A stretch of 64,000 bases of DNA from Burkholderiales bacterium (GTDB lineage Bacteria; Pseudomonadota; Gammaproteobacteria; Burkholderiales; Burkholderiaceae_C). Shown piece after piece: positions 1-64,000 of the stretch. The stretch lies in contig JAGWTH010000009.1 of the NCBI GenBank assembly GCA_028868995.1, forward strand, positions 19,811-83,810, read 5' to 3'. Within the stretch, counting starts at the first letter, position 1, and every line of letters begins with the position of its first letter. Under the pieces are notes generated by a model that saw nothing but the letters and a program-made list of their open reading frames with translations, ran no database searches and was not told where the DNA came from. The position numbers and the translations under genes were made by a program.

Positions 1-1182
<1,182 letters not shown>

Positions 1183-1385
1183 GGGGAAGGAAGTCTCCAG
1201 GGGGGAAGTTCAGGCGCTGCCGGCCGCCGGCGGCGGCGGCCGTCGCGCGAATTCTAGACGGTAGACCGCCGCCCCCCGGGGGCTCCGGCAGCGGCCTGTC
1301 AACCGGCCGGGCGCGTGGTGCGTTTCGGGAGGGTCTGACAGTTTCGTTAGGCACATTCCACAACGATCGATCTGAAGGAAATCCC

Positions 1386-1616
1386 ATGAGCAAGCTCCTC
1401 GCCGCCCTCGTCGCCGGCCTGTTCTCCGCCGCCGTGTTCGCCCAGGCCACCCCGGCCGCCGCCCCGGCTGCCCCGGCCGCCCCCGCCAAGACGGAAGCCA
1501 AGGCCGAAGCGAAGACCGAGAAGAAGGTCGAAAAGAAGGCCGAAAAGAAGGTCGAGAAGAAGGCCGCCAAGAAGGCCGCCAAGAAGGCTGCCAAGAAGGA
1601 AGAGAAGAAGTCGTAA
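1386..1616 (+). CDS. Small exported Ala/Lys/Glu-rich low-complexity protein
   Basis: Signal peptide MSKLLAALVAGLFSAAVFA, then PAAAPA and EKK/AAKK repeats; AAGGA RBS upstream; followed by a terminator. Confidence 0.8.
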   Translation: MSKLLAALVAGLFSAAVFAQATPAAAPAAPAAPAKTEAKAEAKTEKKVEKKAEKKVEKKAAKKAAKKAAKKEEKKS

Positions 1617-1640
1617 TCCCCGGGATTGCCTCGCTTCCAC

Positions 1641-1663
1641 GAGCCGCCTGCGGGCGGCTTTTT
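1641..1663 (+). terminator. Rho-independent terminator
   Basis: AGCCGCC-TGCG-GGCGGCT hairpin followed by a T run. Confidence 0.8.
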
Positions 1664-1728
1664 CGTGGGCGGCCGCGCCCGTGGGGACACGCCGGCACGA
1701 TCCCGCGCAGACCGAAGACAATACCGCC

Positions 1729-2178
1729 ATGAAGAAGCTGCTCGCCCTCGCCTGCGCCGCCGCGCTGGCCGCCTCCGCCTTCGCACAGCAGGCCCAGATG
1801 GACCTCCCGCGCGTGAGGCTCGGCGCCGGCATGTACGTGATCGACGCGCAGGTCGCCTCGACCGACGACCAGCGCATGACCGGCCTCATGTTCCGCAAGG
1901 AGATGCCCCAGCAGGAGGGCATGCTGTTCGTGTTCGACTTCGCGTCCCAGCAGTGCTTCTGGATGAAGAACACGCTGCTGCCCCTGTCGGTCGCCTTCAT
2001 CGACGACGACGGCACCGTCGTCAACATCGATGAAATGAAGCCCCAGACCCTGGACTCGCACTGCTCGGCCAGGCCCGTGCGCTACGTGCTGGAGATGAAC
2101 AAGGGCTGGTTCGCGAAAAGGGGGATCCGGGCCGGCGCCCGGCTGACCGGCACCCCGTTCGGGACCGCGGTCCGATGA
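1729..2178 (+). CDS. DUF192-family exported protein
   Basis: Signal peptide MKKLLALACAAALAASAFA; GLMFR, GMLFVF, FWMKNTLLPLSVAFID and YVLEMN motifs. Confidence 0.88.
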   Translation: MKKLLALACAAALAASAFAQQAQMDLPRVRLGAGMYVIDAQVASTDDQRMTGLMFRKEMPQQEGMLFVFDFASQQCFWMKNTLLPLSVAFIDDDGTVVNIDEMKPQTLDSHCSARPVRYVLEMNKGWFAKRGIRAGARLTGTPFGTAVR

Positions 2179-2181
2179 GGC

Positions 2182-2235
2182 GGCGCCGCTCAGCGGCGCC
2201 TCCGAACGACAAGGGCCCGTCCGGGCCCTTGCTTT
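2182..2235. terminator. Two hairpins between convergent genes (probably bidirectional terminator)
   Basis: GGCGCCGC-TCA-GCGGCGCC (2182-2200) and CAAGGGCCCG-TC-CGGGCCCTTG (2210-2231). Confidence 0.6.
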
Positions 2236-2242
2236 GCTCCGT

Positions 2243-2827
2243 TTACGCGAAGTTCTTCGCCACGAAGTCCCAGTTCACCAGCTTATCGAGGAAGGTCTCG
2301 ACGAACTTCTGGCGCAGGTTGCGGTAGTCGATGTAGTAGGCGTGTTCCCACACGTCCACCGTCAGCAGCGCCTTTCCGTCGCCGTCCTTGAGCGGCGTGC
2401 CGGCGGCGCCCTTGTTGACGATGTCGAGCGTGCCGTCGGCCTTCTTGATCAGCCAGGTCCAGCCGGAGCCGAAGTTGCCGACCGCGGACTTGACGAAGGC
2501 TTCCCGGAACGCCGCGTAGCTGCCCCACTTGGCGTTGATCGCCGCGGCCAGGGCGCCGGCGGGCTCGCCGCCGCCGGCCGGCTTCATGCAGTTCCAGAAG
2601 AAGGTGTGGTTCCAGATCTGGGCCGCGTTGTTGTAGATGCCGCCCGAGGACTTCTTCACGATGTCCTCCAGGGACATGCTCTCGAACTCGGTGCCCTTCT
2701 GCAGGTTGTTCAGGTTCACCACGTAGGCGTTGTGGTGCTTGCCGTGGTGGTACTCGAGGGTTTCCTTCGAGTAGTGCGGAGCCAGCGCGTCGATCGCGTA
2801 CGGCAGGGGGGGCAGGACGTGTTCCAT
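2243..2827 (-). CDS. sodB: Fe-superoxide dismutase
   Basis: [24 protein letters not shown] and DVWEHAYY motifs. Confidence 0.95.
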
Positions 2828-2866
2828 CTTCTTCCTCGGTGGGTTGTGGTTTGCGAACGGTCGATT

Positions 2867-4213
2867 CTAGGGACGATTGCGCGCGGTGGGCGCGACCACC
2901 TGCAGATCAACCTCGCCGTCGGCAAGGGCTGCGCGCACGGCCTGGCCGGGATGGACCTGCCCTGCGCTGGTGATGGCCTCGCCCGAAGCGCCATCGGTGA
3001 GCAGCGCATACCCGCGCTGGAGCACCACGCGCGGGTCCAGCAGGCGCAGGCGCAGTTCCAGCCGCTCGTTCGCCCGCGCCGCGCGCTCCAGGCCTGCAGC
3101 AACCCCCGCGCGCAGTCCGTCGCGCAGCGTGGCCAGCTCGTCCTGCGCTCGCCGCAGGCGTGCCGCCAGCGCGAAGCGCAGCCGCTGCGCCTGCCGCTCG
3201 ATGCGCAGGTGCTGCTGGGCGATGCGCGCCGAGGGCCGGCCGAGATGGGCCGCCGCCTGGTCCAGGCGCTGGCTCGCGCGGTCCAGGCGGCGCAGGGCGG
3301 CGTCCTGCAGCCGCTCGCGCATGAGGTCCAGCGCCGCGAGCCAGGTCTCGCGCGGCTGCGCGGCCAGTTCGGCGGCCGCGGTGGGCGTGGGCGCGCGCAC
3401 GTCGGCGCAGAAGTCCGCGATCGTGAAGTCGGTCTCGTGGCCCACTCCGCAGACCAGCGGCACCGGGCTGGCCACGATGACGCGGGCCAGCTGTTCGTCG
3501 TTGAAGGCCCACAGGTCCTCGATGGAGCCGCCGCCGCGCACGAGCAGGATCGTGTCGAGGCTCCCCGCCTCGGCCAGCCGGTACAGCGACTGCAGCGCGG
3601 CCACCAGTTCGCCGGGCGCCTGGGCGCCCTGCACCGACGCCGGGGCCAGCACGACCGGAACGTGCGGCGCCCGCCGTCGCAGGGCGGTGACCACGTCGTG
3701 CAGCGCGGCGGCGCCGGGCGAGGTGACGATGCCGATGCCCCGGGGCCGCAGGGGCAGCCCGCGCTTGCGCGCGCCGTCGAACAGGCCTTCGGCCTCGAGC
3801 TTCGCCTTCAGCCGCAGGAATTGCTCGAACAGCGCGCCCTGGCCGGCCCGGCGCATGCTCTCCACCACGAGCTGCAGGTCACCCCGCGGCTCGTAGACGC
3901 CCAGGCGTCCGGTGACTTCCACCAGCTCGCCGTCGCGCGGCTGGAAATCCAGCAGGCTGGCCGAGCGGCGGAACATGGCGCAGCGGACCTGGCCCTGGGG
4001 GTCCTTCAGCGCGAAGTAGCAGTGGCCGCTGGCCGCTCGGGAGAAGCCGGTCACCTCGCCGCGCACGGCCACCGGATTGAAGCGTGCCTCCAGCGCGTCG
4101 GCCACGGCGCGGCACAGGGCGCCGACGGCCCAGATGCGGCGGCCCGCCGCCGGCGCACCGTCCGTCAACAAAGCCATTTCGACTCGGGGTAAACCCGATG
4201 GAAATTCATCCAC
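2867..4213 (-). CDS. xseA: Exodeoxyribonuclease VII large subunit (start may be ATG at 4177)
   Basis: SGHCYFALKD, RGGGSIEDLWAFN, GVGHETDFTIADF and RAPTPTAAAE motifs. Confidence 0.95.
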   Translation of the reverse strand: MDEFPSGLPRVEMALLTDGAPAAGRRIWAVGALCRAVADALEARFNPVAVRGEVTGFSRAASGHCYFALKDPQGQVRCAMFRRSASLLDFQPRDGELVEVTGRLGVYEPRGDLQLVVESMRRAGQGALFEQFLRLKAKLEAEGLFDGARKRGLPLRPRGIGIVTSPGAAALHDVVTALRRRAPHVPVVLAPASVQGAQAPGELVAALQSLYRLAEAGSLDTILLVRGGGSIEDLWAFNDEQLARVIVASPVPLVCGVGHETDFTIADFCADVRAPTPTAAAELAAQPRETWLAALDLMRERLQDAALRRLDRASQRLDQAAAHLGRPSARIAQQHLRIERQAQRLRFALAARLRRAQDELATLRDGLRAGVAAGLERAARANERLELRLRLLDPRVVLQRGYALLTDGASGEAITSAGQVHPGQAVRAALADGEVDLQVVAPTARNRP

Positions 4214-4389
4214 AGCCGGCAGATGGGGCTCCCAGGCCTGCGCGGCCCCGCGCCAACGCTGATTTTTCCGAGCAAGTCGTTGATTGTTATGAGTTTTTTC
4301 CTGCTCATTTCGTCATCGTTCTGTCACGAGCAAGGATTCATGCGGCCCGGCCCCGCGGAGGAGGCACTTTCTCAACAAAGTTATCCACA
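4206..4389. promoter_or_regulatory. DnaA boxes flanking an IHF consensus site
   Basis: TTATCCACA (perfect DnaA box) at 4381-4389; TCATCCACA (1 mismatch) at 4206-4214; reverse complement of 4273-4285 is AATCAACGACTTG, matching WATCAANNNNTTR. Confidence 0.6.
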
Positions 4390-4515
4390 AGTTTTGTGAG
4401 TGTCGTCCTACGGCCACGCAAGAGGCTTGGGCAGAGTTCGTCTCCGCCATAATCCGCCGCACGTGAGGCGCCAAGGGCGCCCATCCAGCTTCAGTATCCC
4501 GGCAGAGGACCCCGT

Positions 4516-5148
4516 TTGCTTTCGATCATACAAGCCGCAGGCTGGCCGATCTGGCCGTTGGTAGCCTGCTCCATCCTGGCCCTCGCCCTCATCATCGAAC
4601 GCTTCATCAGCCTCAAGACCGCCAAGGTCGCCCCGCCCAAGCTGCTGGACGAGGCGCTCGCGGTGTCCCGGGTGTCCGTGCCGGCGCCCGACGTGGTCCG
4701 CCAGCTGGAGCAGAACTCGGCCCTGGGCGAGGTGCTGGCGAGCGGCTTCCGCGCCCTCAATTCGGACCCCCGCTGCAGCGAGGCCGACCTGCGCGCCAGC
4801 ATGGAAAGCACCGGCCGCGCGGTGGCCCACCGCCTGGAGCGCTACCTCAACGCGCTGGCCACCATCGCCTCGGCCGCCCCGCTGCTGGGCCTGCTGGGCA
4901 CCGTGATCGGCATGATCGAGATCTTCGGCTCGCAGAGCGCCGCCGGCGGCGTGGCCGGCGGCAACCCGGCGCAGCTGGCCCACGGCATCTCGGTGGCCCT
5001 CTACAACACCGCCTTCGGCCTGGTGGTCGCGATCCCCTCGCTGATTTTCTGGCGGTACTTCCGCGGCCGCGTGGACGAGTACCTGCTGACGCTGGAGCTC
5101 TCGGCCGAGCGCTTCGTGCGCCACCTGGTGCAGCTGCGCAGGGCCTGA
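4516..5148 (+). CDS. exbB: MotA/TolQ/ExbB proton channel protein
   Basis: LATIASAAPLLGLLGTVIGMIEIF and GISVALYNTAFGLVVAIP motifs; TTG start. Confidence 0.9.
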   Translation: MLSIIQAAGWPIWPLVACSILALALIIERFISLKTAKVAPPKLLDEALAVSRVSVPAPDVVRQLEQNSALGEVLASGFRALNSDPRCSEADLRASMESTGRAVAHRLERYLNALATIASAAPLLGLLGTVIGMIEIFGSQSAAGGVAGGNPAQLAHGISVALYNTAFGLVVAIPSLIFWRYFRGRVDEYLLTLELSAERFVRHLVQLRRA

Positions 5149-5159
5149 GCCTTCCGTCC

Positions 5160-5588
5160 ATGAACTTCCGCCCGCGCCCCAAGGACGAGCCGGAGATCAA
5201 CCTGATCCCGTTCATCGACGTGCTGCTGGTGATCCTCATCTTCCTGATGCTGACCACCACCTACAGCAAGTTCACGGAGATGCAGCTGAAGCTGCCGGTG
5301 GCCGACACCGAAGCCCAGCGCGACTACCCGAAGGAGGTCGTGGTCGCGGTCTCCGCCGACGGCCGCTACATGGTCAACCGGCAACCCATCGAGGGCCGCA
5401 GCACCGAGGTCCTCGCCGCCGCGCTGGCCGATGCCGCCAAGGCCGGCAAGGACTCGGTGGTCATCATCAGCGCGGACGCCACGGCCACCCACCAGTCGGT
5501 GATCACGGTGATGGAAGCCGCGCGCCGGGTCGGGCTGTCGCAGATCACCTTCGCCACCCAGTCCTCGGCGCAGGCCGGGGCCAAGTGA
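5160..5588 (+). CDS. exbD: ExbD/TolR biopolymer transport protein
   Basis: EINLIPFIDVLLVILIFLM motif. Confidence 0.92.
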   Translation: MNFRPRPKDEPEINLIPFIDVLLVILIFLMLTTTYSKFTEMQLKLPVADTEAQRDYPKEVVVAVSADGRYMVNRQPIEGRSTEVLAAALADAAKAGKDSVVIISADATATHQSVITVMEAARRVGLSQITFATQSSAQAGAK

Positions 5589-6574
5589 GCGTGCTGCAGC
5601 ACGCGTGGCTGCGCCGCGGCGCGGCCGCGCGGCTGCTCTATCCCCTCTCCCTCCTCTACCGCGCGCTGGTCGCGCTGGACCGGGGCCTCCACGCCCTCGG
5701 CCTGCGCCCGCGCGAGCGGCTGCCGGTGCCGGTGGTCGTCGTGGGCAATGTGGTCGCCGGCGGCGCGGGCAAGACGCCCGTGGTGCTCGCGCTCCTGGAC
5801 CACCTGGCCGGGCGCGGCATCGCCGCCGGCGTGGTCTCGCGCGGCTACGGGCGCGCGGGATCGGAGTGCATCGAGGTCCACCCCGGGGACGCCGCGAGCC
5901 GCACCGGCGACGAGCCGCTGCTGCTGCGGCGCCGCTCGGGCGCGCCGGTGTTCGTCGCGCGCCGGCGCGCCGACGCGGGCCGCGCGCTCCTGCGCGCCCA
6001 TCCCGCCACCCGGGTCATCGTGAGCGACGACGGCCTGCAGCACCACGGGCTCGCGCGGGACATCGAGATCTGCGTGTTCGACGGGCGCGGCGCCGGCAAC
6101 GGCTGGCTGCTGCCCGCGGGCCCGCTGCGCGAGCCGTGGCCGCGCCCGGTCGACCTGGTGCTGGTGCACGGCGACCCGCCGGGGATCGCCGGCCATCGCA
6201 TGCGGCGCGCGCTGGCCCCCGAGGCGGTGCGCGCGGACGGCAGCCGCCTCCCGCTGGCCGGGCTGCGCGGGCCGAACCTGCACGCGATCGCGGCGATTGC
6301 GAACCCGGAGGTGTTCTTCGCCATGCTGCGCGCCGCCGGGGTGCCGCTGGCCGCGACGCACGCCCTGCCCGACCACCACGACTTCGAGGGAGCGGCGTTC
6401 CCGGCCGATGCCACGCTGGTATGCACCGAGAAGGACGCGGTGAAGCTGTGGCGCACGCGACCCGACGCCTGGGCCGTGCCGCTGCAGGTGGAAATCCCCG
6501 CCGCCTTCTGGCAGGCGTTCGACCGGCTGCTGGACGCGCGGCTATCATCGCCGCATGGATCCCCGCCTCCTTGA
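5585..6574 (+). CDS. lpxK: Tetraacyldisaccharide 4'-kinase
   Basis: [38 protein letters not shown] and CTEKDAVK motifs. Confidence 0.95.
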
Positions 6575-6761
6575 GCTGCTGGTGTGCCCCGTGACCAAGG
6601 GGCCGCTCGACTACGACCGCGACCGGCAGGAGCTGATCTCGCGCAGCGCCCGGCTGGCCTATCCCATCCGCGACGGCATCCCGATCCTGCTCGAGGAGGA
6701 CGCGCGCCCCCTGGGCGACGAGGAACTCGAGCGCCTGCCGGCGCGCACGCCCCTCGTGTAG
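6555..6761 (+). CDS. Trm112-family protein (YcaR-like)
   Basis: [14 protein letters not shown]...[13 protein letters not shown]; sits between lpxK and kdsB. Confidence 0.92.
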
Positions 6762-6765
6762 CGCC

Positions 6766-8314
<1,549 letters not shown>

Positions 8315-8338
8315 TCCGCCGGCCGCGCGCCGCGCGGC

Positions 8339-9274
8339 CTACCGCATCAATTCCAGCAGCAGGGCCACCCGCGCCTTCACCGGCGTGAGGCCCTCGGCCG
8401 CGCGCAGCCGGTCCCCGGCCCGCGGCAGCACCCGACCCTGGGCGCAGCGGCTCGCGCGCCGCACGGCGACTCCGGATGCCTGCGCCGCGAGCAAGGCGGC
8501 TTCGAGCGCATGGTGCACCGTGCCGTTGCCGGTGCCCGCGAGCACGAGGCCCTGCACGCCGTCCTGCACAAGCGCGCGCACGATCGCGCCGTCCGCGCCC
8601 GCGTGGTTCAGCACGATCTCCACCCGTGGCCAGGCTTCGGGCGCGGCCAGTGCGGCGACGCCGCGCAGCAGCCCGCCCTGCGGCCAGGCTCGCAGCAGGC
8701 GCAGCGCGCCCTCCTCCACGTAGGCGATCGGCCCGGCGTCGCCCGAAGCGAAGGCGTCCGTCCGGTAGCTGTGCACCTTCTGCACGTCCGCCGCGCCATG
8801 CACGGCGCCCGCGAACGCCACGACGACCCCGCAGGCCCCGGGCGCGGCGGCCACGGCCAGCGCATCGGCGAGGTTCTGCGGGCCGTCGGCCGCCGCCGAC
8901 GTCGCCGGCCGCATCGCGCCGGTGAGGACGACCGGCTTGGCCGGCGCCAGCACCGACTGCAGGAAGAACGCCGTCTCCTCCAGGGTGTCGGTGCCGTGGG
9001 TGACCACGATGCCCGCGACCCCGTCGTCGGCGAGCCAGTGCGCGCAGCGCCGCGCCAGCGCGCACCAGGTGCCGAAGTCCATGTCCTTGCTGTCGATCTG
9101 CGCCACCTGTTCGGCCTGCAGCTCGATGCCGTCCATGGCCGGCAGGCCCGCCAGCAGGTCCGCCACGCCCACTTCCGCCGCCCGGTAGCCGATGTTGTCC
9201 CGGGCCGATGCCGCCCGGCCGGCGATGGTGCCGCCGGTGCCCAAAACCACGATTCGCCTGCGCTCCACTTGCAT
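8339..9274 (-). CDS. L-asparaginase/glutaminase family
   Basis: [27 protein letters not shown] and TGAMRP motifs. Confidence 0.93.
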
Positions 9275-9285
9275 TCCCCGCGAAA

Positions 9286-9320
9286 CTGTTCAAAAATACA
9301 GATACTGGATATCAACACAG
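9286..9320. promoter_or_regulatory. Two tandem LexA (SOS) boxes
   Basis: CTGT-TCAAAAAT-ACAG at 9286-9301 and CTGG-ATATCAAC-ACAG at 9305-9320, between divergent asparaginase and lexA. Confidence 0.88.
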
Positions 9321-9343
9321 TGCGCCCTGGACAGGAGCCCGCG

Positions 9344-10018
9344 ATGATCGATACACCGAAGCTGACGCCCCGGCAGCAAGAGATTCTGGACCTGATCCAG
9401 ACCGCCATCGCACGTACCGGTGCGCCGCCCACCCGCGCGGAGATCGCCGCGGAGCTCGGTTTCAAGTCGGCCAACGCCGCGGAGGAACACCTGCAGGCGC
9501 TGGCGCGCAAGGGCGTCATCGAGCTGGTGAGCGGCACCTCGCGCGGCATCCGGCTGCAGGGCGAGGCGCTGCGTTCCATCAACGAGTCGCGTTTCAAGCA
9601 GTTCCAGCTGCCGCTGCAGGGCCTGGCGCAGCTGGCGCTGCCGCTGGTGGGGCGGGTGGCCGCCGGCTCGCCGATCCTGGCGCAAGAGCACGTGGACCAG
9701 ACCTACTACGTCGAGAGCGGCCTGTTCCAGCGCCGCCCCGACTACCTGCTCAAGGTGCGCGGCATGTCCATGCGCGACGCCGGCATCATGGACGGCGACC
9801 TGCTCGCCGTGCAGGCCACCAAGGAAGCGAAGAACGGCCAGATCATCGTGGCGCGTCTCGGCGACGACGTCACCGTCAAGCGCTTCCGTCGCAACAAGCA
9901 CCTGATCGAACTGCATCCGGAGAACCCGGACTATCCCACCATCGTGGTGGAGCCCGGCGAGCCGTTCGAAGTCGAGGGCGTGGCCGTCGGCCTGATCCGC
10001 AACACGATGCTCATGTAA
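9344..10018 (+). CDS. lexA: SOS repressor LexA
   Basis: [34 protein letters not shown] (Ser nucleophile) and VTVKR (Lys) motifs. Confidence 0.97.
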
Positions 10019-10131
10019 ACCCCCGCGGCGTCCGCAGGTGGCAGGCGTATGGCGAGGCATCGCCATCACCCTGCGGCCGCCGCATTTCCCGACGAATCCT
10101 GCCTGTGCCTTCCAACCACAGGAGCTGTCAC

Positions 10132-10407
10132 ATGGCAACCGCTTTCCTCCTCCCGCTCACCCACCTGTACGCCTCGCTGCAGGCGCTGGTCGCCTGGATC
10201 GCGCCGCGTCCCGCGCGCCGCGACCGCGCCGCCGCGCGAGCGCCGGCACCGCGGCCCGCGCCCTGCGTGGCTGCCAAGCCCCTGCGGGTGGTGCGCGTGC
10301 TGGAACCGAGCGCGCCGCGCACTGTCGCCGGCCGGATGGTGATCTCCGGCCGGCTGGCCGACGTGTGCGCGGAGCTGGACCGGCTGGCCGCGCTCGAAGG
10401 CCGCTGA
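10132..10407 (+). CDS. Small hypothetical protein downstream of lexA
   Basis: ACAGGAG RBS then ATG at 10132; ordered C-terminal segment LRVVRVLE...GRMVISGRLADVCAELDRLAALE. Confidence 0.72.
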   Translation: MATAFLLPLTHLYASLQALVAWIAPRPARRDRAAARAPAPRPAPCVAAKPLRVVRVLEPSAPRTVAGRMVISGRLADVCAELDRLAALEGR

Positions 10408-10426
10408 GCGCCGCGGCGCCCGCGCC

Positions 10427-10939
10427 CTACTGCCCGCCGGCGAGGTAGTCCGCCTTGCCCACGTCCACCCCGTTGTGGCGCAGGATCGCGTAGGCGGTGG
10501 TGATGTGGAAGAACAGGTTCGGCAGGGCCCAGTTCAACAGGTAGGCCTGCGCCTTCATGGTCCGGGTCTTGTCGCGCCCCACCGGGAAGGTGACGTCCTT
10601 GTCCTCGGTGCCGTCGAGCGCGCTGGCCGGCACGGTGGCCAGCCAGTCCAGCGTCTTCTGCACCCGGGCCTTCAACTCGGGGAACGTGGCCTCCTGGTCG
10701 TCGAACTTCGGCGCCTCGAGCCCGGAGATCCGCACCACGCAGTTCTTGGCGGCGTCGCAGGCGATCAGGATCTGGCGCGTGAACGGCAGCATGTCGGGCG
10801 CCAGCCGGTAGCTCGCGAGGACGGCCGGGTCGAAATTGCGGGCCTGGGCGCTCGCCTCTCCCTTGTCGAGGATGTGGGCGAGGTTGCGCAGCATGTGCTG
10901 GAACACGGGCACGCTGGCCGTGTACATCGAAAGCGCCAT
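10427..10939 (-). CDS. DUF1993-family protein
   Basis: RLAPDMLPFTRQILIACD and ALPNLFFHITTAYAILRHNGVDVGKADYL motifs. Confidence 0.9.
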   Translation of the reverse strand: MALSMYTASVPVFQHMLRNLAHILDKGEASAQARNFDPAVLASYRLAPDMLPFTRQILIACDAAKNCVVRISGLEAPKFDDQEATFPELKARVQKTLDWLATVPASALDGTEDKDVTFPVGRDKTRTMKAQAYLLNWALPNLFFHITTAYAILRHNGVDVGKADYLAGGQ

Positions 10940-11031
10940 GAGGAGTCTCCGGTCGTCGAAAAGGCAGCATGCTAACCGTCCTGTGGCAGGCTTGCCACGC
11001 GCGCCGCGGGAGCCAAGGCACAATGGCGGGA

Positions 11032-12039
11032 ATGAACATCGTGATCCTCGACGATTACCAGGACGCGGTCCGCAAGCTGCAGTGCGCGTCCAAGCTGGAG
11101 GCCTATCCCGCCAAGGTCTTCACCAACACCGTCAAGGGCATCGGCCAGCTGTCGGTGCGTCTGCGTGACGCCGACGTGATCGTGCTGATCCGCGAGCGCA
11201 CCCACATCACCCGCCAGCTGGTGGAGAAGCTGCCCCGCCTCAAGCTGATCTCCCAGACCGGCCGCGTCGGCGCGCACGTCGACATCGAGGCCTGCACCGA
11301 GCGCGGCATCGCGGTGGCCGAGGGCGTCGGCTCGCCGGTCGCGCCGGCGGAGCTGACCTGGGCACTGATCATGACGGCCATGCGCCGCCTGCCGCAGTAC
11401 ATCGCCAGCCTGAAGCACGGCGCCTGGCAGCAGTCCGGCATGAAGGCGGCCTCCATGCCCGCCAATTTCGGCGTCGGCATGGTCCTGCGCGGCAAGACGC
11501 TGGGCATCTGGGGCTACGGCAAGATCGGCCAGCTGGTGGCCGGCTACGGCAAGGCCTTCGGCATGCGCGTGCAGGTCTGGGGCAGCCCGGAGTCGCGCGC
11601 CAAGGCGGTGGCCGACGGCCTGCTCGCCGCCCCCAGCCGCGAGGCGCTGTTCGCCGAGAGCGACGTGCTGAGCCTGCACCTGCGCCTGAACGAGGAAACC
11701 TTCGGCATCGTCAAGCTCGAGGACCTCAATCGCATGAAGCCCACCTCGCTGATCGTCAACACCTCGCGTGCCGAACTGGTCGAGCCCGAGGCGCTGATTG
11801 CGGCCCTGAACCGAGGCCGCCCCGGCATGGCGGCGATCGACGTGTTCGAGAGCGAGCCGATCCTGCAAGGCCACGCCCTGCTGCGGCTGGAGAACTGCAT
11901 CTGCACGCCGCACATCGGCTACGTGGAGCAGGAAAGCTACGAGCTTTACTTCGGCGCGGCCTTCGACAACGTCGTCAACTACATCAAGGGCACGCCGACC
12001 AACATCGTGAACCCGGGCGCGCTGCAGGTGCGGCGCTAG
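11032..12039 (+). CDS. D-2-hydroxyacid dehydrogenase family
   Basis: MNIVILDDYQD, GKTLGIWGYGKIG, LSLHLRL, VNTSRA and TPHIGYV motifs. Confidence 0.93.
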   Translation: MNIVILDDYQDAVRKLQCASKLEAYPAKVFTNTVKGIGQLSVRLRDADVIVLIRERTHITRQLVEKLPRLKLISQTGRVGAHVDIEACTERGIAVAEGVGSPVAPAELTWALIMTAMRRLPQYIASLKHGAWQQSGMKAASMPANFGVGMVLRGKTLGIWGYGKIGQLVAGYGKAFGMRVQVWGSPESRAKAVADGLLAAPSREALFAESDVLSLHLRLNEETFGIVKLEDLNRMKPTSLIVNTSRAELVEPEALIAALNRGRPGMAAIDVFESEPILQGHALLRLENCICTPHIGYVEQESYELYFGAAFDNVVNYIKGTPTNIVNPGALQVRR

Positions 12040-12095
12040 GGAAACCGGGCCGCCCCGCAGGGTCATGGCGGATCACGCATGATGCGTCCGCGCCC

Positions 12096-13286
12096 ATGAC
12101 CCACGCCGCCCCCCTCGCCACCACCGACCGCCGCGGCGCGTCCGCGATGCTGTGGGCCATGCTGTTCGGCAATTTCGTGATCGGCACCGGCGTGATGGCG
12201 GTGCCCGGCACGCTCAACGACATCAGCACCGGCCTGGCGGTCCCGGTCGCCGTCGCGGGCCAGCTGATTTCCGCCGGCGCGGTGCTCATGTGCGTGGGAG
12301 CGCCGCTGGCCGCCGCGCTCGTCGCCGGCTGGGACCGGCGCCGGCTGCTGGCACTGTCCATGCTCTGGTACGCGCTGCTGCACCTCGCCTGCGCCCTCGC
12401 CCCCGACTTCTCCACCCTGCTCGCCGTGCGCGTGCTGGCCCTGGCCTCGCCCGCCATCTTCACGCCCCAGGCCGCCGCCTGCGTGGGACTGCTGGTGCCG
12501 CCCGCGCAGCGCGGCCGGGCGATCACCTTCATCTTCCTCGGCTGGTCGCTGGCCTCCGTCCTGGGCATGCCGATCGCCGCCTTCGTGGGCGGCACGCTCG
12601 GCTGGCGCAGCGCCTTCGGCGTGGTGGCGGTGCTGAGCCTCGCGAGCGCGGCCTGGGTGTGGCTGGCCATGCCCGGGGGCGTGCGCCCGCCGGCGCTGTC
12701 GCGCTCCGCCTGGGGCGAGACCTTCCGCTCGCGCGCCCTGATGACCTGCGTGCTGGTGACCGTCCTGTACGCGGCCGGCCAGTTCGTGCTGTTCTCCTAC
12801 TTCGCCCCCTATTTCCGGCAGAAGCTGGACATCGGCCCCGGCGCCCTGAGCCTGTACTTCATGTGGTTCGGCGCCTTCGGCCTGCTCGGCAACCTCCTGA
12901 TGTCCCGCTGGATCGACCGCATCGGCGCCCCCCGGGCGGTGATGGCGGGCATCGCGCTGATGGCCGCGAGCCTGCTGCTGTTCCCGCTCGGCACGAGCTT
13001 CTGGCTGGCGGCCCTGGTGAGCATCCCCTGGGCCCTGGGCTGCTTCTCGTCCAACTCGGCGCAGCAGGCCCGGCTGGTGGCCATGGCGCCCGCGCTGGCC
13101 TCCGCCTCGGTCGCCCTCAATTCCTCGGCCATGTACGCCGGCCAGGCGCTGGGCGCCGGCACGGGCGGCTGGCTGATCGCCCGCGACGGCATGGACTGGC
13201 TGCACTGGGCCGGCTTCGCGGGCCTGCTGGCGGCGATGGCCGCCAGCGCTCTGGCGACCCGCTTCGCCCGCGGTCGCCCCGCCTGA
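12096..13286 (+). CDS. MFS transporter (DHA1/arabinose efflux-like)
   Basis: About 12 hydrophobic segments; GWDRRRLL loop; GWRSAF. Confidence 0.88.
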   Translation: MTHAAPLATTDRRGASAMLWAMLFGNFVIGTGVMAVPGTLNDISTGLAVPVAVAGQLISAGAVLMCVGAPLAAALVAGWDRRRLLALSMLWYALLHLACALAPDFSTLLAVRVLALASPAIFTPQAAACVGLLVPPAQRGRAITFIFLGWSLASVLGMPIAAFVGGTLGWRSAFGVVAVLSLASAAWVWLAMPGGVRPPALSRSAWGETFRSRALMTCVLVTVLYAAGQFVLFSYFAPYFRQKLDIGPGALSLYFMWFGAFGLLGNLLMSRWIDRIGAPRAVMAGIALMAASLLLFPLGTSFWLAALVSIPWALGCFSSNSAQQARLVAMAPALASASVALNSSAMYAGQALGAGTGGWLIARDGMDWLHWAGFAGLLAAMAASALATRFARGRPA

Positions 13287-13378
13287 GGGGAGCCGGCACC
13301 GGCCGGCCGGACGCCCTTTTCAGAGGGCGCAATGGCGGAATGCGGCGCCGCCCCCGTCGCGCCCTCCATAATCGCGCC

Positions 13379-14899
13379 ATGGAGACCCGATACAAGACCG
13401 TCGGCGTGGCCGGCGCCGGCGCCATGGGGCGCGGCATCGCCCAGATCGCCGCCCAGGCCGGCAGCACCGTCCGCCTCTACGACACCCAACCCGAAGCCGT
13501 GCAGCGCGCCATCCAGGACCTGGGCGCCCAGTGGGACCGCCTGCTGGAAAAAGGCCGCATGGACGCCGCCTCCGTGGCAGCCGCCAAGGAGCGGCTGCGG
13601 CCCGCTGCCAGCCTGCAGGACCTGGCCGACTGCGAGCTGGTCGTCGAGGCGATCGTCGAGCGGCTGGACATCAAGCGATCCCTGTTCTCGCAGCTCGAAG
13701 GCATCCTGGGCGCCGACGCGGTGCTCGCCACCAACACCTCGTCGCTGTCGGTGACGGCGATCGCCGCCGGCCTGCAGCGGCCGCAGCGCGTGGCCGGCTA
13801 CCACTTCTTCAACCCCGTGCCCCTGATGAAGGTGGTCGAGGTCATCGCCGGCCTCAAGACCGACCCCGCGGTCTGCGACGGCCTCACCACCTACGCCCGC
13901 CAGATGGGCCACACCCCGGTGCAGGCGCAGGACACGCCCGGCTTCATCGTCAACCATGCGGGCCGCGGCTACAACACCGAGGCGCTGCGCATCGCCAGCG
14001 AGGGCGTGGCCGACTTCGCCACCATCGACCGCATCCTGCGCGACCAGGTCGGGTTCAAGCTGGGTCCGTTCGAACTGATGGACCTCACCGGCCTGGACGT
14101 GTCGCACCCGGTGATGGAATCGGTGTACCGGCAGTACTACGACGAGCCGCGCTACCGTCCCACGGTGATCACGGCGCAGCGCCTGGCGGGCAACGTGCTG
14201 GGACGCAAGACCGGGGAAGGCTTCTACCGCTACGCCGAGGGCAAGGCGCAGGTCCCGGCCGAGCCGCCCGTGCCGCAGGTGGCCGACCTGCCGCCGGTGT
14301 GGGTGTCGACGCGGGCGGCGCGCCGCGCCGAGCTGTTCCAGCTGCTCAAGGACCTGGGCGCCACCATCGAGACCGGGCAGTCGCCCTCGATGCAGGCGTT
14401 GACGCTGGTCGCGCCCCTGGGCTTCGACGTGACCACCGTGGCGGTCGTGGAGCGGCTCGACCCGGCGCGCACGGTCGGCATCGACATGCTGATCGAGGAC
14501 GGCGCCACGAAGCGCCGCGTGCTCGCCACCAATCCCGCCACCCGGGCCGACATGCGCGACGCGGCGCACGCCCTGTTCGCGCGCGACGGCAAGCCGGTCA
14601 GCGTGATCCGTGATTCGGGCGGTTTCGTGACGCAACGCGTGGTCGCCACCATCGTCAACATCGCCTCCGACATGTGCCAGCAGCGCATCTGCTCGCCGCG
14701 CGACCTGGAGACGGCGGTGACCCTGGGCCTGGGCTATCCGCTGGGGCCGCTCGCCATGGGCGACCGCTGGGGTCCCACCAACGTGCTGGAGGTGCTGTTC
14801 AACCTGCAGACCGTGTACGGCGACCCGCGCTACCGTCCCAGCCCCTGGCTGCGCCGGCGCGGCGCGATCGGCCTGTCGCTGCTCCAGGAAGAGGCCTGA
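13379..14899 (+). CDS. 3-hydroxyacyl-CoA dehydrogenase (PaaH-like, two-domain)
   Basis: GAGAMGRGIA, EAIVE, ATNTSSLS, HFFNPVP and PGFIVN motifs; duplicated C-terminal domain. Confidence 0.92.
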   Translation: METRYKTVGVAGAGAMGRGIAQIAAQAGSTVRLYDTQPEAVQRAIQDLGAQWDRLLEKGRMDAASVAAAKERLRPAASLQDLADCELVVEAIVERLDIKRSLFSQLEGILGADAVLATNTSSLSVTAIAAGLQRPQRVAGYHFFNPVPLMKVVEVIAGLKTDPAVCDGLTTYARQMGHTPVQAQDTPGFIVNHAGRGYNTEALRIASEGVADFATIDRILRDQVGFKLGPFELMDLTGLDVSHPVMESVYRQYYDEPRYRPTVITAQRLAGNVLGRKTGEGFYRYAEGKAQVPAEPPVPQVADLPPVWVSTRAARRAELFQLLKDLGATIETGQSPSMQALTLVAPLGFDVTTVAVVERLDPARTVGIDMLIEDGATKRRVLATNPATRADMRDAAHALFARDGKPVSVIRDSGGFVTQRVVATIVNIASDMCQQRICSPRDLETAVTLGLGYPLGPLAMGDRWGPTNVLEVLFNLQTVYGDPRYRPSPWLRRRGAIGLSLLQEEA

Positions 14900-15679
14900 A
14901 TGGCCGCCGAACTCAAGAGCGCCAGCCTCGGCCAGACGATGGTCCTGACGATCTCCAATCCGGAAAGCCGCAACGCGCTGGGCCCGGAGATCTATGCGGC
15001 CGGCATCGAGGCGCTCAACGCCGCCGACAGCAATCCCGAGGTGCGCAGCGTCGTGCTCGCCGGCGAGGGCAGCACCTTCTGCGCCGGCGGCAACCTGCAG
15101 CGCCTGCTCGACAACCGCAGCAGGCCGCCCGAGGTGCAGGCGCAGTCCATCGAAGGCCTCCACGGCTGGATCGAGGCGATCCGCACCTTTCCCAAGCCCG
15201 TGATCGCGGCGGTGGAGGGCGCCGCCGCGGGCGCCGGCTTCTCGCTGGCGCTGGCCTGCGACTTCATCGTCGCCGCCGACAACGCGGTGTTCGTGATGGC
15301 CTACAGCAGCGTCGGCCTCTCGCCCGACGGCGGCGGCACCTGGAGCCTCGCGCGCGCCCTGCCCCGGCAGCTGGCCAACGAACTCCTGCTGTGCGGCGAG
15401 CGCATAGGCAGCGCGCGCCTGCACGAGCTGGGGGTGGTCAACCGCGTCGTGCCCGCCGCCAGCGCGCTGGACGAGGCGCTGGCGCTCGCCGGCCGGCTCA
15501 ACGAGCGGGCGCCCAACGCGCTGGCGAGCATCAAGGAGCTGCTGAACGACGCGGCCGAGGCGCCGCTGACGCGGCAGCTCGCGAGCGAGCGCGACCACTT
15601 CGTGCGCAACCTGCACCATGCCAACGGCGGCATCGGCATCCAGGCCTTCCTGGCCAGGCAGAAGCCCCGGTATTCCTGA
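14900..15679 (+). CDS. Enoyl-CoA hydratase/isomerase (crotonase) family
   Basis: FCAGGNL, AAVEGAAAGAGFSLALACD and GLSPDGG motifs. Confidence 0.9.
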   Translation: MAAELKSASLGQTMVLTISNPESRNALGPEIYAAGIEALNAADSNPEVRSVVLAGEGSTFCAGGNLQRLLDNRSRPPEVQAQSIEGLHGWIEAIRTFPKPVIAAVEGAAAGAGFSLALACDFIVAADNAVFVMAYSSVGLSPDGGGTWSLARALPRQLANELLLCGERIGSARLHELGVVNRVVPAASALDEALALAGRLNERAPNALASIKELLNDAAEAPLTRQLASERDHFVRNLHHANGGIGIQAFLARQKPRYS

Positions 15680-15780
15680 GCGCGGGGGCGCGGCACGACG
15701 CGCAGGTGACAACCCTGAGCGCCCGCCGCCGTCCCGCACGCGACAATCCGGAGGAGCGCCAGTCGCTCACAAGACAGCCC

Positions 15781-16500
15781 ATGGACGACCCGATTCTTAC
15801 CATCGAGGAACGCGCGGCCATCAACAGCGGCCGCTGGTTCGCCTCGCTTTCACCCTCGCTTCGCCACGACATCCTCCGATGCGCCTTCGTCAAACGGTTC
15901 CGGGACGGCGACCTCATCTGCGCGCGCGGCGACCCCGCCGAGTTCTGGAGCGCGGTCGCGCGCGGCTCGGTTCGGGTGAGTTCGACCTCGATCACCGGCA
16001 AGCAGGTGACGCTGCAGTACGTGGAGCCGGGCATCTGGTTCGGCGACGTGGCGATGTTCGACGGCGAGCGGCGCACGCACGACGCCTATGCGCACGGTGA
16101 CACCACGATGCTGATGGTCTCGCGCGCCGACTTCCAGAAGATCCTGGCCCAGCACGTGGAGCTGTACGAGGCCCTGCTGCGCCTGCAGGCCCGCCGCATC
16201 CGCCAGCTGTTCGGCCTGGTGGAGGACCTGAACACCCTGCCCCTGCGCGCCCGCCTGGCCAAGCAGCTCGCCCACCTCGCGCGCAGCTACGGCGTGCCCT
16301 CGCTCGCCAACGGCGGCGAGGTGCGCATCGGCCTGCAGCTGGCGCAGGAGGAGCTGGCCCACCTGCTGGGCGCCTCGCGCCAGCGCGTGAACCAGGAACT
16401 CAAGCAGATGGAGCGGGAGGAGGTGATCCGCATCGAGCCGGGCGGGCTGGTGGTGCGCGACCGCGAGGCCCTCATGCGCATCGTCGAGGCCGACGACTAG
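15781..16500 (+). CDS. Crp/Fnr-family transcriptional regulator
   Basis: cNMP-binding fold (WFGDVAMFDGERRTHDA) plus HTH LAQEELAHLLGASRQRVNQELK. Confidence 0.92.
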   Translation: MDDPILTIEERAAINSGRWFASLSPSLRHDILRCAFVKRFRDGDLICARGDPAEFWSAVARGSVRVSSTSITGKQVTLQYVEPGIWFGDVAMFDGERRTHDAYAHGDTTMLMVSRADFQKILAQHVELYEALLRLQARRIRQLFGLVEDLNTLPLRARLAKQLAHLARSYGVPSLANGGEVRIGLQLAQEELAHLLGASRQRVNQELKQMEREEVIRIEPGGLVVRDREALMRIVEADD

Positions 16501-16510
16501 GACCGCAACC

Positions 16511-17617
16511 ATGAGCGACAACTTCGAGCATTTCGTCGGCACCCGCCCCGTCTCCGGCCAGCACGCCTTCGACACCGGCGCCCTGGCCGCCTGGCTGGAA
16601 AGCCACCTGGACGGCTTCCGCGGGCCCCTGAGCGTGGAGATGTTCAAGGGCGGCCAGTCCAATCCGACCTACAAGCTGGTCACGCCGCAGCGCAACTACG
16701 CCATGCGCGCCAAGCCGGGCCCGGTGGCCAAGCTGCTGCCCTCGGCCCACGCGATCGAGCGCGAGTACGCCGTGATGACGGGCCTCGCCGGCACCGACGT
16801 GCCGGTGCCGCGCATGTACTGCCTGTGCGAGGACGAGTCGGTGATCGGCCGCGCCTTCTACATCATGGAGTTCATGGAGGGCCGCGTGCTGTGGGACCAG
16901 GCCCTGCCCGGAATGAGCCCCGCCCAGCGGGGCGAGATCTACGACGAGATGAACCGCGTGATCGCGGCGCTGCACACCGTCAGGTTCGCCGAGCGCGGAC
17001 TGGCCGGCTACGGCAAGCCGGGCAACTACTTCGAGCGCCAGATCGGCCGCTGGAGCAAGCAGTACAAGGCCTCGGCCGACGGCGCCGGCCCCATGAGCCA
17101 GCCGATTGCGGAGATGGAGCGGCTGGTCGACTGGCTGCCCGCGCACATCCCGCCGGCCGCGCGCGACGAGGGCAAGGTCTCCATCGTCCACGGCGACTTC
17201 CGCCTGGACAACCTGATGTTCCACGCCAGCGAGCCGCGCGTGATCGCGGTGCTGGACTGGGAGCTGTCGACGCTGGGCCATCCCCTGGCCGACTTCAGCT
17301 ACCACTGCATGGCCTGGCACATCCCGCATGGCTCCTTCCGCGGCATCGGCGGGCTGGACCTGGCCTCCCTGGGCATCCCCAGCGAGGACGACTACATCCG
17401 CCGCTACTGCGACCGCACTAGGCTCGCGACGGTGGCGGACCTCAAGGCCGACTGGAACTTCTACATGGCCTACAACATGTTCCGCATCGCCGCAATCCTG
17501 CAGGGCATCGCCAAGCGCGTGGAGGCGGGCACCGCCTCCAGCGCCCAGGCCGTCGCCTCCGGCAAGAGCGCGCGGCCGATGGCCGAACTCGCCTGGTCCT
17601 TCGCGCAGAAGGCCTGA
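16511..17617 (+). CDS. APH-family phosphotransferase (LvaA / ACAD10-11 kinase-domain-like)
   Basis: [26 protein letters not shown] and [12 protein letters not shown] motifs. Confidence 0.9.
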
Positions 17618-17643
17618 ACCGTTTTTTCCCAAGGGAGCCCCGC

Positions 17644-18918
<1,275 letters not shown>

Positions 18919-18951
18919 GACGTCACGGCGCGGGGACGGCGCCTTGCGGCG

Positions 18952-19635
18952 TCACCGCTTGAACGCCCTGAGAGCGCACTCGCAGGCGCCGATGAAGACG
19001 TCGGTGGCGTGGTCGAGCGTGCTCGTCTGCGCCGGCAGGTACTGCATGCGCAGGTAGCACTTGCCGCGCAGGAGCACCACCATGAAAGGGACCTGCGCCG
19101 TGGGGGCCGGCTCGCCCCAGGACATCAGCAGGTGCACCAGGCGGCTGTCCACCCAGGCCAGCGCGTTCTCCCGGCTGTCGGCCAGCACGGCGTAACGGCT
19201 CCAGAACGCGTCGGGCGGCCCTTCCCAGCCGATCTCGTCGTACATGGCCAGCCAGCGCATCTCCTCGGGCAGGCGCGCGTCCGCGGTGGTCTGCAGGTTG
19301 CTCGTGATCATGCCGTAGGCACGCCGCTCGAGCACTTCCTTCAACGGGCGGTTGATCACCATCGCGCCCACGTCCTCGTCGACGCCCAGCTCGGAGCGCG
19401 CCCGCAGTTCCTCGCCGCTGATGTAGTCGCGGGAGGGCCGCCCCAGCTCCAGGCGCCAGGGGCGTCCGCCGACCTTGCCCTGGACGCTCATGGAGCTGCC
19501 CAGGGAGCCGCCGGAGAAGCTCATGCCCCTGGAGGCCGCCCACTCGGACACCGGGCCCAGCGCGTGCGCGAACACGCTGTCGGGGGCCGCCTCCTTGGCG
19601 TCCCGCTGGAAGGCCTTCCAGATGCGGTCGAACAT
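18952..19635 (-). CDS. Hypothetical protein
   Basis: 227-aa ORF with normal composition filling the gap between convergent genes; no family recognised. Confidence 0.75.
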   Translation of the reverse strand: MFDRIWKAFQRDAKEAAPDSVFAHALGPVSEWAASRGMSFSGGSLGSSMSVQGKVGGRPWRLELGRPSRDYISGEELRARSELGVDEDVGAMVINRPLKEVLERRAYGMITSNLQTTADARLPEEMRWLAMYDEIGWEGPPDAFWSRYAVLADSRENALAWVDSRLVHLLMSWGEPAPTAQVPFMVVLLRGKCYLRMQYLPAQTSTLDHATDVFIGACECALRAFKR

Positions 19636-19693
19636 GGGCAGGGGCTTTCGCCTAAAGTCGGGGCATTATCGATTGAAACAGGAGGTTACGCGC

Positions 19694-20392
19694 GTGTCCC
19701 CGATCGACGTCCATTCCTGGCCCACCCCCAACGGCCACAAGGTCCACATCATGCTGGAGGAGTGCGGCCTGCCCTACCGCGCCATCCCGGTCAACATCGG
19801 CGCGGGCGAGCAGTTCCGCCCCGAATTCCTGGCGATCAGCCCGAACAACAAGATCCCGGCCATCGTCGACCCGGACGGGCCCGACGGCCAGCCGATCTCC
19901 CTGTTCGAGTCGGGCGCCATCCTGGTCTACCTGGCGGGCAAGACCGGCCGCTTCCTGCCGGCCGGCGACCGGGCGAAGTACGAGGTCCTGCAGTGGCTGA
20001 TGTTCCAGGTGGGCGGGGTCGGCCCCATGCTCGGCCAGGCTCACCACTTCCGCATGTACGCGCCGCAGAAGATCCCCTATGCCGTCGACCGCTACACCAA
20101 CGAGGCGAAGCGGCTGTACGGCGTGATCGACCGGCGGCTGGCACGAAGCGAGTGGCTGGGCGGCGCCGAATACTCGATCGCCGACATCGCCACCTTCCCC
20201 TGGCTGCGCAGCTGGCAGAACCAGGGGGTCGTGCTGGAGGAGTACCCGGACCTGAAGCGCTGGTTCGACACCATCGCCGCGCGGCCGGCGGTGCAGCGCG
20301 GCGTGCAGGTGCTGGCCGACCTGCGCAAGCCCATCACCGACGACCAGTCGCGCGAGGTGCTGTTCGGCGCCACGCAGTACCAGCGCCGCTGA
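19694..20392 (+). CDS. Glutathione S-transferase (YfcG/YghU-like disulfide reductase)
   Basis: GGAGG RBS plus GTG at 19694; TPNGHKV, SPNNKIPAI, LFESGAIL and YSIADIA motifs. Confidence 0.92.
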   Translation: MSPIDVHSWPTPNGHKVHIMLEECGLPYRAIPVNIGAGEQFRPEFLAISPNNKIPAIVDPDGPDGQPISLFESGAILVYLAGKTGRFLPAGDRAKYEVLQWLMFQVGGVGPMLGQAHHFRMYAPQKIPYAVDRYTNEAKRLYGVIDRRLARSEWLGGAEYSIADIATFPWLRSWQNQGVVLEEYPDLKRWFDTIAARPAVQRGVQVLADLRKPITDDQSREVLFGATQYQRR

Positions 20393-20396
20393 TGGG

Positions 20397-21815
20397 TCAA
20401 TGCGCGGGCCGGATCCGCAGGCTGCTGAAGACGGCCGCGCCGCCGGCCAGCAGCGCGGCGAGGCCCAGGGCGATCGTGGGCCCGCCCTGGCGGACGCCAG
20501 CCACGCTGAAGATCAGGCCCAGCAGCACCGCCCCCAGCGACTGGCCGGTGAGCCGCGCGGTGCCCAGCATGCCGCTGGCCGCGCCGGCGCGGCGCAGCGG
20601 CGCGCTGGTCACGATGGTGTGGTTGTTGGGCGACTGGAACAGGCCGAAACCCACGCCGCACAGGGCCAGCGGCAGGGCGACCCGCCAGAGCGCCGGCGCC
20701 GGCGGCAGCAGCGCCAGCAGGGCCAGGCCCGCGGCCATGAGCGCCAGGCCGATGCCGCCCAGCAGTCCGCCGCCGACACGGTGGATCAGCCGCCCGGCCA
20801 CCGGCGCCACTACCACGATGGCCGCCGGCCAGGCCGTGATCAGCAGGCCCGCCTCGAAGTGGCTGCGGCCCTGCCCTTCCAGCAGCAGGAAGGGCAGCGC
20901 GACGAACGCCAGCGTCTGCGCGGCGAAGGCGCCCACCGAGGTGCACATGGACAGCGCGAAAACGCGGATGCGCAGCAGGTCCACCGGGAACAGCGGCGCC
21001 GGCAGGGTCCACTGCCTGTGGATGTAGAGGGCCCCCACCAGCACGCCCGTCCCGAGCAGGCCGAAGGCCAGGGCCAGCGAACCGGGAGTGGGCACGCCGC
21101 CGGCCTCCCGGCGCACGCCGAAGGCATCCGCGCCGAGGAACACCAGGGAGAACATCGCGATGTTCAGGGCCACGTCCAGCCAGTGGGGGCGCGGCGCCGA
21201 AGGCGACACCGCGTTCCCCGGCAGCGAGCGCCGCGCCAGCACGAACACGATCGTGCCCAGTGGCAGCTGGATCAGGAACAGCCACGGCCAGGACGCGACC
21301 GAAAGCACCAGCGCCGACAGGCTGGGGCCGGCGACCGAGGAGATCGCGACGATCATCGAGTTGAGCGCGATGCCGCGCCCGAGCCGGTCGGTCGGGTAGG
21401 TCAGGCGCACCAGGGCCGAATTGACAGCCATCATGCCGGCCGCGCCCAGGCCCTGCAGGGCGCGCGCGCCGGCCAGCAAAGGCAGCGAGGGCGCCACCAC
21501 GCAACCCAGGGAGGCCAGCGTGAACACCGCCAGGCCCACGAGGTACACGCGCCGGTAGCCGATGCGCTCGCCCAGCTGCGCGCAGGGCAGCAGAAGCACC
21601 AGCGTGGCCAACTGGTAGGCATTGACCACCCAGACGGCGGCCGATGCCGAAGCCCCGAAATCGCGCGTGATGTCGGGCAGCGCCAGGTTGACGATGCTGC
21701 TGTCCAGGACCGACAGCGAGATTCCCGTCAGGATCGCCGCCATCGCCCAGTACCGCTGCGGCGCCGGCAGGCCGTCCGCGACGGCCAGGGTTGGCTCTTC
21801 CACCTTCTTCTGCAC
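20397..21815 (-). CDS. MFS drug/H+ antiporter (DHA2-like, about 14 TM)
   Basis: LDSSIVNLALP, WVVNAYQL, GERIGYRR and WPWLFLIQLPLG motifs. Confidence 0.9.
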   Translation of the reverse strand: MQKKVEEPTLAVADGLPAPQRYWAMAAILTGISLSVLDSSIVNLALPDITRDFGASASAAVWVVNAYQLATLVLLLPCAQLGERIGYRRVYLVGLAVFTLASLGCVVAPSLPLLAGARALQGLGAAGMMAVNSALVRLTYPTDRLGRGIALNSMIVAISSVAGPSLSALVLSVASWPWLFLIQLPLGTIVFVLARRSLPGNAVSPSAPRPHWLDVALNIAMFSLVFLGADAFGVRREAGGVPTPGSLALAFGLLGTGVLVGALYIHRQWTLPAPLFPVDLLRIRVFALSMCTSVGAFAAQTLAFVALPFLLLEGQGRSHFEAGLLITAWPAAIVVVAPVAGRLIHRVGGGLLGGIGLALMAAGLALLALLPPAPALWRVALPLALCGVGFGLFQSPNNHTIVTSAPLRRAGAASGMLGTARLTGQSLGAVLLGLIFSVAGVRQGGPTIALGLAALLAGGAAVFSSLRIRPAH

Positions 21816-21891
21816 CGGCGGCAGTCTACCCGCGCCCGGGAGCCCTTGCGCCCGCCTCTAGAATCCACACCTTTTGCGCCAACCGCCACCG

Positions 21892-22839
21892 ATGTTCAAG
21901 AGCGCGTGCTTCTTCCGCCTGGCCGACGACTTCGTCCTGCCCGGCCTCGATGCCCTGGAGCGTGTCCTGCAGAAGGCACGCTTCGTTCCCTGCGGCCCCA
22001 CCCAGGCCGAATCCAGCGGCTGGATCGCTCCGCGCGGGCGCAAGAGCAAGGTGCTCGCCGAGACAGTCGGCGGCCACCTGGTCCTGACGCTCGCCACCGA
22101 GAAGCGCGCGGTGCCCTCGTCCGCCGTGAAGGCCGCGGTGGAGGAACGCGTCGAGCGCTACCAGGCCGAGACCGGCAACGAGCGCGTGCCGGCCAAGGTG
22201 AAGAAGGAATTCAAGGAGGAGGTCCTGCTGGACCTGCTGCCGCGCGCCTTCAGCAAGCGCAGCACCACCACGCTTTGGCTGGACGCGAAGGCGAAGCTGC
22301 TGGTGGTGGACGCGGGCAGCCTGGCCGGCGCCGACCGCATCGTGTCCTCGCTGCTGGCCGCCTTGCTGGAGGTGCCCGGCGCCAGCCCGGCGCCGGACCT
22401 GCAGATCGTGCATACGCAGACCTCGCCCTCGGCGGCCATGGCGCACTGGCTCGCCACGCGCGAGGCGCCGTGGCACTTCACGATCGACCGCGACTGCGAG
22501 CTGAAGGCGGCCGACGAACAGAAGTCCTCGGTCCGCTATGCCCGCCACACCCTCGACATCGACGAGGTCGCCCAGCACATCGCCGCGGGCAAGGTGCCCA
22601 CGCAGCTGGCCATGACCTGGAACGACCGGGTGTCCTTCGTGCTCACAGAGGCCGGCCAGTTGCGCAGGCTGAAGATGCTGGACGTGGTGCTGAAGGAGTC
22701 CGAGGATGCCAAGGGGCGCGACGAGGACAACTTCGACGCGAACGTGGCGATCCTCACCGGCGAGTTGTCGCAGCTGATCCCGGACCTGCTGGAGGCGCTG
22801 GGCGGGGAGGCGGCGCCGGGGGCGGCCGCGGCGGCCTGA
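21892..22839 (+). CDS. rdgC: Recombination-associated protein RdgC
   Basis: FVPCGPTQAESSGWIAPRG, LLPRAFSK, GKVPTQLAMTWNDRVSFVLT and FDANVAILTGEL motifs. Confidence 0.92.
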   Translation: MFKSACFFRLADDFVLPGLDALERVLQKARFVPCGPTQAESSGWIAPRGRKSKVLAETVGGHLVLTLATEKRAVPSSAVKAAVEERVERYQAETGNERVPAKVKKEFKEEVLLDLLPRAFSKRSTTTLWLDAKAKLLVVDAGSLAGADRIVSSLLAALLEVPGASPAPDLQIVHTQTSPSAAMAHWLATREAPWHFTIDRDCELKAADEQKSSVRYARHTLDIDEVAQHIAAGKVPTQLAMTWNDRVSFVLTEAGQLRRLKMLDVVLKESEDAKGRDEDNFDANVAILTGELSQLIPDLLEALGGEAAPGAAAAA

Positions 22840-22844
22840 AGGAC

Positions 22845-22921
22845 TGGCCTGCCCGGAGGGAATCGAACCCCCGACAACCTGCTTAGAAGGCAGGTGCTCT
22901 ATCCAACTGAGCTACGGGCAG
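22845..22921 (-). tRNA. tRNA-Arg(TCT)
   Basis: Reverse complement CTGCCCGTAGCTCAGTTGGATAGAGCACCTGCC-TTCTAA-GCAGGTTGTCGGGGGTTCGATTCCCTCCGGGCAGGCCA; 77 nt with encoded CCA. Confidence 0.96.
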
Positions 22922-22932
22922 AGCGGAGACGG

Positions 22933-23009
<77 letters not shown>

Positions 23010-23113
23010 ACATCACTGCATTCTACGCGGCACCCTCGCGGCTCACCCGAGGCCGTCGCGTCGGCGCCGCGCAGCCGGGCGTCCGGTCAGCCGGCATCCC
23101 TACACTCGCCGCC

Positions 23114-23554
23114 ATGCTTCGCCTGCTCTTCCTTTCCGCCGCCTGCCTGGTCCTGCCCCTGGCGGGCCTGCTCTTCGCGCAGTGGCCCCTGCGCGAGCTG
23201 GTGCAGGCGTACTCCGTGCAGGCCAATGACCTCGGGCAGATCTGCTTCGCCGTGGCCATGGCCTTCGGCGTGACGGCGGCCAGCCGCGCCGGCGCCCACC
23301 TGGTCGCGGGCCATCATCGGCGCTCCCCCCGGTTCGTGGCGACCGGGGTCGCCCTTTGCGTCCTGCCCTGGGCCGGCTTCCTGCTCTGGAGCACCACAGG
23401 CCCGGTGTGGCAATCCGTTCGCACCCTGGAGAAATTCCCCGAGACGCTGGACCCCGGCTACTTCCTGATCCGGGTGGCCCTGTGGCTGCTGGTGGTCCTG
23501 GTCCTGCTGCACGCGCTCGCCGGCCTGCGCCGCACCTGGTCGCGCAATGCCTAG
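23114..23554 (+). CDS. TRAP transporter small permease (DctQ-like)
   Basis: About 4 TM segments, AGAHLVA motif, overlaps the start of a DctM-like gene. Confidence 0.7.
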   Translation: MLRLLFLSAACLVLPLAGLLFAQWPLRELVQAYSVQANDLGQICFAVAMAFGVTAASRAGAHLVAGHHRRSPRFVATGVALCVLPWAGFLLWSTTGPVWQSVRTLEKFPETLDPGYFLIRVALWLLVVLVLLHALAGLRRTWSRNA

Positions 23555-25016
23555 CGGCGGCCTGTGGATGCTGCTGGCGCTGGCGGTGGCGATGATCACC
23601 ACCGGCCTGCCGGTCTGGACGCTGCTGGTGGGGGTGGCCGGCCTGTTTGCCGCCCTCGGCGTCGCCGCCGGCGCTTTCGACACCGGGGTGCTGCAGGCCC
23701 TGTACCCGCGCATCCAGAACCTGCTGGAAAACGACCTGCTGCAGGCGATGCCTCTGTACGTGTTCCTCGGCGTGCTGCTGCAAAGGCTGCCGGTGGCCGA
23801 TGCCCTGTTCCGCGCCATCGCGCGCCTGCTGCGCGGCACGGGCGCCGGGCCTTCGCTCGCCGCGCTGGGCGTGGGTGCGCTGCTCGCACCCATGAACGGT
23901 TCGGTGGCCTCGAGCTCCTCCCTGCTCTCGCGGCTGGTGGCGCCGCGCCTCGGGCCGGTGTCGCCGGCCCGAGGCGTCAGCCTGATCAGCGCCGCGGCCA
24001 CCATCGGCGTCGTGGTTCCCCCCTCGCTGGTGCTGCTGCTGCTGGGGGACGCGATGATGAACGCCCACACGGAGGCGAGCCACCTGGCGGCCCCGGGGGC
24101 TGCCGGCTATGCCCGCATCATCAATACGCAGGACGTGCTGAATTCCGCCCTGCTGCCGGCAGCCGCGGTGCTCGCGCTGTGGGTCGCGATCGCCTGGTGG
24201 CAGGGTCGGCGCGAAGCCGAAGGGCCGCCGCTGCCGCGCCTGGGCCTGCGGGACGCAGTGCTGGCGGCGGCCGCCGCGCTCGGCGTCATCACGCTGCTCA
24301 CCGGCGTCTTCCTGGGCCTGCTGCTGCCGGTGGAAGCCGCGGCCACCGGCGGCTGCGTGCTGGTCGTGCTGGCGCTCGTGGCCCGGGCCCTGGACCGGGC
24401 CGCCTGGCGCGCGGTGCTGGAGGACAGCCTCGCCTTGAGCGGCGCGCTGTTCGCACTGCTGGTGGGCGCCACCAGCTTCAGCCTGGTGTTCAGCGTGTTC
24501 GGCACGGGCACCTGGCTGGCGCAGGCGACCCTCGCCTCCCGGGCGCCCCCGGCCTGGATTGCCCTGCTGCTGCTGGCCGGGGTGGGGGCCTGCGCCTGGG
24601 TGCTGGACGCCTTCGAGATGATCTTCGTGATCATGCCGGTGGTGGCGCCGCTGCTGATCCTGCGCCTGGGCGACGCGCAGCAGGCCGCGGTGCTTCTGCT
24701 GCTGGTGCTGCAGCTGAGCTTCCTGCTGCCGCCGCTCGGCTACGCCGTCCTGATGGCGCGCTCGCTGTCCGGCCTGCCGCGGGTGGCCACGCGCACGCTG
24801 CTCGGCGCCATGGCGCCCTTCGCGGCGGCCCAGCTGCTGGTGGTCGGCGCCGTGTTCCTCTGGCCGGCGCTGGTGCACCGGCTCGATGCCCCGGCCCCCG
24901 CGCCCTCGGCCGCCCCGGCGGAATCGGAGCAGGACCTCATGGAGCGGATGCGGGAGATGGGGCCGCCGCCGGACGACGGCCCGCCGCTAGACGCGCCGGC
25001 GGCGCCCGCGCGCTGA
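23547..25016 (+). CDS. TRAP transporter large permease (DctM-like)
   Basis: LLQAMPLYVFLG, AAATIGVVVPPSLVLLLLGD, LDAFEMIFVIMP and SFLLPPLG motifs. Confidence 0.88.
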   Translation: MPSGGLWMLLALAVAMITTGLPVWTLLVGVAGLFAALGVAAGAFDTGVLQALYPRIQNLLENDLLQAMPLYVFLGVLLQRLPVADALFRAIARLLRGTGAGPSLAALGVGALLAPMNGSVASSSSLLSRLVAPRLGPVSPARGVSLISAAATIGVVVPPSLVLLLLGDAMMNAHTEASHLAAPGAAGYARIINTQDVLNSALLPAAAVLALWVAIAWWQGRREAEGPPLPRLGLRDAVLAAAAALGVITLLTGVFLGLLLPVEAAATGGCVLVVLALVARALDRAAWRAVLEDSLALSGALFALLVGATSFSLVFSVFGTGTWLAQATLASRAPPAWIALLLLAGVGACAWVLDAFEMIFVIMPVVAPLLILRLGDAQQAAVLLLLVLQLSFLLPPLGYAVLMARSLSGLPRVATRTLLGAMAPFAAAQLLVVGAVFLWPALVHRLDAPAPAPSAAPAESEQDLMERMREMGPPPDDGPPLDAPAAPAR

Positions 25017-25017
25017 C

Positions 25018-26442
<1,425 letters not shown>

Positions 26443-26463
26443 CTCTTCGTTGTCCTCGTCGCG

Positions 26464-28167
26464 TCAGACGCGCTTCCAGTCGAATTTCGCCTTCTTGCCC
26501 GTGCCGAACAGCTTCAGTGCGCCGTCCTCGCCCACGGCATTGGGGCGGATGAAGATCCAGTTCTGCCAGGCCGAAAGGCGGGCGAACACGCGGGTCTCCA
26601 TGGTCTCCTTGCCAGGGAAGCGCAGCGACGCTTCCATGCCGGTCAGCGCGTCGGGCGACAGCGACGCGCGCTCCTCCAGCATCAGCCGGATCTCGTCGTC
26701 CCAGTCGATGTCGTCGGGCGCCAGCGTGACCAGGCCTTCCGCCAGCGCCTGCGGCGCGCGCAACGGCGTGCCCTGGAGGCCTTGCAGGCGCGCGACGGCC
26801 TCGCCGTCCCCGGCGAAGCGGGTGGCCAGGCGCGTGAGCCCGTTCACCTCGGGATAGCGGCCGAAGTTGGCCGCGCCCAGGTGCAGCGCCGGGGCCGCGT
26901 CGGGCGCGTCCGGGAGGTCCAGCATGTAGATGCGGTCGCAGGCCAGCGCCAGCTCGTACAGCGTGCCGGCGAAGGCCGAGCCCTCGTCCGCCAGAGCGAT
27001 CAGCGAACGGCTGGTGACGTCCAGGCGCGCCAGGGTGCGGCGCAGCGCCCCCACGGTCTCGCGCACGAGCCAGTGGTCCTTCCGCTGCTCCAGCACGGCG
27101 TCGGCCTGCAGCACCAGGGCGGCGTCGCCGCGGGTCTTGAGCACCCAGGTGCCGATCTCCAGCTCGTTGGTGCGCAGGTTCAGGATCGCGTCGTCCAGTT
27201 CGCGGGCCAGCCGCAGCGGCCACCAGGCCGCGCCGGCGGCGACGATCGCCTCGGGCGTGGACTCGATCGCGGCCGCCGGGGCCCGGACGGTGAGCGTCGC
27301 GACGCGGGCGGCGCGGTCGACCGCCACGTCCACCAGCCCGTAGTGGTAGCCCTGGTCGTCGATCGTCGCCTCCAGCGGCGTGAGCGCGATGCCCTGCCGC
27401 GGCCCGCTGCGGCCGGATTGCGCCCGCAGCGCCGCGACCTCCCGGTCCACCAGCGCGCCGAAGGCCTGCGGCTTGGCATGGTCGTCGATCAGTTTCCAGT
27501 CTCGGGCGCGGTCGGCGCGCACGCCTTCGCTGGTGGTGCAGAAGATGTCGGCCAGGTCGCGCCGCACCTTGCGCTTGTCGGTCACGCGCGTGAGTCCGCC
27601 GGTGCCGGGCAGCACGCCCAGCAGGGGCACCTCGGGCAGGCTGACCGTGGACGATCGGTCGTCCACCATGACGATGCGGTCGCAGGCCAGCGCCAGCTCG
27701 TAGCCGCCGCCGGCGCAGGCGCCGGTGACGGCGGCGATGGACTTCAGGCCTTCGTGGCGCGAGGAGTCCTCCAGGCCGTTGCGCGTCTCATTGGTGAACT
27801 TGCAGAAGTTCACCTTCCAGGCGTGGGTGGACTGGCCCAGCATGTAGATGTTGGCGCCGGAACACCAGATGCGGTCCTTGCCGCTCTCGAACACCACGAC
27901 CTTCACCGCCGGATGCTCGAAGCGGATTCGGTTGAGCGCATCGTGCAGTTCGATGTCGACGCCCAGGTCGTAGGAGTTGAGCTTCAGCTTGTAGCCGGGC
28001 CGGATGCCGCCGTCCTCGTCGATGTCGAGCTTCAGGCGGGCGACGTCGCCATCCACGGCGAGCGTCCAGTGGCGGTAGCGGGACGGGTCGGTGGCGAAGC
28101 GCACCAGCTCGCGCTCCTCTCCCGCCAGCACCTGCTTGAACAGCAGGGGTTCGGTCATGGCGTTCAT
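26464..28167 (-). CDS. boxC: 2,3-epoxybenzoyl-CoA dihydrolase
   Basis: GYKLKLNSYDLGVDIELHDA, CSGANIYML, LPEVPLLGVLPGTGG and RLSAWQNWIFIRPNA motifs. Confidence 0.95.
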   Translation of the reverse strand: MNAMTEPLLFKQVLAGEERELVRFATDPSRYRHWTLAVDGDVARLKLDIDEDGGIRPGYKLKLNSYDLGVDIELHDALNRIRFEHPAVKVVVFESGKDRIWCSGANIYMLGQSTHAWKVNFCKFTNETRNGLEDSSRHEGLKSIAAVTGACAGGGYELALACDRIVMVDDRSSTVSLPEVPLLGVLPGTGGLTRVTDKRKVRRDLADIFCTTSEGVRADRARDWKLIDDHAKPQAFGALVDREVAALRAQSGRSGPRQGIALTPLEATIDDQGYHYGLVDVAVDRAARVATLTVRAPAAAIESTPEAIVAAGAAWWPLRLARELDDAILNLRTNELEIGTWVLKTRGDAALVLQADAVLEQRKDHWLVRETVGALRRTLARLDVTSRSLIALADEGSAFAGTLYELALACDRIYMLDLPDAPDAAPALHLGAANFGRYPEVNGLTRLATRFAGDGEAVARLQGLQGTPLRAPQALAEGLVTLAPDDIDWDDEIRLMLEERASLSPDALTGMEASLRFPGKETMETRVFARLSAWQNWIFIRPNAVGEDGALKLFGTGKKAKFDWKRV

Positions 28168-29084
28168 CGGTTCTCCAGGGCCAGGGCCAGCGGCGCGGGC
28201 ACGGCCCGCTCCAGGTCCTTGAGGGATTGCTTCACGGTGCGCGCCGCGGTGTCGACCACAGCGTCGGCGCGGGCGTACAGGGCCTCGCGGCTGGCGAGGA
28301 TGCGGCGGATGTCCTCCAGCGCCTCGTCCATGGCGCCGCGCGACATCTGAGCACCGTCGCCCGCGTGGAAGGGCCGCAGGTCGCCCTGCGCCACCACGCG
28401 GCTCATGTGCTCCTCCGGACTCGCCTTCACCCAGACGCAATAGAAATGGGTCTGCAGCAGCTCGAAGGTTTCGCGCTCGCTCACGATGCTGCCGCCGGTG
28501 GTCATGACCACGCCCTCGGCGTGTTCCTGGGCGATGCGCAGCAGGGCGCGCCGCTCGTAGCGGCGGTAGCCGGCCTGCCCGTGCAGCAGCAGGATCTCGT
28601 TCATGCTCGTGCCGGCCTCGCGCTCGATCTCGCGGTCCAGCTCCACGAAGGGCACGCCGCGCCGCTCGGCCAGCTGCTCGCCCAGCGTCGTCTTGCCGGC
28701 GCCGCGCAGGCCGACCAGGGCGATGCGCTGCTCGCGGCCCTGCGCGTCGGCCAGCCCGAAGGTGGCGCCCAGCAGCGAATGGGCCTGGTCCAGCTGCGCG
28801 TCGTCCAGCCGGGCGAGCAGGCCCAGCAGGCGGGCGAGCGCCGGGCGCGGCGCATCCTGCAGCAGGTCCAGCAAGGTGATGTTCAGGGCGCGGGCGGCGG
28901 CCTCGAGCGAGTTGATCGACACGTTGCCCTTGCCGCCCTCCACGTCCGCGAGGAAGCGTTCGGACAGGCCCGAGTCGGCGGCCAGCTGCCTGCGCGTCAT
29001 GCCCCGGCGGGCGCGCCAGGCCCGCACGCGGGCACCGAGCTCGGGCAGCGTGGCGCGGGTGTCGGATTCGGTCATGGGTTGCAT
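28164..29084 (-). CDS. boxR: BoxR/BzdR-type regulator (XRE HTH plus shikimate-kinase-like domain)
   Basis: N-terminal HTH (GMTRRQLAADSGLSERFLADVEGGKGNVS) and IALVGLRGAGKTTLG P-loop. Confidence 0.92.
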   Translation of the reverse strand: MQPMTESDTRATLPELGARVRAWRARRGMTRRQLAADSGLSERFLADVEGGKGNVSINSLEAAARALNITLLDLLQDAPRPALARLLGLLARLDDAQLDQAHSLLGATFGLADAQGREQRIALVGLRGAGKTTLGEQLAERRGVPFVELDREIEREAGTSMNEILLLHGQAGYRRYERRALLRIAQEHAEGVVMTTGGSIVSERETFELLQTHFYCVWVKASPEEHMSRVVAQGDLRPFHAGDGAQMSRGAMDEALEDIRRILASREALYARADAVVDTAARTVKQSLKDLERAVPAPLALALENR

Positions 29085-29126
29085 GAATCAGCGTTTTTGT
29101 TGGTGAGTCTTGCGCTGGATCAACAT

Positions 29127-29170
29127 TGCACTATACTTCCTGACAATCGACTGTCAAGCAGTTTACTGCA
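29127..29170. promoter_or_regulatory. 44-bp imperfect palindrome forming back-to-back promoters / probable BoxR operator
   Basis: TGCACTATACTTCCTGACA-ATCGAC-TGTCAAGCAGTTTACTGCA, arms match 15/19; minus strand gives TTGACA-N16-TATAGT. Confidence 0.65.
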
Positions 29171-29185
29171 TGTGATCGGAACCGC

Positions 29186-29662
29186 ATGAAGCTCAAGATC
29201 CTCGTCGGCACCATGACCTCCACGGCCGACTACGTCGCGCAGGCGATCCAGATGGACTGCGCCGACCTCGTGGACGAGATCGAGGTGGTGCTGATGGACG
29301 GCCGCGACATCTCCGTCTTCGACGAGGATGCGCTTTACCTGGTCTGCACCTCCACCTACGGCTCGGGCGACGTGCCGGACAACGCCCGCGCGCTGTACGA
29401 CTCGCTGGACGCGACGCCGAAGTTCCTGGGCCACGTGCGCTACGGCGTGATCGCCCTGGGCGACCGCACCTACACCCAGACCTTCTGCTTCGGCGGCAAG
29501 CGCTTCGACGAACGCCTGCAGGGCCTGGGCGCCCAGCGCATCGGCGAGGTCTGGTGCCACGACGCCAGCGCCGGCACGATGCCCGAGGAACTGGGCACGG
29601 CCTGGTGCCGGGAATGGCTGCAGGGGCAGGCCATCCCGGCGCTGCAGAAGGCCGCCGCGTAA
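29186..29662 (+). CDS. Flavodoxin (MioC/YqcA-like)
   Basis: GTMTSTADYVA FMN loop, CTSTYGSGDVPDNA and ALGDRTYTQTFCFGG motifs. Confidence 0.9.
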   Translation: MKLKILVGTMTSTADYVAQAIQMDCADLVDEIEVVLMDGRDISVFDEDALYLVCTSTYGSGDVPDNARALYDSLDATPKFLGHVRYGVIALGDRTYTQTFCFGGKRFDERLQGLGAQRIGEVWCHDASAGTMPEELGTAWCREWLQGQAIPALQKAAA

Positions 29663-29734
29663 GCACATCCGCAGCGGGCCGGCGACGGGCCCGCGTGCGA
29701 AAGACAAGGACAAAGGGGCACGAGGAGACAAGGG

Positions 29735-31306
29735 ATGCACCTGAGCCACGCCGATCACAGCACCAGCCCGCCGCGCGTCGAGATCCCGCGCGACTACAAC
29801 GCGGCCCATGACCTCCTGCGCCGCAATGCCGCGCGGCCCGGCAAGGTCGCCTACATCGACGCGGCCAGCGGCGCGAAGCTCACCTACGCGCAGCTGGAGG
29901 AGCAGTCGCACCGCTTCGCCGATGCGCTGCGCGAGAGGGGCTTCGCGCCCGAGACCCGCGTGATGGTGGCCATGCTCGACACGCTCGAATGGCCCGTGGT
30001 GTTCCTGGGCTGCATCCTCGCCGGCGTGGTGCCGATCGCGGCCAACACGCTGCTCACCACGAAGGACTTCGACTTCATGCTGCGCGACTCGCGCGCACGG
30101 GCGCTGTTCGTGTCGAAGCCCCTGCTGCCCACCTTCGAGTCGCTGGTCGGGCAGGTAGGCACGCTGAAGGACGTGTTCGTGGCCGGGGACGAGGGAGAAC
30201 GCTCGGTCGCCCACCTCGTCGCCTCCGGCCGGCCCACCGGCGAGGTCGCCAGCACCTGCAGCGACGACGCTTGCTTCTGGCTCTATTCCAGCGGCTCCAC
30301 CGGCACGCCCAAGGGCACGGTGCACCTGCACAGCCACCTGGTCCAGACCGCGGAACTCTATGGCCGCGCGATCCTGGGCATCCGCGAGGACGATGTCGTC
30401 TATTCCGCGGCCAAGCTGTTCTTCGCCTACGGGCTGGGCAACGCCCTCACCTTCCCGCTGAGCGTGGGCGCCACCACGGTGCTGCTGCCCTCGCGGCCCA
30501 CGCCGGCCGACGTGTTCCGCATCCTCAGGGAGCACCGGCCCTCGATCTTCTACGGCGTGCCGACGCTCTACGCCGCGCTGCTGGCCGACGCGAACCGGCC
30601 GAGGAAGGACGAGATCGCCCTGCGCGTGTGCGCCAGCGCGGGCGAGGCGCTGCCGGCGGAGATCGGCGAGCGCTGGACGCGCGAATACGGCTGCGAGATC
30701 CTGGACGGCATCGGTTCCACCGAGATGCTGCACATCTTCCTGTCCAACCGCCCCGGCCGGGTGCGCTACGGCACCACCGGCCAGGCGGTGCCCGGCTACG
30801 AGCTGCGCATCGTCGGCGACGACGGCCACGAATGCGGGCCGGGCGAGATCGGCGAGCTGCAGATCAGCGGGCCCAGCGCGGCGCTCATGTACTGGAACAA
30901 CCGCGCGAAGACCAAGTCCACGTTCGCCGGCGAGTGGACGCGCAGCGGCGACAAGTACACGCGCGACGCCGACGGCTACTTCACCTACGGCGGGCGCAGC
31001 GACGACATGCTCAAGGTGGGCGGCATCTACGTCTCGCCCTTCGAGGTGGAGGCCTGCCTGATGACGCACGACGCGGTGCTCGAGGCGGCGGTGATCGGCG
31101 TGGCCGACCAGGACGGCCTGGTCAAGCCCAAGGCCTACGTGGTGCTGAAGGCCGGCGCCCACGCGAGCGCGGAGCAGCTGCAGGCCCACGTGAAGGCGAA
31201 GCTCGCGCCCTACAAGTACCCGCGCTGGATCGCCTTCGTGCCCGAGCTGCCGAAGACGGCCACCGGCAAGATCCAGCGCTTCAAGCTGCGCGCCGCCGCG
31301 GCCTGA
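29735..31306 (+). CDS. Benzoate-CoA ligase
   Basis: LYSSGSTGTPKG, SAAKLFFAYGLGN, DGIGSTEMLHIF, RSGDKY and LPKTATGKIQRF motifs; box context. Confidence 0.93.
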   Translation: MHLSHADHSTSPPRVEIPRDYNAAHDLLRRNAARPGKVAYIDAASGAKLTYAQLEEQSHRFADALRERGFAPETRVMVAMLDTLEWPVVFLGCILAGVVPIAANTLLTTKDFDFMLRDSRARALFVSKPLLPTFESLVGQVGTLKDVFVAGDEGERSVAHLVASGRPTGEVASTCSDDACFWLYSSGSTGTPKGTVHLHSHLVQTAELYGRAILGIREDDVVYSAAKLFFAYGLGNALTFPLSVGATTVLLPSRPTPADVFRILREHRPSIFYGVPTLYAALLADANRPRKDEIALRVCASAGEALPAEIGERWTREYGCEILDGIGSTEMLHIFLSNRPGRVRYGTTGQAVPGYELRIVGDDGHECGPGEIGELQISGPSAALMYWNNRAKTKSTFAGEWTRSGDKYTRDADGYFTYGGRSDDMLKVGGIYVSPFEVEACLMTHDAVLEAAVIGVADQDGLVKPKAYVVLKAGAHASAEQLQAHVKAKLAPYKYPRWIAFVPELPKTATGKIQRFKLRAAAA

Positions 31307-31383
31307 GGGAAAGCCATGTGGCGCGCGGCGGCCGCGCACAACCACAATCGGCTTCGAGGAACCACAGAGAAGGAGAACCATTC

Positions 31384-32571
31384 ATGACGACCCGCCGCCT
31401 TGTCCTGTCCCGCGGAGCCGCCCTCGTGGGGGCCGCCTCCACCGGCCTGCTGCTGCCCGAGATCGCGCGCGCGCAGTCCGGCAAGATCCGCGTGGGACTG
31501 ATGCTGCCCTACACCGGCACCTTCGCGCAGCTGGGCGTCGCCATCGAGAACGGCGTGCGCATGGCGATCAACGAGAAGGGCGGCAAGCTGGGCGGCCGCG
31601 AGATCGAGTGGTTCAAGGTCGACGACGAGTCCGAACCGTCCAAGGGCGTGGAGAACGCCAGCAAGCTCGTCCAGCGCGACAAGGTCGACGTGCTGATCGG
31701 CACCGTGCACTCCGGCGTGCAGATGGGCATCCAGAAGGTGGCGCGCGAAAGCGGCGTGCTGAACCTGATCCCCAACGCCGGCATCCACGCGGCCACCCGC
31801 GCGCTGTGCGCGCCCAACGTGTTCCGCACCTCCTTCACCAACAGCCAGCCGACGCTGGCGCTGGGCAAGCCCATGATGGACCGCGGCCTGAAGAAGGCCG
31901 TGTGGATCACCTGGAAGTACGCCGCCGGCAACGAGGCCTTCGAGGGCTTCAAGGAAAGCTACACCAAGGCGGGCGGCACCATCGTCAAGGAGCTGGGCCT
32001 GCCCTTCCCCAACGTGGAGTTCCAGGCTCTGCTGACCGAGATCGCCGCGCTCAAGCCGGATGCCGTGGCCTGCTTCTTCGCCGGCGGCGGCGCCGCCAAG
32101 TTCATCCGGGACTACGCCGCCGCGGGCCTGAAGGACAAGATCCCGCTGTGGGGCTCGGGCTTCCTGACCGAGGGCGTGCTGCAGGCCGCCGGCCCGGCCG
32201 CCGAGGGCATCATGACCACGATGCACTACAGCGACTCGCTGGACACGCCGCGCAACCGCGAGTTCCGCACCGCCTACGCGACGACCTTCAAGCTGCAGCC
32301 GGACGTGTACGCCGTGCAGGGCTACGACACCGGCCTGCTGCTGGCGCTGGGGATGGCCGCGGTCAAGGGCGACATCGGCAACAAGGCGGCCCTGTACAGG
32401 GCGCTGGAGACGCAGACCATCGACAGCCCGCGCGGCAAGTGGACCATGAGCAAGGCCCACAATCCGATCCAGGACATCTACCTGCGCCGCGTCGAGCACG
32501 GCGAGAACAAGGTGATCGGCATCGCGGCCAAGGCGCTGTCCGATTCGGGCGCGGGCTGCCGGATGGCCTGA
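31384..32571 (+). CDS. ABC substrate-binding protein (branched-chain/aromatic acid type), Tat-like signal
   Basis: MTTRRLVL...ARAQ leader; IRVGLMLPYTG, VDDES and GTVHSGV motifs. Confidence 0.9.
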   Translation: MTTRRLVLSRGAALVGAASTGLLLPEIARAQSGKIRVGLMLPYTGTFAQLGVAIENGVRMAINEKGGKLGGREIEWFKVDDESEPSKGVENASKLVQRDKVDVLIGTVHSGVQMGIQKVARESGVLNLIPNAGIHAATRALCAPNVFRTSFTNSQPTLALGKPMMDRGLKKAVWITWKYAAGNEAFEGFKESYTKAGGTIVKELGLPFPNVEFQALLTEIAALKPDAVACFFAGGGAAKFIRDYAAAGLKDKIPLWGSGFLTEGVLQAAGPAAEGIMTTMHYSDSLDTPRNREFRTAYATTFKLQPDVYAVQGYDTGLLLALGMAAVKGDIGNKAALYRALETQTIDSPRGKWTMSKAHNPIQDIYLRRVEHGENKVIGIAAKALSDSGAGCRMA

Positions 32572-32581
32572 CGCGGCCCGC

Positions 32582-32604
32582 CGTCCCGGGCCGGTCCCGG
32601 GACG
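32582..32604 (+). repeat. Intercistronic hairpin after the SBP gene
   Basis: CGTCCCGGG-CCGGT-CCCGGGACG. Confidence 0.55.
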
Positions 32605-32686
32605 TCCTCCCCCTGCTGCGCCGGCGCGGGGCCAGCCCACCCGGGCAGACCGCCCGCTTGCCCGGTCACGCGCGCACCCTCTCCGC

Positions 32687-33550
32687 ATGGATCTCGCCAA
32701 TTTCCTCATCCAGCTCCTGAACAGCGTGCAGTACGGACTGCTGCTGTTCATGCTCGCCGCCGGCCTCACCCTGATCTTCGGGATCATGGGCGTGGTGAAC
32801 CTGGCGCACGGCAGCTTCTACATGCTGGGCGCCTATCTCGCGTGGTCGCTGGCCGCGAAGACCGGCAGCCTGGCGCTGGCCATCGTGCTGGGCACGGCGC
32901 TGTCCGTGGCCTTCGGCCTGGTGCTGGAGCGCATCCTGTTCCGCCACTTCTACCACCGCGACCACCTGGACCAGGTGCTGCTGACCTTCGGCCTGATCTA
33001 CATCTTCGAGGAGCTGCGCTCCATCCTCTGGGGCGACGACGTGCACGGCGTGCCGGTGCCGCAGGCCCTGTCGGCCTCCATTCCCCTGACCGACACGCTG
33101 TCCTATCCGGTCTACCGCCTGTTCATGTCCGGGGTGTGCATCCTGCTGGCCGCCGGCCTGTACCTGCTGATCTCGAAGACGCGCCTGGGAATGAAGATCC
33201 GCGCCGGCGCCTCCAACCACCAGATGACCGAGGCCCTGGGCATCAACGTCAGGCGCATCCACGCCGTGGTGTTCTCGCTGGGCGTGGGCCTGGCCGGCAT
33301 CGCCGGCATGATCGCCGCGCCGGTGTCCAGCGTGTACCCCAACATGGGCTCGCAGGTGCTGATCATGTGCTTCGTGGTGGTGGTGATCGGCGGCATCGGC
33401 TCGGTCCGCGGCGCGCTGATCTCCGCGCTGCTGGTGGGCCTGGTCGACACCTTCGGCAAGGTGCTGCTGCCGCAGGTGGCCGGCATGCTGGTGTACATGC
33501 TCATGGCGGCCGTGCTGCTGTGGAAGCCGGAAGGGTTGTTCAGGCAATGA
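32687..33550 (+). CDS. ABC permease (LivH-like)
   Basis: AGLTLIFGIMGVVNLAHGSFYMLG and KTRLGMKIRA motifs. Confidence 0.92.
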   Translation: MDLANFLIQLLNSVQYGLLLFMLAAGLTLIFGIMGVVNLAHGSFYMLGAYLAWSLAAKTGSLALAIVLGTALSVAFGLVLERILFRHFYHRDHLDQVLLTFGLIYIFEELRSILWGDDVHGVPVPQALSASIPLTDTLSYPVYRLFMSGVCILLAAGLYLLISKTRLGMKIRAGASNHQMTEALGINVRRIHAVVFSLGVGLAGIAGMIAAPVSSVYPNMGSQVLIMCFVVVVIGGIGSVRGALISALLVGLVDTFGKVLLPQVAGMLVYMLMAAVLLWKPEGLFRQ

Positions 33551-34545
33551 GCGCGGTCCAGGCGAATCTCGAGACGCTGCCGCGCGGGCTGCGGGTGGCG
33601 CTGGCCGCCGGCTTCGTGGCGCTGGCGGCCTTCCCCTTCGTGGGGACGGACTTCACCACGCAGATGGTCGCTCGCATGATGATCCTGGCGATCTTCGCGA
33701 TGAGCCTGGACCTGCTGCAGGGCGTGACCGGCCTGGTGTCGCTGGGCCACGCGGCCTACTTCGGGCTCGCGGGCTATGCGCTCGCCTTCCTCTCGCCGCA
33801 GGACTCGGCCCCGAATCTCTGGTGGACGCTTCCCGTGGCCGCGGCCGCCGCCGGCCTGGCCGCGCTGGTGATCGGCTTCTTCGTGGTGCGCACCCACGGC
33901 ATCTACTTCATCATGGTCACCATGGCCTTCGCCCAGATGGTGTTCTACCTGTTCTTCGACAACAAGGTCCTGGGCGGCTCGGACGGCATCTACATCAACT
34001 TCAAGCCCGCGGCCGGCCTGTTCGACCTGGAGGACAAGCGCGTCTTCTACTGGTTCACGCTGGCGGTGCTGGTGCTGGTCTACCTGTTCCTGCGCCGCCT
34101 GCTGTTCAGCCCCTTCGGCCGGGCGCTGGCCGGCATCCGCGTCAACGAGCACCGCATGCGCGCCATGGGCTTCGGCACCTTCGGCTACAAGCTCACGGCC
34201 TTCACGCTGTCCGGTGCGCTGGCGGGCCTCGCGGGCTACCTGTGGGGCGCACAGACCGGCTTCGTCAACCCGGAGCTCATGGGCTTCCAGATGAGCGCGC
34301 ACGCGATCATGATGGTGATCCTGGGCGGCATGGGCAATATCGCCGGCGCCATCCTCGGCACCTTCGCCTTCGAGTACCTGCTGAGCGTGTTCAAGGACCT
34401 CCCGGCGATCGGCGCATTCGACGCCGGCAAGCACTGGCAGCTGTGGATGGGCCTGTTCATCGTGGGCGTGGTGGTCTTCGCACCTCGCGGGCTGCTCGGC
34501 CTGCTGGAGCGCGCCCTGCGCCGCCAGGAGAGGCAGGATGACTGA
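33547..34545 (+). CDS. ABC permease (LivM-like)
   Basis: GLVSLGHAAYFGLAGY, GIYFIMVTMAFAQ and SPFGRALAGIRVNE motifs. Confidence 0.92.
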   Translation: MSAVQANLETLPRGLRVALAAGFVALAAFPFVGTDFTTQMVARMMILAIFAMSLDLLQGVTGLVSLGHAAYFGLAGYALAFLSPQDSAPNLWWTLPVAAAAAGLAALVIGFFVVRTHGIYFIMVTMAFAQMVFYLFFDNKVLGGSDGIYINFKPAAGLFDLEDKRVFYWFTLAVLVLVYLFLRRLLFSPFGRALAGIRVNEHRMRAMGFGTFGYKLTAFTLSGALAGLAGYLWGAQTGFVNPELMGFQMSAHAIMMVILGGMGNIAGAILGTFAFEYLLSVFKDLPAIGAFDAGKHWQLWMGLFIVGVVVFAPRGLLGLLERALRRQERQDD

Positions 34546-35296
34546 GGTCCTGCTCGCCGCGCGCGCGCTCACCAAGCGCTTCGGCGGCCTGGCCGCCGTC
34601 AGCGAGGTGACGCTGGACCTCTGGCGCGACCGCATCCATGCGGTGATCGGCCCCAACGGCGCCGGCAAATCGACGCTCACCAACCTGCTGTCCGGCGACA
34701 TCGCGCCCACCACCGGCACGGTCACCCTCGCCGGCCGCGACGTGACCGGCTGGAGCCCGGAGCGCATCTCGCGCGCGGGCCTCGGGCGCAGCTACCAGAA
34801 GACCAACATCTTCCGGCCCTTCACGGTCTGGGAGAACGTGCGCCTCGCGGCGCAGTCGCGCACGCCGCACGCCGCGCGCTGGCTGCGCCCGGCGAGCAGC
34901 GTGCGGGAAGCGAACGAGCGGGCCGAGCGCGCGCTGGAACTGGCCGGCCTGCAGGCCCGTCGCGACCACTTCGCCGGCGCCGCCAGCCACGGGGAGCAGC
35001 GCCAGCTGGAGATCGCCATGACGCTCGCCACCGACCCCCAGGTGCTGCTGCTGGACGAACCGCTGGCCGGCATGGGCACGGCGGAGGCCGAGCGCATGGT
35101 GGAACTGCTGCTGCGCCTGAAGAAGGACCACGCGATGATGCTGGTCGAGCACGACATGGACGCGGTGTTCGCCCTGGCCGACCACCTCACGGTGATGGTC
35201 AACGGCCAGGTGATCGCCAGCGGGTCGCCGCCCGAGGTCCGCGCCGATGCCGGAGTGCAGTCCGCCTACCTGGGAGAGGAGCAGGTCCATGGCTGA
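34538..35296 (+). CDS. ABC ATPase (LivG-like)
   Basis: GPNGAGKST, SHGEQRQLE and LLLDEP motifs. Confidence 0.93.
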   Translation: MTEVLLAARALTKRFGGLAAVSEVTLDLWRDRIHAVIGPNGAGKSTLTNLLSGDIAPTTGTVTLAGRDVTGWSPERISRAGLGRSYQKTNIFRPFTVWENVRLAAQSRTPHAARWLRPASSVREANERAERALELAGLQARRDHFAGAASHGEQRQLEIAMTLATDPQVLLLDEPLAGMGTAEAERMVELLLRLKKDHAMMLVEHDMDAVFALADHLTVMVNGQVIASGSPPEVRADAGVQSAYLGEEQVHG

Positions 35297-36002
35297 ACGC
35301 CTCATCGACGCCCGTGGCCTGCACAGCTACTACGGGGCGAGCCACATCCTGCGCGGCATCGACTTCCACGTGGACCGCGGCGAGACCATCGGCCTCATGG
35401 GCCGCAACGGCATGGGCAAGAGCACCTTGCTCAAGACCCTGATGGGCATCGTGCGGCCGCGCGCCGGCACGGTCGAGGTGAAGGGCCGCGGCATGGTGGG
35501 ACGGCCGACCTTCGAGGTGGCCCAGCTGGGCATCGCCTACGTGCCCGAGGGGCGCGGCATCTTCGGCAACCTGAGCGTGAAGGAAAACCTGCAGATGGCA
35601 GCCCGCCCCGGCGCTGCCGGCCAGCGCGATTGGACCTACGAGCGCGTGCTGGAGACCTTCCCTCGCCTGAGGGAGCGCCTGGGCCACGGCGGCCAGCAGC
35701 TCTCGGGCGGCGAGCAGCAGATGCTGACCATCGGCCGCGCCCTGATGACCAACCCGGACGTGCTCATCCTGGACGAAGCCACGGAGGGCCTGGCGCCGCT
35801 GATCGCGCGCGAGATCTGGCGGATCTGCGGGCTGATCCGCGAAAGCGGCATCTCCAGCGTGATCGTCGACAAGGCCTGGCGCCACGTGACCCAGGTGACG
35901 GACCGCAACGTCATCCTGGTGAAGGGCGAGGTGGCGCACGAAGCCAGCTCGGCCGAGCTGCAGGCGCAGCCGCAACGGCTCGAGCAGTACCTGGGCGTCT
36001 GA
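35289..36002 (+). CDS. ABC ATPase (LivF-like)
   Basis: GRNGMGKST, LSGGEQQML and ILDEATEGL motifs. Confidence 0.93.
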   Translation: MAERLIDARGLHSYYGASHILRGIDFHVDRGETIGLMGRNGMGKSTLLKTLMGIVRPRAGTVEVKGRGMVGRPTFEVAQLGIAYVPEGRGIFGNLSVKENLQMAARPGAAGQRDWTYERVLETFPRLRERLGHGGQQLSGGEQQMLTIGRALMTNPDVLILDEATEGLAPLIAREIWRICGLIRESGISSVIVDKAWRHVTQVTDRNVILVKGEVAHEASSAELQAQPQRLEQYLGV

Positions 36003-36040
36003 GCCCGGCCATCGGGCCGGCGTCCCGGCCCGCGTCCCCG

Positions 36041-36056
36041 TTTGATGGCGGTCAAA
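36041..36056. promoter_or_regulatory. FNR/CRP-family-like site upstream of the glycogen operon
   Basis: TTTGAT-GGCG-GTCAAA; one mismatch to TTGAT-N4-ATCAA. Confidence 0.45.
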
Positions 36057-36278
36057 CACAAGGCGCGGTGCGCCTCCACGATGGGTGGCTCATCGGTGCT
36101 CGGAGGCCCGCATGCGCGTTTCCATCGTCGGCCCGTGCTGCCCCCGGCGTCCGCGCCCGGCCGACGCCGCGCTGCCCGCGCGCGCGCCGTTCGCATGTAG
36201 GCCGCGGCTGACGCCGACTGACCCGCGCCTCCTTCATCGCGGCCGCGCAGGCGCCCGCAGAATGGCCCGCACAGCACG

Positions 36279-38228
36279 ATGAAGGCCATGAAGCCCCTGG
36301 CGACCGAAGGCGCGAGCGGCGCCGCGCCGGCCGCGCACGCGGCTGCCCGCGGCGAGCGGCGCGCCAGCCACCACCACCGGCAGTTCGAGGTGATGGGAGC
36401 GCATCCGGACGCCGACGGCACCTGCTTCACGGTGTGGGCCCCCAACGCGCGCGCCGTCGGCGTGACGGGCAGCTTCAACGACTGGGGCTGCGCGCCGCTC
36501 GCCCGCCTCGACGACGGCAGCGGTCGCTGGGCCGGCCACGTCGCCCGGGCACGGCCGGGCCATCTCTACAAGTACCGCATCCAGGACGCCGCCGGGCACC
36601 GCACGGACAAGGCGGACCCGTACGCCTTCCGCATGGAGCCGCCGCCCGGCACGGCTTCCCGGATCTGGGACCTGGCGCACGCCTGGGGTGACGGCGACTG
36701 GATGCGCACGCGCTGGCAGCGCCAGGCCCACCGCGCGCCGATCTCCATCTACGAGGTCCACCTGGGCTCCTGGCAGCGCGAGGAGGACGGGCGCTTCCTC
36801 AACTACCGCGACCTGGCCCTGCGCCTGGCCACGCACTGCCACAACCTGGGCTTCACCCACGTGGAGCTGATGCCCGTCACCGAGCACCCGTTCTACGGCT
36901 CCTGGGGCTACCAGACCACCGGCTACTACGCGCCGACCAGCCGTTACGGCACGCCGCAGGACCTGATGGCCTTCGTGGACACGCTGCACCAGCAGGGCAT
37001 CGGCGTGTTCCTCGACTGGGTGCCCTCGCACTTTCCCGCCGACCCGCACGCGCTGGCACGCTTCGACGGCACGGCGCTGTTCGAGCACGACGACCCGCGC
37101 CGCGGCTTCCACCCGGAGTGGAACAGCCTGATCTTCAACTACGGCCGCTACGAGGTGCGCGACTTCCTGATCAGCAACGCGCTGTTCTGGCTGGAGAAGT
37201 ACCACTTCGACGGGCTGCGGGTGGACGCGGTCGCCTCGATGCTGTACCTGGACTACGCCCGCCGGCAGGGCGAGTGGATCCCCAACGCCCGCGGCGGCAA
37301 CCAGGACGACGAGGCCGTGCGCTTCCTGCAGGACCTCAACACCTCGGTGTATGCGGCGTTCCCGGACGTGCACATGATCGCCGAGGAGTCCACGGCCTGG
37401 CCCGCGGTCTCGCGCCCGGTCGACGGCGGCGGCCTGGGCTTCGGCATGAAGTGGAACATGGGCTGGATGAACGACACGCTGCGCTACTTCTCGCGGCCGC
37501 ACTTCTTCCGCCGCTGGCATGGCGACGACATCCGCTTCTCCCTGGTGTACGCGTTCCACGAGAACTTCATCCTGCCGCTGTCGCACGACGAGGTGGTCTA
37601 CGGCAAGGGCAGCCTGCTCGCGCGCCAGCCCGGCGACGAGTGGCAGCGGTTCGCGGGCCTGCGCAACCTCTACGGCTACATGTGGGCGCATCCGGGCAAG
37701 AAGCTGCTGTTCATGGGCGGCGAGTTCGCCCAGGCCGGGGAATGGCACCACGAGCGCACGCTGGACTGGCACCTGTGGGCCCACCCCCTGCACGCCGGCG
37801 TCGCACGCTGGGTGGCCGACCTCAACGCGCTGTACCGGCGGGCGCCCGCCCTGCACGTGCACGATTTCTCCGGCGAGGGCTTCGCCTGGCTGCCGTGCGA
37901 AGGCGACGACGGCACGGTGCTCGCCTGGCTGCGCCGCGGCGGGCCCGGCGATGCCCTGGTCGTCGCGATCGTGAACATGACCCCTGAGCCGCGCGCGGAC
38001 CTGCACGTCGCGCTGCCCGAGGCCGGCCCCTGGCACGAAGTCCTCAACAGCGACGCCGCCCTCTACGGCGGCAGCGGCGTGGGCAACCTGGGCCGCGTGC
38101 AGGCGGCATCGGCAGGCCCGGCCGGCTGGCCCGCCGGCGCCCGCCTGACCGTGCCGCCCCTCGCCACCGTGATCCTCAGCAACCGCGCCCTGGCGGCGCC
38201 CCAGGGAGAACCCCATGCCCGCGAATAG
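36279..38228 (+). CDS. glgB: 1,4-alpha-glucan branching enzyme (short form, single CBM48)
   Basis: [46 protein letters not shown] and [10 protein letters not shown] motifs. Confidence 0.95.
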
Positions 38229-39516
38229 GAACGTGCTGGCCTTCGTGATGGCCGGCGGCGAAGGCTCGCGCCTGCACCCGCTGACCGCCCACCGCTGCAA
38301 GCCGGCGGTACCCTTCAACGGCCAGCACCGGATCGTCGACTTCGTCCTGTCCAACCTGGTGAACTCGGAGATCTTCTCGGTCTACCTGCTGGTGCAGTAC
38401 AAGTCGCAGTCGCTGATCGAGCACGTGCGCAAGTGCTGGACGATGGCCCCGTTCATCCCGCAGCACTTCATCACGGTGGTGCCGCCGCAGATGCGCTGCG
38501 GCCCGGAGTGGTTCCAGGGAACGGCCGACGCGGTCTACCAGAACATCCACCTGATCGAGAGCATGCGGCCGGACATGGTGGCCGTGTTCGGCGCCGACCA
38601 CGTCTACCGGATGGACGTGCGCCAGATGATCGAGTTCCACCGGCGCCAGGGCGCCCACGCGAGCGTCGCCACCCTGCCCGTGGACCTGCGCGCCTGCGAC
38701 CAGTTCGGCATCGTCGACGTGGACGAGGACCACCGCATCCTCGACTTCAGGGAGAAGCCGCACAGCGCCCGCCCCATGCCGGGCAGCCGCACGCACGCCC
38801 TGGCCTCCATGGGCAACTACATCTTCGACACCGGCGTGCTGCTGCAGCAGCTCAGGCGCATGCACGACCAGGGCGGCACCGACTTCGGCCGGCACATCCT
38901 CCCGGCCATGGTGAAGAGCCACCGGCTGGCGGCCTACGACTTCGCCACCAACGTCATCCCGGGCACCGAGCCCTACGAGGAACACGCCTACTGGCGCGAC
39001 GTGGGAACCATCGATGCCTGGTTCGACGCGCACTTCGACACCCTGGGCGCCCAGCCCCGGTTCCGCATGACCAACCGCCACTGGCCGATCTACGCGAGCC
39101 CGGTCCAGGCGGAATCGGCGCAGATCGAGAACGCACTCGTCAACCGCTCCATGGTGGGCTGCGGCTGCGTCGTCGACGGGGCCACGCTGGACCACGCCAT
39201 GCTGCGCCGATCGGTGCAGGTGGACCGCGGCGCCCGGCTGGAGCACTGCATCGTCATGGAGCGCTCGCGCATCGGCCGCGGCGCCCAGGTGCGCCGCGCG
39301 ATCGTCGACCAGGACAACGACATCCCGCCCGGCGAGCGCATCGGCTTCGACCCGGTGCAGGACCGCCAGCGCTTCCACGTCACGCCCGGCGGCATCGTGG
39401 TGGTGCCCTCCGGGGCGTTCCCGGCGCGCCGCGCGACGCGATCGCCCTTCCAGGCCCGCGGCGGCGAGGAAGCCTGGCGGGGCGACGTGGCGCCCAGGAT
39501 CGAGGCGCTCGCATGA
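38215..39516 (+). CDS. glgC: Glucose-1-phosphate adenylyltransferase
   Basis: [37 protein letters not shown] and YWRDVGT motifs. Confidence 0.95.
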
Positions 39517-41696
39517 CGGTGCGCGCCGCCGGCCAGCCGCGCGCGCGACGCACCGCCCTGGTCCCCCGGCAGCCGGCGCCTGCGACGGCATGCGCCCCCG
39601 GCAAGCCCTGGCCGCTGGGCGCCACGCTGCGTCCGGACGGCGTGAACTTCGCCGTGTTCGCCAGCGCCGCCGCGAAGGTCGAGGTCTGCCTGTTCGACGC
39701 CACCGGCAGCCGCGAGGAGCGGCGCGTCGCCCTGCCCGGCCGCACCGACGACATCTGGCACGGCTTCGTGCCGGGGCTGGCCGCCGGCACCCGCTACGGA
39801 CTGCGGGTGCATGGCCCGTACGAACCCGGCAACGGCTGGCGCTGCAATCCGCACAAGCTGCTGCTGGACCCTTACGCGCGGGCGCTGGACCGGCCGCTGC
39901 GCGGCGCCTCCTGGCAGTACGCGTACCCGCTGGGACAGGAGCAGCGCGACCTGCTGATGGACACGACCGACAACGCCGCGCAGGCGGCCAAGTGCCTCGT
40001 CGTGGACCCGCGCTTCGACTGGGAGGGCGACCGGGGCCCGGACATCCCGATGGAGCACAGCGTCATCTACGAGGTGCACGTGCGCGGCTTCACCAGGCGC
40101 ATGCCGGGGGTGCCCGAGCCCCTGCGCGGCACCTTCCTCGGCCTGGCCAGCGAGCCGGCCCTGGCCCACCTCCGGAACCTGGGGGTGACGGCGGTGCAGC
40201 TGCTGCCGGTGCAGGCCTTCAACGACGAGCGGAGGCTGGTCGACCTGGGCCTGGCCAACTACTGGGGCTACAACACCGCCGCCTTCTTCGCGCCCGAGCC
40301 GCGCTATCTCGCCGCCGGCGACCCGAACGAGTTCCGGCAGATGGTGAAGACGCTGCACGCCCACGGCCTGGAGGTGATCCTGGACGTGGTCTACAACCAC
40401 AGCTGCGAAGGCAACCACCTGGGGCCCACGCTCAGCTTCAAGGGCATCGACAACCCCGCCTACTACCGGCTCACCGAGGACCAGCGCCACTACCTCGACT
40501 TCACCGGCACGGGCAACACGCTCGACACCAGCCATCCGGCCATGCTGCGCCTGGTGATGGACAGCCTGCGCCACTGGGTGGAGGAGATGCACGTGGACGG
40601 CTTCCGCTTCGACCTGGCGCCCGCGCTGGCGCGCAACGGCCACGGCGGCTTCGACCCCCGCGGTCCCTTCCTGTCCGCCATGGCCCAGGACCCGGTGCTG
40701 CGCCGGGTGAAGCTGATCGCCGAGCCCTGGGACCTGGGCGACCACGGCTACCAGGTGGGCGGCTTCCCCGCCGGCTGGAGCGAGTGGAACGGCCCGTACC
40801 GCGACCGCGTGCGCGACTACTGGCGCGGCGTGGAGGGCAGCCTGGGCGACCTCGCCGCCGCCCTGTGCGGCTCGGCGGACCTCTACGGCCCCTCGCGGCG
40901 CAGCCCGCGCGCCAGCGTCAACCTGGTCACGGTGCACGACGGCTTCACCCTGCAGGACCTGGTCAGCTACAACGACAAGCACAACGAGGCCAACGGCGAG
41001 GGCAACCGCGATGGCGAGAGCCACAACCGCAGCTGGAACTGCGGCGTCGAGGGCCCCACCGACGACCCCGCGATCCTCGCCTTCCGCGAGCGGCAGAAGC
41101 GCAACTTCCTCACCACCCTGTTCTGCTCGCGCGGCGTGCCGCTGCTGCTCGGCGGCGACGAGATGGGCCGCACCCAGGGCGGCAACAACAATGCCTATTG
41201 CCAGGACAACGCGACCAGCTGGTTCGACTGGTCGCCGGCCCGGCGCGGCGATCCCTTGCTGCCCTTCACGCAGTCCCTCGTCCGGCTGCGCCGCGAACTG
41301 CCGGTGCTGCGCCACGACGCCTGGCTGACCGGCACGCCGGACGCCGACGGCCGGCGCGACATCACCTGGTACAGCGTCTGGGGCCTGGAGATGACGGCGG
41401 AGGAATGGACCAATCCGGCCGTGCGCTGCGTGGCCGCCGTGCTGGACGCGCGCTTCGTTCCCGCCGCCGCTGCGGGGCAAGGCAGGCGCTCGGTGCTGCT
41501 GGTGTTCAACGCCACCGGCGAGGACGCCACCTTCACGCTGCCGGTGGCGGCCGGCCACCCCGGCGAATGGCTGCTGCGCATCGCCACCGACCAGGGCTCC
41601 ATCGAGGAGCCGCGCTCGCCCGGCTATGCGCCGGGGGCCAGGCTGCGGCTGCCCCCGCATTCCATGGCGCTGCTGACGCAGCAGCCGCAGGAGTAG
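39513..41696 (+). CDS. glgX: Glycogen debranching enzyme
   Basis: [43 protein letters not shown] and NNNAYCQDN motifs. Confidence 0.95.
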
Positions 41697-41698
41697 CC

Positions 41699-43519
41699 AT
41701 GCGTTGCAGCCACGAGATGCCCTTCGGCACCCTCCTGCATCCCGGCGGCGGGGTCACCTTCCGCCTGTGGGCGCCGGCGGCACGCCTGGCGGAACTCGCG
41801 ATCGAGACCGGGCACCCGGCGCCGGAGCTGCATCCGGCCGAGGCCGACGCCCAGGGCTGGTGGGAATGCACCGTCCCCCACGCCACGGCGGGCACGCTCT
41901 ACCGCTGGCGCATCGACGGTCGCCTGCTGGTGCCCGACCCCGCTTCGCGCCAGAACCCCGGGGGGCCGCACGGCCCCAGCTGCGTGGTCGACCCGCGTCA
42001 GTTCGAATGGGAGCCCTGGTCCGGCCGGCCCTGGGCCGAGGCCGTGCTGTACGAACTGCACCTGGGCGCCTTCACCCCCGAAGGCACCTTCGCCGCGGCG
42101 GCCGCGCGGCTGCCGCAGCTGCGCGATGCCGGCATCACCGCGGTGGAACTGATGCCGGTGGCCGACGTCGCCGGCCGCTTCAACTGGGGCTACGACGGCG
42201 TGCTGCCCTACGCCCCGCACCACGCCTACGGCACGCCCGACGACTTCAAGCGCTTCGTGCAGCAGGCGCACCGGCTGGGCCTGATGGTGTTCCTGGACGT
42301 CGTCTACAACCACTTCGGGCCGGACGGGAATTTCCTGCACGCCTATGCCCCGGAGTTCTTCTCGCGCAGCCGCACCAGCCCCTGGGGACCGGCCATCGCC
42401 TTCGACGGCCCGGGCAGCGGCCCGGTGCGCGAGTTCTTCGTGCACAACGCCCTTTACTGGCTGGAGGAATACCGGCTCGACGGGCTGCGGCTGGACGCGG
42501 CCCACGCCATCCGCGACGAGGGCCGGGAGCACATCCTGCACGAGCTCTCGCGGCGGGTGCGCACCGCCATGCACGGCCGCCACGTGCACCTGGTGCTGGA
42601 GAACGAAGACAACGCCTGGCGGCACCTGGCGCCCACGCCGCAGCCGGGCGCGTTCGATGCGCAGTGGAACGACGATTTCCACCACGCCCTGCACGTGGTG
42701 CTCACCGGCGAGACCCAGCGCTACTACCACGACTACGGCGCGGATCCCATGGGCCTGCTGGCGCGCGCCCTCACGCACGGCATGGTGTTCGAGGGCTCGC
42801 CGCGCCGCGAGGGCGGCGCGCGCGAGCAGGTCCGGCCGGCGCCGGCCCAGCCGCTCACCACCCTGGTGAACTTCGCGCACAACCACGACCAGGTCGGCAA
42901 CCGCGCCCGGAGCGAGCGCCTGGGCCAGCTGGTGCCGCCGCGCGCGGCGCTGCTGCCGACCCTGCTGGCGCTGCTCACGCCGGCCATCCCCATGCTGTTC
43001 ATCGGCGAGGAGTGGGGTGCGCCCGAACCCTTCCTCTATTTCGCGGACTGGCAGGGCGAGCTGCGCCAGGCCGTGCGCGCCGGCCGCCGCCATGAATTCG
43101 GCCACGGCGACGGCCGCGACCTGCCCGACCCCTGCAGTGCGCGCACCTTCGCCGCCAGCCGGCCAGACCCGGCACGCGCGGCTGCCGGGCCCGGCCAGGC
43201 CTGGCTGGCCGAAGTCCGCGCCGCCCTCGCTGCGCGCCGCCACTGGATCACTCCGCGGCACGCCCGCCTGCTCACGGGCCGGCACGCGGCGCAGCGCGTG
43301 GGCGAGCGCGGCCTGGCGGTGCGCTGGCGCTACGACGACGGCCAGGTGCTGTTCCTGGAGCTGAACCTCGGGGACGCGCCGCTGCGGGCCGCGCCGCAGC
43401 ACCTGCCTGCCGTCGGCGCGCCAGCGGTCTTCCGCCATGGCCACCCGGACGGCCTGCCGCGCGGCGAGTGGCCGCCCTTCAGCGCGCGCTGGTCGCTGGG
43501 GCCGGAGGCCGGTCCGTGA
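41699..43519 (+). CDS. treZ: Malto-oligosyltrehalose trehalohydrolase
   Basis: FRLWAP, YELHLGAFTPEGTF, WGYDGV, GLRLDAAH and NHDQVGNR motifs. Confidence 0.93.
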   Translation: MRCSHEMPFGTLLHPGGGVTFRLWAPAARLAELAIETGHPAPELHPAEADAQGWWECTVPHATAGTLYRWRIDGRLLVPDPASRQNPGGPHGPSCVVDPRQFEWEPWSGRPWAEAVLYELHLGAFTPEGTFAAAAARLPQLRDAGITAVELMPVADVAGRFNWGYDGVLPYAPHHAYGTPDDFKRFVQQAHRLGLMVFLDVVYNHFGPDGNFLHAYAPEFFSRSRTSPWGPAIAFDGPGSGPVREFFVHNALYWLEEYRLDGLRLDAAHAIRDEGREHILHELSRRVRTAMHGRHVHLVLENEDNAWRHLAPTPQPGAFDAQWNDDFHHALHVVLTGETQRYYHDYGADPMGLLARALTHGMVFEGSPRREGGAREQVRPAPAQPLTTLVNFAHNHDQVGNRARSERLGQLVPPRAALLPTLLALLTPAIPMLFIGEEWGAPEPFLYFADWQGELRQAVRAGRRHEFGHGDGRDLPDPCSARTFAASRPDPARAAAGPGQAWLAEVRAALAARRHWITPRHARLLTGRHAAQRVGERGLAVRWRYDDGQVLFLELNLGDAPLRAAPQHLPAVGAPAVFRHGHPDGLPRGEWPPFSARWSLGPEAGP

Positions 43520-46500
43520 ACGAAGACTACGGGGCGACACTTTCCGAGCAGGCGCGCCGCCTGGGCGTGGCCGACCGCTACCACGGCTTCTGGGGCCGGG
43601 AGGAAAGCGTGCCCGAGGCCGTCCTGCGCCGCGCCGTCGCGGCCATGACCGGCGATGGCCGCGAGCCCCCGCCGCAGCACCTGGGACTGCCCGCGCTGCA
43701 CACCGCGCGCGAGGGCGATCGACCGGTGCTGCGCTGGACCCGCCACGACAGCGCCGATGCCCGCTGGACCCTCACGGTGGAGGACAGCGGGTTCGAAGTC
43801 GCCGCCGGCGCGCTGCGGCGCGGCGGCCAGCAGGTGGAGATCGTCCTGCCCGAGGGCCTCGGCCCCGGCTACTACCGGCTGGCGCTGGAGGGCGCGCCGC
43901 CGCACGAGCATTGCCGCGTGGTCATCGCGCCGCGCCGCTGCCACGTGCCGGAGGCCCTGCGCCGCGGGGAACGCTGGTGGGGCTGCACCGTGCAGCTCTA
44001 CGCCCTGCGCTCGTCGCGCAACTGGGGCATCGGCGACTTCGGCGACCTGCGCCGCCTGTGCGATGCGGCGGCCCGCCAGGGCGCCTCGTTCGTCGGCCTG
44101 AGCCCGCTGCATGCCCTGTTCCCGCACGAGCCGGGAGCGGCCAACCCGTACAGCCCGTCGAGCCGCCAGGCGCTCAATCCGATCTACCTCGACGTGCAGG
44201 CCCTGGTGGAGCTGGGCGACTGCGAGGAGGCGCGGGAGAGATTGCACTCGGAGGCCTTCCAGGAGCGGCTGCAGGCCCTGCGCGAGACGGAGCTGGTCGA
44301 CTACCCGGGCGTGGCCGCCGCCAAGGAGGACGTGCTGCGCGTGCTGTGGCGTCACTTCGAGCGCGACGAGCTGGCCCGCGACGGCGCGCGCGCGGCCGGG
44401 TTCCTCGCCTACGTGCGCGAGCGCGAGTCCACGATCGGGCGCCATGCGCTGTTCGAGGCCCTGCAGGTCCACCTGGCCGCCCGCGACCCGCGGGCCTGGG
44501 GCTGGCCGGCCTGGCCCGAGGCCTGGCGCGACCCGGACGGGCCCGAGGTACGGGCTTTCCGCGAGGCGCATGCCTCCGAGATCGGCTTCCGGTTCTGGCT
44601 GCAGTGGCTGGCGGAACTGCAGCTGGAGGCCTGCCAGCGCTACGCGCGCGGGCGGGGCATGGGCATCGGCCTGTACTGCGACCTGGCGGTGGGCGTCAAC
44701 GGCGGCGGCGCGGAAACCTGGCGGGAGCAAGGGCTGTTCGCGCTCGGCATGCACGCGGGCGCCCCGCCCGACCCGCTGGCGCCGCGCGGCCAGGACTGGG
44801 GCCTGCCGCCCTGGAACCCGCAACGCCTGCGGCAGGCACGCCTGCAGCCCTTCATCGACACGCTGCGCGCCAACATGCGCCACTGCGGCGCGCTGCGCCT
44901 GGACCACGTCATGGCGCTCATGCGCCTGTTCTGGACCGGCCCCGAGGGCGGCACCTACGTCGACTACCCGCTCGCGGACCTGATGGCGGTGCTCGCGCTG
45001 GAAAGCCAGCGCCACCAGTGCATGGTGATCGGCGAGGACCTGGGCAACGTCGCGCCCCGCATGCGCGAGGCGATGCGCGAGGGCGATCTGCTGTCCTACC
45101 GGCCGCTGCTGTTCGAGCGCGACGACGGCGGCGGCTTCCGGGCGCCGGCGCACTGGCAGCGCGAGGCGCTGGCCGTGGTCAGCACGCACGACCTGCCGAC
45201 GCTGCGCGGCTTCTGGCGGGGTGAGGACCTCGAGCTGGCGTCCAGGCTGGGCGTCCATCCCGACGCGGCCGCGCACGAGGCGCAGGTGCTCGCACGCGCC
45301 CAGGACCGTGCGCGCCTGCTGCTGGCCCTGCAGCGCGAGGGCCTGCTGCCCGGGGGCGCCACCGTGCAGCCCACCTCCCTGCCCGATGCGGGACCGTCCT
45401 TCGTCGACGCGGTCCACGCCTACCTCGCGCGCACGCCCTGCTGGCTGGTGGGCGTGCAGCTGGAGGACGTGGCCGGGCAGCTGCTGCAGGTCAACGTCCC
45501 CGGCACCACCGAGGACCGCTTCCCGAACTGGCGGCGCAAGCTCCCGCTCACCCTGGAGGAACTGGCCAACGACGCGCGCTGGGTCTCGCTGGCGGCCGTC
45601 CTGCGTGCCGAGCGCGGCGGCGCCGCGCCGGTCGCCGCCGCCGCCCAGGCGCTGCCCGCGCTCGACACGGCCGACATTCCCGGCGCGACCTACCGGGTGC
45701 AGTTCCACCCGGGCTGCACCTTCGAGGACGTGACCCGGGCGCTGCCCTACCTGCGGTCCCTGGGCGTGAGCCACCTGTACAGCTCGCCCTACCTGCGCGC
45801 GCGCGCCGGCAGCACCCACGGCTACGACATCGTGGACCATGGGGAGGTGAACCCGGATGTCGGCGATGCGACCGCCCATGCGCGCATGTGCCGGGCGCTG
45901 CGCCGCCACGGCCTCGGCCAGATCCTGGACGTGGTGCCCAACCACATGGGCGTGCTGGAGGCCGACAACGCCTGGTGGCTGGACGTGCTGGAGCACGGGC
46001 GCGCCTCGCCGCATGCCGGGACCTTCGACATCGAGTGGCGGCCGGCCCAGCCCGAGATGGAGGGCCGCCTGCTGCTGCCGGTGCTGGCCGACCACTTCGG
46101 CAAGGTGCTGGAGTCGGGCGAGATCCAGCTGCGCTTCGATGGTGAGGCCGGCGAATTCGGCCTGCGCTACTGGGGCCACCGCTTTCCCATCGACCCGGGC
46201 TGCTATCCCGACATCCTCGCGGCCCGGCCGGCGCCGCCGGCGCGCGACGACGACGGCGACAGCCATGCCGTGGTGGCCGCCCTGCTGGAGTCCTTCCGCC
46301 GCCTGCCCTCGCGCGACGACCCGGGCGACGAGGCGCGCCGGGCGCGCGTGCGCGACGCCTCCGTGTTCAAGCGCCAGCTGGCGCGGCTCGCCGCCCGCCA
46401 TGCCTGGCTGGCGCGCTGGATAGCCGCCTGCCTGCAGCCATTCAACGGCCGGCCAGGGGATCCGTCCAGCTTCGACGCGCTGGAGCGCCTGGTCGCCGCC

Positions 46501-48576
46501 CAGGCCTATCGCCTGGCCGACTGGCGCGTGGCGAGCGACGACGTCAACTACCGGCGCTTCTTCGACGTCAGCACGCTCGCCGCGCTGCGCATGGAACGCG
46601 ACGAGGTGTTCGAGGCCACCCACCGCAAGGTGCTGCAGTGGCTGCAGGACGGGCTGCTGACGGGCCTGCGCATCGACCATCCCGACGGACTGAGCGACCC
46701 GCGGGCCTACTTCGAGCGGCTGCAGGCACGCTACGCGGCCCAGGCCGAGGTCGCGGGCCGGCCGCCGCGCGCCCTGTACCTGGTGGCCGAGAAGATCCTG
46801 GCGGAGCACGAATCGCTGCCGGAGGACTGGCCGGTGCACGGCGACACCGGCTACCGCTTCGGCAGCCTGGTCAACGGCCTGTTCGTCGAGTCGCGCAACG
46901 AGTCCGCGCTGCTGGCGGCCTGGCGCGCCTTCACCGGCGAGGACGCGGACTTCGACGAGATCCTGTACCGCTGCAGGAAACTGATCATCGAGACCGCGCT
47001 GTACTCGGAGCTGAACTGGCTGGTGCACACGCTGCACCGCCTCACGCGCGGCAACCGCCGGCGCTGCGACTTCACGCGCAACCGCCTGCGCTGGGCGCTC
47101 GTGGAGGTGGCGGCCGCCTTCCCGGTGTACCGCACCTACCTGCGCGCCGCAGATCCCGCCAGCCCCATGGACCGGCGCCATGTCGACTGGGCGATCGCAG
47201 CGGCCGAACGCCGCCTGGGCCGCTCCGAGGCCGGGGTGCTGGACCACCTGCGCGAGGTGCTGCTGGGAGAAGGCGAGGCCGCCGCCCTGGCGCCGGACGC
47301 GCGCGGCCGCTTCCTGGCGCGCTGGCAGCAGTTCACCGCGCCGGTCCTGGCCAAGGCCATGGAGGATACGGCCTTCTACCGCTACCTGCCCCTGGTGTCG
47401 CTCAACGAGGTGGGGGGCGACCCACGCAGCTTCGGCGTGTCCGTCGCCGCCTTCCACTTCGCCAACCAGGGGCGGCAGCGGCACCGCCCGCATGGCCTGC
47501 TGGCCAGCTCCACCCACGACAGCAAGCGCGGCGAGGACCTGCGCGCCCGCATCGACGTGCTGTCGGAAATCCCGGCGCTGTGGGAGGACTGCCTGCTGCG
47601 CCTGTCGGGCTGGGCCCGCCTGTACCTCACCCCCGGGCCGCGGCAGGCCTGGCCGGGGCCCGACGCGATCTGGCTGCTGTTCCAGACCCTGGTGGGCCTG
47701 TGGCCGGCCGATGCGCCCGACGAGGCCGCACGCGAAGCCCTGCGGGTGCGCCTGCAGGAATACATGCGCAAGGCTGCACGCGAGGCCAAGCTGCATACCA
47801 CCTGGGTGTTCCCCGAGCAGGACTACGAGCAGGCCCTGGAGCGCTACGTCGACGGCGTGCTGCGGCCCGGCCCCAATCCCTTCGCCGAGGAGCTGCAGAA
47901 GTTCACCGCCCGCATCGCGCCCTTCGGCTTCCGCAACAGCCTGGCCCAGCTCGCGCTCAAGTTCACGGCGCCGGGCGTGCCTGACCTCTACCAGGGCTGC
48001 GAACGCTGGAACTTCAGCCTGGTCGATCCGGACAACCGGCGGCCGGTCGACCATGGCGCGCTGGCGCGTTCGCTGGAAGAACTGCAGGGGCTGTACGCAC
48101 ACGGCTGGCCCGAAGCCGGCCAGTGGGACCGGCTCCACGCGCGCGCCGCCGACGGCCACATCAAGCAGCTGGCCACCTGGCGGCTGCTGCTGCTGCGCCG
48201 CTTCCATGCCGAGCTGTTCCGCCGGGCGAACTACGTGCCGCTGGGCGTCGCGGGGCCCGCCGAGGAGCACGCGCTGGCGTTCGGGCGGCTGCACGAAGGC
48301 CAGGCCGTCCTGGTCGTCGCCGCCCGGCTGACCTGGACGCTGTGCGGAGGCGACGATGCCGCCTGGAACCCGGCGCTGTGGGCGGGCACCCGCGTGGACT
48401 GCGGCGCCGAGGCCGCCGGCCTGCGGCGCTTCATCGCCTGGCGCAACTGGCTCACCGGCGCCGAGGTCCGCCTGCCCGCGGAGCCGGCGGCCTGCTTCGA
48501 CCTGCAGGCGCTGTTCGCCGGCGCGGGCGGCCTGCCCTTCGTGGTGCTGGTGGCCGACGAGGAGTCCGCGGCATGA
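43516..48576 (+). CDS. malQ-treY: Fused 4-alpha-glucanotransferase (MalQ, GH77) and malto-oligosyltrehalose synthase (TreY, GH13)
   Basis: MalQ: WGIGDFGDL, PYSPSSR, GAPPD, RLDHV, GEDLG, STHDLPT. TreY from about 45676: ATYRVQF, STHGYD, GLRIDHPDGL, AEKIL, STHDSKRGED, GVPDLYQG. One continuous ORF. Confidence 0.93.
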   Translation: MNEDYGATLSEQARRLGVADRYHGFWGREESVPEAVLRRAVAAMTGDGREPPPQHLGLPALHTAREGDRPVLRWTRHDSADARWTLTVEDSGFEVAAGALRRGGQQVEIVLPEGLGPGYYRLALEGAPPHEHCRVVIAPRRCHVPEALRRGERWWGCTVQLYALRSSRNWGIGDFGDLRRLCDAAARQGASFVGLSPLHALFPHEPGAANPYSPSSRQALNPIYLDVQALVELGDCEEARERLHSEAFQERLQALRETELVDYPGVAAAKEDVLRVLWRHFERDELARDGARAAGFLAYVRERESTIGRHALFEALQVHLAARDPRAWGWPAWPEAWRDPDGPEVRAFREAHASEIGFRFWLQWLAELQLEACQRYARGRGMGIGLYCDLAVGVNGGGAETWREQGLFALGMHAGAPPDPLAPRGQDWGLPPWNPQRLRQARLQPFIDTLRANMRHCGALRLDHVMALMRLFWTGPEGGTYVDYPLADLMAVLALESQRHQCMVIGEDLGNVAPRMREAMREGDLLSYRPLLFERDDGGGFRAPAHWQREALAVVSTHDLPTLRGFWRGEDLELASRLGVHPDAAAHEAQVLARAQDRARLLLALQREGLLPGGATVQPTSLPDAGPSFVDAVHAYLARTPCWLVGVQLEDVAGQLLQVNVPGTTEDRFPNWRRKLPLTLEELANDARWVSLAAVLRAERGGAAPVAAAAQALPALDTADIPGATYRVQFHPGCTFEDVTRALPYLRSLGVSHLYSSPYLRARAGSTHGYDIVDHGEVNPDVGDATAHARMCRALRRHGLGQILDVVPNHMGVLEADNAWWLDVLEHGRASPHAGTFDIEWRPAQPEMEGRLLLPVLADHFGKVLESGEIQLRFDGEAGEFGLRYWGHRFPIDPGCYPDILAARPAPPARDDDGDSHAVVAALLESFRRLPSRDDPGDEARRARVRDASVFKRQLARLAARHAWLARWIAACLQPFNGRPGDPSSFDALERLVAAQAYRLADWRVASDDVNYRRFFDVSTLAALRMERDEVFEATHRKVLQWLQDGLLTGLRIDHPDGLSDPRAYFERLQARYAAQAEVAGRPPRALYLVAEKILAEHESLPEDWPVHGDTGYRFGSLVNGLFVESRNESALLAAWRAFTGEDADFDEILYRCRKLIIETALYSELNWLVHTLHRLTRGNRRRCDFTRNRLRWALVEVAAAFPVYRTYLRAADPASPMDRRHVDWAIAAAERRLGRSEAGVLDHLREVLLGEGEAAALAPDARGRFLARWQQFTAPVLAKAMEDTAFYRYLPLVSLNEVGGDPRSFGVSVAAFHFANQGRQRHRPHGLLASSTHDSKRGEDLRARIDVLSEIPALWEDCLLRLSGWARLYLTPGPRQAWPGPDAIWLLFQTLVGLWPADAPDEAAREALRVRLQEYMRKAAREAKLHTTWVFPEQDYEQALERYVDGVLRPGPNPFAEELQKFTARIAPFGFRNSLAQLALKFTAPGVPDLYQGCERWNFSLVDPDNRRPVDHGALARSLEELQGLYAHGWPEAGQWDRLHARAADGHIKQLATWRLLLLRRFHAELFRRANYVPLGVAGPAEEHALAFGRLHEGQAVLVVAARLTWTLCGGDDAAWNPALWAGTRVDCGAEAAGLRRFIAWRNWLTGAEVRLPAEPAACFDLQALFAGAGGLPFVVLVADEESAA

Positions 48577-50051
48577 AGATCCTGTTCGCCACGCCCGAAT
48601 GCGCGCCCTACGTGAAGACCGGCGGGCTGGGCGACGTCAGCGCGGCCCTGCCGGCGACGCTGGCCGGCCTGGGCCACGACGTGCGCATCCTGCTGCCGGC
48701 CTACCAGGGCATGAAGGTGAGCGGCGAGGTTGGCGACGGGCTCGACCTGCCGGCCTCGGGTCCCTGGCCCGCCGCGCAACTGGTCCCGGTGAGGGTCGAA
48801 CACGGCATCACCCTGCTGCTGCTGGCCTGCCCGGGCCTCTACCAGCGTCCCGGCGGCCCCTACGTCGACGCCGGCGGCCGCGACCATCCCGACAACGCCC
48901 TGCGGTTCGGCCTGCTGGGGCGGGTGGCGGCCCGGCTCGGGACCGCGCAGACGCCCCTGCCGGGCTGGACGGCCGACATCGTGCACGCCAACGACTGGCC
49001 CTGCGGGATGGCGCCCCTGTACCTGGCACACGAGCGCCTGGCCGCACCGCGCGACGCCACGGCCGCCAGCGTGCTCACCATCCACAACCTCGCCTTCCAG
49101 GGCCTGTTCCCCCTGGCCAGCGCCGACCTGCTGGGTGTGCCGCGACGCTGGCGCGGCATCGACGGCGTCGAATACTGGGGCCAGCTGTCCATGCTGAAGG
49201 CGGGCGTGCAGTTCGCCGACGCGATCACGACCGTCAGCCCGAACTACGCCCGCGAGATCCAGACCCCGGCGCATGGCGCGGGCTTCGACGGCATCCTGCG
49301 CGCGCGCGCCGCGCGCCTGCACGGCATCCTCAACGGCATCGACACGCGCCTGTGGGATCCGCAGCAGGACCTGCTGCTGCCCTTCCGCTTCGGTCCCGGC
49401 CGCATGCAGGGCAAAGCCCAGTGCAAGGCCACCCTGCAGGCCCGCATGGGACTGCCGGCGGCCAGCGGGGCGATGCTGTTCGCCGTGGTGAGCCGGCTCA
49501 CGGCGCAGAAGGGCATCGACCTGGTGCTGGCGGCCCTGCCCCGGCTCGCAGGCACGGGCGCGCAGCTGGTGGTCCTGGGCCAGGGCGAGCCGCAGCTGCA
49601 GCAGGCCCTGCAGGCCGCGGCGCAGCGGCACCCGCAGCAGGTGGCGGTGACGCTCGGTTTCGACGAAGGGCTGGCCCACCTGGTCGAAGCCGGCGCGGAC
49701 GCGTTCCTGATGCCCTCGCGCTTCGAACCTTGCGGCCTCAACCAGATGTACAGCCAGGCGTACGGCACGCCGCCCATCGTCGCTCCGGTGGGCGGACTGC
49801 TCGATTCGGTGATCGACGTCGACGCGGACCCCGCGCGCGGCACGGGCTTCGTCATGGCCGGCGCCGATGCCGCGGACCTGGAGGACGCCATCGTCCGGGC
49901 CGCGCGCCTGTGGCGCGAGCCGCAGCGCTGGCGCCGCCTGCAGGCCAACGGCATGGCACGCCCCTTCGGCTGGCAGGACAGCGCCCAGCGCTACCTGGAG
50001 GTCTATCGCCTGGCGCTGCAGGAGCGAGGCGGCAGCGGGCCGCCTCGATGA
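48573..50051 (+). CDS. glgA: Glycogen synthase
   Basis: KTGGLGDV, HANDW, TIHNLAFQG, GILNGID, QKGID and PSRFEPCGLNQM motifs. Confidence 0.95.
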   Translation: MKILFATPECAPYVKTGGLGDVSAALPATLAGLGHDVRILLPAYQGMKVSGEVGDGLDLPASGPWPAAQLVPVRVEHGITLLLLACPGLYQRPGGPYVDAGGRDHPDNALRFGLLGRVAARLGTAQTPLPGWTADIVHANDWPCGMAPLYLAHERLAAPRDATAASVLTIHNLAFQGLFPLASADLLGVPRRWRGIDGVEYWGQLSMLKAGVQFADAITTVSPNYAREIQTPAHGAGFDGILRARAARLHGILNGIDTRLWDPQQDLLLPFRFGPGRMQGKAQCKATLQARMGLPAASGAMLFAVVSRLTAQKGIDLVLAALPRLAGTGAQLVVLGQGEPQLQQALQAAAQRHPQQVAVTLGFDEGLAHLVEAGADAFLMPSRFEPCGLNQMYSQAYGTPPIVAPVGGLLDSVIDVDADPARGTGFVMAGADAADLEDAIVRAARLWREPQRWRRLQANGMARPFGWQDSAQRYLEVYRLALQERGGSGPPR

Positions 50052-50131
50052 CTTAGGGAAATCGCTTAAGGGCAAGTTCTTGACGCCCCACCGGATAATC
50101 CACCGGTCGGCGGGAGCGTTTCCGGCAGCCC

Positions 50132-50812
50132 ATGGATGGAACGGAGGGATTCAAGTTGTCCAGCAGCTTTGTGCGCGACCTGCGCGAGACCGTCGAGGCG
50201 CAGTGGCGCGAGATCAAGCGGGGCCAGTTCTGGCGACTGGTCATGGAGCGCCCGGTGACCCGGCCCCTGTACCGCGACATGATGCTGCAGGTGTATCACT
50301 ACTCCCGGCACAACTCGATCAACCAGGCGGTGGCAGCCTTCGTGCCGGCGCCCGAGGGACTGCTGCGCTTCGTCTACCGCCATGCTTCCGAGGAACTCGG
50401 CCACGAGCGGATGGTGTCGCACGACCTGCGCAGCATCGGGCTGCTGGACGACGCGGACCTGCAGAAGCCGCCGCTGCCCGCCACGGAGGCGCTGATCGGC
50501 TACCTGTATTTCGTCGGCCTGCGCTACGGCCCCATCCCGCGCCTGGGCTACAGCTTCTGGGCGGAGGACGCCCATGCGCACATCGGCGAGCCGCTCGCCA
50601 AGATCTGCACCGACCTGCAGCTCACCAGCAAGAACGTCACCTTCTTCGGCTCCCATGCCGAGGCCGACGCGGACCACATCCGCCAGGTCGAGGAAGCGAT
50701 CGAGAAGTACGCCGTCACCCCGCAGGACCAGGAGCTGGTGACGCGCGTGGCGCTGACCACTCTCTCGCTCACCGGGCAGCTGCTCGAGCAGGTCGCCCAG
50801 CGCCACCGATAA
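50132..50812 (+). CDS. Heme-oxygenase-like diiron enzyme (iron-containing redox enzyme, CADD/TenA-like fold); start may be TTG at about 50156
   Basis: EELGHE, FWAE and HAEADADH (H-x3-D-x2-H) match the E/H/E/H/D/H ligand pattern of CADD-type HDOs. Confidence 0.82.
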   Translation: MDGTEGFKLSSSFVRDLRETVEAQWREIKRGQFWRLVMERPVTRPLYRDMMLQVYHYSRHNSINQAVAAFVPAPEGLLRFVYRHASEELGHERMVSHDLRSIGLLDDADLQKPPLPATEALIGYLYFVGLRYGPIPRLGYSFWAEDAHAHIGEPLAKICTDLQLTSKNVTFFGSHAEADADHIRQVEEAIEKYAVTPQDQELVTRVALTTLSLTGQLLEQVAQRHR

Positions 50813-50827
50813 CCAGGGAGACCGACG

Positions 50828-51124
50828 ATGCTTGCTCAAGCCATCACCCTTGCCGAGCCCCTGCCGAACCCGGGCGCGCGGGATGACGAGCCCTCGGTGG
50901 CGCGCGACGTCGTGCTGCGCCACCTGAAGGACCCGGCCGAGATCGCGACCGTGCTGCACCTGCGCGACGAGATCGACCTGTCCGTGCACGCGGCCGGCGG
51001 GCTGCAGCAATTCGAGAGCCTCGAAAAAAAAGAGACGAGTGCGGGTTCGTGTTCGCCTTCGACCTCTACGGCGAGCGGATCGGCACCATCCGCATCGTTC
51101 CGATGGGCTACGGCCTCACCCTGA
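50828..51124 (+). CDS. N-terminal part of a LuxI/FeeM-like GNAT protein (frame 1; goes out of family frame after the A8 run)
   Basis: CAGGGAG RBS; tail after LEKK (ETSAGSCSPSTSTASGSAPSASFRWATASP) looks like an off-frame translation. Confidence 0.7.
   Translation: MLAQAITLAEPLPNPGARDDEPSVARDVVLRHLKDPAEIATVLHLRDEIDLSVHAAGGLQQFESLEKKETSAGSCSPSTSTASGSAPSASFRWATASP
51023..51032 (+). other. Slippery site GAA AAA AAA G (A8); -1 frame transition
   Basis: A -1 shift gives ...LEKK-RDECGFVFAFDLYGERIGTIRIVP..., joining the two ORFs into a 212-aa protein. Confidence 0.75.
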
Positions 51125-51465
51125 CCGAGACCCTGCTGCCCGAACTGGGCGAGGCCTCCCCGCCGCTGCTGCCGGGTGACTGGGAGGTCGGCCGGCTGGT
51201 CCTGGCCCCCGAGTACCGCACCGACGTCGAAGCGCTCAGGCGCTGCCTGCACCTGGCGCTGGAGTACGCCCGCGAGCACACCCGCATCGACACGCTCTAC
51301 GCCTCCTGCACCCACGTGCTCGGCCGCCTGTACCGCCGTTTCGCGTTCACCGCCTTCGCGCGCGACGTCCCGTTGCGCGGCACCCCCAAGACCTACACCC
51401 TCATCCGCGGACCGCTGGCCGACGTGGGCCGGGCCCTCGCCGCGCGCCCGCTGGCCGCGGTGTAG
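51049..51465 (+). CDS. C-terminal part of a LuxI/FeeM-like GNAT acyltransferase
   Basis: GTIRIVP, TLTETLL, WEVGRLVL and LYRRFAF motifs; GTG start without a clear RBS. Confidence 0.78.
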   Translation: MFAFDLYGERIGTIRIVPMGYGLTLTETLLPELGEASPPLLPGDWEVGRLVLAPEYRTDVEALRRCLHLALEYAREHTRIDTLYASCTHVLGRLYRRFAFTAFARDVPLRGTPKTYTLIRGPLADVGRALAARPLAAV

Positions 51466-51485
51466 GACGATCCACGAGACCGCGC

Positions 51486-54029
51486 GTGCTCCGCAAGTCG
51501 CTCCACCAGCTGTTCGCCCGTTACGCCGAGTACCACCGGCACGGGCCGCTGATGCTGCGCTACCTCAGCCTGCTGGGGTTCGTGTTCTTCCCGGCCTACT
51601 ACCTGTTCCGGTTCACCAAGAGCACCCCGGGATACGACGACTGGCTGCTGCGCGTCGTCGACGCGGCCATCTGCCTCGCGCTGTTCCTGCGGGACCGCTG
51701 GCCCGAGCGGCTGAAGCCGTACTACTACCCGTACTCCTATGCGGTGCTGGTGGTGACGCTGCCCTTCACCTTCGTGTTCACGTCGCTGAAGAACGGCGGC
51801 GGCTCGGTGGCGGTCGGCAACACGCTGATGGCGGCCTTCCTCGTGCTGCTGCTGTCCGACTGGCGCAATACGGCCGTGATCCTGCTGGCCGGCATCGCCA
51901 TGGCGACCGGGCTGTACGTGGCCACCGACGCCCATCCGGCGATGCCGGTCGACTACCTGGAGCGCTTCCCCATCCTGCTGGCCACCGTGGTCGGGGGCAG
52001 CCTGTTCAAGGCGGCGCTGGAGCACGCCACCGCGGAGCGCGTGCGCAGCGCCTATGCCGCGCTCGCCGGCTCGATCGCCCACGAGATGCGCAACCCGATG
52101 GCCCAGATCAAGTCCAGCCTGGACACGATCGAGGGCCTGCTGCCGCGGTCGCGGCGCGGCGCCAGCCAGGCGATCGCCAGCGAGGACCTCCGCACGCTGT
52201 ACCGGCAGGTGGCGGAGGGCGAGCTCGCCGTGCGCCGGGGCCTGCAGGTCATCTCGATGACGCTGGACGAGGTCAATTCGCGGCCGCCCGACCCGTCGAA
52301 GTTCGCCTTCCTGTCGGCCGCCGAGGTCTGCGCCAAGGCGGTGCAGGACTACGGCTACGAGACGGAGGCGCAGCGCGAGCGCGTGGCATTGAACGTCATC
52401 AAGGACTTCACGTTCCGCGGCGACGAGACGGCCTACCTGTTCGTGCTGTTCAACCTGATCAAGAACGCCCTCTATTACCTGGGCCCCTACCCGGGGACCG
52501 TGCTGACGATCACCGTCGACGACAACCAGGTGCGGGTGCGCGACAACGGGCCGGGCGTCCCGCCCGACCTGCTCCCGGTGCTGTTCGAGCCTTTCCGCTC
52601 CACCGGCAAGAGGGGCGGCACGGGCCTGGGGCTGGCGTACTGCCACCGCGTGATGCGCGCCTTCGGCGGCGAGATCTCCGCCGCCTCGGTGAGGGGCGAG
52701 TTCACCGAGTTCACCATGCGCTTCCCGCCGGTGGACGAAGCCGAGCGCGAGGAACACCGGCGCACCACCATCGCCCAGGCGCGCACGGCCCTGGCCGGCA
52801 AGCGCATCCTCATCGTGGAGGACGACCCGGTGCAGCGCATGGCCACCCGCCAGAAGCTCGGCCTGCTGACGATGACTGCGGAACTGGCCGAGGCGGAGGA
52901 CGGCCGCGCGGCGCTCGACCTGCTGGCATCCCAGCGCTTCGACGTCGTCCTGCTCGACCTGCGGATGCCGGGCGTGGACGGCTACACGGTGGCCGAGCGC
53001 ATCCGCCGCGAACCCGGACCCAACCAGGACGTCCGGATCATGGCCTACACCAGCGAGCCGGCGCACCTGGCGCGGGAGAAGGCGCTGCGCGTGGGCATGG
53101 ACGCCTTCGTCAGCAAGCCCTGCGCCCAGCTGCCGCTGCTCGCCGCGCTGCAGAACCTCGTGCAGGAGCGGCGCAGCGTGGCCACGGCGCAGCTGGAGCA
53201 GCGCCGCATCCTGGTGGCCGACGACCACGCCTTCAACCGCAAGGCCATGACGGCCTACCTGCGCAATGCGGGCGCCACGGTGATCGAGGCGGAACACGGC
53301 CAGGAGGTGCTGGACCACCTGCACCGATCCGGAACCTTCGACGCGGTGGTGCTCGACCTGCACATGCCGGTGCTGGACGGCCTGGAGGTCACCCGGATGA
53401 TCCGCAGCAGCGAGGCGCCCTGGGCCGAGGTGCCGATCGTCGCGGTCACCGCGCGCTCGGACGAATCCGCCGTCGCCGCCGCGCGGGCGGCGGGCATGAA
53501 CGGCTTCCTGGTCAAGCCGGTCGAGCCCGCCCTGCTCTACGAGGAGCTGGGCAAGCTGGTCGGGCAGGGCCCCGCGCCGAAGCGCGCCTTCTCGCTGCCC
53601 CCGGCCCCGCTCCCGCAGCCCGAGGAAGGCCTGCTGAACCTGTCGCGGCTGGAAAGCTACCGCCGGCTCGGCATGCTCGGCGAGCTGCTGAACGACTACG
53701 TGCCCGAGATGGGCCGGCTGGTGGCGCGCCTGTCGGTGGCTGCGGGCCGCGGCGACCGCGAGGCGGCCGTCACCGTGCTGCACTCGCTGCTGGGCATGAG
53801 CGGCGAGGCCGGCGTCCAGGCGCTCTATCGCAAGGTGCGCCAAGTCTATGTCCCCCTGCTCGAACAGCAGCAATGGCCCGCCGAGGGCTGGCTGGCCGAC
53901 CTGCAGCAGCTCGCCGAGCGCAGCCACGAGGCCCTGAGGGCCTACTGCGCGGCCCACGCCGCCCCGGCGCCGGGATCGGGCTCCGGCACCGGGCCCGGCC
54001 CCGGCGCGCCCCCGGCCAGGCAGGCGTGA
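51486..54029 (+). CDS. Hybrid sensor histidine kinase, CqsS/LqsS-like membrane domain + HisKA + HATPase + REC + REC + Hpt
   Basis: About 6 TM with FPAYY, YDDWLLR and LPFTF; IAHEMRNP; NLIKNA, DNGPG, GTGLGL; LLDLRMP and VLDLHMP; C-terminal LHSLLGMSG. Confidence 0.9.
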   Translation: MLRKSLHQLFARYAEYHRHGPLMLRYLSLLGFVFFPAYYLFRFTKSTPGYDDWLLRVVDAAICLALFLRDRWPERLKPYYYPYSYAVLVVTLPFTFVFTSLKNGGGSVAVGNTLMAAFLVLLLSDWRNTAVILLAGIAMATGLYVATDAHPAMPVDYLERFPILLATVVGGSLFKAALEHATAERVRSAYAALAGSIAHEMRNPMAQIKSSLDTIEGLLPRSRRGASQAIASEDLRTLYRQVAEGELAVRRGLQVISMTLDEVNSRPPDPSKFAFLSAAEVCAKAVQDYGYETEAQRERVALNVIKDFTFRGDETAYLFVLFNLIKNALYYLGPYPGTVLTITVDDNQVRVRDNGPGVPPDLLPVLFEPFRSTGKRGGTGLGLAYCHRVMRAFGGEISAASVRGEFTEFTMRFPPVDEAEREEHRRTTIAQARTALAGKRILIVEDDPVQRMATRQKLGLLTMTAELAEAEDGRAALDLLASQRFDVVLLDLRMPGVDGYTVAERIRREPGPNQDVRIMAYTSEPAHLAREKALRVGMDAFVSKPCAQLPLLAALQNLVQERRSVATAQLEQRRILVADDHAFNRKAMTAYLRNAGATVIEAEHGQEVLDHLHRSGTFDAVVLDLHMPVLDGLEVTRMIRSSEAPWAEVPIVAVTARSDESAVAAARAAGMNGFLVKPVEPALLYEELGKLVGQGPAPKRAFSLPPAPLPQPEEGLLNLSRLESYRRLGMLGELLNDYVPEMGRLVARLSVAAGRGDREAAVTVLHSLLGMSGEAGVQALYRKVRQVYVPLLEQQQWPAEGWLADLQQLAERSHEALRAYCAAHAAPAPGSGSGTGPGPGAPPARQA

Positions 54030-54079
54030 CGATCTCCCCGCCGTGACGGGGGACCGGTGAATCTTGCTAAAGTGACGGC

Positions 54080-54352
54080 ATGGCACGCACTGTCCACTGC
54101 ATCAAGCTCGGCCGCGACGCCGAAGGCCTCGACTTCCCCCCCTATCCCGGCGAGCTGGGCAAGCGCATCTACGAAAGCGTCAGCAAGGAAGCCTGGGCGC
54201 AGTGGCTCAAGCACCAGACCATGCTGGTCAACGAGAACCGGCTGAACCTCGCCGACCAGCGCGCCCGCGAGTACCTCAAGCGCCAGATGGAGAACCACTT
54301 CTTCGGCAGCGGCGCAGACGCGGCCGCGGGATATGTCCCGCCCACGGCGTAA
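54080..54352 (+). CDS. yggX: Fe(II)-trafficking / oxidative damage protection protein
   Basis: [23 protein letters not shown] and [14 protein letters not shown] motifs. Confidence 0.95.
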
Positions 54353-54378
54353 CTGCGCCCCACCCTCCCGCTAAGCGC

Positions 54379-56217
54379 ATGAGCGAAGTCGTCGCCTGGG
54401 ACGACGACGGCACGCCGCGCAGCCCGCGCTTCGACGACATCTACCGTTCCGCCGCCGGCGGCCTGGCGCAGGCGCAGCACGTGTTCCTGCAAGGCTGCGG
54501 CCTGCCCGCGACCTGGGCCGGGCTGGAGCAGTGGCGCGTGCTGGAAGCCGGCTTCGGCCTGGGACTGAACTTCCTCGCGGCCTGGCACGCCTGGCGCACC
54601 GACCCCGCGCGGCCGCGGCTGCTGCATTTCACCTCGATCGAGGCCTGGCCCGTGGCAGCGGACGACCTCCTGCGCAGCGTAGCGGGCTACCCGGCGCTGC
54701 AGCCGCTGGCCGAGGCCCTGGCCGCGCAATGGCAGGGGCTGACACCCGGCTTCCACCGCCTCGCCTTCGAGGACGGACAGGTGCTGCTCACGCTGTGCGT
54801 GGGCGAGGTCGCGCCCATGCTGCGCGAACTGGACTTCCGCGCCGACGCGGTCTTCCTCGACGGATTCGATCCCACGCGCAACCCGCAGATGTGGGATCTC
54901 GCCACGCTCAAGGCCGTCACGCGCCTGGCGCAGCGCGGTGCGCGCCTGGCGACGTGGACCGTGTCCGGCCAGGTGCGGCGCGACCTGCGGACCTGCGGCT
55001 GGCAGGTGGAAAAGCTTCCCGGCCTGCCTCCCAAGCGCGAATGCCTGGCCGCCCGCTTCGACCCCGCGTGGGAGCCGAAAGGCCTCGCCGCGGGCCCGGC
55101 CGTGGAGCCTGCCGATGCCATCGTGATCGGGGCCGGGCTCGCGGGCGCGGCAACGGCCGCGAGCATCGCGCGCCGCGGCTGGTCGGTGCGCGTGCTCGAT
55201 GCCGCACGCACGCCTGCGTCAGGGGCCTCGGCCCTGCCCGCAGGACTGCTGGCGCCGCACCAGAGTCCGGACGACAACCTGCTGTCGCGCCTGTCGCGCG
55301 CCGGTGTGCGCATCACCCTGCGCGAGGCGCAGCAGCGGCTCGCCCAGGGCCTGGAATGGGACCGCACCGGCGTGCTCGAATGGCGCGGCGCGGACCGGAG
55401 GCCCCCGCCTCCCGGCGATGCGTTCGCGCCCTGGACCCGCGAGGCCACGCCCGTGCAGCGGGAGGTCGCCGGAACCGCGGCCTCCGATGCGGCCTGGTGG
55501 CATGCGAACGCGGCCTGGATCGAGCCCGCCGCGCTGGTGCGCAGCTGGCTGCGGGAGCCCGGCGTGCGCTTCGAGGGCGGCCGGACCGTGTCGCGCATCG
55601 CGCGCCCGGGCGAACGCTGGGTCGTCGAGGATGGCTCCGGCAGCCCGCTCGGCGAGGCACGGATCGTGGTCGTGGCCGCCGCCCTGGGCAGCGCAGCGCT
55701 GCTGGATGGCCGGGTGAGCCTGCATCCGGTGCGCGGCCAGGTCAGCTGGGCGCCCCTCGGCGACGATGCCGACCGCCTGCCGCCTTTTCCCGTGAACGGC
55801 CACGGCCACTTCCTGCCGCGCGTGCCCCTGGTGGAGCGCGGCGCCTGGATCACCGGCTCCACCTACGGCCGCGGCGATGCCGACCCGGGACTGCGCAGCC
55901 AGGACGATGCGCTGAACCTGCAGCGTGTGGCCGAGGTGCTGCCCGGGGCCGCTCGGGCCATGCGGGCTGCGGCCGAGCGCGGACAGGTGCGCAGCTGGAG
56001 CGGCGTGCGCTGCACCTCGTCCGATCGCCGTCCGCTGGTGGGGGAGGTGGCGCCGGGACTGTGGCTCAGCACCGCCATGGGTTCCCGCGGCCTGACCTTC
56101 GCGGCGCTGTGCGCGGAGCTGCTTGCCGCCCGCCTGCACGGCGAGCCGCTGCCGCTGGAAGCACGCCTGGCCGAGGCGCTGGACCTCAGGCGACAGGCCC
56201 CAGCTCGATCCGGCTGA
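54379..56217 (+). CDS. mnmC: Bifunctional tRNA mnm5s2U34 biosynthesis protein
   Basis: FDDIY, LEAGFGLGLNFL, FLDGFDPTRNPQMW; FAD domain IGAGLAG; GSRGLT. Confidence 0.93.
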   Translation: MSEVVAWDDDGTPRSPRFDDIYRSAAGGLAQAQHVFLQGCGLPATWAGLEQWRVLEAGFGLGLNFLAAWHAWRTDPARPRLLHFTSIEAWPVAADDLLRSVAGYPALQPLAEALAAQWQGLTPGFHRLAFEDGQVLLTLCVGEVAPMLRELDFRADAVFLDGFDPTRNPQMWDLATLKAVTRLAQRGARLATWTVSGQVRRDLRTCGWQVEKLPGLPPKRECLAARFDPAWEPKGLAAGPAVEPADAIVIGAGLAGAATAASIARRGWSVRVLDAARTPASGASALPAGLLAPHQSPDDNLLSRLSRAGVRITLREAQQRLAQGLEWDRTGVLEWRGADRRPPPPGDAFAPWTREATPVQREVAGTAASDAAWWHANAAWIEPAALVRSWLREPGVRFEGGRTVSRIARPGERWVVEDGSGSPLGEARIVVVAAALGSAALLDGRVSLHPVRGQVSWAPLGDDADRLPPFPVNGHGHFLPRVPLVERGAWITGSTYGRGDADPGLRSQDDALNLQRVAEVLPGAARAMRAAAERGQVRSWSGVRCTSSDRRPLVGEVAPGLWLSTAMGSRGLTFAALCAELLAARLHGEPLPLEARLAEALDLRRQAPARSG

Positions 56218-56938
56218 GCCAGGCGTCCAGCCGCTCGGGATCGGGCGGGTCTTCCAGCAGTGCGGTGCTGCCGCGCCAGGCGCGCAGGCGCTCGGACACC
56301 GAGCGCGCCGCCTTGGTCAGGGCGAGGTGCGGAATGGGACGACGGCCGCGGCGCAGCTGGGACACCAGGGTCCAGGCATCCATGTCGTGCAGGCCCGCAT
56401 CGACCAGGGCCAGGTCGTACTGCTTGCCGCGCGCCAGGGCCACGGCCTCGGACCCGCTCTCCGCCTCGTCGGCCTGCGTGAGGCGCGCCAGCGACAGCCG
56501 CGCGCGCAGGTAAAGCCGCTCGCCCCGGTCGGCGCTCACGATCAGGGCCTGCTTCTGCGACATGATCGCCTCGGGCTCGGGATCGGGATCCAGGTCGAGG
56601 TCGAGGGCGTCCTGGGGCGCGAACAAGGCGTCCAGGCCGGCCACCACCTCGGGCCACACGATCGGACGCGGAAAGCTGCGCCAGACGGCCGCCGGCGCGT
56701 TGCTCCCGACCCACAACAGCCGCAGGTCGCGCTGCATGGGGGACTCGGCCTCGACCCGTGCCTCCCAGCTCTGGCCGTCCAGCAGTGCCACGCGCGCCGG
56801 CTCCCCCGCCTGCGGCGTCCACAGCTGGTACATGGTGCGGCACTGCTCGGACAGGCGGAACACCGTGTTCAGCGCGTGGCGCTCCTCGTCGGAGAAGCCG
56901 ACCACCTTGACGTAGATGCGTTGGACCATCGACTGCAT
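56186..56938 (-). CDS. Hypothetical protein with a C-terminal degenerate receiver (REC)-like domain
   Basis: C-terminus ALIVSAD...EAESGSEAV...YDLALVD...DAWTLVSQLR resembles REC; unassigned N-terminal domain. Confidence 0.75.
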   Translation of the reverse strand: MQSMVQRIYVKVVGFSDEERHALNTVFRLSEQCRTMYQLWTPQAGEPARVALLDGQSWEARVEAESPMQRDLRLLWVGSNAPAAVWRSFPRPIVWPEVVAGLDALFAPQDALDLDLDPDPEPEAIMSQKQALIVSADRGERLYLRARLSLARLTQADEAESGSEAVALARGKQYDLALVDAGLHDMDAWTLVSQLRRGRRPIPHLALTKAARSVSERLRAWRGSTALLEDPPDPERLDAWLSRIELGPVA

Positions 56939-57029
56939 GTGCCCCCAAAGACGACAGGGGCGCTTCCATGACCGTGCGGCCTGTTCCGGCCCGGGGCCCG
57001 AACGACCGGGGAAAGCGCTTCCCTCCTCG

Positions 57030-57052
57030 CGCATAAGCTTATCCGCATAAGC
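57030..57052. promoter_or_regulatory. Repeat/palindrome upstream of the cys operon (possible CysB-type LysR site)
   Basis: CGCATAAGC twice (57030 and 57044); ATAAGCTTAT palindrome at 57033-57042. Confidence 0.4.
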
Positions 57053-57135
57053 GCCGAACAAGAAAGTAGTTTGGATCCATCTGCGGCGTCCCTAAAGTCG
57101 CGGCTCCACCCGAACCGGGTGCCACGCCCCGATCC

Positions 57136-58953
57136 ATGTACCAGTACACCGACTTCGACCGGCAATTCGTCCGGGCCCGCGCCGCCCAGTTCCGCGACCA
57201 GCTGGAACGCTGGCAGGCCGGCCGGCTGAGCGACGACGAGTTCCGGCCCCTGCGCCTGCAGAACGGCTGGTACGTGCAGCGCTACGCCCCCATGCTGCGC
57301 GTCGCCGTGCCCTACGGCGAGATCGCCAGCCGTCAGCTGCGCGTGCTGGCGAGGATCGCCCGCGAGTACGACCGCCCCGAGCCCGAACTGCTGGCCCAGG
57401 CCCAGGAGAAGCAGCTGGCCCTGGGGGAGGTGCCCGTGCCGGGCGGCGCGCCGGTCGTGACCCGCCTGAAGTCCGGCTACGGCCACTTCAGCACCCGCAC
57501 CAACGTGCAGTTCAACTGGATCCCGCTGGCGAAAAGCGCCGACGTCATGGAGCTGCTGGCCAGCGTGGACATGCACGGCATCCAGACCAGCGGCAACTGC
57601 ATCCGCAACATCACGACCGACCAGCTGGCCGGCATCGCCGCCGACGAGATCGCCGACCCGCGGCCCTTCGCCGAGATCCTTCGCCAGTGGAGCACCCTCC
57701 ACCCCGAATTCGCCTTCCTGCCGCGGAAGTTCAAGATTGCGCTCAATGGTGCGAAAGAAGACCGGTCGGCGTTGGGTTGGTACGACATCGGCCTGCAGCT
57801 GCGCCGCAACGAGCAAGGCGATCTGGGCTTCCAGGTCCGCGTCGGCGGCGGCATGGGCCGCACCCCGATCATCGGCACCGTGGTGCGCGAGTTCCTCCCC
57901 TGGCCGCACCTGCTGAACTACGTCGAGGCCTGCCTGCGGGTCTACAACCAGTACGGCCGGCGCGACAACGTGTGGAAGGCACGCATCAAGATCCTGGTGA
58001 AGGCCGAGGGCCAGCGCTACATCGAGCAGGTGGAGCAGGAGTTCCGCGCCATCCTGCAGGACGACGGCGCCGCCCACACCATCACCCAGGCCGAATACGA
58101 CCGCGTCGCCGCGCACTTCGCGCCGCCGCGGCCGCAGCGGCCCCCGGTCGACGCGCGCGTGCACGAGATCATCCGCGCCGACGCCGAGGCCGACCCGCTG
58201 TATGACCGCTGGCTGCAGCGCAACGTGCTGCCGCACCGCGACCCGCGGCTGCGCGCCGTGGTCCTGTCCTTCAAGCGCCTGGGCCAGGCCCCGGGCGACG
58301 CCGACGCGCAGCAGCTGGAGGCCGCCGCCGACCTCGCCGACCGCTTCTCCGCGGGCGAGGCGCGCGTGACCCACGAACAGAACCTGCTGCTGCCCTGGGT
58401 GCACCAGGACGACCTGCCCGAGCTGTGGGCCGCCGCCCGCAAGCTGGGCCTGGCGCGCCCCAACATCGGCCTGCTCACCGACATGATCGCCTGCCCCGGC
58501 GGCGACTTCTGCGCGCTGGCCAATGCGCGCTCGATCCCGATCGCCGAGGCCATCACCCAGCGCTTCCAGGACCTCGACGAGGAATGGGACATCGGCGAGA
58601 TCGACCTGAACATCTCGGGCTGCATCAACTCCTGCGGCCACCACCACGCCGGCCACATCGGCATCCTCGGCGTCGACAAGGACGGCAAGGAGTGGTACCA
58701 GGTGACGCTGGGCGGCGCCGACGGCAGCGAGCTGTCGGGTCCCGCCACGCCCGGCCGGATCGTCGGCCCCGCCTTCTCCGCCGCCGAAGTGCCGGTGGTG
58801 ATCGAGGCGGTGCTGGACACCTACCGGCAACTGCGCCAGCCGGGTGCGGAAGGCCGGTCCGAGCCCTTCATCGCCACGCTCCGTCGCCTGGGCATCGAGC
58901 CATTCAAGGCGGCCGCCGACGCCGCCCGCTTCGTGCAGAGGGAGTTCGCATGA
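57136..58953 (+). CDS. cysI: Sulfite/nitrite reductase hemoprotein (CysI-like, ferredoxin type)
   Basis: FRPLRLQNG, TSGNCIRN, LPRKFKIA, ACPGGDFCALA and SGCINSCG motifs. Confidence 0.9.
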   Translation: MYQYTDFDRQFVRARAAQFRDQLERWQAGRLSDDEFRPLRLQNGWYVQRYAPMLRVAVPYGEIASRQLRVLARIAREYDRPEPELLAQAQEKQLALGEVPVPGGAPVVTRLKSGYGHFSTRTNVQFNWIPLAKSADVMELLASVDMHGIQTSGNCIRNITTDQLAGIAADEIADPRPFAEILRQWSTLHPEFAFLPRKFKIALNGAKEDRSALGWYDIGLQLRRNEQGDLGFQVRVGGGMGRTPIIGTVVREFLPWPHLLNYVEACLRVYNQYGRRDNVWKARIKILVKAEGQRYIEQVEQEFRAILQDDGAAHTITQAEYDRVAAHFAPPRPQRPPVDARVHEIIRADAEADPLYDRWLQRNVLPHRDPRLRAVVLSFKRLGQAPGDADAQQLEAAADLADRFSAGEARVTHEQNLLLPWVHQDDLPELWAAARKLGLARPNIGLLTDMIACPGGDFCALANARSIPIAEAITQRFQDLDEEWDIGEIDLNISGCINSCGHHHAGHIGILGVDKDGKEWYQVTLGGADGSELSGPATPGRIVGPAFSAAEVPVVIEAVLDTYRQLRQPGAEGRSEPFIATLRRLGIEPFKAAADAARFVQREFA

Positions 58954-59324
58954 TCCGCATCCTCGTGGCCGGCGACCCGGCGCTCGAAGCCAACGCCCGG
59001 GTCCTGGCGCTGGCCAACGACGCCGACGCGCTCACCGTCGCATTCGACGGCGTAGACCGCATCGACCTGCACTTCCCGAAGTTCACCGACGGCCGCGCCT
59101 ACAGCCAGGCCCGCCTGCTGCGCCGCCGCGGTTTCGCCGGTGACCTGCGCGCCACCGGCGAAGTGCTGGTCGACCAGCTGGTGCACATGGACCGACTGGG
59201 CTTCACCAGCGCCGTGCTGAAGGAAGGCAAGGACCCGGCCGATGCCGAGCGCCAGTTCTCCCGCTTCGCCGCCTTCTACCAGGGCGACGTGGTGACCCGC
59301 CGCCCCCATTTCGCCCGGAGCTGA
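58950..59324 (+). CDS. DUF934-family protein
   Basis: FPKFTDGRAYSQARLLR and LRATGEVLVDQ motifs; typical partner of this reductase. Confidence 0.9.
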   Translation: MIRILVAGDPALEANARVLALANDADALTVAFDGVDRIDLHFPKFTDGRAYSQARLLRRRGFAGDLRATGEVLVDQLVHMDRLGFTSAVLKEGKDPADAERQFSRFAAFYQGDVVTRRPHFARS

Positions 59325-59325
59325 G

Positions 59326-60051
59326 ATGGGCGCCGTCGAACTGCATGCCCGCGCCTCGCGGGACTTCGAGGCCAGGCTCGCCGCCACGCGCAAGCTGCTG
59401 GTCCGCGCCGCCGCCGACTTCGCGCCGCTGAAGCAGGCCTCCAGCCTGGGCGCAGAGGACGTGGTGATCACCCACCTGATCAACGAACTGGAACTGGACA
59501 TCCCGGTGTTCGTCCTGGAGACCGGTGCGCTGCATCCCGAGACGCTGGAGCTGCTGGAGCGCACGGAGACGACGTCCCGCGCGCCGGTGGAGGTCTGGCG
59601 CCCGGTGCAGGAGTCCGTGGTCCGCTTCGTGGGCCGGGAGGGCCGGGACGCGATGTATCGCAGCGTCGCCCTGCGCAAGGAATGCTGCGCGATCCGCAAG
59701 CTGGAGCCGCTGGCCCGCGCGCTGGAGGGCCAGAGGGCCTGGATCACCGGCCTGCGCCGCGAACAGTCCGCCGCCCGCGCCGAGGTGCCGGCGATCGACA
59801 CCTCGGAGGCCCGCGCCAAGGTCAACCCCCTGGCCGACTGGACCTGGGGCGACGTCTGGCACTACATCGCCGTGAACGGGGTCGACTACAACCCGCTGCA
59901 CGACCAGTTTTATCCCAGCATCGGCTGCGCGCCCTGCACCCGGGCCATCAGCCTGGGCGAGGATTTCCGCGCGGGGCGCTGGTGGTGGGAGGACGAATCG
60001 GCAAAAGAGTGCGGACTGCACGTCAAGAAGGAAGAGAAGGTCGCCGCATGA
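59326..60051 (+). CDS. cysH: APS/PAPS reductase
   Basis: SSLGAED, LETG, ECCAIRKLEPL, TGLRREQS, YPSIGCAPCT and ECGLH motifs (FeS, APS-type). Confidence 0.94.
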   Translation: MGAVELHARASRDFEARLAATRKLLVRAAADFAPLKQASSLGAEDVVITHLINELELDIPVFVLETGALHPETLELLERTETTSRAPVEVWRPVQESVVRFVGREGRDAMYRSVALRKECCAIRKLEPLARALEGQRAWITGLRREQSAARAEVPAIDTSEARAKVNPLADWTWGDVWHYIAVNGVDYNPLHDQFYPSIGCAPCTRAISLGEDFRAGRWWWEDESAKECGLHVKKEEKVAA

Positions 60052-61001
60052 ATGCCCGCACCGAACCGCAACTGCTGTCACGCATTTCCAGCCGCCACCT
60101 CGATGCGCTGGAGGAGGAGGCCATCTTCATCCTGCGCGAGGTGGCCGGCGCCTTCGAGCGTCCCGCGCTGCTGTTCTCCGGCGGCAAGGACTCCCTGGTG
60201 CTGCTGCGGTGCGCCGACAAGGCCTTCGGTGTCACAGGAGGAACCTCCGGTTCCGGGCGCATCCCCTACCCGCTGCTGATGATCGACACCGGCCACAACT
60301 TCCCCGAGGTCACGGATTTCCGCGACTTCCGGGCGCGGGAGCTGGGGGCCGAACTGATCGTGCGCAGCGTGGAGGACTCCATGCGGCGCGGCACGGTGCG
60401 CCTGGCGCGTCCGGACGAGAGCCGCAACGCGCACCAGTCGGTGACGCTGCTGGAGGCGATCGAGGAGTTCCGCTTCGACGCCCTGATCGGCGGCGCCCGC
60501 CGCGACGAGGAGAAGGCCCGCGCCAAGGAGCGCATCTTCTCCCACCGGGACGGCTTCGGGCAGTGGCAGCCCAAGGCGCAGCGGCCCGAGCTCTGGACGC
60601 TGTTCAACACGCGCCTGGCGCCCGGCGAGCACTTCCGCGTGTTCCCCATCTCCAACTGGACCGAGCTGGACGTCTGGCAGTACATCGAGCGCGAGGAGAT
60701 CGCCCTGCCCTCGCTTTACTACGCGCACCGGCGCCAGGTGGTGGAGCGCCGCGGGCTGCTGGTGCCGGTGACCGAACTCACGCCGCCGAAGCCGGGCGAG
60801 GAGGTCGTGACGCGCACGGTGCGCTTCCGCACCGTGGGCGACATCACCTGCACCTGCCCGGTGGCGAGCCCCGCCGCCAACGCGAGCGAGGTGGTGGCCG
60901 AAACGCTGGTCGCCGAGGTCAGCGAGCGCGGCGCCACCCGCATGGACGACAAGACCTCGGACGCCTCCATGGAGAAACGGAAAAAGGACGGGTATTTCTG
61001 A
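60048..61001 (+). CDS. cysD: Sulfate adenylyltransferase subunit 2
   Basis: LFSGGKDS, IDTGHNF, GGARRDEEKARAKER and RVFPISNWTE motifs. Confidence 0.96.
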   Translation: MNARTEPQLLSRISSRHLDALEEEAIFILREVAGAFERPALLFSGGKDSLVLLRCADKAFGVTGGTSGSGRIPYPLLMIDTGHNFPEVTDFRDFRARELGAELIVRSVEDSMRRGTVRLARPDESRNAHQSVTLLEAIEEFRFDALIGGARRDEEKARAKERIFSHRDGFGQWQPKAQRPELWTLFNTRLAPGEHFRVFPISNWTELDVWQYIEREEIALPSLYYAHRRQVVERRGLLVPVTELTPPKPGEEVVTRTVRFRTVGDITCTCPVASPAANASEVVAETLVAEVSERGATRMDDKTSDASMEKRKKDGYF

Positions 61002-62329
61002 TGGACGCGGAGAAGCTTTCCACCCCTGGTTTGGATCCCCGCCTGCGCGGGGATGATGAAGCGTCGCACCGGGGCGATCACGCCTCGGCGCTTCGCTTCA
61101 TCACCTGCGGGTCGGTGGACGACGGCAAGAGCACGCTGATCGGCCGCCTGCTGGTGGACAGCCGCGCGGTGCTGCAGGACCAGCTGGCCTCGGTCTCCCG
61201 CTCCGGCGCGACCGACCTGGCGCTGCTGACCGACGGCCTGTCGGCCGAGCGCGAGCAGGGCATCACGATCGACGTGGCCTACCGCTACTTCGCCACGCCC
61301 GCGCGCAAGTTCATCATCGGCGACGCCCCGGGCCACGAGCAGTACACCCGCAACATGGTGACCGCCGCCTCCAGCGCCGACGCCGCCGTGGTGCTGGTGG
61401 ACGCCACCAAGCTGCAGTGGGCCGATCCGGCCCTGGACCTGCTGCCGCAGACGCGCCGCCACACGCTGCTGGCCAACCTGCTGCGCGTGCCCGCCATCGT
61501 GTTCGCAGTGAACAAGCTGGATGCGGTGGAGGACCCCACGGTCGCTTTCCACAACATCCGAGGCGCCCTGGAGGACTTCACCGAGGCCGCCGGCATCCAC
61601 GCCCGCGCCATCGTGCCGATCTCCGCGCTCGAGGGCTGGAACGTGGTGGAGGCCCGCGCCGGCTGGTGCGGCTACCCGGGCCCGTCCCTGCTGGCCCTGC
61701 TGGAGCAGCTCGATGTGACGCCCCCCGAGACCGCCGAAGCTTTTGCCTTCCCGGTGCAGTGGGTGGAGAAGTTCGCCTCCTCCGCCGACACCTCCCAGGG
61801 CCGCCGGGTGTTCTGGGGCCGCGTGGCCACCGGCCGGGTGGAGCCGGGCCAGGAAGTCACCGTGCTGCCCGGTGGCCAGACGGCCCGGGTCGCCCAGGTG
61901 CTGGACCACGTCCGCCAGCCGGCCGGGGTGGCCGCCCGCCACGGCGCCGGCATCGTCCTGGACCGCGAGCTGGACGTCTCCCGCGGCGACTGGCTGCTGG
62001 CCCCGGGCGCCTTCGTGCCCTCGCGCCAGCTGTCGGCCACCGTCGCCTGGCTCGACGACGAACCGCTGGTCGCCGGCCGGGTGTACTGGGCCCTGCACGG
62101 GCACCGCTGGGTGAAGGCCCGGGTGACGCGCATCGTCCACAAGCTGGACGTGAACACCCTGGCCGAAGAGGATGCCGACCACCTGGAGGCCAACGGCATC
62201 GGTCACGTCGAACTCGCGCTGCAGGAACCCCTGGCCACCCTGCCCCATGCCCGCTCGCGGGCGCTGGGCGCGCTGGTCCTGGTGGACACCGCGAGCCACA
62301 GGACCGCCGGCGCCGTGCTGGTTCGTTGA
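61001..62329 (+). CDS. cysN: Sulfate adenylyltransferase subunit 1 (no CysC domain)
   Basis: FITCGSVDDGKSTLIGRLL, EREQGITIDVAYRYF, DAPGHEQYTRNM and NKLD motifs. Confidence 0.95.
   Translation: MDAEKLSTPGLDPRLRGDDEASHRGDHASALRFITCGSVDDGKSTLIGRLLVDSRAVLQDQLASVSRSGATDLALLTDGLSAEREQGITIDVAYRYFATPARKFIIGDAPGHEQYTRNMVTAASSADAAVVLVDATKLQWADPALDLLPQTRRHTLLANLLRVPAIVFAVNKLDAVEDPTVAFHNIRGALEDFTEAAGIHARAIVPISALEGWNVVEARAGWCGYPGPSLLALLEQLDVTPPETAEAFAFPVQWVEKFASSADTSQGRRVFWGRVATGRVEPGQEVTVLPGGQTARVAQVLDHVRQPAGVAARHGAGIVLDRELDVSRGDWLLAPGAFVPSRQLSATVAWLDDEPLVAGRVYWALHGHRWVKARVTRIVHKLDVNTLAEEDADHLEANGIGHVELALQEPLATLPHARSRALGALVLVDTASHRTAGAVLVR
61032..61056. repeat. REP-like palindrome inside the cysN 5' end
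   Basis: TGGATCCCCGCCTGCGCGGGGATGA (stem ATCCCCGC/GCGGGGAT); reads LDPRLRGDD here and IPAQAGIQ on the other strand. Confidence 0.75.
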
Positions 62330-62428
62330 TCCGGCGCAAACCCCGGAGGCCCTAGGGCCGTCAGGGGATGGGCACAATCAAAAACAAATAAAATCAAGGG
62401 CTTCCCCCAAGCCCTCGCACCGAACGCA

Positions 62429-62758
62429 ATGACCCACGTCGTCACCGAACAATGTATCCGCTGCAAGTACACCGACTGCGTTGACGTCTGTCCCGTGGAC
62501 TGCTTCCGCGAAGGTCCCAACATGCTGGTGATCGACCCGGACGAGTGCATCGACTGCGCGGTGTGCATCCCCGAGTGCCCGGTCAACGCCATCTACGCCG
62601 AAGAGGACGTGCCGGCCGACCAGGTCGCCTTCACCAAGCTGAACGCGGACCTCTCGCACGCCCCCGGCTGGAAAAGCATCACCAAGCGCAAGCCGGCGCT
62701 GCCGGATGCCGAGGAATGGAAGGACAAGCCGGGCAAGTTGTCCGAGCTGGTCAAGTAA
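62429..62758 (+). CDS. fdxA: 7Fe ferredoxin (FdxA type)
   Basis: [18 protein letters not shown]...[12 protein letters not shown]. Confidence 0.95.
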
Positions 62759-62764
62759 GGGATC

Positions 62765-63880
62765 ATGGAACCTCAGCTGAACCAAGAAGTGATCAAGACC
62801 GCCGCCGCCCACGACGGCCCGATCGAGACCGATGCCGTGATCGTCGGCGCCGGTCCCGTGGGCCTGTTCCAGGTGTTCGAGCTGGGCCTGCTGGAGATCA
62901 AGGCCCACGTGATCGACTCCCTCGCCTACCCCGGCGGCCAGCCCATCGAGCTGTACCCGGACAAGCCGATCTACGACATCCCGGCGGTCCCGGTGTGCAC
63001 CGGCAAGGAGCTCACCGACGCGCTGCTCAAGCAGATCGAGCCGTTCGGGGCCACCTTCCACCTGGGGCAGACGGTCACCGTGGTGCAGAAGCAGGACGAC
63101 GGCCGCTTCCACGTCGAGACGTCCAAGGGAACGAGGTTCCTGACCAAGACCATCTTCATCGCCGCCGGCGTGGGCGCCTTCGAGCCGCGCACGCTGAAGG
63201 TCGAGGGCCTCGACAAGTTCGACGGCTCCCAGCTGTTCTACCGGGTCAAGAACCCGGCCGATTTCGCCGGCAAGAACCTGCTGGTCGTGGGCGGAGGCGA
63301 CTCCGCGCTGGACTGGTCGCTGAACTTCTGCGCCGGCAACGCCGACGGCAACCCGCACAAGGCCGAGAGCGTCATCCTGGTCCACCGCCGCGACGGCTTC
63401 CGGGCCGCGCCCTCCTCCGTGGCGCGCATGCGCGAACTGTGCGAGCAGATGGAGATGCAGTTCGTCGTCGGCCAGGTGACCGGCTACGAGGAAAAGGACG
63501 GCAAGCTCACCGGCGCCAAGGTGACCGGCGCCGACGGCGTCACGCGCGTGGTGCCGGCGGACGTGCTGCTCGTGTTCTTCGGCCTGTCGCCCAAGCTGGG
63601 CCCGATCGCCGACTGGGGCCTGGAGATCGAGCGCAAGCAGCTGGTGGTGGACACCGAGAAGTTCTCCACCAGCGTCCCCGGCATCTTCGCCGTGGGCGAC
63701 ATCAACACCTACCCGGGCAAGAAGAAGCTGATCCTCTCGGGCTTCCACGAGTGCGCGCTGGCCGCCTTCGGCGCCGCGCCCATCATCTTCCCCGAGAAGG
63801 GCAAGATCCACCTGCAGTACACGACCACCAGCCCCAAGCTGCACAAGGTGCTGGGCGTCGAGACGCCGGTGTTCGACTGA
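62765..63880 (+). CDS. Thioredoxin-reductase-like ferredoxin/flavodoxin-NADP+ reductase
   Basis: [31 protein letters not shown] and GIFAVGDI motifs; no CxxC. Confidence 0.88.
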
Positions 63881-63930
63881 CGTTTTGCTGAGACGGGGAC
63901 CAGGCCGCAAGAGCCGCCTGGGATTCACCG

Positions 63931-63936
63931 TATAAT
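63931..63936 (+). promoter_or_regulatory. Sigma70 -10 element for the tRNA
   Basis: TATAAT ends 10 nt before the tRNA 5' end. Confidence 0.65.
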
Positions 63937-63946
63937 GCAAGGCTAT

Positions 63947-64000
63947 TCCCCGATAGCTCAGTCGGTAGAGCGCCGGACTGTTAATCCGTAGGTCCCTGGT
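63947..64000 (+). tRNA. tRNA-Asn(GTT), truncated by the window end
   Basis: TCCCCGATAGCTCAGTCGGTAGAGCGCCGGA-CTGTTAA-TCCGTAGGTCCCTGGT... Confidence 0.93.

Follow-up and report, generated by a model that had tools for sequence, protein, structure and literature searches.

The DNA under study, hereafter referred to as the window, is a 64-kb stretch from a soil betaproteobacterium. Between glgA and yggX it carries, in this order on the plus strand, the genes for a heme-oxygenase-like diiron oxidase (HDO), a GNAT acyltransferase, and a hybrid sensor histidine kinase, with the flanking genes identified by Pfam as PF08323 (glgA) and PF04362 (yggX). The gap between the HDO and GNAT genes is 15 nt and that between the GNAT and kinase genes is 20 nt. 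This arrangement, given in a preliminary description of the locus, was borne out by a re-reading of the coordinates, and the motifs named there (WEVGRL, GTIRIVP, FPAYY, YDDWLLR, LPFTF, and AHEMRNP) were all located in the translations. Relevant features are provided in Table 1.

Table 1. Features of the locus, numbered according to the window.
Feature	Position	Strand	Basis
HDO, 226 aa	50132..50812	+	PF14518 65.9 bits; PDB 3DDE E 6.8e-40
Shine-Dalgarno-like AGGGAG, 7 nt 5' of GNAT ATG	50815..50820	+	read from sequence
GNAT part 1, zero frame, codons 1-68, ending ...FESLEKK	50828..51031	+	ORF and variability
Candidate recoding site G-AAAAAAAA-GAGA; A run 51024-51031	51023..51035	+	sole A8 in window
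GNAT part 2, -1 frame, codons 69-212 and stop	51031..51465	+	PF21926, TofI, AlphaFold, Foldseek
Hybrid sensor histidine kinase, 847 aa, GTG start	51486..54029	+	domain searches
CqsS/LqsS-type membrane sensor, aa 1-185, ~six TM helices	51486..52040	+	hhalign, hydropathy
Predicted phospho-acceptor His199 (AHEMRNP H-box), directly after TM6	52080..52082	+	sequence position
HATPase_c, aa 312-415	52419..52730	+	PF02518 E 1.8e-21
Receiver domain 1, Asp491	52785..53135	+	domain searches
Receiver domain 2, Asp624	53208..53546	+	PF00072, aa 575-687
HPt, His766, weak Pfam match	53682..53846	+	PF01627 17.3 bits (below cut-off); HSLLGMSG motif

The GNAT gene is not a single open reading frame. The coding region, extending from the ATG at 50828 to the stop at 51465, is split across two frames, with codons 1 to 68 in the zero frame and codons 69 to 212 in the -1 frame, and the two are joined only by a -1 change at a run of eight adenines (A8). 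The phrase "fused GNAT" in the preliminary description hints at this; the frame change itself went unreported, and the conserved recoding site was missed. Without a shift, the zero frame terminates at 51122-51124 to give a 98-aa product. Following a -1 shift, or the inclusion of one extra A in the mRNA, the junction reads ...LEKK-RDECGF....

The A8 run is the only one in the window, where 0.05 would be expected by chance. In a survey of 60 species-level genome loci related to the window, it is kept in 56, and the 13-nt string G-A8-GAGA is invariant in 57 sequences. Among the genes of the window, AAA accounts for 5% of the lysine codons and GAA for 19% of the glutamate codons; the invariance of the 13-nt string thus runs counter to a strong codon bias. 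The peak in third-position variability follows the zero frame before the A run and switches frame exactly at the run, a pattern indicating that purifying selection changes frame at this very point and acts on both halves of the GNAT. In many loci the frame of the C-terminal part can be followed for only 3-20 codons 5' of the A run before it closes, and this part has no conserved start codon, with gene callers choosing M, V, or L at varying positions. In some relatives the EKKRD junction is encoded in frame, without an A run. A full-length GNAT can be made only if the reading frame changes by -1 at the conserved G-A8-GAGA site.

Some sequencing technologies are prone to errors in homopolymers, and an error in the sequencing or assembly of the window might be suspected. 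It is hardly conceivable here, however, and is effectively refuted by the occurrence of the same A8 and -1 frame relation in 56 independent assemblies and in DNA contigs from five independent metagenome runs. Those contigs, all of which read A8, also speak against a DNA-level phase-variation switch operating by slipped-strand mispairing, in which most genomes would be OFF and rare A9 or A6 variants ON. In favor of a switch, homopolymer tracts are classical examples of contingency loci (Antonov 2013, PMC3711429), one metagenome run yields contigs that are broken close to the A run, and one surveyed locus (L013) carries an A7 run, where a -1 shift would not restore the fused frame. Yet exactly A8 is found in 56 of the 60 species, neither of the lengths that would be ON in the DNA (A9 before GAGA and A6) was seen, and purifying selection still acts on both GNAT halves in lineages for which the switch would always be OFF. 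Phase variation is, in our view, improbable.

Production of the putative synthase most likely relies on programmed -1 frameshifting or on transcriptional slippage. As in Escherichia coli dnaX (A_AAA_AAG), Thermus dnaX, IS elements, and the Mg-chelatase poly-A clusters, an A tract joins overlapping frames; also as in these genes, the tract is conserved across orthologues, and tract-less, in-frame relatives exist. The slippage run of Thermus dnaX is given as nine As in one cited paper and as nine Ts in another. Published efficiencies for A7, A9, and A11 are 10, 40, and 63%, respectively (PMC3711429). The window gene differs from the known examples in that a search for a conserved stimulatory hairpin and for a conserved internal SD-like element revealed neither, and in that it encodes a putative autoinducer synthase, a class for which no report of poly-A recoding was found in the literature searched.

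The preliminary description placed a LuxI/FeeM-like acyltransferase beside the kinase, and several lines of evidence agree with it. The only family match of the fused GNAT is to the FeeM model PF21926 (26.4 bits, E = 7e-6), just under the 27-bit cut-off, and in the PDB it is matched best, at the sequence level, by TofI, an AHL synthase whose WE-x-x-R strand motif aligns with its own. The AlphaFold model (pLDDT 85) integrates the N-terminal part into the fold, and among the Foldseek matches LasI ranks second and FeeM tenth. The GTIRIVP, WEVGRL, and RLYRRF motifs all lie in part 2. A GNAT-like fold is thus shared with the LuxI-type AHL synthases (TofI and LasI) and the FeeM-type N-acyl amino acid synthases. 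Unlike these, the window protein is not matched by the LuxI Pfam model, its FeeM score is subthreshold, and its gene needs recoding; its partner, moreover, is a membrane kinase and not a LuxR-type receptor.

The kinase consists of a six-TM sensor followed by HisKA, HATPase, two receiver domains, and an HPt domain. An alignment of the TM domains of the window family was compared by hhalign with one of kinases named CqsS by JGI/UniRef, yielding a probability of 100% and an E-value of 1.1e-39 over 172 ungapped columns. The CqsS-like character claimed earlier for this domain is thereby upheld, and on the basis of sequence the six-helix membrane domain is a homologue of the CqsS/LqsS receptor domain. 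The hydropathy profile shows approximately six helices with His199 after TM6, similar to the phospho-acceptor positions of CqsS (H194) and LqsS (H200) (PMC3376566). In the Vibrio CqsA/CqsS, the Legionella LqsA/LqsS, and related alpha-hydroxyketone systems, as here, the six-TM sensor is directly fused to HisKA/HATPase, and the receptor gene adjoins that of a putative signal synthase. In the window, however, the adjoining candidate synthase is a LuxI/FeeM-type GNAT instead of a PLP-dependent CqsA. PF00155 (CqsA-type) genes lie next to or near two of the CqsS-named kinases in the comparison set. The kinase differs further in that it contains a pair of receiver domains plus an HPt domain of its own, and a second protein, REC-HisKA-HATPase, is often encoded 3' in the loci related to the window. 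The TM consensus reads YDDLxxR and TDWRNT in the window family versus FPQxYENLxLR and LLVDxxS in the CqsS type. No cognate response regulator was identified within the window.

A further parallel is provided by LuxM/LuxN of Vibrio harveyi, in which the gene for an acyl-transfer-type synthase lies beside that of a polytopic hybrid histidine kinase and an AHL is sensed by the membrane kinase. LuxM, however, is not known to be a LuxI homologue of the GNAT type. The best NCBIfam match for the cytoplasmic part of the window kinase is LuxN (259.7 bits, far under the 1550-bit cut-off); it is confined to the kinase and receiver part, and the TM domain matches only at the H-box edge.

What is conserved is the combination of the GNAT with the CqsS-like hybrid kinase, a pair adjacent in 59 of the 60 loci (the exception is cut by a contig end); in the window, the GNAT gene adjoins that of the kinase directly on its upstream side. 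The pair is kept across Comamonadaceae and Burkholderiaceae and also occurs in a more distant relative with an in-frame GNAT (38% identical). This adjacency, together with the invariant 13-nt site and the frame-specific purifying selection on both halves, is unlike a pseudogene. It is therefore highly improbable that the GNAT is dead or represents two small proteins, with the kinase an orphan CqsS-like receptor for hydroxyketones made elsewhere or by other species. Gene callers do split the gene into N- and C-terminal ORFs throughout public data, many giving N-part-only ORFs of 77-105 aa, and annotation pipelines report only the 140-aa C-terminal part or two short ORFs; against two separate proteins stand the lack of a conserved start codon for the C-terminal part, the existence of in-frame fused orthologues, and the integral elements that the N-terminal part supplies to the modeled fold. 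With respect to hydroxyketones, tblastn searches with two CqsA-like proteins, local in scope, detected no CqsA-like gene in the window, as had been stated before, or in the 60 related loci. Some Burkholderiales carry canonical lqsA/lqsS clusters, these having been reported in Polaromonas spp. and Burkholderia xenovorans (PMC3376566), and cross-talk is therefore possible.

The HDO was correctly assigned as an HDO-fold diiron enzyme. Its candidate 3-His/3-carboxylate ligands (E88, H91, E145, H175, D179, and H182) are conserved without exception in 16 relatives (32-86% identity). The three genes had been expected to be conserved together, with the HDO as a fixed half of the synthase. The GNAT/kinase part of this proposal holds; the HDO part does not, since the gene is present in only 20 of the 60 loci, and several HDO-less loci contain a membrane fatty-acid-desaturase-like gene instead. 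The HDO is thus accessory, probably an optional tailoring enzyme. A GNAT-HDO couple is partly supported by their adjacency in three gene orders (HDO-GNAT-HK, GNAT-HDO-HK, and HK-GNAT-HDO) and by Shewanella denitrificans, in which an HDO of the same subfamily is directly preceded by a FeeM-like GNAT. This Shewanella protein, Sden_3740, is PDB entry 3DDE ("TENA/THI-4 protein, DUF with heme-oxygenase-like fold"), and the candidate metal ligands are invariant in it. The genes called within 6 kb to either side of it include no recorded kinase, and the same holds within 6 kb of the related Pseudomonas and Pyxidicoccus HDO genes; at all three loci, unlike the window, the HDO is placed with DUF3419. 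An AMP-binding gene lies just downstream in Shewanella and Pseudomonas, an RND/MMPL transporter gene is found in the Shewanella locus alone, and a PF00155 gene in the Pseudomonas locus alone.

On balance, we favor the view that the locus is an undescribed quorum-sensing-like module composed of a recoded GNAT synthase and a CqsS-type receptor, with a predicted signal. The GNAT would acylate a small amine, or otherwise transfer a fatty acyl chain donated by acyl-ACP or acyl-CoA, and so give a hydrophobic signal that the HDO, where present, would oxidatively tailor; in some HDO-less relatives the desaturase-like enzyme may replace it. The preliminary description put forward a candidate route in which an N-acyl amino acid would be turned into an enamide. 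The signal would partition into the membrane, bind to the CqsS-type TM domain, and switch the kinase/phosphatase balance, as in CqsS and LuxN, with phosphoryl transfer presumably proceeding from His199 to a receiver Asp, to His766 of the HPt domain, and on to a response regulator.

Alternatively, the genes could constitute a membrane-homeostasis loop, in which the GNAT makes a lipid, its chain is modified by the HDO or desaturase, and the TM domain senses lipid or membrane state within the producer. The GNAT product in such a loop would be an N-acyl aminolipid or another membrane lipid. We consider this rather unlikely: every characterized receptor of the CqsS/LqsS family senses diffusible autoinducers, and synthase-receptor adjacency is a hallmark of quorum-sensing cassettes (PMC3376566). 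In its favor, FeeM-family enzymes are described as producing lipid-like N-acyl amino acids, the sensor domain is wholly membrane-embedded, the accessory enzymes are fatty-acid-type oxidases (HDO and FA_desaturase-like), and an acyl-CoA ligase gene is common near the related loci.

For the quorum-sensing-like module, the A8 site would mean that active synthase arises from only a fraction of transcripts or ribosomes, such that signal synthesis may be held low, noisy, or condition-dependent. The route could be slippage of RNA polymerase, lengthening A8 to A9, a -1 slip of the ribosome on A_AAA_AAA, or both, and either would lead to the same protein. Two metatranscriptome contigs span the A run. 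Both read A8 with no extra base, and therefore transcriptional slippage, if it occurs, is probably a minority event.

The preliminary description had placed three genes on the same strand between glgA and yggX. Three closely spaced coding units are indeed found there on the plus strand, separated by gaps of 15 and 20 nt, and their coordinates are provided in the table. The ORFs for the heme-oxygenase-like diiron oxidase (HDO) and for the hybrid histidine kinase stand as described, but the LuxI/FeeM-like acyltransferase (GNAT) is not encoded by a single ORF and contains a frame change that the preliminary description had left unreported. The G+C content in this region is 0.68-0.70 (50000-52500) versus 0.73-0.75 in the flanks, and in most of the Ramlibacter and Caenimonas relatives the cassette lies beside msrB/selO-type genes rather than glgA and yggX. 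Together, the lower G+C content and the different neighbors suggest that the cassette has moved. A promoter/terminator scan revealed no sigma-70-like site and one terminator-like match, which falls within the kinase gene at chance level.

Coordinates of the module, its flanking genes and selected features of other loci (window positions unless a locus is named)
Feature	Position	Strand	Remarks
glgA	48576-50051		5' flank of the module; PF08323
HDO ORF	50132-50812	+	
GNAT unit	50828-51465	+	ATG at 50828, preceded by AGGGAG; stop at 51465
Hybrid kinase ORF	51486-54029	+	GTG start at 51486
yggX	54080-54352		3' flank of the module; PF04362
Second REC-HisKA-HATPase protein	L006, 8871-10286		example from the related loci
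Second REC-HisKA-HATPase protein	L067, 9930-11117		example from the further comparison loci
HDO-subfamily cluster	L069, 5453-8933		Shewanella
HDO-subfamily cluster	L070, 5352-10425		Pseudomonas
HDO-subfamily cluster	L071, 6001-7832		Pyxidicoccus

Codons 1-68 of the GNAT gene (the N-part, 50828-51031, ending in FESLEKK) lie in one frame, and the region from 51031 to 51465 (the C-part, codons 69-212, beginning with RDECGFVFAF) lies in the -1 frame. The junction between them, G-AAAAAAAA-GAGA (51023-51035), harbors the only A8 or T8 run of the 64-kb window, for which 0.05 would be expected by chance. It reads as GA_A AAA AAA G (51022-51032), in keeping with a slippery X_XXY_YYZ heptamer or a homopolymer of 7-8 nt or more where two frames overlap, and the -1 frame continues the protein. 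A scan covering one genome per species gave 60 related loci (Ramlibacter, Caenimonas, Polaromonas, Hydrogenophaga, Paraburkholderia, Ralstonia and others), 56 of which have exactly A8 at the junction. Locus L057 carries A9 followed by GG and still needs the -1 shift, and the genes in L003 and L018 are in frame and have no run. In relatives lacking the run, the same junction is read in frame as GAA AAG AAG CGC GAC, or EKKRD, and distant homologues display E-x-K/R-D. Two of the Ramlibacter loci depart from this pattern. In Ramlibacter sp. MMS24-I3-19 (L013) the run is A7, a length at which a -1 shift would leave the frame uncorrected, and in Ramlibacter terrae H242 (L059) A8 is kept and both the GNAT and the kinase appear fragmented. 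These may represent real decay or homopolymer sequencing errors.

The 13-nt sequence G-A8-GAGA is invariant in 57 sequences, even as the GNATs diverge to about 44% identity and adjacent third positions vary freely. Within the window genes, AAA accounts for 5% of the Lys codons and GAA for 19% of the Glu codons, and thus GAA-AAA-AAA would be strongly disfavored unless selected. In many loci, the C-part frame is already closed at 3-20 codons before the run, which rules out a simple start further upstream in that frame. In 21 aligned sequences, third positions of the upstream frame are the most variable before the run (1.30 versus 0.86 and 0.74), and those of the -1 frame are the most variable after it (1.38 versus 0.73 and 0.57). 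The site is kept beyond coding need, in-frame orthologues exist, and both halves are under purifying selection in their own frames, an observation against which the reading of a dead GNAT gene next to an orphan receptor must be weighed. That recoding is required for a full-length GNAT is well supported.

A frame change at a homopolymer may also be read as a sequencing artefact or as phase variation at the level of the DNA. Metagenome DNA contigs from five runs carry A8, which excludes the former and argues against the latter as the main mechanism. In one metagenome run the contigs break off at 50931 and resume at 51033, immediately 3' of the A run, and four other runs cross it cleanly; low coverage of that sample, or heterogeneity in the length of the tract, may explain the break. 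Two RNA contigs spanning the run also read A8, although assembled contigs hide minority variants.

Recoding could proceed by two routes leading to an identical product, namely a ribosomal -1 slip on A_AAA_AAA or a slip of RNA polymerase from A8 to A9. With reporters, tracts of A7, A9 and A11 gave published values of 10, 40 and 63%, respectively (PMC3711429). A run of nine As or Ts gives efficient transcriptional slippage, and in E. coli the ribosome slips less readily on A_AAA_AAA than on A_AAA_AAG (PMC5009743). With respect to stimulatory elements, the 40- and 60-nt folds downstream of the run are no more stable than shuffled sequences (mean z 0.0), the upstream fold signal is weak (z -0.6), no conserved SD-like motif is present, and an Rfam scan of 49500-54500 gave no match. 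An upstream GC hairpin that recurs in some Ramlibacter sequences was considered and rejected, as it is neither conserved throughout the family nor well placed.

The GNAT family comprises 165 members across 1.84 billion representative proteins, some of them called as the C-part only, some as the N-part only (77-105 aa) and some as intact proteins (about 190-260 aa). Annotation pipelines split or truncate the gene into a 140-aa "FeeM domain protein" and an unannotated ORF of 80-100 aa, and for this reason the family has been invisible to genome mining. When conceptually fused, the GNAT from the window contains 212 aa, and its only Pfam match at E <= 0.1 is to FeeM (PF21926, E 7e-6), with a score of 26.4 bits against a cut-off of 27. 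A precomputed PF21926 match is present in most of its relatives. At the same threshold there is no match to the LuxI profile (Autoind_synth), and an NCBIfam scan was likewise empty. The protein is a putative LuxI/FeeM-like acyltransferase, yet one that does not belong to the LuxI family of Pfam and scores at the border of FeeM.

With the GNAT family profile, the best PDB sequence is that of the AHL synthase TofI (3P2F, E 1e-3), in which WELSRF aligns with WEVGRL; Trp 119, Glu 120 and Arg 123 of this segment are invariant in the family. The AlphaFold model of the fused protein has a pLDDT of 85 and a pTM of 0.80, with N-part residues 24-72 folded into the domain. A Foldseek search with this model returned generic GNATs, with LasI at rank 2 (1RO5, TM 0.60) and FeeM at rank 10. 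The TofI alignment and the structural match to LasI point to a GNAT-like fold with the conserved WE-x-x-R strand. With regard to the acidic, SAM-binding residues at the N-terminus of LuxI enzymes, the EKKRDE segment, by eye, lacks the E-x-D-x-x-D pattern of LuxI; this serves as a lead only.

The kinase is an 847-aa hybrid protein consisting of approximately six TM helices (residues 24-179), a phospho-acceptor His 199, a HATPase domain (HATPase_c, E 1.8e-21), two receivers (Asp 491 and Asp 624) and a weak HPt domain (His 766). His 199 lies within the AHEMRNP motif directly after TM6. This arrangement, with the HisKA/HATPase region straight after TM6 and the phospho-acceptor near residues 194-200, is that of CqsS (H194) and LqsS (H200) (PMC3376566). 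In NCBIfam the cytoplasmic part scores best with LuxN, far below the model cut-off, and the TM domain alone, searched against NCBIfam and Pfam, matched no curated family except for an edge match of the H-box to LuxN.

The resemblance of the TM domain to CqsS, which had been noted previously from motifs, was pursued by a tblastn search of the PLSDB plasmids. The single match, on Tistrella pTM3, served as a bridge to relatives named CqsS by JGI and UniRef, names that arise from automatic annotation. Two of these CqsS-named relatives have PF00155 aminotransferase genes next to them or close by, in line with CqsA/LqsA-type systems. When 15 window-type TM domains, trimmed of the H-box, were aligned by hhalign to 11 TM domains of the automatically named CqsS set, the comparison gave a probability of 100% and an E value of 1.1e-39 over 172 ungapped columns. 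The resemblance therefore reflects real homology. The bridging protein itself (Tistrella mobilis pTM3, L061, 5890-6783) is a 297-aa CqsS-like protein with a TM domain and a degenerate H-box region and without a HATPase domain; a protein of this type is named CqsS in Tistrella bauzanensis. In another comparison locus, L063 (7501-9543), which looks like a canonical CqsS/CqsA-type locus, a CqsA-like gene and that of a PF04116 fatty-acid hydroxylase form a pair, and here another diiron-type oxidase is located beside a signal synthase.

A conserved triad of HDO, GNAT and kinase had been anticipated, but this expectation did not hold. The GNAT gene adjoins a kinase with a homologous TM domain in 59 of the 60 related loci, the remaining contig ending too early, whereas the HDO is present in only 20, in the orders HDO-GNAT-kinase (10), GNAT-HDO-kinase (9) and kinase-GNAT-HDO (1). 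A CqsS-like kinase also comes immediately after a more distant GNAT (38% identical) that is in frame. What is conserved is the pairing of GNAT and kinase, and the HDO is accessory. The claim that the window carries no CqsA-like gene was borne out by tblastn searches with two CqsA-like proteins, which were empty for the window and for all 60 loci. By domain homology the receptor belongs to the CqsS/LqsS family, but it differs from the known members in that the neighboring gene encodes a GNAT rather than a PLP-dependent synthase of the CqsA/LqsA type. Canonical lqsA/lqsS clusters have been reported in Polaromonas and Burkholderia (PMC3376566), and hence the GNAT-kinase pair is probably a paralogous system and not a replacement.

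Other genes accompany the pair in the related loci. In seven that lack the HDO (L004, L006, L008, L011, L019, L020 and L021), a membrane FA_desaturase-like gene with His boxes lies on the opposite, minus strand some 1-2 kb past the kinase genes, and its product is possibly an alternative diiron tailoring enzyme. A second REC-HisKA-HATPase protein of about 390-470 aa immediately follows the hybrid kinase in about 35 of the 60 loci, and in L009, L012 and L037 (and in comparison locus L067 by Pfam hits alone) the kinase is followed by a REC-like protein and a LuxR-type (GerE) regulator. None of these second REC-kinase, LuxR-type, REC-only or desaturase-like neighbors occurs in the window.

The HDO matches PF14518 with a score of 65.9 bits (cut-off 28.9). 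Its nearest solved relative, with the heme-oxygenase-like helical fold, is an uncharacterized Shewanella denitrificans protein solved by structural genomics (PDB 3DDE, E 6.8e-40), and a weak match was observed to MboA, an alkyne-forming HDO (PMC13108848). The residues of Glu 88-x2-His 91, Glu 145 and His 175-x3-Asp 179-x2-His 182 are invariant in 16 relatives of 32-86% identity. On the basis of the CADD/UndA pattern and the published 3H/3C ligand class (PMC13108848), these six residues are predicted to serve as the three-histidine/three-carboxylate metal ligands.

A DUF3419 gene adjoins HDOs of the 3DDE subfamily in Pseudomonas, in Pyxidicoccus and, next to the 3DDE protein itself, in Shewanella denitrificans. 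Both Shewanella and Pseudomonas have an AMP-binding gene just downstream; an RND/MMPL transporter is confined to the Shewanella locus, and a PF00155 gene is part of that from Pseudomonas. These loci look like an uncharacterized biosynthetic cluster. In Shewanella, the gene directly upstream and abutting the HDO start encodes a FeeM-like GNAT (24.9 bits). Given the repeated association with DUF3419 and this FeeM-like gene, the HDO is not a random neighbor, and it is plausible that the GNAT and HDO form an enzymatic couple. The Pseudomonas PF00155 gene was considered as a CqsA, but its 27-30% identity to the two CqsA-like queries, in partial alignments, is uninformative. No description of this system was found in the non-subscription literature on 3DDE or on DUF3419 with HDO, and the present analysis provides the orphan 3DDE entry with a genomic context.

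In a scheme that would account for these features, the GNAT would produce a hydrophobic acylated signal, which the HDO, or the desaturase-like enzyme in other lineages, would tailor. The CqsS-type domain would sense the signal in the membrane and thereby modulate the His-Asp-His relay, and slippage would limit or randomize the output of the synthase. The logic of such a module is like that of LuxM/LuxN. Tentatively, and with rather less than even confidence, we propose that the module represents an unrecognized autoinducer class, widespread among soil Comamonadaceae and Burkholderiaceae, in which a new lipid-like signal made by the GNAT, with the HDO in some lineages, is read by a divergent CqsS-family receptor and gated by slippage. 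The signal might then be an oxidized N-acyl amine such as an enamide, and slippage would confine production to a subpopulation or to a fraction of cells that can be tuned. The enamide put forward in the preliminary description is a chemically reasonable but purely hypothetical product. The same components could be read instead as a membrane-lipid homeostasis loop in place of cell-cell signaling.

To our knowledge, CqsS/LqsS receptors have thus far been linked to a single type of synthase (CqsA) and a single class of signal (the α-hydroxyketones). If the pairing with a LuxI/FeeM-like acyltransferase holds true, the CqsS receptor family would have been re-used for a different chemical language, and the pairing would hint at a new autoinducer class in abundant soil and rhizosphere Burkholderiales. 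We likewise know of few instances of recoding in non-mobile bacterial genes outside of dnaX, prfB and IS elements. The invariant A8 is a clean and easily testable new case in such a gene, and its occurrence in a putative signal synthase suggests that slippage may set or randomize signal output. The system is a variation on known receptor and synthase types, together with a well-supported recoding event. No paper on a GNAT paired with a CqsS-like kinase, or on recoding in an autoinducer-synthase-like gene, was found in a search of largely non-subscription literature; in the same literature, CqsS in combination with FeeM, GNAT or N-acyl, and slippage with autoinducer synthase, yielded no description.

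Two further ORFs in the surroundings of the module deserve mention. Located 2 kb 3' of the kinase, past yggX and mnmC, is a minus-strand gene (56186-57061) whose 291-aa product has a receiver domain that scores below threshold (29.7 versus 30.2 bits). This product displays no similarity to the REC-only proteins downstream of the kinase in related loci, and it could or could not be a candidate relay partner. Directly 5' of glgA on the plus strand, a single ORF of 1702 aa (43468-48576) combines MalQ_N, 4-alpha-glucanotransferase (PF02446) and alpha-amylase catalytic domains, and resembles a fusion of MalQ with a TreY-like enzyme.
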